A DNA stretch of 63,802 nt from Fonticula alba ATCC 38817 (lineage: Eukaryota; Protista; Nucleariida): NCBI GenBank assembly GCA_000388065.2, contig KB932204.1; one strand, written 5' to 3'. The translations under genes and the position numbers were made by a program. The notes under the pieces were generated by a model. The model worked only from the letters and a program-made list of their open reading frames with translations, was not told the DNA's origin and did no database searches. Below, piece after piece: positions 1 to 63,802 of the stretch. Numbering within the stretch: position 1 is the first letter of the stretch; each line of letters opens with the position of its first letter.

Positions 1-2465
1 TGGTCGTGGGGTGGATCTGAGAACCCCGCGCGCACGCGTGTCTCCCTCCTTTCCTGGGCCACCGAACTGGCCCGGTACTCGGCGGCCATCTGGCTGTCGA
101 TCTACCCCGCATTCCTCCTGAGGAGGAATGCCATTCAAGCATGCCATAATCTTCCACGGGGCCGTTCACGTGGGGATCTTGTAATTCAACCTGTGACTTG
201 GTTTATAGAGATTGGGGGATACCACTACACCTGCTCGCCTCACCTGTGACCTCGAGCAGGTGAGGTTGGTGCCTCGGCCGGGGAGGCGCAAGAAAGAGGG
301 CGGATTCCTGAGGCTCGAGGAATGGAGGGGAGGGGGGGGGGGGCGGTACCGAATTGGACCGACCTGGCCGATGGGCCGCCTCACTTGATGGGTCCGCGCA
401 GGCGGAGTACGTGGAAAGCGGGTGTGGCCGGCTGAGAGAGGCAGCTACGTGCCATGGGGTGTGGTGGGGCTCCGGCCGCAGGGACGCCATGCGCAAGCTG
501 GCAGACGGATGCGCGCCGCTGGCCGGAGGAATAACTGGCTCGGGGCTTGGCCGACTCTGTTGGACGTTACTTTGCCGCCGCGCGGCAGGTGGAGCGAGCG
601 GGGAGGCGGGGAGGGAGGCTGGGTGCCGGGGCCTGTTCTTGGGAAGTGTCCATCGCCCGGGGTGGCGACCCCGCGCGGTGGACGTGTGACATAGCCTGGG
701 CGCGGTGTGCGAGCCAGCGCACTCGGGGGCGAACACAGGACGCGCAAGAATCGGAAGATGCCCCGGGCTCGGGGCCGCGCGGCGCCGGATTTGTCAGCCA
801 GCTGGGAAGGGCCTCCCCCCGAGAGCCGGGGTGCGGAGAGGCCGGGCGGGGAGCCCGGGGGGGGGGGGGGGGCCACCGCCGCCCAGGAGGACAGGGGTCG
901 GGGAAGTGGCTGTCCGAAATGGGGCGGGGGGGGGGCCGGAGCCCGAGGCGCTGCGAGGCCTGCCGGCTCCCGGGGGGCGCGGACGGACACAGGTGCATGG
1001 TAAAAAGAAGGAGGACCGCGGGGGTGGGCTTCTCTCGGGCGCGCGGTCCGGCAGGGACGCGGCGGGCGCGGGCGCATGGTGGGCATGCGCAGGCGCGACT
1101 GCGCACGAGCCGCGATTGGGTTGCGCCCGGGTTTTTTTTTTTTCGTATTTTTGTTGTGTGGACATCCACCTTGGCGGCCGGCGGGGCCGGGCCCGGGCGA
1201 GCAGGGGCAGGAGTGCGCCCGATGCCGCGGCCCCCGCCCCCCCCCCCCCACGCCGGGGAGACCGAGAGAGGGGCAAGCGCGGCGGCCGGCCGGCCGGCAG
1301 GGTGGGCGAGCGGCGGGGTCGCAAACAAACCGGCCGGGGCACGGCCGGCTATCCCCCTTTGCGGGGATCGCCCGGCCAAGGCCACCGTGAAAAGTGGGCG
1401 GCCCCCGGGGCGCGAGGGCGCGCGCCCATAAAAGGCGGCACAGGTGTACGGGGCAGGCGCACTGGGGGGGGGGCGAAGTGCACCGTCATCGGGGGCCCAT
1501 GTGTATCCCTCAGCGGGGGATCCCAGCCCCTGCGCTGGTCCGGCCAGGGGGGGGGAGCCGTGTGGCTTCCGCGTAAAGCCGCGCCGCGGGGGACCTCTCC
1601 CTCGCTGCTTGTGCTCCGGCGGGAGGACACGGTGGGCGGTTCGCCTTGCGCTTCTCTGGGGCCGGGGCCGAAGGCCGCCGCACGGGGAGGGGCCGGGAGA
1701 ATGGGGGCACATTCCACCGGGTGGTGGTGGCGGTGTGGTGCGTGCGGGGCCGTGGGAGCGAGGACTGCTCGGTCGTGAAGCACGGGCCGGTGGGGCGACC
1801 GGAAAGATATGCGCGGGCCGGGCCGGCCGGCTCCGGGCTGGGCGCAGCAGGCGGGCGGGGCGGGGCGGGGGCAGCCCCCGCGCCGACACGGGCGGCCAAG
1901 CCCATGAGTGCCTCGGACTTGGGTGAGGCCGGGCCGGGCAATTTCGAGGCGGATATGCTTCGCGTGTGTTTCGCACTTTTATAAGACATATATATTCGCT
2001 CAATTTGGTCAAATCACCGTCCGACTCCCGTGTGGGAGTGGACCGGCGCCCGGGCAAAGCACCCTGCGCGATGGGCAATGCCCTGGGCGCGATGGGCGCC
2101 CCCCCCCCGCCCCCGCCCCCCCGCCCTGTGGTGTGACCCCCGGCACTGGCTGCAACGCATCCTCCGGCGCCCGGGCCTCGGTCGGGGCGCATGAACGCCG
2201 AGGACAGCCCGGTCCGTCAACTCCCACACCCCGGGCGGGAGGCCTGTTCGCCGCTGGGCCCCCGGCCGTCGGCGAGGGCCGACCCGTCGGGCGGGGGCTG
2301 TGGAACCGGCTCACCGCCGACACACCAATGGATGGGAGCCGGCGGCGCCGAGGGCTCGAGTGCGTACCCCCCCGGCATGGACGTGGGTCCGACCGACCGG
2401 GGGGGGGGGGCGGAGGCGGGGCGGAGGCGGGGCGGTCGTTCCGGCGTGTTTTGGTGGTGCTCACC

Positions 2466-2467
<2 letters not shown>

Positions 2468-2549
<82 letters not shown>
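2468..2549 (+). repeat. G homopolymer (G82)
   Basis: Uninterrupted G run, counted directly. Many shorter G/C runs occur across the window (e.g. 6095-6122). Lengths may be inflated by sequencing or assembly error. Confidence 0.9.
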
Positions 2550-2550
<1 letters not shown>

Positions 2551-5500
2551 GGGCGAGACCCGGGGCAGGGGCGCCGGAGGGGACTAGACGCCCCCAGCCG
2601 GAGCCCCACTCACGCCGAGAACGCGCCGAGTGGCAGGGCCAGTGCGTGAGAGCGCGCCATAGCCCACCCGAAGGAGCCCCCCCCCCTCCCCTCGCCCTCG
2701 GCCACCGGCGTAGTTATGCATCGCCGGAGTTCGGCCGTGGTCCAGCCCCGGCCACTCGGGCGGCCCGGCGGGAGGGTGGCGTGCGCCGGGGCCTGCCGAG
2801 CGCCAGTCCCCGGCCGGCGCCCTCGCGGATGCCGGCTGCCCCGGTCGGGCGATTTATGCCTGGCCGGTGGCCGGGTGGCATTCGGCCGGCGGCAGCCCCT
2901 TCACTCCCGGGCCGCTTTCGTCGGCCCGGTGCGCGCGGTCGCTACACACACCGTGAGCGGCGTTCGCGCGAGGTCGCCGGCCGTGTGTGGGCGCGCTCGC
3001 CCGCTGGCAGCCGGGCATTCGCCAGGCCCAGGGGTCACACCCGGGCGGGGGGGAGGGGGGGGGGGGGCGGAGGCCGGCCAGTAGCCGGGCCCACCGGCTC
3101 GGTCCCCGGCGCCCTGACACATTCTCCCATGTTTTCTCCGCAGCCCGGGCCACGCGCATTCGGGCCTTTGCGCCGGCGCGATCTCCGCCCGCCCGGCCGC
3201 GCGAGAGAGTCCGACGCGCGGACCGGGCCTCCGGCGGCCTGGGCGCGGCGAGGCCGTGCACCTCGGGGGCCGGTCCCGGCCCGTTGGACGCGGCCGGTGA
3301 GTTCTTCAGGGGGGGGTGCTTGTCTGGCAAGCACCACCTCCCCCCCCCCTCCGGGACTCGGTGCGCTGGAGTGGGGACGGGGTGCGGAGGGGGGGGGGGA
3401 GCAGGGCGGCGCCGGCCCCGCCGCAGCACGACCGCCTGCCCCCCTGCCAACTCTCGCCCTTGCGCTTGCCCGGCGTTCTGTCCCCTCCCCCCGTGGCCGG
3501 CCGGAGGCTCGGCCCCGTACGGCGCAAATGAGTGTGTCCTCCACGGCCAGGGGCGCGTCAGCGTCCGACGAGGCGGCCGGCTCGCGGTGCCCAGGCTGCC
3601 GGCGCCGGCGCGTGTGTCGACGCACGCGAACAGGGGCCCCCTGCCGGGCTGCGAGCAGGCCCCCCTCCCCCTCGCTCGAGGCGGAGAGGGGGGGGGGGCT
3701 GGCGCACTCGCGCGCGCGCGCCCACGCCTCCCAGTTCGCGCAAACATCTCCCCCCCCCCCGCAGGCGGGCCGGTCGTGTCCTCATCGCTGGGTCATGGGT
3801 GCGCGGTGCCTGGACCGGGACGTCCTGCCGGAGTTCCGGGGAGCGTGCCGCCGGCGGCCAGCACGTCGAACAGGCTGCCCGGCGCTCCCTGGTGCGGGGC
3901 GTTCTCCGGAGGCCGTCTGTTTGTCGGCACCCTCCGGCTTGCCAACTTGTTTGTTGTTGTCGCGCCGGCGCCCCCGCCGGGCCGCCGGTCTGCCCAGGAG
4001 TCGGCGGTTTGGATGTAGGGCGCCGAACCCGGCGGGCCGGCCGTCCCAAGCCGGGCCCCGCGCCTGGCCGCGCAGGGGGGGGGCCGGCGGTGGTGGCGAC
4101 AATGCGAGCACCGGCCAGGCGCCCCCCAAATGTCAGGGGCAGGCGATTGGAGGGGGACCCGGAGGAGCGGGTGCGTGCCCCTTGGTTGCGCCCTGTGAAG
4201 CCTGCCCCGCCCCCNNNNNNNNNNNNNNNNNNNNNNNNNNNNNNNNNNNNNNNNNNNNNNNNNNNNNNNNNNNNNNNNNNNNNNNCCCTCCCCCCCCCTC
4301 CCGCCGCAGCGCCATTCCCCGGGCCCCCGCTGTCTCCCGCCCTTGTGCTTGGTCTGTCGGTGCGTATGTGCGCGCGGTCCCCAGGCCCGGCAGCCCGTCC
4401 CCTGCTCGGTCCCGCCGGCCGTGCGGCGCCCCCGTCCCAGCCCCGCGCGCCGCTCTCGGCCGCCCCTTCCGCCCCCCGAGGGCCGGGTGGATTCCAGCAT
4501 TCCACGCCCCTCCCTGCCACTTGGGGGCGCCCGGCGCGCGCGCGCGCGTGCGTCGAAGTGCAGCGGTGTCTACCCGTCTCTAGGGGGGGTGAGGCCGCCT
4601 CGGCCCCTCCGAGGTGGTGTGCCTCCCCGGTGGAGCCCCGGCGCCGGGGTCGAGCCTGCCCCCGCCGGGGGGGGGTCTCTCGGCTGGCGTTGGCTCGCCC
4701 TTGCCGGTCGGCCGGGCCCGGCCGGCGGGCCCGTTGGCCGCATGCGCAGGTACGCTCGGGCGGAAGAACGCGGAGTGCGGACGGCGCGCGCGCGCGCGCG
4801 CGCCCTCACGCCCGAGGCCCGACTCCGCGTTCTTCCACCCCGAGCGCAACCTCTCGCCATAAACGGGGCCAAGGCTGCACTGGCGGACGCCGAGCCACGC
4901 GCACCGCAGGCCGCGCGTCCTCTGCCCCCCTGGCTGGCCGGCCGCCCCCGTACAGCGCAGGGGGCCACCTCCGCGCGCCGAGGGCGCCGGGGCGGATGAA
5001 TCCGGCCGGCCGGCCAGCCTCGAGGCGCGCCCCGCGGCCCCCCTCCTCGCCTCCCCCCCGCCGGCGTGGACGTCGGGCTATTCTGTCTGTGTGTCTGTGT
5101 GTCCGCGTGCCGGCCGCTGTTCCACGCCCTCCCCGGGCGAAGGGGGGGCATCGGCTGGCGGTCCTGCATTCGAGTGTGTGTGTGTGTGGTGTGTGTGGTG
5201 TGTGTGTGTGTGTGTGTGTGTTTGCTTGGGCACCGGGGGCTCTCTGTTCGTGCTTCCACACGTGCGCCCTGCCTAGAGGGGTCCCCCTGCCGGCGGGCCT
5301 CTCCTCGCACGGCGTGCGGCAGGGCGCCTTGCGCTTTTGGTGGGGAGACGCCCGGGCCCTGTCGCCCTCCGACCCCCCCCCCCCAGTGCTCCAAGCCCCC
5401 CGTGGCTTCCGGCCAACGCCGGCCGGGCCGGAGAATGGTGCGATGCCGGCACCGCAGTTGGCGGCGAGTGCGGAGGGAGGCCGCGCAGGAAGACCCACGC

Positions 5501-6091
5501 CCAGCTGTGGTGGCGGGCAGCTCGTCCAAGGCTCGACGCCGCCCCGCACCAGCCGACCACTCTTGGCGCCCCTTCGGCAACTGGGCCCCAAGCGCGCCGA
5601 CGCGTCATGGCGGCCAGCCCGGCTGCCGGCATTCACATCGACCTCGACCAGGGGGGCCTCCGAAGGGGGTGTAATTTCCCGACACCCCGGCCGGGGGACC
5701 AGAGAGCTGGGTAGGGGCAGAGCGGAGGGGGCAGAGCGGAGGGGGGGGGGGGCGGCGGGTGCGCACGGAGCCCGGGTCGTCTGAGCATGAAACCTCCCCC
5801 CGCCGCGCCGCGTCCCCCCTCCGAGGAGGGAACACACCGGCCGGGCAGAGGAGGCCGATCTACCCGGGCGGTCCAGGCGGCCCAGGCCCCTCGGCGCCGG
5901 GCCTCCGGCGTTTTGCCAACCGGCACACTGCCACACTGACACACATGCTCCGGGCCCCGGAACCCCCGGCCACTCGTCCGCCCGCCCCCCCCCCCCGGAG
6001 AAGACACTCCCTCTCCTGTCTGGCCGTCCGGTTCCGATGATGCGCGAGGGGGGCGGCAGGGGGGAAGGGCGGGGGGCGGGGGGTTGGGTGG

Positions 6092-6122
<31 letters not shown>

Positions 6123-6342
6123 AATGAGATCGCCTCAAATGGCCCCGCCCGGGCGGCTCTCGCACCGGGCCCCCTACACACCTCACTTTTCACCCCGCTT
6201 CGACTGGGTCCCCTCTTCTCCTCCTCTTCTTCCGTCAACCTCCCTTCGCCTGCGCCTCGCCCCGCGCCCGACCCCTCTCCGGCCCTCGGTCGTTGGCTTT
6301 TTCTTTCCGACCCCCCCCACCCCCACCTCGCCGTCCTGCACC

Positions 6343-8398
6343 ATGGCCCGGCTTCCGGACCCGCTGGACTCGATGGGCTTCCACCTGGCTGAGAAGCTCG
6401 TCGTCGCTTTTGCCGGGTTGGTGATCGGCGTCTCGCTGATTGCCATCCTCTTCACCCTCTACCACCGAAACTGGCCTCCCATCAAGGCCAAGCAGCCAAG
6501 TCTCATGTTTTTCGCCTGGGTCGGCGGCTCCTGCTTCCTCATCGGCACCCTTGTGCGTGCACCCCGGCGCTGGCCCTGGGCCTCCTCTTTGCCCCTGGCG
6601 GGTCCCGCGAGCCCCTCTGACACATTCGCCTCCCCCGCCGCTCTGTCTCTCCTCCCTGTCGTCACCACGGCCCGCAGTACAGCAACCGTGTGTTCCCGGT
6701 CATCGACGGCTTCAAGGGCTGCGCTTTCTTCCACTACTGGATCCAGGTCCCGATGGGTGTGTCCTTCTACCTGACGGCCTGCTTCTACCGCCTTCTGCGA
6801 GTGCGTGCCCTGCTGTTTTTTCTCCCTCCCTCTCTCTCTCTCTCTCCCGGTCGGTCGGTCTCAATCTCCGACGCATGGGGGGGGGGGGGGGGGCCACAGC
6901 CACATCCTATTCACACAACCGACTAACCTCCTGTCCCCCCCACCCGCCGCTGCCGCCGCCAGATTTACCTCATCTTCAAGGCCCGGCACCTGCACACCAC
7001 CAAGTTCATCATTGCCCTGGTGGCGGCCATCTACCTGCCCTTCATCATCTTCGGCATTGTGTACACCATCTTCGAGTGGGGTGGCCCGGTGGACATTGAC
7101 GGCTACATGATTTGCCTGACCCCCATCCTGGCGCTGATCATCAAGTTCTCGCTGATTGGCATGCAGGTCATCTGCTTGACGACGCTCACTTTCATGACGC
7201 GGTCCATCCGTCATAAGGTCTTCTCCGAGTACAACGCCGTCATGAACTCCATGCTTGTGCACCTGGTGGCCTTCGTGCTGTTCACCATCATCTCGATGCT
7301 CGGCCTGCAGTTCACCCTCTGGGGCCGGTGCCTGCTCGGCTGCCTGGTGTCCGTGGTCATCGTCGTCAACCAGGCGTCCATCATCTATGTGCCGCTGTAC
7401 CATCGGTGCGAATCGGGCCTTGCCATATGGGGCTTTTTCCCCCCTCCTCTTGCTCTTGCTGTCCTTCGCTCCTCCTCCCCGACTCGCAGCCACATGGGCA
7501 TGTCCTTTTGTCCGTGCGCCCGCTCACCTACTTCTTCATCATCTCTCTCTCTGCCCCCCCCCCCCCCCCGGGCCACCTCAACAGCATCGTCGACCCCGAG
7601 GAGTACCTTGCCAAGTTCCAGGCGCAAATCTTCAACCCCTCGCTCGGGGCCAAGTTTGGCTCGCAGTTCTCCGGGTCCTCGCACCCCGGCGCCTCCGGCA
7701 CCGGCTACGATGAGCACGGCCTCACCAGCAGCACTTCCATCTCGGAGACCGGGGCCCCGGAGAAGGGCGGCGACTCGCCCATCATCCCCGGCACCATCAT
7801 CGGTGGCAATGGCATCTCCCACTGCTACGAGCTCAAGTCCCTGGACGGGTCCTCCTCGTACCATCCGCACCCGGATGCCAGCCACCCCGGCCTGCACGAG
7901 GACGACACCGCGTACATGGTGGCCTCGGCGGCCGGCGCCACCGCTCCCGACGGGCAGTCTTACTACCCGAGCGAGGCCGAGTCTGCCGCCGACGTCGAGT
8001 CACTCCCACACCATGGTGCTGATATGGGGTCCGATGTCGAGGCCGATGCCCATGCCGACCCCCACCACCACCACCACCACCACCACTATGTGGACCGCCA
8101 CACTCCCGAGGACGATGTCGAGGCCCGTGTCACCTCCATCCCCCCGGCCGCTGGGGCCTCCTCTTCTTCCTCTGACAAGGGGGAGGAGTCCGACGCCTCG
8201 TCGGTGGACATTCCTCCGCCGAGCATGATTGAGGAGACGCCCGATTCCGCGTCGGCCACTCCCAAGGCCGCTGTCCCGGCTGTCGATGCGCGCCAGTCCA
8301 CCTCATCCCTCGCCGCGTCCACCCGGTCTTCAGTGGCCTCCTTCTCGTCCTCGGTCGCCGGTGGCAGTGATGGGGACAATGACGAGTCGGTGATCTAA
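6343..8398 (+). CDS. Seven-transmembrane receptor, class C (7tm_3/GABA-B-like) TM core, with no large ectodomain and a long acidic Ser/His-rich C-tail
   Basis: join(6343..6552,6678..6800,6963..7405,7585..8398). All introns are GT..AG and phase-consistent; branch point GACTAAC at 6921. Seven hydrophobic segments. Loop motifs HRNWPPIKAKQPSL (after TM1), RLLRIYLIF (end of TM3) and RSIRHKVFSEY (TM5-6 loop) resemble class C GPCR signatures. Confidence 0.72.
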
Positions 8399-8899
8399 GT
8401 CTCCCCCTGCTCGAGCATGTGCCGTCCTCCTCCCCGCACAAAGGCATGCTTCCGTATGCGCATGCATGTGGCCGGGAGTGGTGCTTCTCCCTGCCCGCTC
8501 CCTGCTCTCGCGGGGTCCCATGGCTTGGCATCCCCTCCCTCTCTTTATCGATCGATCGATCGATCTCTCCTTCTCTCCCCCTCTGTGTAGGCGCCTGCAT
8601 CTGCCTGTCCACCGGCAGGGGGAGGGGGAGAAAAAAAAACCCCATCCCTGTCCTTGCCCCCTCTGAAAACCGAAAAGAAAAAAGCGCCCTCTCCCTTGTG
8701 CGGCGCATAGTCGCGCCCTCGGCGCACAATACAGTTTCCCCTTTCCCGCTTGCCCTCGTGTGTTTGTCCGGCGAAAGGGACGCTTCGGTGCCCTGCTCGG
8801 AGTGCCCCCTCCCCCCCCCTGGCCGCTGGTCGTAGTTCCGGCAGCCCTGGCATCTCCTGTGAGTCTTCGTTCGACACACGCACACGCACCGACATGCCC

Positions 8900-8928
8900 G
8901 CACACTCACACACGTACACACGTACACA

Positions 8929-8963
<35 letters not shown>

Positions 8964-8965
8964 AC

Positions 8966-9003
<38 letters not shown>

Positions 9004-9040
9004 ACACACGTACACACATACACACACACACACACATACA
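8900..9040 (+). repeat. Compound (CA)n/(CACGTA) microsatellite downstream of the 7TM gene
   Basis: Read directly from the sequence. Confidence 0.9.
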
Positions 9041-10042
9041 TACGCGGGTAGAGATGTGTGTATGAACCTGGCGGAGCACAGCTGTGTCTCACCAGGCTGC
9101 CCGCCTCCATCGCCCCCGGGACTAGCACAGACGAAGACTGCGGCACGGAGGGGCCTCGGTTGTGCAGAGCCGGATCATCCCCCCTGCAGGCCAGGGAAAG
9201 CACACAGTCTTTCTCCGGCCCGAGGGATGGACGCGCGAGACGGGGCGCAGCCGGCTCCATTGGCACCGGCCGAAGCGAAGGCAGCCCCACAGGTAGCAAA
9301 GCCACCCCCTCCGCGCGAAGATGGTGCGGGAATGTTTCAGTTGCCAATGGTCCGCCCATTGTCTCATCCCCTCCTGGCATGCCGGCGCACGTTTCCCGGC
9401 CGGCACACTAGACACTGACGGGGCCGGGGGGGGGGGGGGAAACCGCGGGAGCCGTCACGGCCGGGGAGGCACACGCACGCACACTCACCCCCCGGCTGGC
9501 AGGCGCGGGTGTGCCGGCCGGGATCCCGAACAGGGGGGGGGAAGGGGCGAATGGGCACCGACGGCAGAGGGAAGTGCGAGGGCCTCATTCGGCGGAGTTG
9601 CTGGCAGATCTGCCTCGGGTGAGGGCTCGGTCCGGCGGGCGGATGCTGCCACCGCGCCCCGAGCAAGCGCCCCTTCGACCGGGACCCGCGCAGCGCGGTG
9701 GTGGCCATCCCTGGGGCGTCCTCGCGTGGGGTGGTTGTTCCGGACGATGGTTGCCCCGCCGATCGCTTTTGGGCGGGCACTTCCGACGACGAGATGCGGT
9801 GCCGTTTGCAAGGGGACGTGCCTGGCGATTGTTTTTTTCTCTGTGTGTTTTTTCCCTTCGACGCCTTTCTGGGAAGGGGGCACAATGAGCACCAACAAAG
9901 GGATGACAGCCACTGGTTTGATTCAGGCCGGTGGGACGGAAATCACCCCTTCCTCCGCTTCTCTCTCTCTCTCTCTCTCTNNNNNNNNNNNNNNNNNNNN
10001 NNNNNNNNNNNNNNNNNNNNNNNCCCCCGCCCCCTCCCCGCC

Positions 10043-12749
10043 ATGCGTGGCCTCATGTCCCTCCTGGCACTAGCCATGGCAGCCCTGCTGGCCGTGGCTT
10101 CGGCCATGGACGGGGCCGTCTCTTCATCCATCGGCGGAGCGTACGACAGCGCCCTGTCGACCGGGCGGCGTGACCGGCTGCGCCCCCGGGCACCGGCCGC
10201 CGACGCTGGCGACCCCCGTGGCGGGGCCTTCCCCACGCACACGCCCCTTTTCGACCAGGTGGACCAGCTCTTTGTGGACAGTCGGCGCCTGTTGCTGGCT
10301 GTCGGCGCGGTGGGTCCCAGCCACGCGCGTATCCTCTTCCAGCCGCTGGCGGTGGATCTCCTGCAAGAGGAGGAGGTCCAGGTGCGGGTGGTGTCGATCA
10401 CCGACCGGCCGAGCCTCCCCGAGCAGGGATCCGCCCTGCCGGCCGATGCCGGCGGGGCCGATGCGGACATCGATCTGGTTGATCCGCTGGCCGTGGAGAC
10501 CGGCGACATGGCCGGCGGGCGCCTGGTCCACGAGACGGTGGTGTCGCTGCGTCATGCGGCCGAGGCGCCGCATGTCCTGCGCCTGGCCGGCCTGCAGCCG
10601 GCCACCCAGTATGCCATTCACTTCCATGTGCCCGGGCCGCTGGACGCCGGGGTCGATGCCGCGGAGGCCATCCGCAGCCGGACCGTGGAGCGTGCCTTCT
10701 TCCGGACCCCGGCTGGGCTGTCGGCCGGGGGTGCCAGCCAGGATGTCGAGGACCCGGAGGCCGAGCCGGCGGTGGCCCCTGGCCGGCAGACGCCTCTGCG
10801 CTTTTTGACGGTCTCCTGCAACCGGCTGAACGAGGACCTGGACACGAGCCTGTGGCGCGAGCTGGCCACCCGGGAGCGCCTGTTCGACGCGTCGCGCGGC
10901 AACATCGACCTCTCCCTGCATCTTGGGGACCAGGTGTATGCGGATGCCATCAGCAAGTCCTTCATGGCGCGCATGACGGCTCCGGCGGCCGGCCTCGGCC
11001 ACCAGGCCCACCTGGAGGCCCTGACGTATCCGGAGCTGCTGGACATCTTCCGGCGTCTGTATCGCGGGGTGTTCGGCCATGCGGCCGTGCAGCCGGTCCT
11101 GCGCCATGGCAGCACCGTCATGATCCCGGACGACCATGAGTTTGTCAACTCCATCTCCCCGGAGCTGGTCCGGCCCGGGGCTGTCATGGCCACGGTCATG
11201 GCCGCCGCCCGGCGGGCCTACCTCGAGTACCAGTACCAATTGACATCCGACGCGTTCGACGAATACGGCCAGTGCGTGAGCATTTGCCCCTGAGCAGCCC
11301 CTCTTTGCTGCCTTTGCTCGGGGCTGCACCCCTCCCTGTGGTGTTGCTCTTTCTTCTCCCCCCCCCCTCTCTCTCTCTCACACACACACACCGTGTCTGT
11401 TCGTCTCCCTCCTTAAATCCTCCCTTCTCCGTGCCCTCTCTCTTTTCTACACACGTTCTTTCTCTTTTCTTCTCTCTCTCTCCCCCCCCCCCCCCCCCAC
11501 CTCCCGCCACCCACCCCCCCCCCGCACAGTGAGTTGCCCCACTTGAATGAAGGTCACTCCATCTACCACTTCTTCCGCTGGGCCGATGTGGCCTTCCTCA
11601 TGCTGGATGTCCGCCTGCACCGGTCGTATGTGGCCGATCCGCCGGAGAGCCCGCTCCTCGGAGCCGAGCAAATGGCTCGCTTCCTGGCCATGATGGAGCA
11701 CATTCGCACCGACCCAACCGTCAGCCACACAGTCATCGCGGCATCCGTGCCGCTGATCTACTCCGGCGAGGAGGCCGCGCGCATCGTGTACGCCATCGAG
11801 GAGGACGTCCTGCCCATGCACCCCTCGGTCCAGGGGGACACCTTCCGCCTGTTGGATGCCATCAGCGACCTCGGCGACTCGGCCAGCGTCATCGGCGGGG
11901 ACATTCACATGTTCATGGAGGCCGAGCTCACCAATACCCGGTGCGCTCTGCCGAGCATGCCGCTTGGTTTTCTTTCTTTCACTCTCTCCCCTTCGTGTTC
12001 TGGGGCCCGTGCTCTCCTCCTGGGTGGCGCTCACACGCACATACGCTGCCCCCGCCCCCCCCCCTTCGTGCCGATCGACTGACCTCCCGGCGCCTCCCTC
12101 GCCCCTTGTCGCGCGTAGAAATGGCAAGAAGGTCCGGCAGTACGCGACGTCCGGCATGACGGTCGGCTCCACGGTCGGCGGGTCGCACACTCGCCTGCTG
12201 CCCTTCTTTATCTTCACCTTCCGGGTGTTGCCCCTGCGTGTGGGCCACTGGACCATGAAGCTGCTCCGTGTGCGTGCCGGCTATTGTCCTTTCTCTGTCG
12301 GAGGGGAGGGGGGGGGCTCCCGATTCCGGGGCCTTGCTGTACTGCCAGCCTCCGCCCTGTCGTCCCCGGGGCCCTTCGTGCTGGTTGGCCTCCTTCCAAT
12401 CACTCGCTCGCCTTGCCTCTCACCTCTTCGCTCCCTCGGCCTCCCCCGTCCTCTTCGCTCCGGGCCCCCGTCGGCCTCTTTGGTCTGATCATTGCAGGGT
12501 GTGGTCCACCAAAACTACCTCATCTTCGACATCAGCCCGCCCACCGGGACCAACGCACAGGTCCGCCTGCGCATCCAGCCCTTCTTCCTGTCGGAGTGGA
12601 CCCTGTCTCAGCGCATCGGCCAGTCCCTCTTCGAGGTGGGCATTCCGCTGGCGACCACCGCCGCCCTCGGCATCCTGGCCATCCTGCTCATGCGCCGCTT
12701 CAACGCCGGGCGCCGCACTGCCACCACCCCTGCCGCACCTTCCAACTAG
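10043..12749 (+). CDS. phoD: PhoD-family alkaline phosphatase with signal peptide and C-terminal transmembrane anchor
   Basis: join(10043..11271,11530..11940,12119..12269,12498..12749). Signal peptide MRGLMSLLALAMAALLAVASA. FN3-like LAGLQPATQYAIHF. PhoD motifs FLTVSCN, LHLGDQVYAD, PDDHE, LDVR, GGDIH. C-terminal TM segment GIPLATTAALGILAILLMRR. Confidence 0.85.
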
Positions 12750-12885
12750 GAGGCATGTGTCGAGAGGGGGGGATCTGCCCCCCATTTATGGAATATGCCG
12801 GGCAAGCCCCCCTCTTGCCCCCGGAGCCGGGCCAGCACACAAAGCGCCCCACTTCTCGGCGCCCAGCCACAGCCCACTCGGCTGC

Positions 12886-12887
<2 letters not shown>

Positions 12888-12940
<53 letters not shown>
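12888..12940 (+). repeat. (GT)n microsatellite in the PhoD 3' region
   Basis: Read directly from the sequence. Confidence 0.9.
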
Positions 12941-12945
<5 letters not shown>

Positions 12946-12960
12946 GTGTGCCGGGACAGA

Positions 12961-12966
12961 AATAAA
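12961..12966 (+). promoter_or_regulatory. Candidate polyadenylation signal AATAAA for PhoD
   Basis: AATAAA about 210 nt after the stop codon in otherwise GC-rich DNA. No transcript evidence. Confidence 0.35.
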
Positions 12967-14231
12967 ACGAACAAAGTCTCCCCTCCTCCCCTGTGTGCCC
13001 GCCGCGAGGGGCCCCGCCCGAGCGAAGTGCGGCCTCCGACGCCCGCCACCACGATCAGACCCCTCCGATGGCAGATGGCCCAGCGACATGGGCTTTGCAT
13101 TCTTGATGTGGTCACGTGCCGATATTGTAACAGTCACGCTCGGTCCTCGTTTCCCAGCGCCGCCCGCCGCCCGCCGTGCGCCTGCGCGTGCGCGCGCAGA
13201 CACACACTGGTTGAGTGCACCGCCGGCATGCGCGAAAAGCCNNNNNNNNNNTGGTTGAGTGCACCGCCGGCATGCGCGAAAAGCCGGTGGGGGAGGGTGG
13301 CAGGCTGGGGGGGGGGGGGGGGGGGGGGGGGCCGGGCGCGCCCCGACGACACCCATGCGTTTCCCTCCTGCCCACTTTCGCGCGGCAGACCACCGGCGAG
13401 AAACACGGACCCGAGATGCTGGCACTAGATTTGACCGGGCCACGCCCATGCCCTGAGGCCACGGGAGAGGGGGGGGGACCACCACCCGGAGGTGTCGCCG
13501 GGCGGCGGGGACCGGCGGCGGCCGGCGTGAAAAGCGGCGTTCCGAGGAAACGGCGCCCACCGGCCTGGGGATGCGATGGCAGCCCACCCCGGTCGGCCGT
13601 TGCCGTGGCGGTTTGGGGATGCTTCGCGGCTCGGCAGCGTGGATGTGCGTGGGGCCGAGCCGAATGCGCACCGGTTCCCTGCGCGCTCCGGCTCTAGCGG
13701 CCCAGCTGGGTGGATGGCGGTCGGACATGGGCGCACGCGAAATACCGCATCCTGCCAGGGCCCCACCCCGCCCCCTCGCCCCCGGGCTCTGCGTGGCCCC
13801 CACCTCGCAGCCCGGTGAGATCTCACGGCAGCTTCTCACGGCGGACACGGGCGCAGACCGGCCCACGCACGCCTCCCCCACGCACGCATATCCGCAGGCC
13901 CTCCGACGAGACCCTCAGTTGATCGGAACGGCCCCTCGGAGTTGGTCGGGCTCTGGCATGGGCTTCGCGGCGCGGCCTTCGACACGGGCCCTTGCTCCGA
14001 TCCGTGCCACTCGAAATGCCGACCCCCCGCCGGCCCCCACTCCCCCCCGGCAAACGTACCAGACCAGCGCGACGGGCATCGAGGACCCGGAACTCGTCGC
14101 TTGCGCGCCCGATGCGCGCTTTTCGGACCCCACTGTCCCGGGCCCCGGCTACTCACCCGTCAGACATGCTGGCCCTCACCCACCCCTTTCCCCCTCCCCT
14201 TTCCCCCCATCCTCCCTCTCCCCAGCACACA

Positions 14232-17200
14232 ATGTCTTCGCCCCCGCCACCTGGCCCCGGGGCTATCTTCTCCCCGACGCATCCCTTTGCCGCCGGGCCG
14301 GGCACCGGCGGGCCAGTCTTCTCGCCGGCGGGCCCCATCGGCACCGTGACCCCGGTCACAACACACCCCTTCTCCACGGGGACCGGTGTCCATGCACCGA
14401 GCAGCTTCGGCATGCATGGCCCGGGTGCCGGTCCGGCCGCGCACCATGCCTCGACGCCTCAGCCGCACCCGGCCCATGGGGCGCCCCCGACGCCGGTCGC
14501 GTCGCCTCCCTCGAGCACCGCGACGTCGGTCGCCACAAGCGGGGCTTCCTCGACGGCCGGGTCGCCGGGCATCCTGGCACCCTCCGAGCCGCGGGCCGAG
14601 CTGTCGCTGCCGAAGCCGGCCGACCCGGGCCCCGGAGCGGTGCCCCCTCCCCCGCCGGCTCTGATCCAAGCCTGCCAGGCCGGGGACATCGACCTGGTGG
14701 AGGAGCTCCTGGCCACCGGGCGGGCACATCCGGCCGACCGGAACCCGGAGGACGGCACCACCGCCCTGCACTGGGCCGCGCTCAATGGCCACCGGCGGAT
14801 TTGCGAGCTGCTGGTGGCTCGCGGCGGCCCGGGCGTGGTCAATGTCTCGGGCGGCAGTGCCGAAATGACTCCCCTGCATTGGGCCGTGCAGCGGGGCCAC
14901 ACGGACGTCGTGCAATACCTGATCGAGCATGCGGGGGCCAATCACCGGCTGACCGATTTGAAGGGCTTCAATGCCCTGCACATGGCCGCGCAATTTGGCC
15001 GGCCCATGATGCTGCTGCTGCTGCTGCGCTTTGGCCTGGCATTGGAGTCGCGCGATCACAACGGCCGCACGCCGCTCATGTGGGCGGCCTATGCGCCGGA
15101 TCCCACCGGGCCCAGCCGACTGGTGGCCACCTCGGCCCAGGACCAGCTCCACTGTTTGGTGGCCCTGCTGCGTCTCGGGGCCGATGTCTATGCCACCGAT
15201 GAGCAGGGATACAGCGCCCTGCATTGGGCGGTCACGCGCGGCCGGCAGAATGCCTGCCGGGTTCTCCTCGAAGCCGGGGCCGATCCCTTCTTGAAGACGG
15301 CCCGGCCGCCGAAGGCCGCCGCCGCTGCCGGAGCCGACCCGCTGCTCTTGCGCTCGGCCATGGAGATCGCCCGGGAGAAGGGCCACGTCGATTGGTTCCA
15401 GAGCCTGACCTCGCGCTACACCTCGCGCCATGTGCTGGCGGCCGCCAGCCCGGAGCGTTCCCCCTCGGCCCGGCCCAGCGGAAAGTCTCTGGCCCAGAGC
15501 AACATCCACATTGGCCATGTGCTGCAGCCGCACCATGCGCGCTACATGTCGCCGGACATGCTGATGGTCTACTGCGTGCCGTATGTCTTCCTCGGGGCGT
15601 GCTTCTACATGTTCACTGCCACCTTCTGGCCGGTGGCCCTGTTGCTGTCCACCGTCCTGGGTTACCTCTTTTGGCTGTTGGTCAAGGTACGATGCCCCTC
15701 GCGGGCCGGGCAAGAGGCAGGCCGGATGTCGCGCCCCGGTGTACTTTTCGAGTTTTCGCACTTTGCCTGCTCGTTCGGGGCTTTCTCCTGCGCCGGGTTG
15801 CTCGCTGGCTCGCTCTCCCTCTCTCCCTCTCTCCCTCTCTCCCATCGCCACACGACTGACTCCAAATGTGACGTACAGGGCCCGGCCACGCGTGTCGGTG
15901 GTCTCCACCGGACGCCGATTTTGATTTCGGTCTTCCATGCGTCACTCGTTTATGACTCCTTTGGCCTGCTGTTCATGGCCAGCGACGGTACGCACTCGCG
16001 CCTGGGTGGGCATTTGCTTCCTCTCTCTTTGATTTTTCGTCCCTGCTTGGCTCGGCTGCCTTCCCCCGGAGCTGCCTCTCCTCTCCGCCGTATTCCGGGC
16101 GCTCGGTACCCATCACGGGGGAAGGTCGTCCTGCTGCCGCATTTCCCGTGCCCCACCCCTCACCGTGAGTCCCGCGCGCGCCTCCCCTTCCAGAATATCC
16201 TCCCTACATTCCGCTGTACATCATCACCACCTTGATCGCCATCACGGGCTTCATCATGTGTGTGAAGGTGTGGTTCTCGGACCCAGGCGTGGTGCCCTTC
16301 CACAATAGCGTGTCGGACATTCTCGCCGTACGACTTGGTGATCTGCTTCTATGCCCTCGGCCATCTCCACCCGCTCACCCTCGTCGCTGCATCTCTCTCT
16401 CTCTGTCTCCCCCCTTTCTCCCCTGCAGGACATTTCTCAGCTGGTTTCCGCGCGGCGCTTCGACCGGCAAAACTACTGCCTCACATGCATGGTGTCGCGG
16501 CCGCAGCGCTCGAAGCACGATCGCGAGACAAACCGCTGTGTCGAGCGCTTCGACCACTACTGCCCGTGGGTGCATAATGTTGTCGGCCGGGACAACCACC
16601 GGCTTTTCCTCATCTTCCTCTTCCTGATCAGCATCTCCATGGTCCTTTATGTCGTTTGTATCTATAAGGGTGCGTTCCCTCTCTCTCTCTCTGTCTCTCC
16701 CCCCCTCTCCCCCTCTCCCGTCCTCCCACATACCACCATCCCTCGGCCCTGCACGTACGCACCTATCTGTACTCACTCGCATATCGGCATGCATGATCGT
16801 GTTCCTCCATATACACGCACACACACACATGCAGTTCTCTCCAACGCGCCCGAAGGCCTCTTCCTGCCGGAGCACACCCCCTCTGCCTGCCCTCTCGGGA
16901 GCCGGGCCTGTGCTGTGGTCAGCCGCAACGCCTTCCTCACGGTGACCGGCGTTTGGACGGGTGTCAACTCCCTCTGGGTTTTGTTGACCTTGGCCACTCA
17001 GTTGAATGCCATCCTGCGCGGGCTGACCGTCAACGAGGTGATCAACTTCAGCCGGTACTCCTATCTTCACCTGGAAGAGCCGGCCTCCGGAGGTGCCGGC
17101 CGCGCTGGTGCCAGCAGCAAGTCCGCTTGCGGGAGTGGCAGCGGGTCGGCCAGCGGCGGTCCCGGTGCCGACCATCACTCGGCCCAGAAGTGCGGCTCGC

Positions 17201-17512
17201 CGGGCCACTCGCATGGCGACCATGGCGACCACTCGCATGGTGACTCCCCGTGCGGGTCGAAGTCCAGCTCCTGGAACAACGCCCTCAATCGAGGCATCTT
17301 GCGGAACCTGTGCGTGTTGTCGCTGGCCGGCGTGGGCTCCGATTTTGTGTCCTTGGGAACTCTTTCTCTTCCTCCCTGGTCATTGCCACTCTGACACCCC
17401 CCTGTACCGGTCTTTCTCCCCCTCCCCTCTCCTCCCGGTACGCAGCATCGGCTTTTTCATGATGTCCACATACGAGACCTCACGCGATGTGGAGCTCGGC
17501 AAGCTGGCGTGA
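14232..17512 (+). CDS. AKR1: Ankyrin-repeat DHHC-family palmitoyltransferase (Akr1/ZDHHC17-like, DHYC variant)
   Basis: join(14232..15686,15879..15987,16194..16327,16429..16669,16835..17309,17446..17512). Ankyrin repeats TTALHWAA, TPLHWAV, NALHMAA, TPLMWAA, SALHWAV. TM segments follow. Cys-rich domain YCLTCMVSRPQRSKHDRETNRCVERFDHYCPWVHNVVG. TTxE-like LTVNE motif. Confidence 0.93.
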
Positions 17513-18024
17513 GAGACGGATGGGGCCGGAGGCCGGGGGCGTGGGGGAAGATTGCTCCCCCCCCCCCCCCCTCCTGAGCCCTGCACACCCTTCATTCGGT
17601 CGCCATCATCCACATGCCAACGGAGTAGACAAGACCGTTGCGCCCCGGGCCGAGGTTCAAATTTCAAAAATATATCTGTTGCAGATTGTTGCCCAACCGT
17701 GCAGGGGGGGGGGGGGGGGCGGGGAGGGGGGACGCGAAAGGCCAGGTCAGGGTGGTGGCCCAGGGCGCAGGGTGCCGGAGACTCGAGAGGATGCACAATG
17801 GGTTTGGGAACCCAGGTGGGATGGCCGTTTAGATCACCCCTCTCCACTCCTCCAGTTCCCTCAGCTGGTCTTCTTCATTGCACTCCGCTTCGCTGCTCCC
17901 CTCCCCCCCCCCCTCCTTCTTGCTCCTCCCCTTCGGCCCTCTCGCCTGCATCCCCCTCCGCCGTTGGCCGTCATCTCTCCCCTCGCCCCCGGGTTACGGC
18001 GCTTCCTCGCCCCATCGCTTGGCC

Positions 18025-19958
18025 ATGGACATCGAGCGCATCGTGCGCCAGCTTCAACTGCACGTCCGTGACCGGGCGCCGCAGATCGTCTCCAAGGCGC
18101 AAGAGGTTTTTCGCCTGTCCTCGACGGCCAAGTTCAGCGGCAGCGCGGTGGCCTCGCGCCCCGTGGCTTGTGTGCAGATTGCCTGTGACATGTGCGCCCC
18201 TGCATGCGCGTGTGTGCTTGCCATCTGGAGCGGGGGGGAGGGGTGTTCCTTGACGGGCGGGGCTGCTGTTGGGGCTTTCTTTCTTTTTTTTTATTTTCCA
18301 CTGGCTGATATTGACCTCCACTGTCTCTTCCACCCGGCATGAAACATGCAGCTTGGACGAGCCGATCGATAAGTCGGCGGCCACCCGGATTTCAGGATCC
18401 TCATCCAAGATCTACAACCGGCTGATAGCCCGCATTAGGGACTTGGTTGGGGCATCGTGCGTTCGCCAGCCTGGCCGTCGTCACATCTGTGCCCGCTTGG
18501 ACTCCTCGATGGGACTGACCTGTGTGCCCCTCCAACCCCAAGGCGAACGCTCCGTCTGAGCGACCTGTGTGTCCGATATAACGCGCCCCACTTACTGGAG
18601 CGAGCCAATGAGATCTTGCAGTTTTTGAACCAGTCGTCCACCGGGCCGGCGGCCCCGTCGACAAGTGAGGATACCCCGGCCCCGGCCGCTGTCGGCAGCT
18701 ACTCCGAGGAAAGCTCGGCCGTGACTTCCTCCCGGGTGGCGGCCTCTTTCCTGGCGGCCTGCCGCTTTCCGGGGCCGGACCACCAGCCTGTGAGCGTGTC
18801 CCGGTGGTCGGTTGAGCGCATTTGCGATGTGGATCGCCGTGTTTTCGGCTCGGTGTGTGCCTCTTTTTTTTTTCGTGCCGGCGACCGGCCAGCCCGTGTG
18901 CCATTGGCTTTACTAACCCGTTGTCTCTGCGCTTGACGGGGGGGCGGGGCAAAACCCCCAACCAGACCCTCGATGCGGCCTTCTCTGTGGCCGATCACCT
19001 GGACCAGATGGCTCGGCTGGCGGCAGCCGGGACGAGTGCCCCGACCGCCACGCCGGCCCCGGACGCCGGGTCTGGGGACCTGGCCGCGGGGGGCGCCCCA
19101 GCACGTGCACCGGCCTCGGCCCCTGCGCCGGAACCTGCGTCGCGCGCGGACATGCGCGAGCGTGAGCTGGCCGCCCAGCTGCGCATGGATGTGGGGCTAA
19201 CGCCGGCGCCCTCGAACACCGCCCTGTCGGCCAAGGGCCCCTCGGAGGCTGGGGCCCCCGGCTCCGGTCCGACCGATGACCCGACCACGGCTGGCATGTT
19301 GGCCAGCCTCACCGGGGCCGGTGTCCCGCTGGCTGCCAGGACGGCGGCCGCGCTGGCCGCCGAGCAGGAACGCCTTCGGTCGCTGGTGGCCACGCAGCTG
19401 GCTCCGCCACCAGCCCGGCGCGGCCGTGGTCGCCCTCCCGGGTCCCTGAACAAGAAGCANNNNNNNNNNNNNNNNNNNNNNNNNNNNNNNNNNNNNNNNN
19501 NNNNNNNNNNNNNGCTGGCTGCCAGGACGGCGGCCGCGCTGGCCGCCGAGCAGGAACGCCTTCGGTCGCTGGTGGCCACGCAGCTGGCTCCGCCACCAGC
19601 CCGGCGCGGCCGTGGTCGCCCTCCCGGGTCCCTGAACAAGAAGCCCTCGCTGCGACTGCAGCAACAGCAGCAGCAGGAGCGCGCCATCCGATCGGGCGCC
19701 GCCCTGGCCGCGGCGCTGATGGCCAACCTGCCGGACGGCTGGTACATCCGGAGTACTCTGCCCCGGCGTCGGCCCCTCGGGGCACCTGCACCTCCGGCAG
19801 ATCCGCTGAATGGCCGCATTGAGCGAGCCTACCTGGCTTGGTATGCGTCGGTGGTCCATGGTCCGCCGGCTGATCTTGACGACCCCGCCGGCACACACGC
19901 GTCTCCCAAGCCGGAGCTGCCGGGACCGACCTTGGAGGCCATCCCGCCAGGGAGGTAG
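18025..19958 (+). CDS. ORC6: Origin recognition complex subunit 6 with extended C-terminus containing an AT-hook
   Basis: join(18025..18191,18352..18456,18543..18852,18966..19958), spanning N-gap 19460-19513. KAQEVFRLS..RPVACVQIAC, DKSAATRISG, LSDLCVRYN..ERANEIL and VAASFLAAC follow the TFIIB-like ORC6 pattern. Branch points GACTGAC (18513) and TACTAAC (18911). Confidence 0.8.
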
Positions 19959-20137
19959 CCCCTTGTCGGTCCACCGTGCTCCTCCTCCCTCTCCCGGAAT
20001 AGACTTCGCCGGCAGCGAAGAACTTCACACTGGCGGCCCCTGGCTGAGCGTTGCCTTTTCTTCGACACACCGGGGTGGTGTATTTTTGTGGCATGTATGC
20101 CGCGAAAGGGAGCGAAGGGGGGGGGGGGGGGGGGGGG

Positions 20138-23100
20138 TCACCGCTCGAAGTGCTCGACAACCAGACCAATGAGCTGGGGCTTGGTCATGCGGGGGTGCTC
20201 CACGCCGATGCTTTCGAGGAATTGCTTGAGCATGGGCACGGTTAGCTTGCTCAGCGTGCCGGCGCGCCAGTGCTCCTCCACCGATGCGGGCTCCGCCGTG
20301 GCGCGGGTCCTTTTGGCCGTGGGGGCGGCGTCGACAGCGGCGGCGCGCCGGCGCCCGGCCCCGGTCGCAGGCGGCACCTGTAGCGAGGCATTGGCCAGCT
20401 GGTACTGGTCCAGGTGCTTGCTCAGGGTACGTAGTGCCGGACCGGCCAGCTGCTCGATGGCCTCCAGGGCCGGGCGTGTGCTATCATGCGTAACCTCGAC
20501 GGATGTCTGGCCCAGGGCCAGTGCATGCAAAGTCGAGTAGAGCAGAGTATTGGCTGCCGGCATCGAGCGAGAGTCAGTCGACAGCCCAACCGGGAGGAGG
20601 GCAGGGGAGGGGGGGGGGGGCGGGGAACACTCCGGCGGCACGTCAAGTAGGATGGCAAAAGGGGGGGGGGGGTACGCACCAGGATTGGGGAAGTCATCAA
20701 TGGAGAAGGTCCCCTGGATGAGGCTGTCAGCCACCGTGGCCACGGCCGACGCGACGGCCTCCTCCTCTATGGGTAGGGGGGAAAGGGGAGGAATCAGAAT
20801 ACGATCGGGAGGGGGGAAAGAAGCCGGGCCAGGAGGCGCAATTCCCAGGCAGACGCCAGACGTACCGGGCACCGGGGCCACGGCCTGCACCGGGCGGACA
20901 TCCTCCAGATAAGGCAGAGATGCAAAGTAGAAGCCACACCGGTCGGCTGGCAGGCCTCCGGGCGGGGCCGGGATTAGCAGCGCCAGCGCCGGGGGGGCTG
21001 TGCGTGTCGAATACAGCACCACGGCAGCCAGGCCACGGGCAGCCGTGCGCCGGAGCAGGGCCGCCAGTACCGCATCGGACCCGGCCACGTCGGCCTCGCA
21101 GCCGGTCAGGAACTGGGTGGCCCGGTACAACAGTGACATGTCCACCTCGGCCAATGGCCGGAAGCCAAGCAACGCCAGCCCGGTGCCCAGCTGCCCCGAG
21201 CCAACCAGGGGGGCCTGGATGCCTGCCGGGGCGGAGGCCTTGGCCGGGCCGCGCGCATGTCCGGCATAGTGCGCCAGTAGGACGGACCGCAAAGGCCGGT
21301 CCACGTACTGGGTGATTCCCGGCCCGGGGATCAGCAGCCGCGACCCGGGGTCCGTTTCGTCGGATCCGACGACCAGGGTCCGCTGGGCATCCCGCGCGGC
21401 CACCACCTCGCGGACTCCCGTGTCAGGGTTCTTTTGTTGTTGGCGGTGGTGTTGTGGGACATGTCCATTGGGCTTTGTCAGTGGAATGCCTCTTCCATGG
21501 CCAGGCGTGAATTCGGTACAAGCACGGCGCAAGCACGGCGCAAGCACGGCGCAAGCACGGCGCCCGGGTGGAGGCCAGTCAACACGCACCGTGATATGAT
21601 ATCGACTCTGATTGACGACCGGCTCATTGGTTCGCATGTCCACATACTCATAGGTTGGCTTCCGACCTGGCGTCAACAACGGGTATCTGCATGTCCGGCG
21701 GGTGGAGGGGGGGGGGATTTTACGGGGAGGTGGATGGGTGTGATTTGCGAGAACCGCCAGGGGAAGCAACGCGCATGGAGCCGAATGCGCATGGCAGCCA
21801 TGTTGCAAAGAGGAAGGGGAGGGGGGGGGGGGCAAATAGTGTGAACATGGGGCAAAGGGGGCAGTGGTCAGGCAAAAATGCTTTGTAGGCGTACAGCTGC
21901 ACCGAAATGCATACCGACGGTGACAGAACCAACGGCAGCGGCGGGGAGAATCCCTTGCGGCCCTGGCGCTGGCGAATGGCCACCAGCATGCGTTCGATAC
22001 GCTCCGGCACGGAGACCATGCCCGGAGCGCCGGGCTCCGGCCCGACTGGTGCCTCGAGGAAGGTCCCATAGAAGGCGCCGAAGTCAAAGGCCTCGCCCCC
22101 GGGCGGGTCGAGTGGCATCAATTCCAGGGCGATGCCCAGCTGGGCCAGATCGGCTGCTCGGATGGCTGCCTCGCGATCGAGACGAGCCTCTTGAGCCCGG
22201 TCGCCCACCGGCGCATGCGGCCGAGGATCATTCGTGAAGAGGAGCACCCGCTGCCGGCCGAGACGCCGGGTGGCCGATGCCCGGCTGAACAGCCGCCCGC
22301 AGGCATCCAGCACCCGGGCAAGCGGCATGCACCCTGGCTGGGATCCCTGCCCGGCCTCGGTCAGTGGGGGGAACTCCTGTTCGAAGCGAGACCGGGCCCC
22401 GGTGCCCGGGGCACACCCAGAACCGGCGGTGCTGGCCTGAAGGAGCGAGAGAAAGGCCCCGCCAAGCATGGAGGAGCCGGACTGCGCCAGGAGACTGTCC
22501 CCAGCGAGGCGAGCAGGGCTGGACAGCGCATCGCCAGGGGCCGGCAGCTTTGCCGGCCGCTCGGCCCCCTCGTCGGTCAACAGGGACTCCAGTCGGCGAA
22601 TGCGCGTCACATCCGCCACATCCAGGTCCAGCAAGACCGCGGCACCGGAATCCGCGCCAACATCCTCCGAGGACCGGGCGCCTTCCGGGGCTTGTGTATT
22701 GAAAAGAAGGACCCCAGCCAGGTCATTGGGTGCCGAGGAAATGCTGTCGCGAATGACCCACAGAGCGCAGAGAAGCGCGTTGTGGGCTCCCGCCGGGGTG
22801 CCCATGCGCATGGTTGGGCCGCAGTCGACCGCAAAGATGGTCGCGTCAGCTCGATTGAGCTGTGTGCCGGCAGCCAGGGAGCGGGGGGAGAGGGGTCAGT
22901 TGCCTGGCAAGCATCATGCCGACCCCCAGTAGGGCAAGATCAGAGGGGGTGTACCTCGCTGGCGGAACGCCCCTCGCCCGGGAGCTCGTCAGCGTCATCG
23001 TCCGCATCACCGGTCTGAAAGCTGGTGGCCACATTTTCCACCCGAAGGACAGAATAGAAGCTGGCTCTGCTGGGGGCCGTGGCGTCGGAGGTTTGGATAG

Positions 23101-23194
23101 CTGCCACGTCCACCTGTGCCGGGACGGCAAAGTCCCAGTCAGCATCGAAGTCACCCTCATCCCCGACCGGGGGATCTGCCCAGAACCCATCCAT
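20138..23194 (-). CDS. KU70: Ku70 (ATP-dependent DNA helicase II subunit 1; NHEJ)
   Basis: complement(join(20138..20553,20680..21430,21590..21686,21895..22859,22955..23194)). vWA start DATIFAVDCGPTM, DLAGVLLFNT, RVLLFTNDPRPH, FDFGAFY. Core LALLGFRPL, GFYFASLPYLEDVR, FSIDDFPNP. C-terminal SAP domain GTLSKLTVPMLKQFL..KPQLI. Confidence 0.93.
21519..21562 (+). repeat. Four exact tandem copies of the 11-mer CAAGCACGGCG in Ku70 intron 3
   Basis: Read directly from the sequence. Confidence 0.9.
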
Positions 23195-23979
23195 CCTGCC
23201 GATCAAGACGTGTGTGTGGGGGGGGGTATGGTCGAAAGAAAGAGGGGGGGGGGAGAAAGCGGGGGGAAAGAGAGAAAGAAAGAGGGGGGGAGAAAGCGGG
23301 GGGAAAGAGAGAAAGAAAGGGCAGGGCGAGGGGGGATTTCATGGGGAATGGCTTGCAGGGAGGCTGGCCCGCATGCACCGTGGCCCGAGATGGCTATGCT
23401 CTCCCCGCTACAGCCCCCCCCCCCCCCCCCTGCCCCCGTCCCGGCCTCGATCGCGAAAGTGCACGGTAACGAGGAATTTAAATAGGCGCTCTACGTTGGC
23501 ACACTGGAAGCGCCACCGAGCAAGTTTTCGTGGGTGTATTGGCGCCGCTCGTCGGGAAGAGTCCCGCGTGTTGTTGCGCGGTGGGGATTGTGGGGGGCGG
23601 GAGGGGGGACATAGCGCTGCTCGATCGGCGAAATCCGCACGCAGTGGTCTTGCCCACAAGGAGGGCCGCAACACATCTCGCCATCCCCGACACAACATCA
23701 ATGTACAGGCCTGACGGGAAAAAAACGTCCCGAAAGAGCCTGGCCCCCTCGAAGTGTGCATTTCTAAGGGAAGTGGGGGCGTGTGTGCGTGCGAGTGTGT
23801 TTGTGTGCACTACGTCTGTTTGAATGCCGCGTCCCAGCCTCTCTCTCTCTCCCTCTTTCTCGCGTCCTCTCTATCTCTAGCATACACCCACACACGGCGC
23901 AGGGCGAAGCAGCAAAGCCGGAGGGCCCCTCCGCCGGGACGGTGGCCGACACGGCGGCTGGCTGGTGCCAGTCGGGGCC

Positions 23980-26900
23980 TCACCGACGGCGCCGACGACC
24001 GAGGCCATCCTCATCGCTGGGCAGGACCCCCGGGTGCCCCTCTTCGGACACCGGCCAGCGGTAGGTCTGCTCGATGAGGCGCGTGACAAGGCTCACCCGG
24101 CGGCGAAGCTCCCGGCCGAAGGTGTCAGCCAGGGCGCCCTCCCGGCGAATGCGGGCCTCGTCAATCAGACGCCGGCACACCGCCGGGTCGCCGGCGAAGG
24201 ATTCCCGGCCGCCGCCGACCACCCGGCGCCCGGGGCCGACACTGGCTCGATCATGGCCAAAGTGCCGCATGAACCCCTGGTCCAGGGGCAGGTCCAGCTC
24301 GTGCGGGGCATTACGCCCGGAGGACAGCCCATGGATTTGGGTTTCCATGACTCGCGCCGTCAGGAGCATGGCCTTGGTCCGCTGACGCGGGTCGGCCGGC
24401 GGGTCCTCCAGGTAGGGGAAGGCAAGAGACCGGAGAGCCGCCTGGGTGGATGGAGTGATGGACGGGCGCAGGGCCGGTGGCGTAGGACCATGGTCCTTCT
24501 GCCCGGAGGAGGTGGCCGCACCCTCCTCGGCGGTGGCCACCGCGCGGAAGTAATCGGCCAGGCGCCGGCGCTCGACCTCCGACAGCTCGGGCTCGCATTC
24601 GCTGACAAAGCGATTGCGGAAACTCAGGGACTTGAGCATGGCCAGTGCCTGGCGCGAGGGCCCGGTGGCGGTGTCCTCCCCGGGGCCGGTGCTCTGCAAT
24701 CGAGCATGCAGGCTTTGGACCTGGCTGCGGAAGAGCGTCCAGAGCGACGGCCGCAGGGTGATCCCCTGGCCCGGGGGGGCCGGCCCCGGGCCCAAGGTGG
24801 CGCTGGAGGGCTCCAGGAACTCGTCCACATCCATGTGCACCAAGAGGGCATAGCTGTCGCCGGCCTGGTAGAGGCAATCATTGAGCAGGACCCGCTGGCC
24901 GTAGTAGGCCACGCGGCCCTGGCCAAGCACGCGCTGGTGGCGCCAGTCATGCAGGACCACCAACGGGCGGAATTCCCGCTGGCGATCGGCCGCAGCCGCG
25001 GCCCCTTGCCGAGTGGCCTCCTTGCCGCGAGCCGGGCCATCCACCTCGGGCGACCAATTCCATGGCCAGGAGTCGCCGGGCGGCAGGCCGGGCCAGGCAC
25101 CGGTGAGTGAGGGGTCCTGCCCGGGTGGCGAGCTACCGGCTGGCAAAAGTTCCCCAGCCGGCACCGACGGCCAGCGTGCATAGAAGTCCAGCACATCGGC
25201 CACATTTTGGTCCCCGGTATCGGCCACATAGGCATGCACCTGGCGGACGCCCACCATGCGGTGGTACTCCAGCCACTCGATGTAATGCCGGGCCAGCGGC
25301 CGGCGCCCGACACGGTCCCCGGCATACACCGGCCCCAGGCAAGCGGCCACCGGGACAAATGCCGGGGCCGGGGGGACCGATGTGGGGCTTTCCCCGGGCC
25401 CGAGGTCCAGCGACCGGTCCAGGGCATCCAGCCATTGGTGAAGCTCGGCCGAGGCGGCGGCCGCGGGTGGATCGAAGGCCGGCGCCCGGACTTCCAACCC
25501 ATCCACCAGACGAACATGCCCCTCGGGGGTCCGAGCCTCGGCCAGCAGGCGCAAGCCGGCCGACTCGCCGTCTTCCTCCCCGTCGGAGTCTTCCTCCTCG
25601 TGGGGGTGACTGTCGGGATCGCTTTCCGAGGGGGCGCCACTGCTTTCCAACTTGTCAGCATGATCCCCACGGCGGCGCCGGGCTCGAGCTGGCTCGGGCT
25701 CCGGGAGATCACCGGCCTCGAGGAGCTCCAGCAGACGGTGGGTCCCGCGAGGCATCAAGGCCAGCAGGTCCACCCGGACGCCGTCCGCCGGCCAGGGCGA
25801 GACACGGGGCCCGGGCCCGGTGTCGCTGGCGGCGGCCGAGGCCAGGCCGGCCAGCGTGTCGGCCTGCTGCCGCGACAGGGCACAAAAGACCAAGCCCACG
25901 CGATAGATGTGGGCTGGCTGTGGCTGGCCCAGCAAGCTCAGTCGGGCCTCGGCCAGCAGGGTGACAGTCCCGCCCGAGGGCACAGCCACGCGTACTCGGC
26001 AGCCAAGGACAAACCCCGGCGGCGGGGTGTTGCCGGTGGAGTCCCAGGCACCGGGTGGAGACCGGCGCCGGCCCCCGGCAACCGGCTCCCGCGACGCATG
26101 GTCGGCCCGGCCCAAGTGCTGCATGTCACGCAGGCGTTCGGCATCCAGGTGCTCCTGGGCCCAGGAGAAGTATTCGGCCACCTGGAGCATGCGCTCGAAC
26201 CACGTCTGGCGCACATACTGCATAACCACGACCACCGACGCGCCGCGCGGATCGTGCAGCGGCCCCCCGCTGGGCCCGGGCGGGCCCGTCTGACGGATAC
26301 CCCGACGACGGGTCAGGGCCACTTCCGGGTCCGGCGGCTGGAGGAAGGCCCGCTCGGAGGCCGGAGACCGTTGGCTCAGGAGATAGGCCCCGGAGATGGT
26401 GAGCTCGCGCTCGGCCGTCCCTGGCCACAAGCGCTCCCAAGCGTATGACGAGGCGGGTGGATTAAACAAGTGGTCGTAAATGACCGCGTGCGATCCGGTT
26501 TGGGAGTACGTGGTGATGGGGTCGGCTGATGTCGGGTGGCGTGGGCATGCGTGTGTGTGTGGGGGGGAGGGGGGGTAGCACGAGTGTTAGTCATGGTCGC
26601 GAGCACTTGTGTGAGATTGCGCGAAAATGCGGAGGAGCCGGACTGGAGGTGCCGCCGGCGCCCGGGAAGGGGGGACATGGACATTGGGTCCCGGGTGCGA
26701 ACGGCACGCGGACACCACGCACAGTACTCCTCGTCGAAGATGGAGCCATCGCCCGGGCGAGAGGCAATATGCTCAGCGGCCGGGTCCGGGCCTGGAGGCT
26801 CCACCTGCTGGGCCTTGTCACTGGGGGCCATCTTGCCCTCTGACGGCCGAGGGGTGGCGGACTTGCCGTTGGCCACCGAAGACCCTGAATCTTTGGAAGG

Positions 26901-27314
26901 GGGACTTTTGGAAGTTGGGGCCTTGGAGGGTGGGGACTTGGCGAAAGGCGGGGCTTCGGTCGGTGGTGCCCGAGTAGTGGCCGGGGCCTCGGTCTCAAAG
27001 CCGGATAGCTCCTCAAACCCACCGGCCGTCGTCAGCAACTTGTCGATCTTATTCTTTGCCGGGCCACCAGTTTTGGTGGCCAATGTGGCTGTCGTCACGC
27101 TGGCAGCCTCATTCCGAGGTGCCTGCTCCGAGTCGGGGCTGAAGAGAAAGGCCACCGCCAGCAGGACAATGGCCACCAAGCCCACGGGAAAGAGGAGGAA
27201 GTTCTTGGTGCGGACAATTCGCCGCCACCAACGATTGCCCCGGCCGCGGCGCTTCGGATGGACACTCGGCGAGGCGTCCAGGAAGAAGCCCATCGAGTCG
27301 CGCTGGTCGCCCAT
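23980..27314 (-). CDS. Type II membrane glycosyltransferase, GT92/DUF23 family
   Basis: complement(join(23980..26525,26723..27314)); alternative start 27293. Basic cytosolic tail, then TM NFLLFPVGLVAIVLLAVAFLF, then Ser/Pro/Thr stem. GT92-like motifs VAACLGPVY, EWLEYHRMVGVRQVHAY, QRVLLNDCLY and DxD motif HMDVDEF. Confidence 0.8.
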
Positions 27315-28501
27315 GCTCTGCGGCTGCCGCGTGGCCAGCCCCTTTCTCCGAGAGGGGCGGCAGGGGGCGAGGAGGGCGTGTAGGAGAGGGGGGGGGGGGG
27401 AACCGCCAAATCAGCGGTATGTCAATCGGCCGGGAGCAGATCAGGCGAACAGGGGCACTGCGGGCAGGAGAGGCGAAGCTTCATGGGTTTGTGGATATCG
27501 ATGGAGATGTGGGCTGTACCGACAGCCCGGTGGCTCGGGGGTGGCTCTTATCTGTTGTCGGGGCCGGATGCTGGTGCGGGCTGGGAGGGAGGGAGGGGGG
27601 GTGGCACCGCAGGCCGCGGCATTGCGGGCTAAGTTGCGCCCTACCGACTGGGCTCCGCCCCCGCGCGAACAGAACGTTGGCGCCTCAAGGGGGAAGGGGC
27701 GGAGGGGCCGGGAAAGGGGGCATGGCTGCCGGGGGCATGCTCGATCCCGGACGGCGGCGATCTGGAGCACCAGCACCTGGGCATGTCTGGCAATCTCGCG
27801 CCCCCTGTGTCTGCCAAACGCCTGCCGGTTGCCTTTGTCCGTCTCCCCCGCCGGCGGGTTCATGTCCGACCCTGGCATGCCGAGTCCCGCTCCGACACTG
27901 CGCATGGTCCTGGGGGCGGGGAATTCGAGCAAAAGCCCCCCGGGAGCCGGGTATGGTTGTTTTTTTTTTCGCCACACCATCATGCCCCCAGTGGATGAGT
28001 GTTTGGCCGCGGCCGTCGGGCTCCGGTGGAAAACGCCCCGCCCGGCAAGGCGCATCCGCGGGGACGAGCGGCGCGCGCACGCCGCACGGCCTCTCCCTCC
28101 ATCTTCTTCATTTCCTGCGCCCCATTTGCCGATCTTGTCTCACCATTCCAGACAAATACCCGGGGCAGGAGGGGCCCGAGCGGGGCAGGAGGCGCGAGGG
28201 GCCAGGACATCTCTCGCCCCCAGGGTGGAAGCTCGGTCGAGGAGACCACCCGCGACGCCAGGTACAAGGGCATCCAGCTCCGGGGCACAGTGGCCACGAA
28301 ACAAACAGCCATGAAGTCACATTGACACCGATGGCCCTCGATCGTTAACCGACACACACGCTTCTCACAACCCTGCACACACTTGCATGCACTTGCAGAC
28401 ACTTGCCTCGCAAGCGGAGGGCAAGACAAGAGAAAAAAAAAAGGAAGAAAAATGGGTCACCCCTGGGGTTCACACGCGCTCCGGCCAGCGGGTTTGCCAA
28501 C

Positions 28502-28507
28502 AAAAAA
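28502..28507 (-). terminator. RNA polymerase III terminator (T6) downstream of tRNA-Asp
   Basis: TTTTTT on the minus strand 3 nt after the discriminator base. Confidence 0.8.
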
Positions 28508-28510
28508 GAG

Positions 28511-28582
28511 CTCCCGATCCGGGAATTGAACCCGGGCCTCCCGCGTGACAGGCGGGGATTCTCACCACTATACTAATCGGGA
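28511..28582 (-). tRNA. tRNA-Asp (anticodon GTC), 72 nt, no intron
   Basis: TCCCGAT TA GTAT AGTGGTGA GAAT C CCCGC CTGTCAC GCGGG AGGC CCGGG TTCAATT CCCGG ATCGGGA G. Acceptor, anticodon and T stems pair perfectly. A/B-box-like internal sequences and discriminator G are present. Confidence 0.96.
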
Positions 28583-30477
28583 TTGATCTGCGGGTAGGCA
28601 CGAAATCGAGCGTCTTGATCCTGTGCCCGGGTCACCAGGCGGCTGGTCGCCTGATCCCCCTGCCGAGACCGCCTTTCCCTAAATCGAAAATCAGCCGTCC
28701 AGTTACCCCGCCAATACAGCCCACAACCGTGTGGGGCCGAGCCCCGGTTGGCCGACGTCACTCGCCCCCTCATGCGAGGCATCCCCCCGCAAAAGAAGAA
28801 AAAGAAAAGCCCATGCCAGCCATGGTGTTCTCGCTCCCCAGCCCCCTCAGGCTTCTGCTTGATTGTGGGCATAGAAAGACATCGGGATTTGGGTTAGGCC
28901 ACAGCTCGGCGCCGGAGGCCGCATTTTTTCTTTTATTTTATTTCCCCATTTTCCCCTCCGCTCCCTCCTCAGCTCATGCGGGGGGGGGGAAACATGAATA
29001 GCCTCCCTGATGATGGTGGAGGGTTATGAGGGCCGGGTGAAAGGAGCCCCCCGGAGGGGGATGGATGGTCTCGCGGATCATTCTTCAGGAACCGCGGGTC
29101 GGAACATGGGTGGTCGCAATGGAGGAGGCCCTTCGGTCAATGGGCTCGTGTGAAATTACTCGCCGTCCATCGTATTGGTGGTGATCTCATGCGCTTCGGG
29201 GATAATGGTGGCGCTCTGGGAGCAAGTGGCATGGAGGGAAAGCGAGGGAGGCCATTTCGCGCGTATGCTTGTTGCCATAACCATAGTAGCGTCCGTGGGA
29301 ACGCGGCTCCTCACACCCGGGCGGGGAGAGCCACCAGCGACCGTGACTCTGGAGCATAGGGCGTGGGGGCGGGAGAGAACGGTGGCAGAGGGCGGAAAGG
29401 GGGGGGCGACTCCAATTGTCGGGGGGGGGGGGGGGAGAGGGCATTTCCGCGGATGTATTATAGGAGCACAGGCCATGTGGACCGTGCGCCGGGGGTGGAG
29501 ACAGCTCGGGCAGGGGCGCATTTTGGGGTAGAAACAAAAATAAAGGGAATAAGCCGGGTGAGTGGCACCGCCTCTTCGAGTTGACACACGACCACTGGCC
29601 CCGGTCATTGCGGCGCGCATGGCAGACGCCTGGCTCCTTTCCTCCGGGACTCTCCCCCGAGGCGGCACCCGCCCTGCTTTTGTGTGCACTTCTGTTCGCC
29701 TAGAGGGTGTGTCCCGCCATGGAGGCATATTCCTGAAGATACCATGAAGATGGCGCCCGTTGTGGGGGAGGGAGCCTGGGCTTGGCCGCGGATGATTGGG
29801 GCAAGGGGCGCGGGGGCAACCACTGTGTAGGCCCGACATAAACTACATCCGGGTCGAGGGGCAGCCCATGTAGCTGACGGACCCGGCAAGCATGGTTGAC
29901 TCCCCCCGCCCCCCCCCCCCTCGTCTAAGGTGCATTGCTAGTGGGGCGACCGCCGTGGAGGGTAATACGCGGGCGAGGGCATGGCAGACTCCACGGAGCG
30001 AGGTCGGGGCAGCCGTGCACTCGACCGATATCTACGGGCCGGGAATTGCCTGCAGCCGCGCGGGGGGGGGGGCCATTGAGCGGTTGTGGGTGCGTGTCCC
30101 TGGTTGGTGGCTGCCCACCCGCCCGGGCCCATCGGGGCTTAGCAGAAATATAAAAGTGCAAACTGGCGGTCCCCCTGCCTGGCCTGGGTCTAGTATCTTG
30201 CCACGGTGATCTGGATATCATCGGACCTCCCCTCTCTACACACACGCCCCCTACACCGCCCCGCTTCTGTCGCGCGCTTGTCCGTCCGCTGCCCTCCGCT
30301 CCTGGAGAAAGCCCCCTGCACGCAGGTAGGATCGCCCCGCCTGCCACCTTTTGCCCCTCGATCACTCCATGGTCGCCTTTCGCCGCACACTCCGCGAGGC
30401 ATGTGCCTTCACTGACACCTTTGCGGCCCTCCGGCGACCTCCATTATCCGGCCCTCCTGGCAGTCAGATCTTTCATC

Positions 30478-31142
30478 ATGCGTAGCTCCTCTCTCCCGAT
30501 GGCCCTGATGCTCGGTGCGTACTGACGGATGGGTCGCCATGTGTCATCGCCCCGTGCCCATGCTCGCGGCCTTGTCCGCCTCCTTCGCTCGCCCGCGCCC
30601 CCCCCCCCCCCCCCCCCCGCCCCGCCCCCCGCTAACATGGCAGCCCCACTTATTTGGCGGCACCCATGTCCCCCTCAGCCACGGTCTTTGTTGGCGCCCT
30701 CGGCACCGCGGCCGCGCAAAACTTCTACGACGGCGAGCCGTGGAAGAACTACGTGCATCTGATTGGCCCCCTGCCGGTGTCGAAGTTCGTCAAGGATCCC
30801 AGCCCCTGCTCCAGCATTGGCCTGAATGTTCGCGAGCGCTACATCGAGGAGCATTGCACCTGGGGGCGGAATGAGGCTTCGGAAATCTGTGCCGAGCAGT
30901 GCTACAACTACATCTATGATGTCCTCAACTGCCAGGTGTTTGACGGCCTGCGTGGCGAGTGCTTCGCCGGGCTGGAGACCATGCGGATCCGCTGCGCGGC
31001 CGAGGCCCCGGAGAGCTTTGCCACCCATGCGGCCGACGGCACGCGCTTCACCTGCAGTGATGGCTTCAGCATCCGCGCGGGCGCCCAGTCGGTGGCTGCC
31101 GTGGCGGCGCTGGCGGCCGCGATCATGGCCTACCTCATGTAA
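30478..31142 (+). CDS. Small secreted Cys-rich protein with probable GPI-anchor signal (family not recognised)
   Basis: join(30478..30514,30679..31142). Donor GTGCGT at 30515, branch GCTAAC at 30631, acceptor CAG at 30678. Splicing creates the signal peptide MRSSSLPMALMLATVFVGALGTAAAQ. Eight Cys. Hydrophobic C-terminus SVAAVAALAAAIMAYLM. Confidence 0.75.
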
Positions 31143-32567
31143 GGCGCCCGGGCCCGAAGGCGTGCGTGTCTACTTTGTAATGGGCCCCGACGCGGACGCG
31201 GTGGGAGCGCCGGGGGAGGACGTGCGCGCGCGCGCCGTCCATTGTGCACGGGCCCCGTGCTATGCGCAGCATGTCGCGCCCATCCCCTTCGCCATGCTCG
31301 CGCGTGCGCCCATGCGCGGATGACCAGGCGACCATCTCCGTCAACCGGGCCCGGGTAGGCCCTCCCCCCGCTGTGAGTGCCCATTACTTTTGGAGCATCC
31401 AGCGAGGGGAGAGAATACGCCCACGACACGCGCGCCCTGCGACTGCGCCTCTCCCGATTGCCCCCTCATGTGTGAGTGTATCTCGACATGGCCACTCGCT
31501 CGCCCCCTCCTGCCCCGTTTGCGCTCGGCGTCCATCATGCCTCGCGAGGGTACCAGGAATCCGAGGCATGCGCATGGGGGGGGGTAGGGCGCGCTGTGTG
31601 TGGCACTTGGCTGCGTTAAAGAAAAAACAATACACGACGAGCGAAGATCCGCATCCATTTGCCCGGCCAGTCTTCATGGCATGGGATCATCCCCTGTGCC
31701 TGTCTCTCTCTCTCTCTTCCGATGCACCTAACACTCCCTGCCCCAGATACATACATATAAGTAAGAGCACGCATTATCCGGGGAGTAGCCGCTTGGATGG
31801 GGGGGGGTCTGCGTCAGTGGAGGACGCGCTGCTGGGGGGGAGTGTAGGGCCAGCCCATCCTGAGAGAGAGGGGTCTCCGTCCTGAGGGGGAGAAGACAGT
31901 CGAGCACACTCCGCACATATGGGTTGGTAACTGCGCGCCCGGACAAGGGTCGAGGCCTACTCCCCTATGATGGCATAGCGCGCCTATGGTTGGATGAGCC
32001 TCCCTTTGGGGGTGACTCGATTTTGTGGTGGTGGCAGGGCGGTGGGAGGGGGGGGGGGCGCCCCTCGGGTGTTCATGCATACCCCCTTTTGAGGAGGGAC
32101 GATATGGCCGGGCAGGTGCAGCGGAGCATGCCCAGTGCGGGGGTCATATCCAAACAGCAGGGAGGCCGAGTAAGGGGGCGTAAGTGGCCAGAGTGACCGT
32201 AAGGAGCCAACGGAGAAGCCCCTGAAAGGGCCATGATTGGGCAACAAAACGACATGTCCCACCCCAAGGGGGATCTTCAGATGTATTGCAACTTGGGAAC
32301 GTGATAGAGAGAGAGAGAGGCGCGGAAGGAAGGAAGGAGCGGTCGTCTGCTTGTGTTTCTTATGTATGTCGGAAGGGTCACGCGTTCGGTATGTTACAGA
32401 TGAGGGAGGGGGGGGGGGATATAGCTCAGGGCATAAGTGTTTGATGGAGCGATCGGGGCGAGTATAAGCCCCGGCTCGAGAGTGATGGCAGGCTGCAGGC
32501 ACAAATGCAAAGGAGCATGGTAGGTGACTGCCTCGGGTCAGGCAGGAGCGACCACAGTGAACAGGCA

Positions 32568-32607
<40 letters not shown>

Positions 32608-32668
32608 TATGCGCACACGCACACACACACACACACACGCATACATCCAGGCCCCGGATCATGCCCCG

Positions 32669-34138
32669 TCACTCGATAATGAGCTCGGCTTGCTCATAAC
32701 CCGGGGCATGGATGCGCCAGGTGTCCCATGTGTCCTGCAGGAGGCTGATGTACCGCTCGTGGTACTCATCCACCAGGCCCTCGGGGACTGGCTCCCCGGA
32801 GATGGCATACTCATCGGGCACCACCAACGGAGAACCGTAGACCACGGTCAGGGGGCCCTGACGGGGGAGGAGACTGAAGAAGCGCCCCCAGAAGAGGAGG
32901 AACGGCATCTTCAGGGTGCGCAGTAGGAAGCGGCTGGCGGCCGGGGCCGGCTTCCACGTGCGGAAGGCCGCCTCCTCGCCGAAGCACACCATGGGCACCA
33001 GGTCGCAGCCCTGCTGCAGGGCCAAGCGGATGAAGCCCTTGCGCTTGCGCAAAAACACCCGGGTAACATGGGGCATGTCCGGGTCGATCATGAAAATTTC
33101 GGCCGACCCGCCGGGGAACACCTGCACACTCTGACCGGAAGTGAGGGCCCGAACGGCGTAGCGCAGGCTGGCATCGATCAGGCCACAGAGGACGGCGAAT
33201 TCGCGGTTGATGGGTACCCGGAAGATGGGCGTGGCGCCGAGGATGCGGTAGGGGATGCCATAGCGCGAGGCCCGGCTGGGCTTGGGGAGGGTGGGATCTT
33301 GACTGGGCGGCGGGAGGGGGCCCTGGCTGGCGGTCGGCCGGGAGGAAGCGGGCCGCGGCTGGGAAAGCACCCCCCCGGCCCGGGTAATGAGGGTCGTTTC
33401 GGTCAGCGGATCGGCCGGATGCACGGTGTCGGCCGTGGGGAAGAGCCAGCCCCATAGGCCGCCATATTGCACCAGGCGGCTGAGAACCAAGATGCCGTGG
33501 GGGTGCGAGGCAAACACATATCGGCGGTTGGGATTCAAGCGAGTCGTGCGGATGGCCGTGAAGGGCATGTATGTGTGGATGAGACCCCAGGCCGGGGACT
33601 CCCGGATCCACGAGGGGGCCGACCGGTCCGAGCGAGTCGGCGACAGGGACTCCCGGAGTCGGAGATACAGCAGGACCGGCAGGGTGGCCAGGCCTAGGGC
33701 CGCCGATCGGCGCGCGAGCATCCCCTCGAAGCCGACAAACAGCCACCTGGTCCCGAGCAGGTACACCAGGAAGATGCTGACCACAAAGAGAGGGCCCCAT
33801 AGGAGATAGTGCGAGAGGAACATCATGAGGGAGGTTTCGGTCCGTCGGCGCCGGGAGGCCTCGGCGCGAGTGTGCGTCACGCGCATCAGCCCGGAGTCCA
33901 GGTCCTCGTAGATGACACGCGTGCCGGGGGCCTGTGCCGGCAAGCATGGCAAGGTGCCGTGCAGCATGCCGTAGTTGGGGCTCGGCTGGGCGGCCGCACA
34001 CTCCGGGGCCAATCCCCCGGCCAGGGACTTCACCGGGGCCAATGGCCGTGCATCCTCGGCCGAGGGGGGGAGCGCATAGTCGGCCTCAGCGGAGAAGGCT
34101 CGCCCGCGCGGTAGGCCGGCGGGAGCAGGCGGCGGCAT
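32669..34138 (-). CDS. DGAT2: Diacylglycerol/monoacylglycerol acyltransferase, DGAT2 (DAGAT) family
   Basis: Single open frame. N-terminal TM region, YMP (YFP-like) motif, YVFASHPHG, FPGGSAE, RKRKGFIRLALQQG, LVPMVCFGE, VVYGSPL. The true start could lie upstream, inside gap 34169-34533. Confidence 0.88.
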   Translation of the reverse strand: MPPPAPAGLPRGRAFSAEADYALPPSAEDARPLAPVKSLAGGLAPECAAAQPSPNYGMLHGTLPCLPAQAPGTRVIYEDLDSGLMRVTHTRAEASRRRRTETSLMMFLSHYLLWGPLFVVSIFLVYLLGTRWLFVGFEGMLARRSAALGLATLPVLLYLRLRESLSPTRSDRSAPSWIRESPAWGLIHTYMPFTAIRTTRLNPNRRYVFASHPHGILVLSRLVQYGGLWGWLFPTADTVHPADPLTETTLITRAGGVLSQPRPASSRPTASQGPLPPPSQDPTLPKPSRASRYGIPYRILGATPIFRVPINREFAVLCGLIDASLRYAVRALTSGQSVQVFPGGSAEIFMIDPDMPHVTRVFLRKRKGFIRLALQQGCDLVPMVCFGEEAAFRTWKPAPAASRFLLRTLKMPFLLFWGRFFSLLPRQGPLTVVYGSPLVVPDEYAISGEPVPEGLVDEYHERYISLLQDTWDTWRIHAPGYEQAELIIE

Positions 34139-37100
34139 AGGGTCCTTCCGGTGGGGCGGCGTGGCGGGNNNNNNNNNNNNNNNNNNNNNNNNNNNNNNNN
34201 NNNNNNNNNNNNNNNNNNNNNNNNNNNNNNNNNNNNNNNNNNNNNNNNNNNNNNNNNNNNNNNNNNNNNNNNNNNNNNNNNNNNNNNNNNNNNNNNNNNN
34301 NNNNNNNNNNNNNNNNNNNNNNNNNNNNNNNNNNNNNNNNNNNNNNNNNNNNNNNNNNNNNNNNNNNNNNNNNNNNNNNNNNNNNNNNNNNNNNNNNNNN
34401 NNNNNNNNNNNNNNNNNNNNNNNNNNNNNNNNNNNNNNNNNNNNNNNNNNNNNNNNNNNNNNNNNNNNNNNNNNNNNNNNNNNNNNNNNNNNNNNNNNNN
34501 NNNNNNNNNNNNNNNNNNNNNNNNNNNNNNNNNGGGGGGGGGGGGGGGGGGGGGGGCGAGCTTTCACGCGACTCCGTACATAGCCACGGTGTGGCTTTCC
34601 GCCTTGAGCCCCCATTTCCCCCCACAGGCCAAGGGCGGGCTGCTGGGTGGCCTCGAGGCGTCAAGTGTCTCAGGTGTCACGGCCCCGGGGGACTTAGCCA
34701 CCACAGATTTCTTGCTTGGGGAGGGGGGGGGGGCAGGGAGCGAAGGCTCGCTGGCTCGTTGGTATGGCAGAACAATAGCCGGGATGGATAGAGCGAGGTG
34801 GGGGGTGGTGTGATTAGCCACCACCGAAGCCACGGCCGGAGCCGGCATGACAAGGAACTATGAGCCGCGGGAGGGCGGGGGAGGGCGGGGCCACATGTGC
34901 AACTGGGCGCCCTGGCCGGAGTTGCCCGGCCGTCGCCGTCGCCGTCGCCACAGCCGCACCCGAGGACATTGCCTGAGGTGAGCATGTGTACCTGGATCTA
35001 CCTCTGCCGGTGGACAGGCCTGCAGGGGGGCAGATCGGCCAGCGCATGGGAAGGAGGCGACCCAGTGAAGGGTCGGGAAGGGTTAGCCTCCCGCTGAGCC
35101 CGGGGGGGGGGAGGGGGGAGGGGGGGCGACAGGGGCGGGGCGGGCGAGACAGGCCGCACCAGCAGGGGTGGATGCCAGGTGGTCGGGTCATGGCGCCATG
35201 TGCCTGTGGAAAACTCACAACCCACAGGGGGTAGTCGAATGGTGAAGGCAGTCGAAAAACTAAGGGCCTCCTAGACACGGCCGGTGCACATGTGCGCGTG
35301 TGCACTGGTGGGTCTGTCCGTGTGCAGTGCCGAATCGATTGGTTCGGGTGCGAAAACACACGTGTCAGAGTCATCGTTGGTTGTGAGCCGGGCCTTCAAC
35401 TCTATAGGTGTCCAGAGCGTGTCCACCCCCCCCCCCCCCCCCCCCGAAAGTCCTGCCGGGGCGATGGAGAGGCTGGCAGGGCAGGGAGTGATTGAGGGGT
35501 TAGGACTGTCACAGCGCGGCAGGAGAAGGGCCCCGGCACAGCTCCCGGAGAGTGTACATGTGCGGGTGTCTTCCTCCGAGTCGCCTAGGCCGCCCGTTGG
35601 GCCAGCGAGCGACGAGTCCGACCTGGACCGTGATTGCGGGTGGAGGGGCATGATGGCGTGCTGCCGCAAGCGAGGAAAGCCGGGAGAGGGGGGCGGGAGC
35701 GAAAAAAAGGCCTGGACGCGGGGGCCAGCGGCCGTCCTGGAAATGTCGACACACGATCGAGCAGCCATCGTGAGTCGGGGTCACGCGGGCTTATTTTGAT
35801 CATGGGACGCCCGTCGTGACTCGGCCGCTGGGACCATCGCCTGACGGCCGGACTTGATCGCGAAGATTGTACCGCGCGCGCGCGCACGTACGGGCCGGAA
35901 CCCTCGGTGCGCGGGACGCTGTCACAGACGGCCGCCGCAAAGGGGCGACCGTGGGGTCCAAGTCCAGCAGGGGGGTCCTGGCAGGGCGCGGGGTTTCTGC
36001 AACATGGGGCAGATCCGCGCGCGCGCGCCCCGGAGATCCAGGACCTGCAGCTGGACAGGAAGCGCCGACTCTGATCCTCTTCCGCATGCACACACGCACA
36101 CACGCACACACGCACACATGCACGCACACACACCAGGAATAGATGCGCAGGGTGTCGCTGGACAGGCAGGGCGCGCGGCCTGGCGCCCTGGAAACCGTGA
36201 GACGGTCCGGGCCGCGGCGCCTGCCGGATGGACTACGGCCTCGGGTCGGCGCCCAGCGCCGATGGCCGGCCCGCGGGTCGGGGACAGGAAATCCCGACTG
36301 GGCGGGAAATTGGCGCGCGAGTTTTCGATCGCCCGCCTGTGTCCGGCGGGGCCCCCCAGCGGAGCCGGGCACCAGTTCCGGGGGTGTTGCCGCCCGAGGG
36401 GCCCCCGCCTGGAGGCGGAGATTTAGGTGTGGCCTATCTACTTGTGGAGACTCGGTTCTAAATTGACCGGGTTACTGCAGCCTACTAGTGCTGGGTACAT
36501 CCTGAACCGCGGGCCAGCAGAAGGTCCACCAGACCGAGGGCAACCCTACGGAAATGGGGCCGGACAGAGGGGCGGGGAGGGGGGGGGGGGGGGCAGGCAC
36601 CCGCCCGAGAGAGATAGTGGGGGAGATTGGCCGGCCGCGCGGACTTGGGGCCCGGAAATTCGGGCCTCCGGGCGGGCGGTGTGGGTGCCGGCCGAGGGGG
36701 GGGGGGACGCTGGCTCGAGGCCTTTTCGGCGGGGGAGGAATGCGCGCCAGCTGGGTGCCCAGTGCTTAACCACGGCCGGGCGCGGTCAATCGGCGGGGGA
36801 GCGGTCCATTTGCACCGACACTCGGGGAAATGCGCGCGCAGGCCAGGACGACGGCCAGGCATCGCAGGACGCGCCAACCATGCACCGGGCCCGGGCCAGC
36901 ATCAGAACATCGGCCACACCCACACACGCGTGCTCGGGCTGTGGAGTGTACAGCCATTTTCTGCAATATCCAGCCTCCTTTTAAAGGCCGGCATTAAAGG
37001 GATAGTCCCGGGTCTGGGAGGCGTGGTTCGTCCGCTTGCTGCCCCAAAGGGCGGGAAAACTGGCGGAAAGTGCGCGCGCAATTCGGCCCCCCCCCCCCCC

Positions 37101-38030
37101 CCCCCCCCGCTGCCGCTGCCGCTGCCGCTGCCGCCCTGCCGGGGGTGTCCACTGGGGTCCGGGGCCACTGGTTATGGCCTGGCAAGGTCTGCGCCCCTTT
37201 GTCCCCGTCTCGTGGGGTGTGCTGAGCCGGCATGCCCGGGCCAAATGTCCGGTAGGGAGCGACGACGCACAACATGGGCCCCGCCCGGCACACTGTCCCA
37301 GTGTTGCCTGGGCGTTCATCGTTCAACCTGCTTGTTCCCCCCCCCCCCGCGGGTGGACATACGCCTCGACCCGGGATGTCTGCTCCGGAGGGGGGAGGGG
37401 GGGGGGGGGGGCGGCCAGGTGCCGACCAGGCGCCGCTCCACCCCGGCCTGGGTGCGAAGCCCCCGCAAAGTGTGCCTTGCACTTCTTTTTTATCTTCCCC
37501 TGCCAGCCCCCTCGTCTGGGTGTCCCAGAGGTGTGTCGACGACGGAGGTGCGCCGGCCGGACACGCCCGGCCGAATGCATGATGTAAGGTTGTGCACCCC
37601 TCCAGCTCTCTCTCTCTCTCTCTCGCCCTCCGCCCCGGTCATTCTTGTCACCGCGTGAACCATTCTCCGATAGAACACCCCCCAGCTCTCCATCTCTGGT
37701 TCTCTAAGAAAAGAATCCTCCAAAAGCTGGGGCTGCAATCAACAGTCCTTCCATGCTGGATCACCTCCGCCTCGCCTCTCTCCTCCTTCCGCCACGCTCT
37801 CTCCCTCTTTCTTCCCCTCCCCCCCCCTCTCTCTCCCCCCTTCTTTCCTCCTCTCCTTGGCTGAAGACCTATTCCGGAACGGGACGCCGAGACCACATCT
37901 CCTCGCCCCGCCCGCTGCTCCCTGTAAGACAGTGTCTCCCCTCCACGGTGCGCATCCCTTGCCCTCTCCCTCCCTGCTTCGATCTCCTCTTAACATTCCG
38001 CCTGCTACCCCGGCTCTCCTTCCCTGCCAC

Positions 38031-40075
38031 ATGTCTCCAACAGCTCCCTCTTCAATCATGACAGCCGTCCCCGATCCTTCTGTTTCGGTGACCAACTCGA
38101 CCCCCGGGTCGCCCTCGCTGGATAATTCCACTGACTACCCGGTGCAGAACCGCGTGTCCTGGACGCCGGAGAAGGACCGCCGCATCGTGGAGATGATCAT
38201 CCAGCGTGTTAAGGAGCAGCGCCGTACTCAGGCCACTCTGCCCATCTACAAGGAGGTCGCCGAGGCGGTGGACTTCCCTTGCACTCCGTCGGCCATTCGC
38301 AACCGCATCTCCGATGTGCGTGACCTCCGCCAATGTCACCGCCATCGCTGCATCGCAACGTGGCTCCCTCCTCTGGATGGGCTGTGATCGCGCCTGTCGA
38401 TATGCCCTTGGCGTTTTGCCTCTTCCCCTCATCGCGGCTTGTACTAACTCCCGTCCGCCAACCTGGTCCCCTCCCCCCCCTCTCCCCTCCCGGTTTAGCT
38501 CAAGTACATCTACATGGAGGCCATCTACCTGGTGCGGGATCAGAAGTTCCGCTTCGATCCGCATACCCTGCGCTTCGGTGAAAGCGAGTCCCGCTGGTCC
38601 GAGGAGCTTAAGGTATGTTGGCCATATTCCCCCTCGCCCATCCACCATGCTTCTGTTGGGCTGTGTGCCTGCTCCAACCGGGCGGGGGAGCATGCCTCCG
38701 TGTCCTTCACCCACATGGTCCTTCTCTGATACTCGGTCCTGACATTCTTTGTTGCCCCTCTCCACCTTCCGCACGCACTCCAATGCCAACACACCACCTG
38801 CCCGCCGGCACTACCCACGCCAGCAGAAGGATGGCCCCAACAACCCGTCACTCTTCCGCCGGAAGCGCATCTCCAAGGACCGCGACCAGTCCCGGAACTA
38901 TGGCCCGAAGCGCATCATGAGCCTCAAGTACTTGAAGAACCATCCCTTCGAGGCGGCCATCGCCCTCGGCCAGTACCTGCGCTTGAATGGCGATCACGAC
39001 CTCAAGCCCCTGGTGGCGGATGACATTGCCCAGAACATTGAGTTCCCCACGAACGCCAGCTTCGCCAAGGGCGCGCGGGTGGGCACCCTCGGGGTCCCGG
39101 CCGGCGCGGAGGATGTCCTGGCCCTGGCCGGGCAGCCGCATCCGGACTTCCTCCGCGATCACCCGGGGGCCGGTGCTCCTGGGGTGGCCATGCCGCCGCA
39201 TGGGATGGGTGGGCACCCTCGGGGTCCCGGCCGGCGCGGAGGATGTCCTGGCCCTGGCCGGGCAGCCGCATCCGGACTTCCTCCGCGATCACCCGGGGGC
39301 CGGTGCTCCTGGGGTGGCCATGCCGCCGCATGGGATGCCCTCAATGCCGCCTGGGGCGCCGGTGGTGGGCCAGGGCGATGCCGGGGTCGGGTCGGCTGCC
39401 GCCGCCGCCGCCGCTGCCCAATCCCAATCCTACATGTATTCGCCCTTCCACCCGATGTACCTGCCGGGGATCGGCCAGCATCCGATGCATCCGAGCACGC
39501 CGCTGCATGGGTCCGGCAATCCCGGGCTTGTGGGGAACTCCCCGGCCGGAGCTTTTGCTGCTTCCCTGGGCCATGGGGCTGCCTCGACACCGGGCTTCCC
39601 GCATCCGATGAGCATGTTCCCCTCGCCATCCGGGGTGGGCATCCCTCAGCATGTGCCGGCGACCACGTCTCCTGCGGCCGCTGCCGCGGCTGCCGCGGCC
39701 GCGGCCGCTGTCGTCGCCGTCCCGGAGGTCCCGAGCCTGGCCACCCTCCTGATGAAGCTGCGGGAGATCCTGCTTGTCAAGCGGGTGACCCTGCCGGAGG
39801 AGATGCTTCAGAAGGGCATCAACAATCCCTCGAAGCTCCTGGGCATCACGGCCAGCCTGATCAATGAGGACCCCAACCACAAGGTTATCATTTCCTCGCT
39901 GGCCGACGACACCGAGGCCCTCCTGTCCTACCTGTCTACGGTGGTCCCGGCACAGGCGGTTACTGGGACCCCGTCGACCCCGAAGAACCCTGGTGTCCCG
40001 GCCGGGGACCTTTCCTCTGTTGAGTCCCCCCCGGCCACGCCCCTCTCGGCCAAGACGACCACCGCCTCGTCGTAG
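38031..40075 (+). CDS. Myb/SANT-like DNA-binding domain protein (Myb_DNA-bind_3/trihelix-like) with Pro/Ala/His-rich C-terminal region; frame interrupted by a 130-bp tandem duplication
   Basis: Exons 38031..38315, 38499..38612, 38824..40075, with 39207-39336 duplicated; alternative start 38058. Joined domain: SWTPEKDRRIVEMII..YKEVAEAV..SAIRNRISD|LKYIYMEAIYLVRDQKFRFDPHTLRFGESESRWSEELK. Branch point TACTAAC at 38442. Confidence 0.65.
39077..39336 (+). repeat. Exact head-to-tail duplication of a 130-bp unit inside the Myb-like CDS
   Basis: 39077-39206 is identical to 39207-39336. Confidence 0.9.
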
Positions 40076-40707
40076 AAGTGGCGGCACTCACAGGATTGGG
40101 GCCTCCTGATGCCGGTTGGCTGTGTTGCCTCCTCTTCCTGCGCCCCTTTCCCATAGGCGCGTGCATGAATGGGGGGAGGTACATCGCAAGGTGTGACCTC
40201 CCTTCCTTGTTCGCTGTCTTGACGTGGTGGATGTGCACGCTGGATGTGCGCACCCTCCCCCTCCCCTGCGCCCCCTTCAGCATGGGGGCCCGGAGTCTGG
40301 GGCAGCTTGGAGGGGCCAGACTGCGAGAGATAGATCCAGAGCCAGGGGAACCAGGGGGTAGGAGGTTTCCTTCTCTCTTTCTTTCTTTCTTTCTCTTTCT
40401 CTCTCTCTCTCTCTCTCCTTCCCTCTGTGAAGTCCCTTGCCATCTGTCCTTGCTTCCTCTACCCGACATGTGACGGGAGGAGCGAGTCATGTCGGTTGTA
40501 TTGCGCGCTTCTCGCCTTGTTGAGATGCTCGTCGTGCTGGTCTCCATGTCTTTCTCTCTCTCTCTCTCTCTCTCTTGCCCGCTGCCTCTCTGCTCGGCCC
40601 CTGCTCCCTGATATCCTCTCTGCCCTTGTTTCTATAATTCCTCAAAATACATATAAAGTTCATGTTGGATGGGCGTCTGCCGGGTTATTTCGCACCCCCG
40701 TAGGTCG

Positions 40708-40708
<1 letters not shown>

Positions 40709-40770
<62 letters not shown>

Positions 40771-40792
40771 CGTGCGTGCGTGTGTGTGTGTG
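40709..40792 (+). repeat. (TG)n/(CGTG)n microsatellite between the convergent Myb-like and coiled-coil genes
   Basis: Read directly from the sequence. Confidence 0.9.
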
Positions 40793-40977
40793 CGTGCGCT
40801 CGCGCAAGGAGGTATCGAGAAAGAGGCGGGCAAGATGCATCCCGCTGCCCATCAGGCCCGAGGAGGCATCCACACGACAAGATATCACCACCTCAGCACA
40901 GGCTTGAATGCGCTTCTGATACATACTCACAGGCGGGGGGAAGGAGGTACATGTATTTGCCTGGGGGCATGCACGAA

Positions 40978-42807
40978 CTACACTTGCCGGTCATCTGGTG
41001 GTGCATCCATGGTACCCCATGGCGCTGGAGGGTGAGCAGAGCCCGGCGGCGGTGACGTTGCACGGTCCCGGTGTTGTGGCCTGGCGGCAGTGGCAGGACC
41101 GGCAACAGAGGCGTAATGCACCGGCAGGGGGGGTGTATGATGGTGATAGTAGCCACTGTGGAGCTGCTGCGCATGTTGGTAGTGGCCATAACCCGGATGG
41201 CGGAGGAGGGGGTGGTGATGGGGATGGTGATGCGGTGCTCCGGACAAGTAGCGTCCCATGGTTGTTGGCAAGTGGCTTGATGGGTCTCCCAGGGCGGATG
41301 GAGCGCCGGCTGTTGCCACCGGTGCCGCCGCGGAGGGCGGTACGCTCGAAGCCACTGTTGAGACTGGGGCCGGGACCGGGCCTGGGGCTGGGACCGGGTC
41401 CGAGACCGGGGCCGGGGCCGGGGCCGGGGCCGGGTCCGAGACCGGGACCGGGGCTGAGGAAGGTAGCGGGACCGATACCGAGGGGCGCTGCAGAGCCGAG
41501 GCCCCATCGTCCAGAGGAATGGACGAATCCGGCACCAATGGCGGGTAAAGTAATCCCGAGGCAGGCCACTCGGCCACAGCTGCTGCCCCGAACTCCGCCT
41601 TCAGGCGATCCGTCTGGAAGGTGTAATTCTGCAGCATGGCCAGGTGCCCGAGAAGGATTTGCTGCTGGGACTGCTGCGTCCGAAGCTGGGTCTGGAGCTG
41701 GCTGATTTGGTACTCGTGCAACTCGCACTTGGACATGTATCGAAAGGAACATGCCGCACCGGGGGAGGGGGGCGCACCGGCGGGCGGGGCGTCCGGGACG
41801 CTGGAGGGTGCCAGTCGACTGGCCGGAGAGGGAGGCCTTCCAAACTGCCCTTGTGTCGGGGGCCAGGCCGCCTGCGATGGCACCGGCTGCCAAGAGGATG
41901 CCGGAGCACCCGATTCAATACCCAAGGCGGCCAGGCGACTGCGCAGGAGTTGGGCATCGAAAGCTTGAGCAGCCTGCTTGCGCAGGTGATGGGAGTAGCG
42001 TGGTGCATGGCCGTCGGCAGACGAGACGCCCGGACCCGTCGCAGACCAGGGGCGAGATGCTTGTTGTTGCTGTTGCTGCTGTTGTTGTTGTTGTTGTTGT
42101 TGCTGCTGCTGCTGCTGTGGTTGGGGGGCATTGGCGGTGGCGGTAGCAGTGGTAGATGTAACGGTAGCCTCGCCAGAGGCGGTTGCAGTGGTGGCGGTTG
42201 CAGTGGTGGCGGTAGCGGTGGTCGCGGTGGTCGAGGGGGTGGCCTCGGGTTGGTCGGACGAGGAGGAGGATGCAGACGCGGTGGCGGTTGTAGCGGTAGA
42301 GGGAGCGGTGGCTGGGGGTTGGTCCGAGCCCGGAGCAGAGTCGGTGGTAGTGGCGGTGGCAGCGGCGGCGGCGGCGGCGGTGGTGGTTGTCGTAGTGGTG
42401 GTGGTAGTTGCAGGAGGAGAGGAGGTCGATGCGCTGGCGGACGCTGTGGTTGAGGCGGATGCAGATGTTGTGGCACTTTTCGATGCCGAGGTCACAGCTG
42501 GCGCCGGGGAGAAGCTCACCGGGGCGAAGGAGAAGTGATCGGGCGGCTGGATGTCTGCACTTTCAGCCACCGGGAGTGTTGAGCATGAGCATGGAGCAAA
42601 GAGTTGCTGTCGGACAGCAGCACTTGTGGACACCCGCCGAAGTTTTTGGGCTAGTTGGTCAACCTTGGTGAAGGTATGTCGGCGGTTGGTAGGTAGGAGG
42701 AGGCGCGGCCGAGGGCAATACACCGAGGTGCATGGAAAAGGGATATGCGTAAGTGTGCGCACGTGCGCTTGAGGCGGAGTGGGAGAGGGATGGGTGTATG
42801 TGTATGC

Positions 42808-42843
<36 letters not shown>

Positions 42844-43391
42844 AGGGGGGGGGGGCGAGATAGCGAAAGGGGTCGTACCTTATGCTGAAGATCAGTGGAG
42901 CGTAGCCTTTCTTCCGAGAGGCTCTGCACGCCGGCATTCCCGTCCGCGGCGCCATGACAGCAAGAGAAAGGAAGAGGGCATGTATGTTAGATAGCCGCAG
43001 GCGATGGGATTCCTCCCTCCCCCCCTCCCCGGCGGCAGCGACCCGGTCGCAGAACGCACACGAAGTAGATGGTCATTTTGGAGCTTGACTGGTGTCAGGA
43101 GGGGAGAGTAAGGAGTCGGAGAGGACACGCGCGAGGGGTGACTGTGACAAGGGCTGCGTGCGCACCTGTCCGATAAAGGGAGCCAGCCATCACGAGTTCA
43201 TTTTCGAGGGAAGCTATCCGGCTCTCGAAGACGGCCTATATGTGGAGATGGATGACGTCGGGGTGGACATGGTCAGAGATGCATGTGGGTGGGGGTACAT
43301 GGAAGAGGAGCCAGAGGAGGAGTGGGCATGTGCCACTGCCAGGGAAGGAGAGGCGCGGCGGGTGGGAACGAACATAATCGGAGGCAGCCAT
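40978..43391 (-). CDS. Uncharacterised coiled-coil protein with Thr/Ala/Gln/Pro low-complexity tracts
   Basis: complement(join(40978..42663,42879..42923,43060..43088,43166..43235,43374..43391)). Four micro-exons join in phase to give MAASDYAVFESRIASLENELVMAGSLYRTVKLQNDHLLRSLSEERLRSTDLQHKVDQLAQKLRR. A second heptad block reads ELHEYQISQLQTQLRTQQSQQQILLGHLAML. The 3' end is less certain. Confidence 0.6.
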
Positions 43392-44753
43392 CGCCGGTGG
43401 GGAGAGCAGGGACCGGGATAAGGGGAAGGGGGGCGGGGGAAATGGACAACGTCGTCGTCGTCGTCGTCGTCGTCGGCAGCGGCGGCGGCGGCGGCGGCGG
43501 TAATGGGGAGAGTGGGTGCGAGAGCGATGAGAGTGACGGGGGGTGGAGGGGGGGGGGGGGGGTGCTCTCTAGGAGATTCCCAACCCGGTGGCAGCGCAGT
43601 AGGGGATGAATATTGCCGTCGGAGTGGCTGGGCCTTTGTCGACCCTTCCCTGGCCTCTCAGCGAGGCGGACGTTCACCCGGACCAGGGGTGGTGCATGCG
43701 TGTCGGTGGAAGCTCGCCAGGGGCAACACTAGCCCCACAGTCCTGGTACGCCCGGGGTGTGTGCGTGTGGGGGGGGGGGAGGGGGGTGGGACTCACGCTT
43801 GCGTATGTGCCCGCGCCCGCGTCTGTCTCTGTTGGGGCGCACCTCGGGGCTTCTCGGCGCGCCAGCCAGGCTCGCGATTGGCAGCGGCCAGCAGGCCTGT
43901 TGGCGGCCTGCCCGCCGGGCCCCATCGTTGGCAAGAGAGTTGGTGGTCGATTGTTTTCGCTGTCCTCCCCCCCCTCTGGGGTCGAGTCCCGGCATGTGCC
44001 CGGTGGCGAGATCGCAGACTGCCCGCCAGGCGGTTCTCCCCTCCGGGGGAGCAATTCTGCGAAAGGGGAGTGCGCGGGTCTCGCCCATGGTCGAAGAGCG
44101 GATCTGGCGTTTACTACCACGGGGCAGAGGATCTCCCGGGCCAGATTTTTCGTCCTGCCCTGGCCACCCCCCTCGAATCCGTAATTGGAGAATAGCACCG
44201 GACACTCTGCGCCTGGCCTCGAGAGATCGTCGTCTGGTGCCCCCCCCCCCCCCCGCCCGTTCGCAGGAGCTTGGCAGCAAAAGGGAACGGCAGGGGCTGG
44301 ATCGGATAGTGCCGGCAACCCATCCGGACAGCTCCAGGTGCGTGCACTCGAACAAAAGCAAGCGCCGTGCTCCCCGTCAGGGCATTGCCCCTGCGTTGAC
44401 ACATCGCACACACGCGCCCCCGCACGCGCGCGCGCAACGTGCGCCATTAACCGAATGCGCGCTCCCGATCGAGAGCTATTAACTCGATGGTCGTGTGATA
44501 CACTCGCGTCAGTTGACGGCCGGACGGCCCCGGCGACTGGCCCCAGGCCCACTGATGGGCCGGCGGCCCCTGGGGACTTGCGAACATCCATGCCCATCCA
44601 GAGCAACTTTTCCTCGCTTCCCTCCTGTTTTCCCCTCCTGCCACTTCCTGGCGATCGCCCTCTCGCCCTCCCTCCCTCCATCCCCCCCCCCCNNNNNNNN
44701 NNNNNNNNNNNNNNNNNNNNNNNNNNNNNNNNNNNNNNNNNNNNNNNNNNNNC

Positions 44754-45320
44754 ACCTCATCCCTCTTCCTGGCGTGCCTGCTGGTGCTATCGGTCGTGGC
44801 CTCGGTCCTTGGGCATGACCATGCCGCCGGCGATGCTCTGCACGCGGATATCGTTCACCATGCCTCGATCCTCGGGGCTGATGAGACGGAGCTTCTCTCC
44901 GAGAACCCGGGAGTCGTGTTCTTCATGGTTCACGACTTTGATTCGGACGGGTACGCACTTGCGTGTTACGGGCGAGACCTCGCATGTTCCCTCTTTTCTT
45001 CCTGCTTCTCTTTCTTTGTCTCTCGCTCCTTGTGCCCCCCCCCCCCCACCAACAACTTTCCCACTCACACCTCCTCTCGCCAATGCGTACGCGGTATTTG
45101 GCACGCTATTAGCTTCCTCGACAGCCATGAGTTCCGTGCGGCCATCGCCGACCTGATCGACATTCGTTCAATGAGTCTCTCGCAACTGAATCAGTTGGTC
45201 GAGTCGCATCTCAACAAGGCTGACCGCGACTACGATGGGCGCCTGTCCTTCGAAGAGTACATCACCTCCGAGTTCCATGAGGTGTTTGTCCTGGCTCCGA
45301 AGTCCGGCAAGAGCAACTGA
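44754..45320 (+). CDS. MCFD2: Secreted/ER two-EF-hand protein, MCFD2-like (5' end hidden in gap 44693-44752)
   Basis: join(<44754..44950,45113..45320). Signal-peptide-like SSLFLACLLVLSVVASVLG. EF1 FFMVHDFDSDG|FLDSHE and EF2 DRDYDGRLSFEEY resemble MCFD2 (FKMHDYDGNNLLDGLE...DKNNDGYIDYAEF). Confidence 0.62.
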   Translation, partial: TSSLFLACLLVLSVVASVLGHDHAAGDALHADIVHHASILGADETELLSENPGVVFFMVHDFDSDGYALACYGRDLACSLFSSCFSFFVSRSLCPPPPTNNFPTHTSSRQCVRGIWHAISFLDSHEFRAAIADLIDIRSMSLSQLNQLVESHLNKADRDYDGRLSFEEYITSEFHEVFVLAPKSGKSN

Positions 45321-45470
45321 TGCCCCCCCCCCCCACTTCCCCCTCCCCCGCTCGCGACCACATGTCGGGCCACTGTTCCCTTCTTTGGGTGGCTCGGCCT
45401 GGGACTGTGCCCGGTCTCCCCCTCCTGCTGCCCGGTGGTCGTGAGTGGGGGACAAATACATCGTATTGTC

Positions 45471-45505
<35 letters not shown>

Positions 45506-45685
45506 GTTTGGCCCGGCTCCCCTCCCCCCCTCACATGTACTGGCTGCTTTTGCTTATTCTTCGGGCTGCCATGTGTATTGGCCCGGCTGTCCTCCTGACG
45601 GGGATGAATGAGCGGGCGTGGCTGTACCTCATGTGCACCAGAGGCGCATACGTCTATCTCGCACGCCGATGCGCGACCGGCCAAA

Positions 45686-46336
45686 TCACTTCAAGCCAGC
45701 TGCATGGGTGCGCACGGTGGACAAAAGGGTGGCGAAGGACCCGCGGCCAGCAGCGGTGCCAGCCGGCGGGAGGTTGAGCAGGGCAATGTCGCGCGCGGCC
45801 TTGGCATCCTCGGCCGAGTCGTGTCCATCCGCACCGGACTGCTGGATCTGACGATTGAGCAGGGAGCTGGTGATGACGCGCAGGCCCTGCTTGTAGTGGC
45901 GCTGATTGAAGGGGATGTTCGGATGGAGGGAGAACTGCCTAGAGGGGGTCCCCCCCCGGCGAACGGGGTTCTGCGTCATGATGGACGTGTCAACCACCAG
46001 GTCATAGCCAATCCGAAGGCTGGTCAAGTCACTGTCCAGCGAGTGTCCAATGAGGACCGTATAGCCGGGGGTGATCAACCGGGCCAGATCCGCCTGGACC
46101 ACGGCCAGTGAACTGCGAATCGGCAACCCCAGACGAGGAGAGAAGAATCCCTCCGAAAAGTCGGTTTCCATGACGCCAGACAGGGATGTCTGATAGTCAT
46201 AAACACGGCCCTGTGTCCCGTTCGCCATCCCCGGAAGGTGTAAGTCAACAGTGGCAGGGGTGGCAGGAGTGGTAGGTGGCATCGGGTGGATTTGTTGGCG
46301 TAAGGGTCAATATAATATGCATATGGAAACATGAAC

Positions 46337-46371
<35 letters not shown>

Positions 46372-47086
46372 AAAATGCATGCACTTGCCGAAGAAGCACG
46401 AAGGGGACTTCAGCTTTGGCGTACCATCGGCCGGACGAGCACATCATACACCACCTCATCCGAAGTGCAGACGGCCGTCACGCGGACCGCCTGGACCCCG
46501 TACTCGGTGCTGACCATCTCACAGTCGATGGCCAGCAGGGGGTAGCACACTGGGAAGCGGATAAACCGCTCCGGCGGGACCTCGCCCGGCTGTAGCGGGA
46601 TCTCGCCGACCGGAGAAAAGGGAGCTCCAGTCACATCGGCCCAAAGGAGAGAGGGGGATTCGGCGGAGACACCAGCCGAGGGGGTAATGGCATGGGCCTT
46701 GATATGGACTTGCCGCTGGCCCGGTCGGCCGAGCCACACAAAGGGGATCGGCGGCATGAGGGCCACCTCGGATAGGCTGCGGGCCCGGAAGACATGGGGA
46801 CCGGTGGCACATGGAGGCGAGGTGGAGGACTTCCCACAGCATGGCCGGACCATGTCGAAGTTCATGCGCATCGGCCGGCGGGGGTGATGCCGGCATGCGT
46901 TCGATGAGGGCTGATTGTCTGGGTCATCGGGCGAGAAGGGCATTTGGCACCGGTCACAGGCGCGTTTGGCGGCCAACAGGCGAGTGACTTTGTGTGTGTG
47001 GGTGAAAGAGGAGGAGCAGAGGGAGGACGAAAGGCAGGGAGAGGTAAGTCAAGGACCAAGTCAGACAAGGGGAGCTTTTGTTGATG

Positions 47087-47127
<41 letters not shown>

Positions 47128-47845
47128 ACAGGCCACGCACTGAGATTCTCGCCCTTGGTGAGAATGGTGTTGAGGTAGTCGCAGTCCATGGGGAAGGCAT
47201 TGGACGCCAGGATCAGGTCCGAGTGAGCACGGCCAAGTAGAGCGGCATGATTGATCGACCGGATGTGCCCCGGGAAGAGAGGCCCATTGTGCATGATGGT
47301 GGTGTATGCGGCGCCGAAGCTGCTGCCGGCCATCTCGGGCGGGCTCAAGTAGGAGGTGGGAAAGGTGAGCGCCTGTGGATGGTTGGCCTTTGCGGTGTCG
47401 AGTGGGGCTGCCGCGTCGAAAAGAGCCCCAGCGCAGAGGGTATAGTAGAGCCGGAGGAGGTCCATAGCCTGGCGCGCAGGAACGGTCCCCTGCGAGCGGA
47501 ACCCCCCGAAAACGATGTGGTAGTTGCAAAGCTCCACCAATTGGGCAATTCGCCGAGCGGCGTAGTGGGGCTCGGCATCGGCGATCGATCCGAAGACTGC
47601 CCAATCCACTTCGGGCGACAGGGCATTCGGCCCGGACGCCTGGAGGATGTCGATCAAGGTGACACTACGCTCCTTCCAGGCGGCCAGGCGGGCTGGATCA
47701 TCGAAGGATGTCAGCAAAGACTGGTGCAGGGAGTTTACGACGGCCACCTTGGCCTCGGTGATGTATTCGGAGAGGGGATTGGCCGGGAGGGGCATGACGG
47801 CCTGCAACTAGGGTCAATATGGGAAAGGTGTATGTATGTATCTGT

Positions 47846-47883
<38 letters not shown>

Positions 47884-48018
47884 CTGTATGCAGGTGCCCG
47901 GTTGGACACTTACAGTCAGGTACACCTGTGTGCAGTGATGCACACAGCCATATACACGAAGTCAAGAGGAGGCACGTACCGGGGAAGAGCCCTCCGGGGA
48001 GGTAAACATGGCGTTCAT
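45686..48018 (-). CDS. REXO1: DEDDh 3'-5' RNA exonuclease, REXO1/Rex3-like
   Basis: complement(join(45686..46210,46425..46987,47141..47807,47980..48018)). Cys/His cluster CDRC..CRHHP..CCG..C..HVF. ExoI LAIDCEM, VRP|GRVYDYQTSLSGV, ExoII LIGHSLDSDL, VVDTS, ExoIII GHDSAEDA. The first micro-exon is less certain. Confidence 0.88.
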
Positions 48019-48573
48019 TCTCAACGCAAGAGCACGGAAGGCTCTGGTGTGGAAGAGGCGAAGGACAGGTATTGGGTCGTGAAGAGGAGGCTGGGGCTAA
48101 GAATCGACAATGGCAGGGCAAGGGTGAGGAGGCAGGCAGGCAGGCAGGAGAGAGCATGAACCGCGGGAATGGCCCGAGGGTGGTGCCTGGCTGGAAGCAG
48201 AAGAAGGCACGCCGGGCAGCAGGGACGCGGGCTGGCGATCCGCGGCCCGCAGGGCAGAGGTGGCTATCGGTCGTCCTTGGGGAAGATTGCTGGGTGAGAG
48301 CCGCTTGCGCCGGGCACATGGGCCTGCGGAACGCGGGCCCCCGATCCCCCCCCCCCCCCCCCCCTCCGCCCCATCGCCGAGTCCGCCGCGACCAAACACA
48401 AAGCCTGCCACGCAGGAGCGGGCGAAGTGCCGACGCATCTCAAAGGCGAGGCGATAATGGCATTATTATTAGACTGCCGACGCATGGGCATATACCAATC
48501 CTCGATGGCAGTTTCCCGCGTAATTTTCCCCACTGCACTGCCGCCACTTGGTTTGTGCTTGTCCGGAGGACTC

Positions 48574-48615
<42 letters not shown>

Positions 48616-49239
48616 TCTCTCTTGGGGAAGGGGCAGGCTCTCCTCGCCCCCCCGGGGACTGGAAGCTAGGGGATCAACGGGCGGGAGGAGGCGCGATGGT
48701 GGTGGGGCTCGGAACGCGACAACCGGCTGTTGCTGGCAGGGCATAAAATCTCTGGCGGTTGTGCCCGGTGGCTGTTGGGCATGTGCGCGTGGCCAGCCCC
48801 ACTGCTGGAGGGTGAGCATGCTCACCCTCAACACCACCACACGGGGCTGTCTGCAACCCACGGGAAGTTCCCGGGGGNNNNNNNNNNGGGGGGCTGCTAG
48901 CTCTTCCGAATAGGCTCTAGCGTCCGGCGGTTGGCGCCCAAACGGGTCGGTGGCGGTGGTGGTGGTGACAGCGAAACACATTCACACACACACACACACA
49001 CACGTACGTACACCAGTGTACATTCAAACGGGGGAGGTCAGAGCGCCCCCGCCACGCGAGTGGCATGTCCCTGCGCCACCTCCCTTCCCTTCTCCCTCGT
49101 CCTCGCGCTACCTCCCTCTTTCCCCCCCTGTTTCCCCCTTCATCCTTTCCTTGCCTTCTGTTCCTTCCCCCGCTTGCCCTCTCCCGGGAGGAAGTCTTCC
49201 CTCCCCTTCCGGCTGCGCCCTGCGCCCTGCTGTTGCCGG

Positions 49240-50268
49240 ATGCGCTTCTCGCTTGCCCCTGCGGCGGCCAGGCCGGCCGCTGATGCGCCGTCGGCCAGTG
49301 CTGGCGCCGATCGCAGCGCCATTGACCTGGTCTTCCCGAGCGCTTCGCTCGACTCGGCCGGGCAGATCGAGCTCCTGGCCGATACGGCGGCCCTCCTCAC
49401 CGAGGGCGCCATCGCCAAGCTCCTTCGGACCCCGGCTGACCGGGCGTACTTCTTGGAGTCTCTCTGCCGGCAGGTCAAGCGCTTCTCCACCCCCGGTGCT
49501 GGCTCCTCGATGGTAGGTTCATGTCTTGGCGACCATTTGCCCCAGGTCTTTTGCCTGGCCTCTCTTTTCCACTGGTCGGGAGTGGCCACTCACTCTTTCC
49601 TGTGCTCGCTCCTCCTCCTGTCTCTGTTCCTGTCTCTTGCCCTCTTTCCGCCTGGTACAGGCCACTCTCGATCGGATGCGAGCTCTTCAGAGCCTGCTTA
49701 CCACCGCCACTTGCTTCTTTTACGAGTTCCCGACCGCTTCCATCTACGACGTGGTTCCCTTCATCAAGGCAATTGCGGTACCTCCCTTCTGCCTGCCTGC
49801 CTGCCTGCCACGCGCGCGCACACACACACACACACACATCTCTTTCCGCCATTGGCCTTCATTGTAAATGCCTCCGGCCACCTGACCACGCCATTCCCCT
49901 TTCCCCATGTCCCCCCCCCCCCCGGCGCAGGACATCCCATTCCTCCGGAACATCGACCCGCTGAGCTTCACTTCTCTGGAGGAGGAGCGTGGTGCTGGTG
50001 CCACGGACGCCGGCGGCGCCCTCACCTCCGAGGAGCTGAAGCTGCAGATCCAATTCCGCCTGGCGGCGGTGACTGCTCTGCTGGCCTGCCTGGCTTTGGC
50101 CCGGGCGGCGGATGATATCTCCCATGTCTTCCCCTCGCCGCTGGGCGCGGAGTTTTGCCAACTGGCGGCCACGCTGGAGTCGTTGTCGAACACGTCGTCG
50201 CTCTTTGGCTCGGTCATGCTCGCCTGGGCGGCCATGCTTTGTGTGTTGGTGCGTGTGCCTATCCCCCC

Positions 50269-50304
<36 letters not shown>

Positions 50305-53300
50305 CGCGAAGACTCCTATTGCTTTGTCGTTCGCTGTTCGGACGCACGCACGCACGGACGCACGCACGCACGCATTGGGGAGGATCTCCCGGTGCTGCGT
50401 GCTCTCTGGTCTGGTTTCACGGCTCTGCTGACACACGACCATCCTTCGCTTTCGGCCCATTCTCCAGCACTCAAGTGCCCCGAGCCTGTCGGACCTGGGT
50501 AGCTCGGCGCGTTTTTCCGCATCCGACGACGCACTCGATATCATTGGTTCCTTCGGCGCGGTGGCCGTGCGTTCCTTCGACCAGAACGCCCTGGAGGTCC
50601 TGTGCGAGCTCCTGGAGTCGCCCTATTGCGCCAGCTCCGAGGTATGGACACTTCGCTATTTCACCCTCTTGGCGCCCGGTCCCGGCATCGACTCTAACCA
50701 ATGCCCCCCCCCCCCCCCGCCCCCTCAATGCTCGGGACTCTCCATCAGCCCTATTTCCACATGCAGCGCTCCGTCTCCAAGGGCCTGCTGGACATCCTGC
50801 AGGTGGCCTTTGACCTGAATCAGATCGGTCAGACCCATCACCTTATCCGCCTGCATGAGGCGGTCTTCACCTTCTCGCCGGCCCTGTGCAAGATCTACTG
50901 GGAGCAGGTGGGTTTGCTCTCGCTCTCTTCTCTTTCCGCCGCTCCCCTACCTCTCTCTGGACCTCTCCCGGTCTCCGCTCTTTCCTCTGCATCTACTCAC
51001 CCCTCAAGCGCGCGCGTCGTTTATCCTCCCCCCTCTCTCTCCCCCCCCCCTTTCCCCGGCCTTGCATTTGTGCACAGGACTTCGCCAACCTCAAACTCCA
51101 GTCACTGCTGGTCCTGGCCACGGAGCGCCTTCTCCACCAGGACAATCCGACGTTCTTCCTCCAGGCGCTGGCGGCCCTGTGCGGCCATCACCTGCATGCG
51201 GCCACGGTGACCCGGTTCCTGGCCGAGCCACTGGTCCTGCCCGGCACCCAGGGCGACATCTCCAATGCGCCGGCCGGGTGGCAGTACATTGCGCACTTGC
51301 TGCACCTGACCCATGCCAATCTGGGGGCCATCCAGCCCTGGGTTGGGCCGCTGCTGACGATGCTGCGGCACTGCCTTGCGGCCCCTGGCGACGGCCCGGC
51401 CCATGTGGCCGGACTTCTGGACCGGTACCTGCAGTCGCAGTGTCTGTTGAATATCCTGGTGGACGTGATCAATGTCTTTGTCCGGGGTCTGACGCAGCAC
51501 AGCGGTGTCGGCGGCGGCGGCGGCAGTGTCGGTGTCGGCACGGCCGGCGGCATTTCCCTTGCCGGGGTTCTGACGCAGCAGGTTGACCTCGGGACCCGGG
51601 CGCCGGGGCTGGGCAATCTGTCCGGCATGTCGGTGTTGGGCTTCGGCTCGGCCGGAGGAGACCTCGGCGGGCCGGCCGGGCGCCGGCACCATTACGACAT
51701 CCAGGATGCCCTGGGCACCCTGGCCCGGGCCATTGAATGTGTGGCCCTGCTATTGCCATACTATCCGGATGAGCTGGTCTGGGGCGGGCGCCTGGTGGCG
51801 GCTTCGACGTCGGCTCTGGTGCCGGCCAACCTGCCGGGGCACATCAACCACAAGCTCTTCGAGAAGGAGAGTGTGTATGGGACGTGTGCGCTGGCGCAGG
51901 CGTTCGCGGATTTCACGCTTGCGGTGGCCCGACGGGCGTACGGCCACCCGGGCGGCATGGCCGCCACCCACCCGACGAGCCGGGGCCCCTATGCGCAGGT
52001 GTCTATGGAGTTCACCCGGCGCTTGGCACTCTTCTGTGTCCGGCATCTGTTCATCGGTCATGCCAACTGGCGCTACCAGCGGCCGGCTGATCGGTACTGT
52101 CTGGCCTTCTCGCTCCTCGGCTTGCTGGCCTATTGTCTGACGGTGGCCGAGCCGCCGCCGCCGCCGGCCAGCGGGGCCGCGGCCGCGGCCGGGCCCGGCC
52201 CCGGAGCCGGGGTCTCCAGTGGATCTGCCAACCGGCGCCCGGCTAATACCATTCCCCTGTCCCTGTCGGGCGAGAAGCGCTTGCGACTGGCGTCTTCAAG
52301 CGCCCCGGCTGGCTATGGGCCGGTGATGCTGCAAATCAGCCGGGAGGCCGATGTGGCAGTCCCCGGGACGAGCCGGGCTGTGTCTGCGGCGACGCCCAGC
52401 CTGGCCGAGCTGCTGGCCCAGGATTCCAACCACCGGCCCATCATGGAGCAGGTGGTCAGCTACACGATGTTGAGCTCCCTGGGGAAGGCCGCCGCCGGTG
52501 CTTCCTCTTCCTCTTCCTCCGGCGCCGGAGCCAGCTCTTTCTCGGCGCCGCCGAGCTTCTGCCCGCTGGCGGTGCACCTGCTGGTGGTGGATGCGCCGGA
52601 GCTGGCTCCCTTGGACATGCTGGCGGCCCTGGAGCGGCACAGCCCGGGAGTCGGCACGGCTGCCACGCATGGGGGATTCACCGCCTTGGCCACGGTGTCG
52701 CTGTTGCCGACGGAGCTGGCGCCGGTGGCCTTCCGTGTGTTGACGCTCCTGTGTCAGCGCTTTGCGGCCATGCCGCGGCCGGTGTCGCTGCTGGCATCCT
52801 TCGGCACGCAGCCGCATCGGCTGTGCATGTACATCGCCGCGGTGTTTGCCCTGACCGAGGCCGAGCGGGCTGGCATTCGGGCTCTCACACAGGGGGGCGA
52901 GCGCCTGGACATGAATGCGCAGCCGGCCCCGGCGGTCGGGCCGCGCCAGCTGGCCGGTCGCCTGCAGACCCAGGTGGCGGGATTCCTGTCGGCGGTGCTG
53001 GACTCGCAGCCGGCCCTTGCCAGTCTGTTGCTGACCGGGACCGGGGACACGGTGCCGAACTCCCCGCTGTCGGAGCGCCTTTCGCGTTTGCATTCGGTCG
53101 GAGCGGGCTGCTCGCCGGCGGTGGCTGCTGCGGTGGAGGCGGCCGAGGCGGCGGTGTCTGCGGCGGCCGCGGCCTCTACGGCCACCGCCGAGTCTGAAGT
53201 CTCCGGCGCCTATGCCGAGTCGGTGGCGGCCCTGCGGGCGTCGCCCCTGCCTCCGGTGCATGGTCTCAGTGACATCAGTTGCATTCAGCCACTGGCGCAC

Positions 53301-56300
53301 CATCTTGTGGGCCGGACCATCACGTATGTGCCGGGGCGCACCTGCTCAGTGTTCCGCGTTGCTGGGTATTCCTTCTCGTTGCCTGCTTGTCTGACCTTCC
53401 CTTCCCTTCCCTTCTTCTTCTTCTCTCCCTCCCCCCCCCTCTCTCTCTCTCTCTCTCTTTCTCTCCGTCTTGCCACCCTCCCCCCTCTTCCAACGACAGC
53501 GCACCCACTCGCCAGACAGATTCGGCCGAGGCCTGTCTGCAGTTCTTCGAGCGCCTTTGGTACTCGGCCAACTTCGCCCCGTATGTCAAGTGCATCCGCG
53601 CATATGGCCTCTTCTGGCAGGCGATCGAAATTCTGATCCTGTCGCGCGGCTCGGTCCTGGCCCCGGTGGATGCCTCGATGCTGGCGGCGGGGCCCGAGAG
53701 CTCCGGCTCTCCGGCGGCTGATGATGCGGATGTAGATGCGGATGCCGCTGCGAATGCAGACGCCGACATCGATGTCGACGCCCTGGATGACGAGTCCGCT
53801 TGGGAGGAATGCAACACCCATCTGGATGACAGCTTCCACGACAGTGACTTCTACAGCTCCTCCGAGGACGAGACCGAGACCGGGAATACCATGGCGACCT
53901 TGAGGCGCTCACCGCCGAAGAAGGCCAGCACCCCGGGCCGGCGCCCGGTCTCGGCCGGGCCCCGTGCGCCGGTGGTTCCGCCAACCGTGCCCTCCTCCCT
54001 GCGGCACTCGGTGTCGGTCGATGCGTCTGATGGCATGGCCGAGGCCGATGACAATGCGATCGATCAGCTGGCATCCCTGCTGGAGACGGTGGCCTCGGCG
54101 TCCGACGTCCGGGGCCCGGCTGCGCAGGCTCTGTCGGCGCGTGGGGCCTGTGCTCGGCAGGCGGCCCTGGCCATGGGGATTGTGGCCACCGACCTGCGGC
54201 TGTTCCCTGCCCGGGCCAGCGGCGCCCTGGCATCTGGTGGCATGGGCGACTCGGATGTCGCAGCCATCGAAGCCCACCGCGGGCGCATCCTGGCGCACCT
54301 GCTGGATCTGGATTGGACGCGGACCTGGCTGCAAAATCTGCTAGTGACCCTGGTTCTGGTGGAGAAGGCGCTCAAGTGCCGGACCCCCGGTGGCGCCGGG
54401 ACTGAGCAGTTGTCCACCTTTGCCCAGGCCCTGACCGAGCAGATTGTCTCCTGGGCCGGGCTGCTGGAGACGGCGGTGCTCGGTCAGCCGTGGCTCTTTT
54501 CGGCGGCCCCGGCCTCCAGCAGCTCCACCACGCCGATTGTGGGCCTGATCAACTTGCTGATCGACCTGCTGGAGGAGTGCCCGCTGCTGGGGCACCTCCA
54601 GCTGGGGCTTCTGCCCGAGGCATGGGATTCCCCTCTGGGCCGGGCGCATGCGCAGCACCGGCTGGCGGTGGATCGCCTCCAGCAGACCCTTTACTTCCTG
54701 GTGGATCGGCTCCTGTCCCCGGAGCAGGGCGATCACTTTGACCGTGTGGATGGTCGCTGGCCACTGGCCGGACGCATCCTCCACCGGCTGGCCGGGCTGC
54801 TGGAGGTCATGGCCCCGGTGGGTGTGTCCGGGTGCGGGACTGGGCCGTTGGTCCCGGCCGCGGAGGATGCCCATTGGCTGGCTCCGGTGGCTTCGGACCG
54901 GTGCCCGGCATCCGGCCGCGCGGGTCTCATGTCCCCGGGGCTGGTGCTGGCGGCCGAGGGGGAGCATGGCGGAAGCCCGGTCGAGCTGGCGGCCCCGCAG
55001 GTGCTGGCCTGCTATGGCTCGGTGCTGACCCTCTTCCGGCGGTTGTTGGTGCACCTGTCGACCACTGGTGACAATGGCTCCGGGCCCAGCAGCGGAGCTG
55101 GTGCCGGTGCCAGCGACATGGCGGCCAGCATGCGCGCCGCGGCGGTGCGACTCCTGCCCGGGGTGCTGGTGGCCTTGGGGCTGTTGCTGGCACGGCCGCC
55201 GGTCTCGGTGGATCGGCCGGCCGTCACGGCCGACGGTCAGCCGCTGCTGATGAGCACTCCCGGCTGTGCCGGGTCGCAGTTCCTGCTGCTGCTGCCGCTG
55301 CTGGCGGCTTGTGCCCGGGGGATGGCCACAGCCGGTCCGGAAGCCTGGACCGGCTCGGTCCCGGCGATGGCCGTGGCTCACGCCCACGCCGACCTACTGG
55401 AGCCGCTGCTGGATCTGGCGGCCAAGTCGGTGGCGGAATGTGCCCTGGACTTCGGCCCGCATCATGGGCTGGCGGTGTTTGACTATCTGCTGGCCCTGCT
55501 CTCGGTGCCGGCATCGGTCAGCCCGGACAGCGACAGCAGCCCCCCCACCGGTGCCAGCCAGTGCTCGGCCGAGGGCATCCCCTCGAGGCGGGTGCTGCTG
55601 GCGCCGCTGGAGCGTCTGCTAGCGGCGCGGGTGCTGCCGCAATTGTCGCTGCTGCTGCCGCGCCTGACGGACGCGGTGAACGAGCGCCTTGGTCGCCTGT
55701 GTCAGCTGGTGGATGTGCTTGGGCCCGGTGGCTCGGCGAGCGCCAGCCCGGCCAGCCTGCCCGGCGTGCCGTCGCAGGATCTTTTGCTGTCGGAGGTTGT
55801 GGCCGATGCCTCGGCCGGGACTTGGATCGACGCCCTGCGGACGTTGGTGGATCTGGCGGCCGGCTTGAATGGGCACACATTGACGGCCCTGGCTGTCGGG
55901 GGCCCCCTGGGCTCGGGCTCGGGCTCGAGCCGGGCCGGCTCCTTCACGGAGGCTTTCGAATTCCTGGACCAGATGGTGAGCTTCGTGACGGCCCTCCTGC
56001 CGGCGCTGCAGCAATTCGTCATGCCCCTGTCGCCGATGGACTCCAGGGCGGTGCAGCCCGGGGCGGCGGCCGAGTCGGCCGGGTCGGTGGCTGGCCCCGG
56101 GTCCGTATCCCACATGGATGCCCCTTTGCTGGGGGTGTCCTCCCCGGGGGCTGACAGCCCGCGGCTCATCCGCTCGGAGCTGGCCCTTCGCCGGTCGCAT
56201 GTGGCCTTTGTGTTTGCCTTCGGCAAGATGCTCATGTCCCTGGGACAGGTGTTTTCGCCGGCGGCGCTGGATCCCCGGCTGCAGGCCCGCGCGGCGGGCA

Positions 56301-57928
56301 TCCTGCGCAATGCTGGCAACCTGTGGCTGGAACTGTGCGTGGGCCTGCCGCACCTGGTGCACCAGTGTGCCGTGTTGTTGCGTCTCCCTCGGGCGGCGCT
56401 GGCCAGCATGATTGTGCCCAGCTCGGCCACCGAGCGTTTGGCCCTGCGGTCGGCGGTGGCCATCCCAGGCGGCATTGGGAGCGATTCGGCGGCATCGACA
56501 TCGGCGACCGGCGGCGGGGCTCCCCGTGTGTCCGGCCCGGCGAGCGTGTTGCCTGCCGGTGCGCCGGGGGGCGGTGCCGGTGCCGGTGCCGGTGCCGGTG
56601 CCGGTGGCTCGCGGGATCGGCCGGAGTCGGTGAATGGCAGCCCGGCCGAGGGGGCCACTGTGCCGGATCTGGCTGCGTCGGCCAATTCGGCCGCCGCGCG
56701 CGCGCTGGCCATCCTCTCGCGTGATGCGCAGGCCACGCGGCTGTCCTCGTCGGTGGTGATTTCGCCGCAGTTGCGGCTGCCCGGCGGGTCGACCGGGTCG
56801 ACCGGGCCCGGGGGCACTCTCTCGAGCCCGGCGGGTGGTCCGGCCACGGCATGTGGCGCGGCCTCATCGGCGGTGGGCCGGGCTTCGGGCCGTCTGGCAT
56901 CCGGGTCCGCGGCCTCCCCTGGCAATGAGCTGCAATCTTCGGCCCTGACTGAGACCACTCGGGCGGATGTGCTGTCGTTGCTGGGGCTGTCGGTGGCGGC
57001 CCTGGCGTCGGTGCTGTCCGGGGCTCCGGCTCTGCAGGGGCAGCTGCCTCCCCTGGTGGGAGATGGGGACGCCGGTCCGCTGGGCTTGTCGCTGGATCGG
57101 GCTCGGCTGTTGGTCCGGCACTTTGCCGTGGCTCCCACCTCGCGGGTGGATGCGTCGTTTGCGGTGAACCCCGCGGCACAGGCGGCCTCCCTGGCGGCCG
57201 GCATTGAGCAGCCCTCGCGCGCGGTGGCCTCCCTCGGGACCTTCCTGTTTGCGGCGCGGGTGCTGGCCAACCTGCTGGCCGCTGGGGATCTGAGTTCGTC
57301 GGATTGTTGGTTCTCCCGGCGCCTGTTGGTGAACTTGGGCGTGGCGGCTTCGGCGTCGGTCCCCTCGACTCCGCTGTTTGATGCGACGCCATCGCCGGGG
57401 GCCGGGAGCCCGCCGCGGGCCGTGGCCGCCGCCGCCACTGCCATCGAGCAGCTGACCTTCCTCGGGCTGATGGTGGTGGCCGATGTGAAGTCCGCCGCGC
57501 AGCGTGCCCACCACCAGGCCCTGAGTGCGGCCCTGAGTGCCGGGGCTGCTCCGGGGGGCCCGCTGAATCGGGACCTGCTTTTGTCGTCGTCCTCGTCTTC
57601 GGCCGGGGCCAATGGACAACATGGCGCCGGGGCCTCGATCGCCACCCCGGGCGGGGGGTCCTCCCTGCCCCATCTGGCCTCGGCCACCTCGCTGTATGGC
57701 GAGCCGCCGCCCTTCTCCGTGACGTCGGCTCTGTCTGGGAGCGGCCTGCGTGCGCGGGGGAACTTCCCCCTGTCGACCGGCGGCATCTCGGCTTCGGCCT
57801 CATTGTCCTCCTTCGGCATGAGCCGGTCGGCCCTGCCCGGGGGCCTGGTCCTGCCACCCGAGTGGGTTGTATCCACCGTCGGGCCAGAGGCCGGCATGGA
57901 TCTTGTCGTGCAGCTCCTTTACTACTCG
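49240..57928 (+). CDS. NUP188: Large helical-repeat scaffold nucleoporin, Nup188-like (3' end probably in gap 57984-58698)
   Basis: join(49240..49512,49661..49777,49931..50248,50468..50641,50749..50907,51078..53323,53500..57928>). Segments FTFSPALCKIYWEQ|DF..LQSLL..FFLQALAALCG, FEKESVYG..AQAFADF, NWRYQRPADRY, FLSAVLDSQPALASLLL and CLQFFERLW resemble the Nup188 pattern. Nup205/Nup192 is the main alternative. Confidence 0.65.
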
Positions 57929-58746
57929 GTGCGTTTTTCTTCTCGCCTCCGCCCCTGTCGCTTTCGCTTTCCCCCCTCCGGGGNNNNNNNNNNNNNNNNN
58001 NNNNNNNNNNNNNNNNNNNNNNNNNNNNNNNNNNNNNNNNNNNNNNNNNNNNNNNNNNNNNNNNNNNNNNNNNNNNNNNNNNNNNNNNNNNNNNNNNNNN
58101 NNNNNNNNNNNNNNNNNNNNNNNNNNNNNNNNNNNNNNNNNNNNNNNNNNNNNNNNNNNNNNNNNNNNNNNNNNNNNNNNNNNNNNNNNNNNNNNNNNNN
58201 NNNNNNNNNNNNNNNNNNNNNNNNNNNNNNNNNNNNNNNNNNNNNNNNNNNNNNNNNNNNNNNNNNNNNNNNNNNNNNNNNNNNNNNNNNNNNNNNNNNN
58301 NNNNNNNNNNNNNNNNNNNNNNNNNNNNNNNNNNNNNNNNNNNNNNNNNNNNNNNNNNNNNNNNNNNNNNNNNNNNNNNNNNNNNNNNNNNNNNNNNNNN
58401 NNNNNNNNNNNNNNNNNNNNNNNNNNNNNNNNNNNNNNNNNNNNNNNNNNNNNNNNNNNNNNNNNNNNNNNNNNNNNNNNNNNNNNNNNNNNNNNNNNNN
58501 NNNNNNNNNNNNNNNNNNNNNNNNNNNNNNNNNNNNNNNNNNNNNNNNNNNNNNNNNNNNNNNNNNNNNNNNNNNNNNNNNNNNNNNNNNNNNNNNNNNN
58601 NNNNNNNNNNNNNNNNNNNNNNNNNNNNNNNNNNNNNNNNNNNNNNNNNNNNNNNNNNNNNNNNNNNNNNNNNNNNNNNNNNNNNNNNNNNNNNNNNNTT
58701 CTCGCACACACACATACACGCACGCGAAAAGGCAGACATCAACACA

Positions 58747-58752
58747 TTTATT
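58747..58752 (-). promoter_or_regulatory. Candidate polyadenylation signal AATAAA for UBA5
   Basis: AATAAA on the minus strand about 80 nt after the UBA5 stop codon. Confidence 0.4.
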
Positions 58753-58833
58753 TGCGGAGGCAGGCGTGCGGGCGATATGTCACGCGTACGTGTGTGTGTG
58801 TGTGTGTGTGTGTGTCTAGCCGAAACAAGGGAG

Positions 58834-59442
58834 CTACTGTCGTCCACTCTCGACGATGGTGATATCCCCGTGGAGGGTATCGTCCGGGCCTGATTCAATG
58901 GGCCCTGGGGCGTCAGGTTCGGGGTTCCAGTCATACCGGAAGACATCGTCACCGGTGGCCGTGGCGTCGGCCTGGCGGGCTTGGCAATGGTGATCCATGC
59001 ACTCGGGATTGGGGCGGAACTGGTGTGCCCGCATGGAGTCTTGAAGGCCGTTGTAGCTAACATAGGTGGATATCTGGCCGAACTGCAGAAACAGCCTAAA
59101 GTGTGTGTGTGTGTGTGTGCGTGCGTGTGTGGATGAGCAAGAGGAGGAAACGGAAAAAAAACGCGAGGAGCGGGAGATAGAGAGGTCTGGCGACGAGAAG
59201 CTGCGCACTTGTACGCCAGCTGCACGGCCATCCCAGCAACCAGGGCCGGGGTGGTGGGCACCGAGGCCGCGCACTGGAGGGCCCCGGTGACTGGATCTCG
59301 GCCGAGTGTGTGTTCGTTTTCTTTTTTTTTGTTTTGCGGCGTCTTGTTTTGTGGTCTGTTGGGGGGGGGGGGTGGCTGAGGAGGTCCGGTCTGGGGGGGG
59401 GGGGCGTATGAGCATTGTCAGTGTGGTCGAGGGAGGCAAGCA

Positions 59443-59540
<98 letters not shown>

Positions 59541-59550
59541 NNNNNNNNNN

Positions 59551-59647
<97 letters not shown>

Positions 59648-60715
59648 GTGGGCATACGCATGGGTATCTCTGCACGTACCGCAAAGCAGGGGGTGCGTCC
59701 TGGGCGGATGAGTTGGATGTGTCCGCCAACAGCGTCCTCACTGGCACCGGTCTCGATCCAAGTGGCCCCAATCATGTTGCAGATCTGCGAGATGTTGGCA
59801 AGACAGGGTGAGGAACGGCTCAGGCGGTGGAGCAAGGGAGAGGAAGCGCGACGCGACAGGAGCATACCATATTGACGGACAGCCGGGCTTGGTAGTTGTC
59901 CACACAGCAGATGACCAGGTCCACCGGGCGGGTGCCGCAAATGGAGCCGGTTTTGAGACTTGGGCGATGGCGGTCGGGGTCAATGGGAAGGAGGGCGGAG
60001 GAGGGCAGCAAGCCCAGCAGGGGGCCTCACGCACAGGGTCAAAAGATGGGCGGCTGTTTCGACTACCGAAACATCCCAACAGTATGCATTAATGGCGGCC
60101 TCGCGGAAGGCCTGAGGCTTGTCCTCGTGCGGAACCCCAGCCAGTACTGAGGTGTAGGAGTCGGGCGGAGCCGCGGGGAGGTACTGGCGCAGGCGCGCGG
60201 CCAGGGCCAAGGCCTTGCTCTGGTGGAGGTCACCGATCTCGGCGCCGAGGCTGGCCAATGGTCAGGACAGGCTGGGTGCATGGGGCAGGGCAGGGGGCCG
60301 GGAGGCGAAAAAAAGAAAAAGCCAGGCAGCAGGAAGTGGGCGATCGGGGAAAGGGAGGGAGGGGGAGTGGGGGGTCAGCCGGCGTGGCATACCGATTGAG
60401 GTTGGCCGGCTCAAAGCGGTCACGATCGATCAGATGGAGGCGGCCAATGTGTGACCGGGCCAGCATCTCTGCGGCCACGGCCCCCACACCGCCAGTGCCA
60501 ATGACAACCACCGCCTTGTTGGCCATGATGTCGCAGAAGGCCCGGCCGCGGGAGGCGGACTCTGGCCGCGCATGGATGTGAGAAAAGCGACTGAGGGCAT
60601 TCAGTCGAGTGTCAGCTCCGGCGAGAGTGGCAGCGGCTTCCGGAGTGGTTTCGGCCGGGACGGCTTGGCGTTCCAACGAAGGGGGCGAGAAGAGTGGCAG
60701 CTTGGCACGCGGCAT
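58834..60715 (-). CDS. UBA5: Ubiquitin-like modifier-activating enzyme 5 (UFM1 E1), divergent
   Basis: complement(join(58834..59095,59209..59390,59680..59784,59868..59958,60035..60250,60393..60715)). Motifs [66 protein letters not shown], catalytic CAASVPTT, and [17 protein letters not shown]. The acceptor at 59390 is the least certain boundary. Confidence 0.88.
59441..59644 (+). repeat. (CAG)n / minus-strand (CTG)n trinucleotide array, about 60 or more units, interrupted by a 10-N gap, in UBA5 intron 4
   Basis: Read directly. The gap at 59541-59550 means the true length is unknown. Confidence 0.92.
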
Positions 60716-61603
60716 GGCGCCAAAGGATGGTGAGCGGGGAAGGGAGGGGAGGGGAGGGGGGAGGGGGGAGGAGAGGGAACACCCCGGAAAAATGGGCCTG
60801 CGAGGCAGACTGGGCAGCGAGGGGAATGGGAGGGCAGACGCCTGTACAGGGCCGGATGTCATCTCCCGGGCCGTGTGAGTGAGTGCGCCGGGCGGATCCT
60901 TTTCTCCCTTTAGGCTCTGCTCGCGGGTGGATGCCCGCTGCCCGAACATTGCGAGTGTATATGTGTGTGCGTGTGCGGTGCGGCTGCGAACGCGCCGATC
61001 GCCGGGGTCGTCGGACGAGGGCGCGATATGCACGTGAATTGTTCACCACGTGCAACTCCAGAACAGGACCCTGTGGGACTGCGGTCCTCCTGGCGTGCGG
61101 CTCTGTCTCCCCCGCGAGGATCCTTTTCCAGGGGAGTTGGCGTGCTTCGCTGCTGTGGTGGGACACGTTGGGGGCGGGCTTTTTTTTTTTCTTTTTTCGC
61201 TGTGTGGTCTGGCCACGCTTCGGGCACGGGGCAGAGACAGGCAACTGGGGGGGGGGGACCGCACGAGTAGCCTTCTGCATGCCATGCCCTTGCGGCACGC
61301 TCCTCCCGCCGGAACCTGGGTGCGGGCGGTGCATGGGTCCTCACCAGCGTGGGTGTTCTGGCGTGTGCGCCCGGCGCTCGGCGCTCGGCTTGGACGCCAC
61401 ACTGCCCCCACTGCTGGACCCTCCTCCGAGGGTGGATCCAGTGGCGCGCGCGGGAGCCTCCTTCTTTTCCGGCGCCCTGGCGCCGTACACCGAGAAGATG
61501 CTCTGACAAACTCCCCCCTCCCCCACCTCCCATTCCCCTCTCCTCCTTCCCTTCTCCCGTTTTCCATCTTCGTTTCCGTCTGTCGGCCGGACGCACAATC
61601 ACC

Positions 61604-62024
61604 ATGACGAACCCCAAGATTCCCGAGCCCACCATCGACGGCACCTTCTCCCACAAGGGTTACTGCAATGCCTGCCGCATTGTCGGCTCGGTTTCCTTCG
61701 CCGCCGCCTCCGCCTACGTGGCGTATGAGGGTTTCCGAAACTTCAAGCTCACCGGTGCCAAGCCCGTGCCTTACTATCTGGGGTCTGGCGGTGCGTGTTC
61801 CTCTTCCTCTCCTGCCCCTGCTTCGTCCTCCCCCCCACCCCCCCCACCCCTACCCCCATCTCGCACATCACACGGTGGTCTAACTTCTTTCCATCTCTCT
61901 CTCTCTTGACTCAATAGTGCTGCTGGCCATCGCCGTGGCCCGGTGGGTGACCAAGCCCCCGGCCGATGTGCAGCTGGCTGCCATGCAGCGTGAGGCCGAT
62001 AAGAAGATGCTCGAGCAGCTGTAA
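61604..62024 (+). CDS. Small membrane protein, DUF4536/DMAC1-like (CxxC followed by two hydrophobic segments)
   Basis: join(61604..61790,61918..62024). Branch CTAAC at 61880. GYCNACRIVGSVSFAAASAYVAYE..YYLGSG|VLLAIAVARW fits the CxxCR..G..G pattern of DUF4536. Confidence 0.6.
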
Positions 62025-62656
62025 TGCCCGATCTTGCCCCCCCTCCCCCCCCCTCTCTCTCTCTCTCTGGATGTGCCGCGCGATCTCTTTGCCACCCCTC
62101 TGCCCTTTTTCTACCATCCTCCCCTCCCCCTGTGAAAAAAAGCCCCCGTCTCGGCACTCCTGGCGTGCTGGCACCTTGCCTCATCATCTCGCTTCCTTGC
62201 TGATGTTACGACAGGGAGACCCAGCTGTGTGGGACCTTTAGATGCCTGCGCGCCGGGCCCCGCTCTGCCTGATCCATCATCCATCCGTCTATCTCTATCT
62301 CTCTCTATATATATGCATATGCATGCACACGTTCTCGCATGTTTCTTTGGTTTTTTTTTCGCGTGCGCGCCTTGACGACGCGCTTGTGCCGAACCCTGCC
62401 CTGCCAGGCATCCCTCCCTCTTTCGGGGCAAAAAGAGCACTGCCCGGTCCGGGAGAGAGCATCTATGTGTGTTATTGGCTGGGAGGGAGAGAGAGAGAGG
62501 GGGGGAGGGACAGATCGAGGGAGGCCATTAGCCGCGAATGGGGAGGGGGGAAGGAGGGGGGAACTCCGGGAGAAGGGATGGTACAAGGACAGGGAGGGGG
62601 AGAGGGGGAGCGCGCGGTGGCCAGCCAGGGGAGAGGGAGAGAAAGTGAAGGGCTTC

Positions 62657-63543
62657 TTAGACAATCGGGCGCTTCTTCTCGCGGCGCTCGACGCGCTCGA
62701 GGCGGTACTCCTCGATGACCTTGTCCATGCGCAGGAGGTTCTTCTTGAGGGTATCGATGCTGTGTGGTAGGTGGGCGGAAGGGGGGGGGGGAGCAGATGC
62801 GCACACGGCGACAAGGTGAGCGAGTGTATATATATATATATATATGCGTGTGTGTGAGTGAGTGGGAGGGGAGGCAGCGGCGGAAAAGAGAGGAGGTATT
62901 GCCCCCTTCGCTGGAGGAGGAAGAGAGGCGAGCGCGCACCGAGCCTGCTTGGTGTGCTCGTCCTTGTGGAGCTTGGGCGGCCGGGCGATGCCGCGCATGG
63001 GGGTGCGCTGCTTCTCGGGCAGCGGCCAGTCGAGCTCCACGCCGTTGAGCTTGCCGAGGTAGACCATCCGGCGCAGGCGGGCGATGGTGCGCTTGCTGTC
63101 CTGTGTGGGCGCGCGGGGCGTGCATGCGGAGACACGCACACGCGAGTAGGGCAAAGAGAAGACGGGGGAGAGGAGGAGTAAGTGTCTGGAAAATGCGGGA
63201 GGGACAAGAGACAGAGCCCGAGGGGGGGGGGGGGAGGACGAACCAGGGGCTTGCGCCAGACACCGTTCTCCATGAGGGTCGGCTTGGACCGGACCTCGAG
63301 GGCCTCGAGGCGGTTGAGCAGGCCACGCGGGTGCGAGGTGCAAATGCTGGCCGCGCGACGAAGAGAGCGCTTGCTGGGAGGGGCGGCGGCCTCCGGGATC
63401 TCCTCCAGGGCCTGCTCGGCGGGCTCGTCCGTCTGGACGGCCTGGGAGAAGAGGCGCGCCGCGGCCGGCTGGACAGCCGGGCCACGGAAGGCGGAGGAGG
63501 CGGCCGAGGCGGCCAGGCGCCGGGAAACAACAGCGCTAAGCAT
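62657..63543 (-). CDS. MRPL25: Mitochondrial ribosomal large-subunit protein mL59 (fungal Mrpl25-like)
   Basis: complement(join(62657..62759,62940..63100,63244..63543)). Arg/Ala/Ser-rich mitochondrial presequence MLSAVVSRRLAASAASSAFR..LFS. Motifs KPTLMENGVWRKPL|DSKRTIARLRR, PPKLHKDE and KKNLLRMDKVIEEYR. Confidence 0.7.
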
Positions 63544-63802
63544 GGGGAAACGAGGGAGGAGGGACGGAGGACAGGATCGCAGGCGGCTAGGCTTGCGGCT
63601 GCGGGGGCGGGAGGAAGAGGGCCAGGGGGGAGAGGAGCGAGAGACAGGGCAGGGGAGGGGGGAGGGGGGGGGGGGATCGCGAGGCGGGCGAGAAATGGGC
63701 AAGCGCCCGGCCGGGGTGCGTCCCCAGGGCGGGCCTTTGAGCCCGCGGAGCAATCCCTCATTCTTCTGGTGGACCCGGGTCTCCGGCGGGGGGGGGGGGG
63801 GG

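What the first reader, a model, noticed from the sequence alone, without database searches (positions are those of the whole stretch)
18966..19958. ORC6 carries a canonical AT-hook: a possible independent route to origin recognition
Seen: after the TFIIB-like ORC6 core, exon 4 encodes a long extension containing PARRGRGRPPGSLNKK (19416-19457, repeated at 19602-19643), a textbook R-G-R-P AT-hook. Established: fission yeast targets ORC to AT-rich origins through AT-hooks on Orc4. I know of no AT-hook on Orc6. Inference: in this very GC-rich genome, Orc6 may steer ORC to rare AT-rich islands (e.g. 1970-2015, 28430-28455, 46290-46350). That would be convergent on S. pombe but through a different subunit.
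Basis: partly seen in the sequence, partly recalled or inferred. Interest (0 to 1): 0.75.

Follow-up and report, generated by a model that had tools for sequence, protein, structure and literature searches.

The report
Orc6 with one AT-hook, not two
The gene is a genuine ORC6 of the amoeba Fonticula alba with a textbook AT-hook DNA-binding motif in its long floppy linker, unseen in 143 other Orc6 proteins, but the "second copy" is an assembly artefact and a role in choosing origins is untested.

Summary
The window is Fonticula alba. The gene at 18025-19958(+) is H696_02913, a four-exon ORC6 orthologue. Support: Pfam ORC6 at 40 bits, human ORC6 as the best sequence and fold match in the PDB, and a two-cyclin-box model with pLDDT 89.

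Gap test: contigs from four runs (source DNA, an independent soil metagenome and two cDNA-like runs) all join 19327 directly to 19514. So the gap and the second motif copy come from an unmerged contig overlap. The true protein has 462 aa and ONE hook, PARRGRGRPPGSLNKK.

The cDNA-like contigs show GT..AG joints for exons 2-3-4, so the extension belongs to the ORC6 transcript.

The hook has the RGRP core plus a GS-x-NK tail, as in type-I AT-hooks. It lies in a predicted unstructured stretch of a roughly 200-aa Ala/Pro-rich linker, about 70 aa before a predicted helix carrying the Orc6 C-terminal Y-x-x-W motif.

None of 143 other Orc6 homologues has an [RK]GRP core, and no paper found reports one. 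AT-hooks are known on Orc4, Orc2 and Orc1. Human Orc6 binds AT-rich DNA partly through a basic linker patch.

A single hook is most likely an auxiliary tether. Origin steering is untested. The scan noted the same stretch once before (s1-066183).

The parts
18025..18191 (+). ORC6 exon 1 (start codon at 18025); first half of the first TFIIB-like/cyclin-box domain
   Evidence: Alone it hits Pfam ORC6 at E 4e-4. The joined model equals P0001 exactly. The exon 1-2 joint is not covered by the cDNA-like contigs, but the Pfam match runs unbroken across it (residues 15-88).
18352..18456 (+). ORC6 exon 2
   Evidence: GT..AG joint 18456/18543 in cDNA-like contigs of X11 and X13.
18543..18852 (+). ORC6 exon 3; end of domain 1, an acidic/Ser loop and most of the second cyclin-box domain
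   Evidence: Joints 18456/18543 and 18851(+1)/18965(+1) in X11 and X13. AF2 model helices 96-122 and 149-199.
18966..19958 (+). ORC6 exon 4 as assembled, stop codon included. It encodes the last helix of domain 2, the disordered linker, the AT-hook and the C-terminal helix. The true exon is 186 nt shorter.
   Evidence: One X11 contig covers 18699-18851, 18965-19327 and 19514-19916. The corrected CDS of 1389 nt gives 462 aa.
19410..19457 (+). AT-hook PARRGRGRPPGSLNKK (residues 343-358 of the corrected protein); the single real copy, equally well placed at 19596-19643
   Evidence: Sequence. RGRP core plus GS-x-NK tail as in type-I hooks. Two of the protein's eight lysines lie here. Predicted unstructured between two helices.
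19460..19513 (.). Assembly gap (54 N) that does not exist in the organism's DNA
   Evidence: All four runs skip 19328-19513 with nothing between.
19514..19644 (+). Artefactual second copy of 19328-19458 (131 nt, 100% identical), an unmerged contig overlap
   Evidence: Base 19459 (A) against 19645 (C) is the only difference, at the contig end.
19815..19862 (+). Candidate Orc3-binding C-terminal helix RIERAYLAWYASVVHG (residues 416-431 of the corrected protein)
   Evidence: The [YF]xxW[KR]xx[aliphatic] motif is found in 100 of 143 homologues. The Fonticula version lies inside a predicted helix. Pattern p about 3e-4, but the profile test is weak: 19 of 2000 shuffles score as high.

Best explanation
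This is the Fonticula alba orthologue of ORC6. It has two TFIIB-like cyclin-box domains (residues 1 to about 215), an unusually long Ala/Pro-rich disordered linker of about 200 aa, and a short C-terminal helix with the Y-x-x-W signature that in animals docks Orc6 onto Orc3. The linker carries one AT-hook, not two as assembled: an RGRP core, arginines before it and a GS-x-NKK tail after it. Most likely reading (inferred, not shown): the R-G-R segment inserts into the minor groove of short A/T tracts. It would then add an ATP-independent DNA or chromatin tether to the DNA binding that Orc6's second TFIIB-like domain already provides. In that role it would do the job of the K/R patch that most other Orc6 proteins carry just after domain 2 and that Fonticula lacks. 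With a single hook it should bias or stabilise ORC binding near A/T tracts rather than define origins by itself.
For: ORC6 identity: Pfam PF05460 at 40.4 bits against a cut-off of 22.2. phmmer against the PDB gives human ORC6 8s0b_F/6kvg_A at E about 1.6e-6 and Drosophila Orc6 7jgr_F. The AF2 model of residues 1-200 has pLDDT 89; its best PDB fold match is human ORC6 8s0b_F (TM 0.60/0.67), followed by TFIIB cores. The nearest Atlas clusters are ORC6. One transcript: spliced contigs link exons 2-3-4. One hook. Hook quality: RGRP core plus GSLNK tail, compared with the type-I consensus RGRP...GSKNK. Expectation by composition is 5e-8. The same 13 residues RGRGRPPGSLNKK recur as the third of three hook-like repeats in an unrelated metagenomic protein, P0002, so it behaves as a module. 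It lies in a predicted coil between helices. Precedent for the mechanism: human Orc6 binds AT-rich DNA through its middle domain plus the linker patch R198-K201, and Drosophila Orc6 prefers poly(dA) (PMC7641730). Of 19 diverse Orc6 proteins with the C-terminal motif, 12 have a K/R cluster, at positions 191-248 (nine of them between 191 and 216); Fonticula has none there. AT-hooks tether other ORC subunits: SpOrc4, ScOrc2, and sponge, echinoderm and S. pombe Orc1.
Against: No binding data exist. The Pfam AT_hook model gives only 9.6 bits (E 1.2, cut-off 17.4) even with the artefactual second copy included, and nothing for one copy alone. Conservation could not be assessed: the only near relatives found are the same species, and the closest other Orc6 (34% identity) has no hook. 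Bare RGRP or RPRP cores are common in translations of this GC-rich DNA (81 six-frame hits in the window). The C-terminal helix match is statistically weak. A single AT-hook binds weakly by itself (my own knowledge of HMGA biochemistry).
Confidence: 0.55

Rival explanations
1. The motif is a lineage-specific by-product of a fast-evolving, GC-driven low-complexity linker and has no selected function.
For: The linker is 23% Ala and 12% Pro. RGRP-like cores abound in six-frame translations of this window. There is a single copy, below the Pfam threshold. No conservation could be shown. None of 143 other Orc6 proteins needs one. An earlier unchecked note reports an AT-hook inside an insert of another Fonticula protein (s1-066835), which hints that such motifs are scattered in this proteome.
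Against: The extended match (basic residues, RGRP, GS-x-NKK) is expected 5e-8 times by composition. The tail uses two of only eight lysines, encoded by AAC AAG AAG in a 74% G+C exon. The identical 13-mer occurs in a three-hook array in P0002.
Confidence: 0.2
2. The RG-rich basic stretch works mainly as something other than an AT-DNA reader: a nuclear localisation signal, an arginine-methylation site, or a binder of structured G-rich RNA or DNA.
For: It is the densest basic element in a protein that lacks the usual K/R patch after domain 2, and that patch could double as an NLS. AT-hooks of EBNA1 and HMGA1 recruit ORC through G-rich RNA (review PMC11354804). The genome is 67% G+C with long G runs beside genes.
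Against: The proline after RGR and the GS-x-NK tail are AT-hook features specifically, not features of RGG boxes or classical NLSs. Nothing here tests RNA binding or import.
Confidence: 0.15
3. One reading: the hook is the main determinant that directs ORC to rare AT-rich islands and so specifies origins, in convergence with S. pombe Orc4.
For: AT-rich islands are few: seven stretches with at least 70% A+T over 40 nt in 64 kb. A/T runs of 10 or more bases are over-represented (14 seen, fewer than 1 expected from composition). Orc6 is a DNA-binding subunit in animals.
Against: There is one hook, against nine in SpOrc4. Short A/T tracts that could take one hook occur about every 860 bp. There are no origin data. 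Other Fonticula ORC subunits were not examined.
Confidence: 0.1
4. The tandem duplication is real, giving two hooks, and short-read contigs collapsed it.
For: The assembly and the GenBank protein P0001 carry two copies.
Against: Four independent contig sets, including one from another sample and two from cDNA, run straight through with no branch, no loose end at 19459 or 19514 and no letters between. The copies are 100% identical and abut the gap exactly. Two other gaps in this window show the same flank overlap.
Confidence: 0.03

Closest known systems
Metazoan ORC6 (human ORC6, PDB 8S0B chain F and 6KVG; Drosophila Orc6, 7JGR chain F)
   Same: Two TFIIB-like cyclin-box domains, a flexible linker and a C-terminal Y-x-x-W helix. 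DNA binding with AT preference partly through a basic element in the linker.
   Different: 462 aa against about 250. The linker is about 200 aa against about 40-67. Fonticula has no K/R patch right after domain 2; it has a bona fide RGRP AT-hook about 130 aa further on. The C-terminal helix has Tyr where others have Lys or Arg.
S. pombe Orc4 N-terminal AT-hook domain
   Same: AT-hook(s) in a disordered extension of an ORC subunit, proposed to act as an ATP-independent tether to AT-rich DNA.
   Different: Nine hooks on Orc4 against one on Orc6. The S. pombe genome and origins are AT-rich; here the genome is 67% G+C and its origins are unknown.
Single or degenerate AT-hooks in other ORC subunits (S. 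cerevisiae and C. albicans Orc2; sponge, echinoderm and S. pombe Orc1 IDRs)
   Same: One or a few hooks embedded in an ORC subunit IDR. S. pombe Orc1 shares the string RGRGRP.
   Different: A different subunit. No Orc6 example was found in the papers or in 143 homologues.
Type-I AT-hook of plant AHL proteins (the second hook of HMGA1 is similar, from my memory)
   Same: RGRP core followed by Gly-Ser-x-Asn-Lys.
   Different: Leu replaces the first Lys of GSKNK. The host protein is unrelated.

Membership tests
ORC6 | First TFIIB-like/cyclin-box domain (Pfam PF05460) | tested here: met
   40.4 bits, E 3.8e-10, cut-off 22.2, residues 15-88. Human ORC6 at E 1.6e-6.
ORC6 | Second cyclin-box domain (PF21913) | tested here: met
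   Pfam alone is weak (E 0.18). The AF2 model (pLDDT 89) has both helical repeats, and its best PDB match is human ORC6 8s0b_F over 187 columns, TM 0.60/0.67. The Atlas structure match to an ORC6 cluster has TM 0.61. The domain-2 alignment holds across 30 homologues.
ORC6 | C-terminal helix that binds Orc3 (conserved Tyr, Y232 in human, then Trp) | tested here: inconclusive
   YLAWYASVV lies at residues 421-429 inside a predicted helix. The pattern appears in the last 60 aa of shuffles 3.4e-4 of the time, but a profile built from 19 homologues scores it no better than 19 of 2000 shuffles.
ORC6 | Assembly with Orc1-5 and a role in MCM loading | not testable with these tools
   Needs biochemistry or genetics.
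AT-hook (PF02178 / SMART AT_hook) | Core Arg-Gly-Arg-Pro | tested here: met
   RGRP at corrected residues 348-351.
AT-hook (PF02178 / SMART AT_hook) | Basic residues on both sides; type-I tail GSKNK | tested here: met
   RR-G-RGRP-P-GSLNK-K: four of the five tail residues match the type-I consensus quoted in PMC12430185.
AT-hook (PF02178 / SMART AT_hook) | Score above Pfam's gathering threshold | tested here: not met
   9.6 bits, E 1.2, against 17.4, for a piece holding both assembled copies. A single copy gives no hit. P0002 with three hook-like repeats also gives none, so the 13-position model has little power here.
AT-hook (PF02178 / SMART AT_hook) | Sits in an extended, disordered segment | tested here: met
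   No secondary structure and pLDDT about 50-60 between two helices in the AF2 model of P0001:360-506. The Atlas model of the whole protein has pLDDT 0.56.
AT-hook (PF02178 / SMART AT_hook) | Binds the minor groove of A/T tracts | not testable with these tools
   Needs EMSA, NMR or footprinting.
SpOrc4-type origin-recognition module | Array of multiple AT-hooks sufficient for origin binding | tested here: not met
   One hook after removal of the assembly artefact.

The most novel reading that the evidence does not exclude
In Fonticula alba, whose genome is 67% G+C, the Orc6 linker AT-hook is the element that concentrates ORC at the sparse long A/T tracts and so sets where replication starts. 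That would be an origin-selection route through the smallest and least conserved ORC subunit, arisen independently of S. pombe Orc4.
Probability: 0.1. Interest if true: 0.7.

Novelty: new variant of a known kind. Interest (0 to 1): 0.35.

Why it matters
How ORC finds DNA differs widely among eukaryotes. AT-hooks in disordered tails are one recurring solution, known on Orc4, Orc2 and Orc1. An AT-hook on Orc6 would add a fourth subunit to that list. It occurs in a lineage sister to fungi with an extreme GC genome, and it replaces the generic basic patch that animal Orc6 uses to contact AT-rich DNA. That supports the view that ORC's tethering elements are interchangeable modules that move between subunits. 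Practically, the public protein H696_02913 is 44 residues too long: its CDS skips the gap, so it carries a false 43-residue repeat plus one junction residue. In the assembly the artefact is 186 nt, or 62 codons. Domain counts taken from that record are wrong.

Tried and rejected
1. The search for homologous proteins with a full-length-first alignment (A2), meant to survey long Orc6 proteins of 278-885 aa, returned only the query; low-complexity words filled the 8000 candidates. The same tool with the N-terminal alignment A1 gave 94 hits, but almost all were vertebrate or plant, so it added little diversity.
2. Pfam scans of single exons and of the hook peptide alone gave nothing for the AT-hook.
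3. A profile of the C-terminal helix built from 85 mostly vertebrate segments scored Fonticula below shuffles. A profile from 19 diverse sequences was only marginal. I therefore do not claim the helix as proven.
4. A second RGRGRP string on the minus strand near 12448 is not in any ORF of 80 aa or more, so I dropped it.
5. The contig carrying P0002 (L001) has no informative neighbours.
6. Notes of this scan searched by 'origin recognition complex' returned nothing further.
7. Thomae et al. 2008 (HMGA1a-ORC) is not held in the library.

Full report
What is there. The window is 66.8% G+C and holds nine assembly gaps. A word search with the exon-4 reading frame returned the annotated protein H696_02913 of Fonticula alba (P0001, 506 aa). 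The model 18025-18191, 18352-18456, 18543-18852, 18966-19459 and 19514-19958 translates to P0001 exactly, and all three introns are GT..AG.

The gap was tested first, as asked. The 131 nt at 19328-19458 are 100% identical to 19514-19644. One copy ends one base before the gap and the other starts at the first base after it. I laid Logan contigs from four runs on 17900-20100: the probable source DNA (X1), an independent soil metagenome (X2) and two 2012 runs of the same organism that behave as cDNA (X11, X13). Every run has a contig that passes from 19327 directly to 19514. The contigs skip 186 nt, 131 letters fit on either side, there are no letters between, and there is no loose end at 19459 or 19514. 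The joint appears in DNA as well as in cDNA-like runs, so it is not splicing. The gap and one copy are an unmerged contig overlap. Two other gaps in the window (13242-13251 and 59541-59550) show the same kind of flank overlap. The real exon 4 is 186 nt shorter, the frame is unaffected, and the protein has 462 aa with a single hook.

One transcript. X11 and X13 have no depth in intron 3. They carry joints 18456/18543 and 18851(+1)/18965(+1) with GT..AG ends. One X13 contig links exons 2, 3 and 4, and one X11 contig runs from exon 3 to 19916. The exon 1-2 joint is not covered. However, the Pfam ORC6 match runs unbroken across it (residues 15-88). The AF2 model also places a helix (residues 189-199) across the exon 3-4 joint at residue 194/195.

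It is ORC6.
- Pfam PF05460 scores 40.4 bits against a cut-off of 22.2.
- phmmer against the PDB finds only Orc6 chains: human 8s0b_F and 6kvg_A at E about 1.6e-6, and Drosophila 7jgr_F.
- phmmer of residues 1-200 against 1.84 billion representatives found 46 other proteins at E up to 1e-3. Those I looked up are Orc6 of Capsaspora, a dictyostelid, an amoebozoan, two early fungi and oomycetes.
- An AF2 model of residues 1-200 built with 30 homologues has pLDDT 89 and two helical repeats. Its best PDB fold match is human ORC6 (TM 0.60/0.67), followed by TFIIB cores.
- The Atlas agrees.

The C-terminus. In 100 of 143 homologues a motif [YF]xxW[KR]xx[aliphatic] lies near the C-terminus. In human Orc6 this is helix alpha-11 (residues 231-242), which binds Orc3 and holds the Meier-Gorlin residue Y232 (PMC7641730). 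Fonticula has RIERAYLAWYASVVHG at corrected residues 416-431 (19815-19862), inside a predicted helix. It is most like the oomycete versions (RYLAWRQSVL). The pattern occurs in the last 60 aa of only 3.4e-4 of shuffles. A small profile, however, scores it no better than 19 of 2000 shuffles. I call this suggestive, not proven.

The hook. PARRGRGRPPGSLNKK lies at corrected residues 343-358. It has the RGRP core, two arginines before it and GSLNK-K after it. The AHL literature defines type-I AT-hooks by RGRP followed by GSKNK (PMC12430185).
- By the protein's composition, a bare RGRP is expected 0.027 times and the core with a GS.NK tail 5e-8 times.
- The bare core is not rare in this genome: 81 R[GP]RP hits occur in the six-frame translation of the window. 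The tail is what carries the weight.
- Two of the protein's eight lysines are in that tail, encoded AAC AAG AAG in an exon of 74% G+C.
- The same 13 residues end a series of three hook-like repeats in an unrelated metagenomic protein, P0002.
- Pfam's 13-position AT_hook model gives only 9.6 bits (cut-off 17.4) for a piece with both assembled copies and nothing for one copy. It also misses P0002. This formal test is not met, but it has little power.
- In an AF2 model of the true C-terminal 147 residues, the hook lies in a coil between helices. The surrounding linker is 23% Ala and 12% Pro.

Is it unusual for Orc6? None of the 143 other Orc6 homologues fetched (46 diverse representatives, 94 mostly vertebrate or plant proteins, and cluster members) has an [RK]GRP, RPRGR or GRGRP string. 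Only four contain GRP at all, none in a basic context. Of 30 papers that mention both Orc6 and AT-hook, I listed 20 and read five. They place hooks on S. pombe Orc4, S. cerevisiae and C. albicans Orc2, and sponge, echinoderm and S. pombe Orc1, never on Orc6. The AT-hook review likewise names only Orc4 among ORC subunits. The survey is modest in size, and my attempt to widen it to long Orc6 proteins failed.

How it most likely works. What is known: Drosophila and human Orc6 bind DNA by themselves with a preference for AT-rich or poly(dA) DNA. In human Orc6 the DNA-binding unit is the second TFIIB-like domain plus a flexible linker patch, R198-K201, that covers four A-T pairs (PMC7641730). What is shown here: 12 of 19 diverse Orc6 proteins have a K/R cluster in the linker, nine of them at positions 191-216. 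Fonticula has none there, and the densest basic element of its linker is the hook. What is inferred: the hook is Fonticula's version of the linker DNA contact, made specific for narrow A/T minor grooves. It would help tether ORC, which is held through the C-terminal helix about 70 residues away, next to A/T tracts. One hook gives weak affinity by itself, and A/T runs of 6 or more bases occur 74 times in 64 kb. I therefore expect a bias or stabilisation rather than origin definition. Long A/T runs of 10 or more bases are over-represented (14 seen, fewer than 1 expected from composition) and could be preferred sites. No origin data exist for this organism.

Rivals. The last is nearly excluded. 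The others need experiments.

Verdict. The finding is a new variant of a known kind, an AT-hook-bearing ORC subunit. It is of moderate interest, and it corrects the public gene model. The scan had noted the same stretch once before in an overlapping window (s1-066183).

Noticed in passing
window 13242-13251 and 59541-59550: Two more assembly gaps whose right flank repeats the end of the left flank (34 nt identical; about 92 nt nearly identical). They are probably the same unmerged-overlap artefact, so features read across them may be falsely duplicated.
   Followed up: partly
window 20138-22087 (- strand): Convergent neighbour with a Ku70/Ku80 beta-barrel domain (Pfam PF02735, E 4.5e-10) and a SAP-like C-terminal tail. 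Its 3' end lies about 180 nt from the ORC6 stop codon, across a G run.
   Followed up: partly
window 16351-17394 (+ strand): Upstream neighbour is a DHHC palmitoyltransferase (PF01529, E 7e-26).
   Followed up: partly
window 17560-17575, 17705-17722, 20118-20138, 20618-20632: Long homopolymer C or G runs (13-21 nt) sit in the intergenic and intronic DNA around ORC6. The only A/T-rich patches nearby are 17651-17693, just upstream of the gene, and 18273-18318 in intron 1.
   Followed up: no
L001:379-1071 (P0002, ENA metagenome contig ERZ508546 NODE_8783): An unannotated 230-aa protein with three hook-like repeats, the last identical to the Fonticula 13-mer RGRGRPPGSLNKK. It has no Pfam hit, and its source organism is unknown.
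   Followed up: partly
window 18000-19459 in public runs: Near-identical DNA is present in a soil metagenome (three base changes and a 2-nt deletion in intron 3 at 18864), in a sediment metagenome, and in 2025 runs labelled with another organism. F. alba or a very close relative therefore occurs in environmental samples and in other samples.
   Followed up: partly
P0012 (Capsaspora owczarzaki Orc6) residues about 210-220: The linker basic patch reads PRGRKRR, an RGR core without the following proline. It looks like a half-way form between a plain K/R patch and an AT-hook.
   Followed up: no
   Followed up: no
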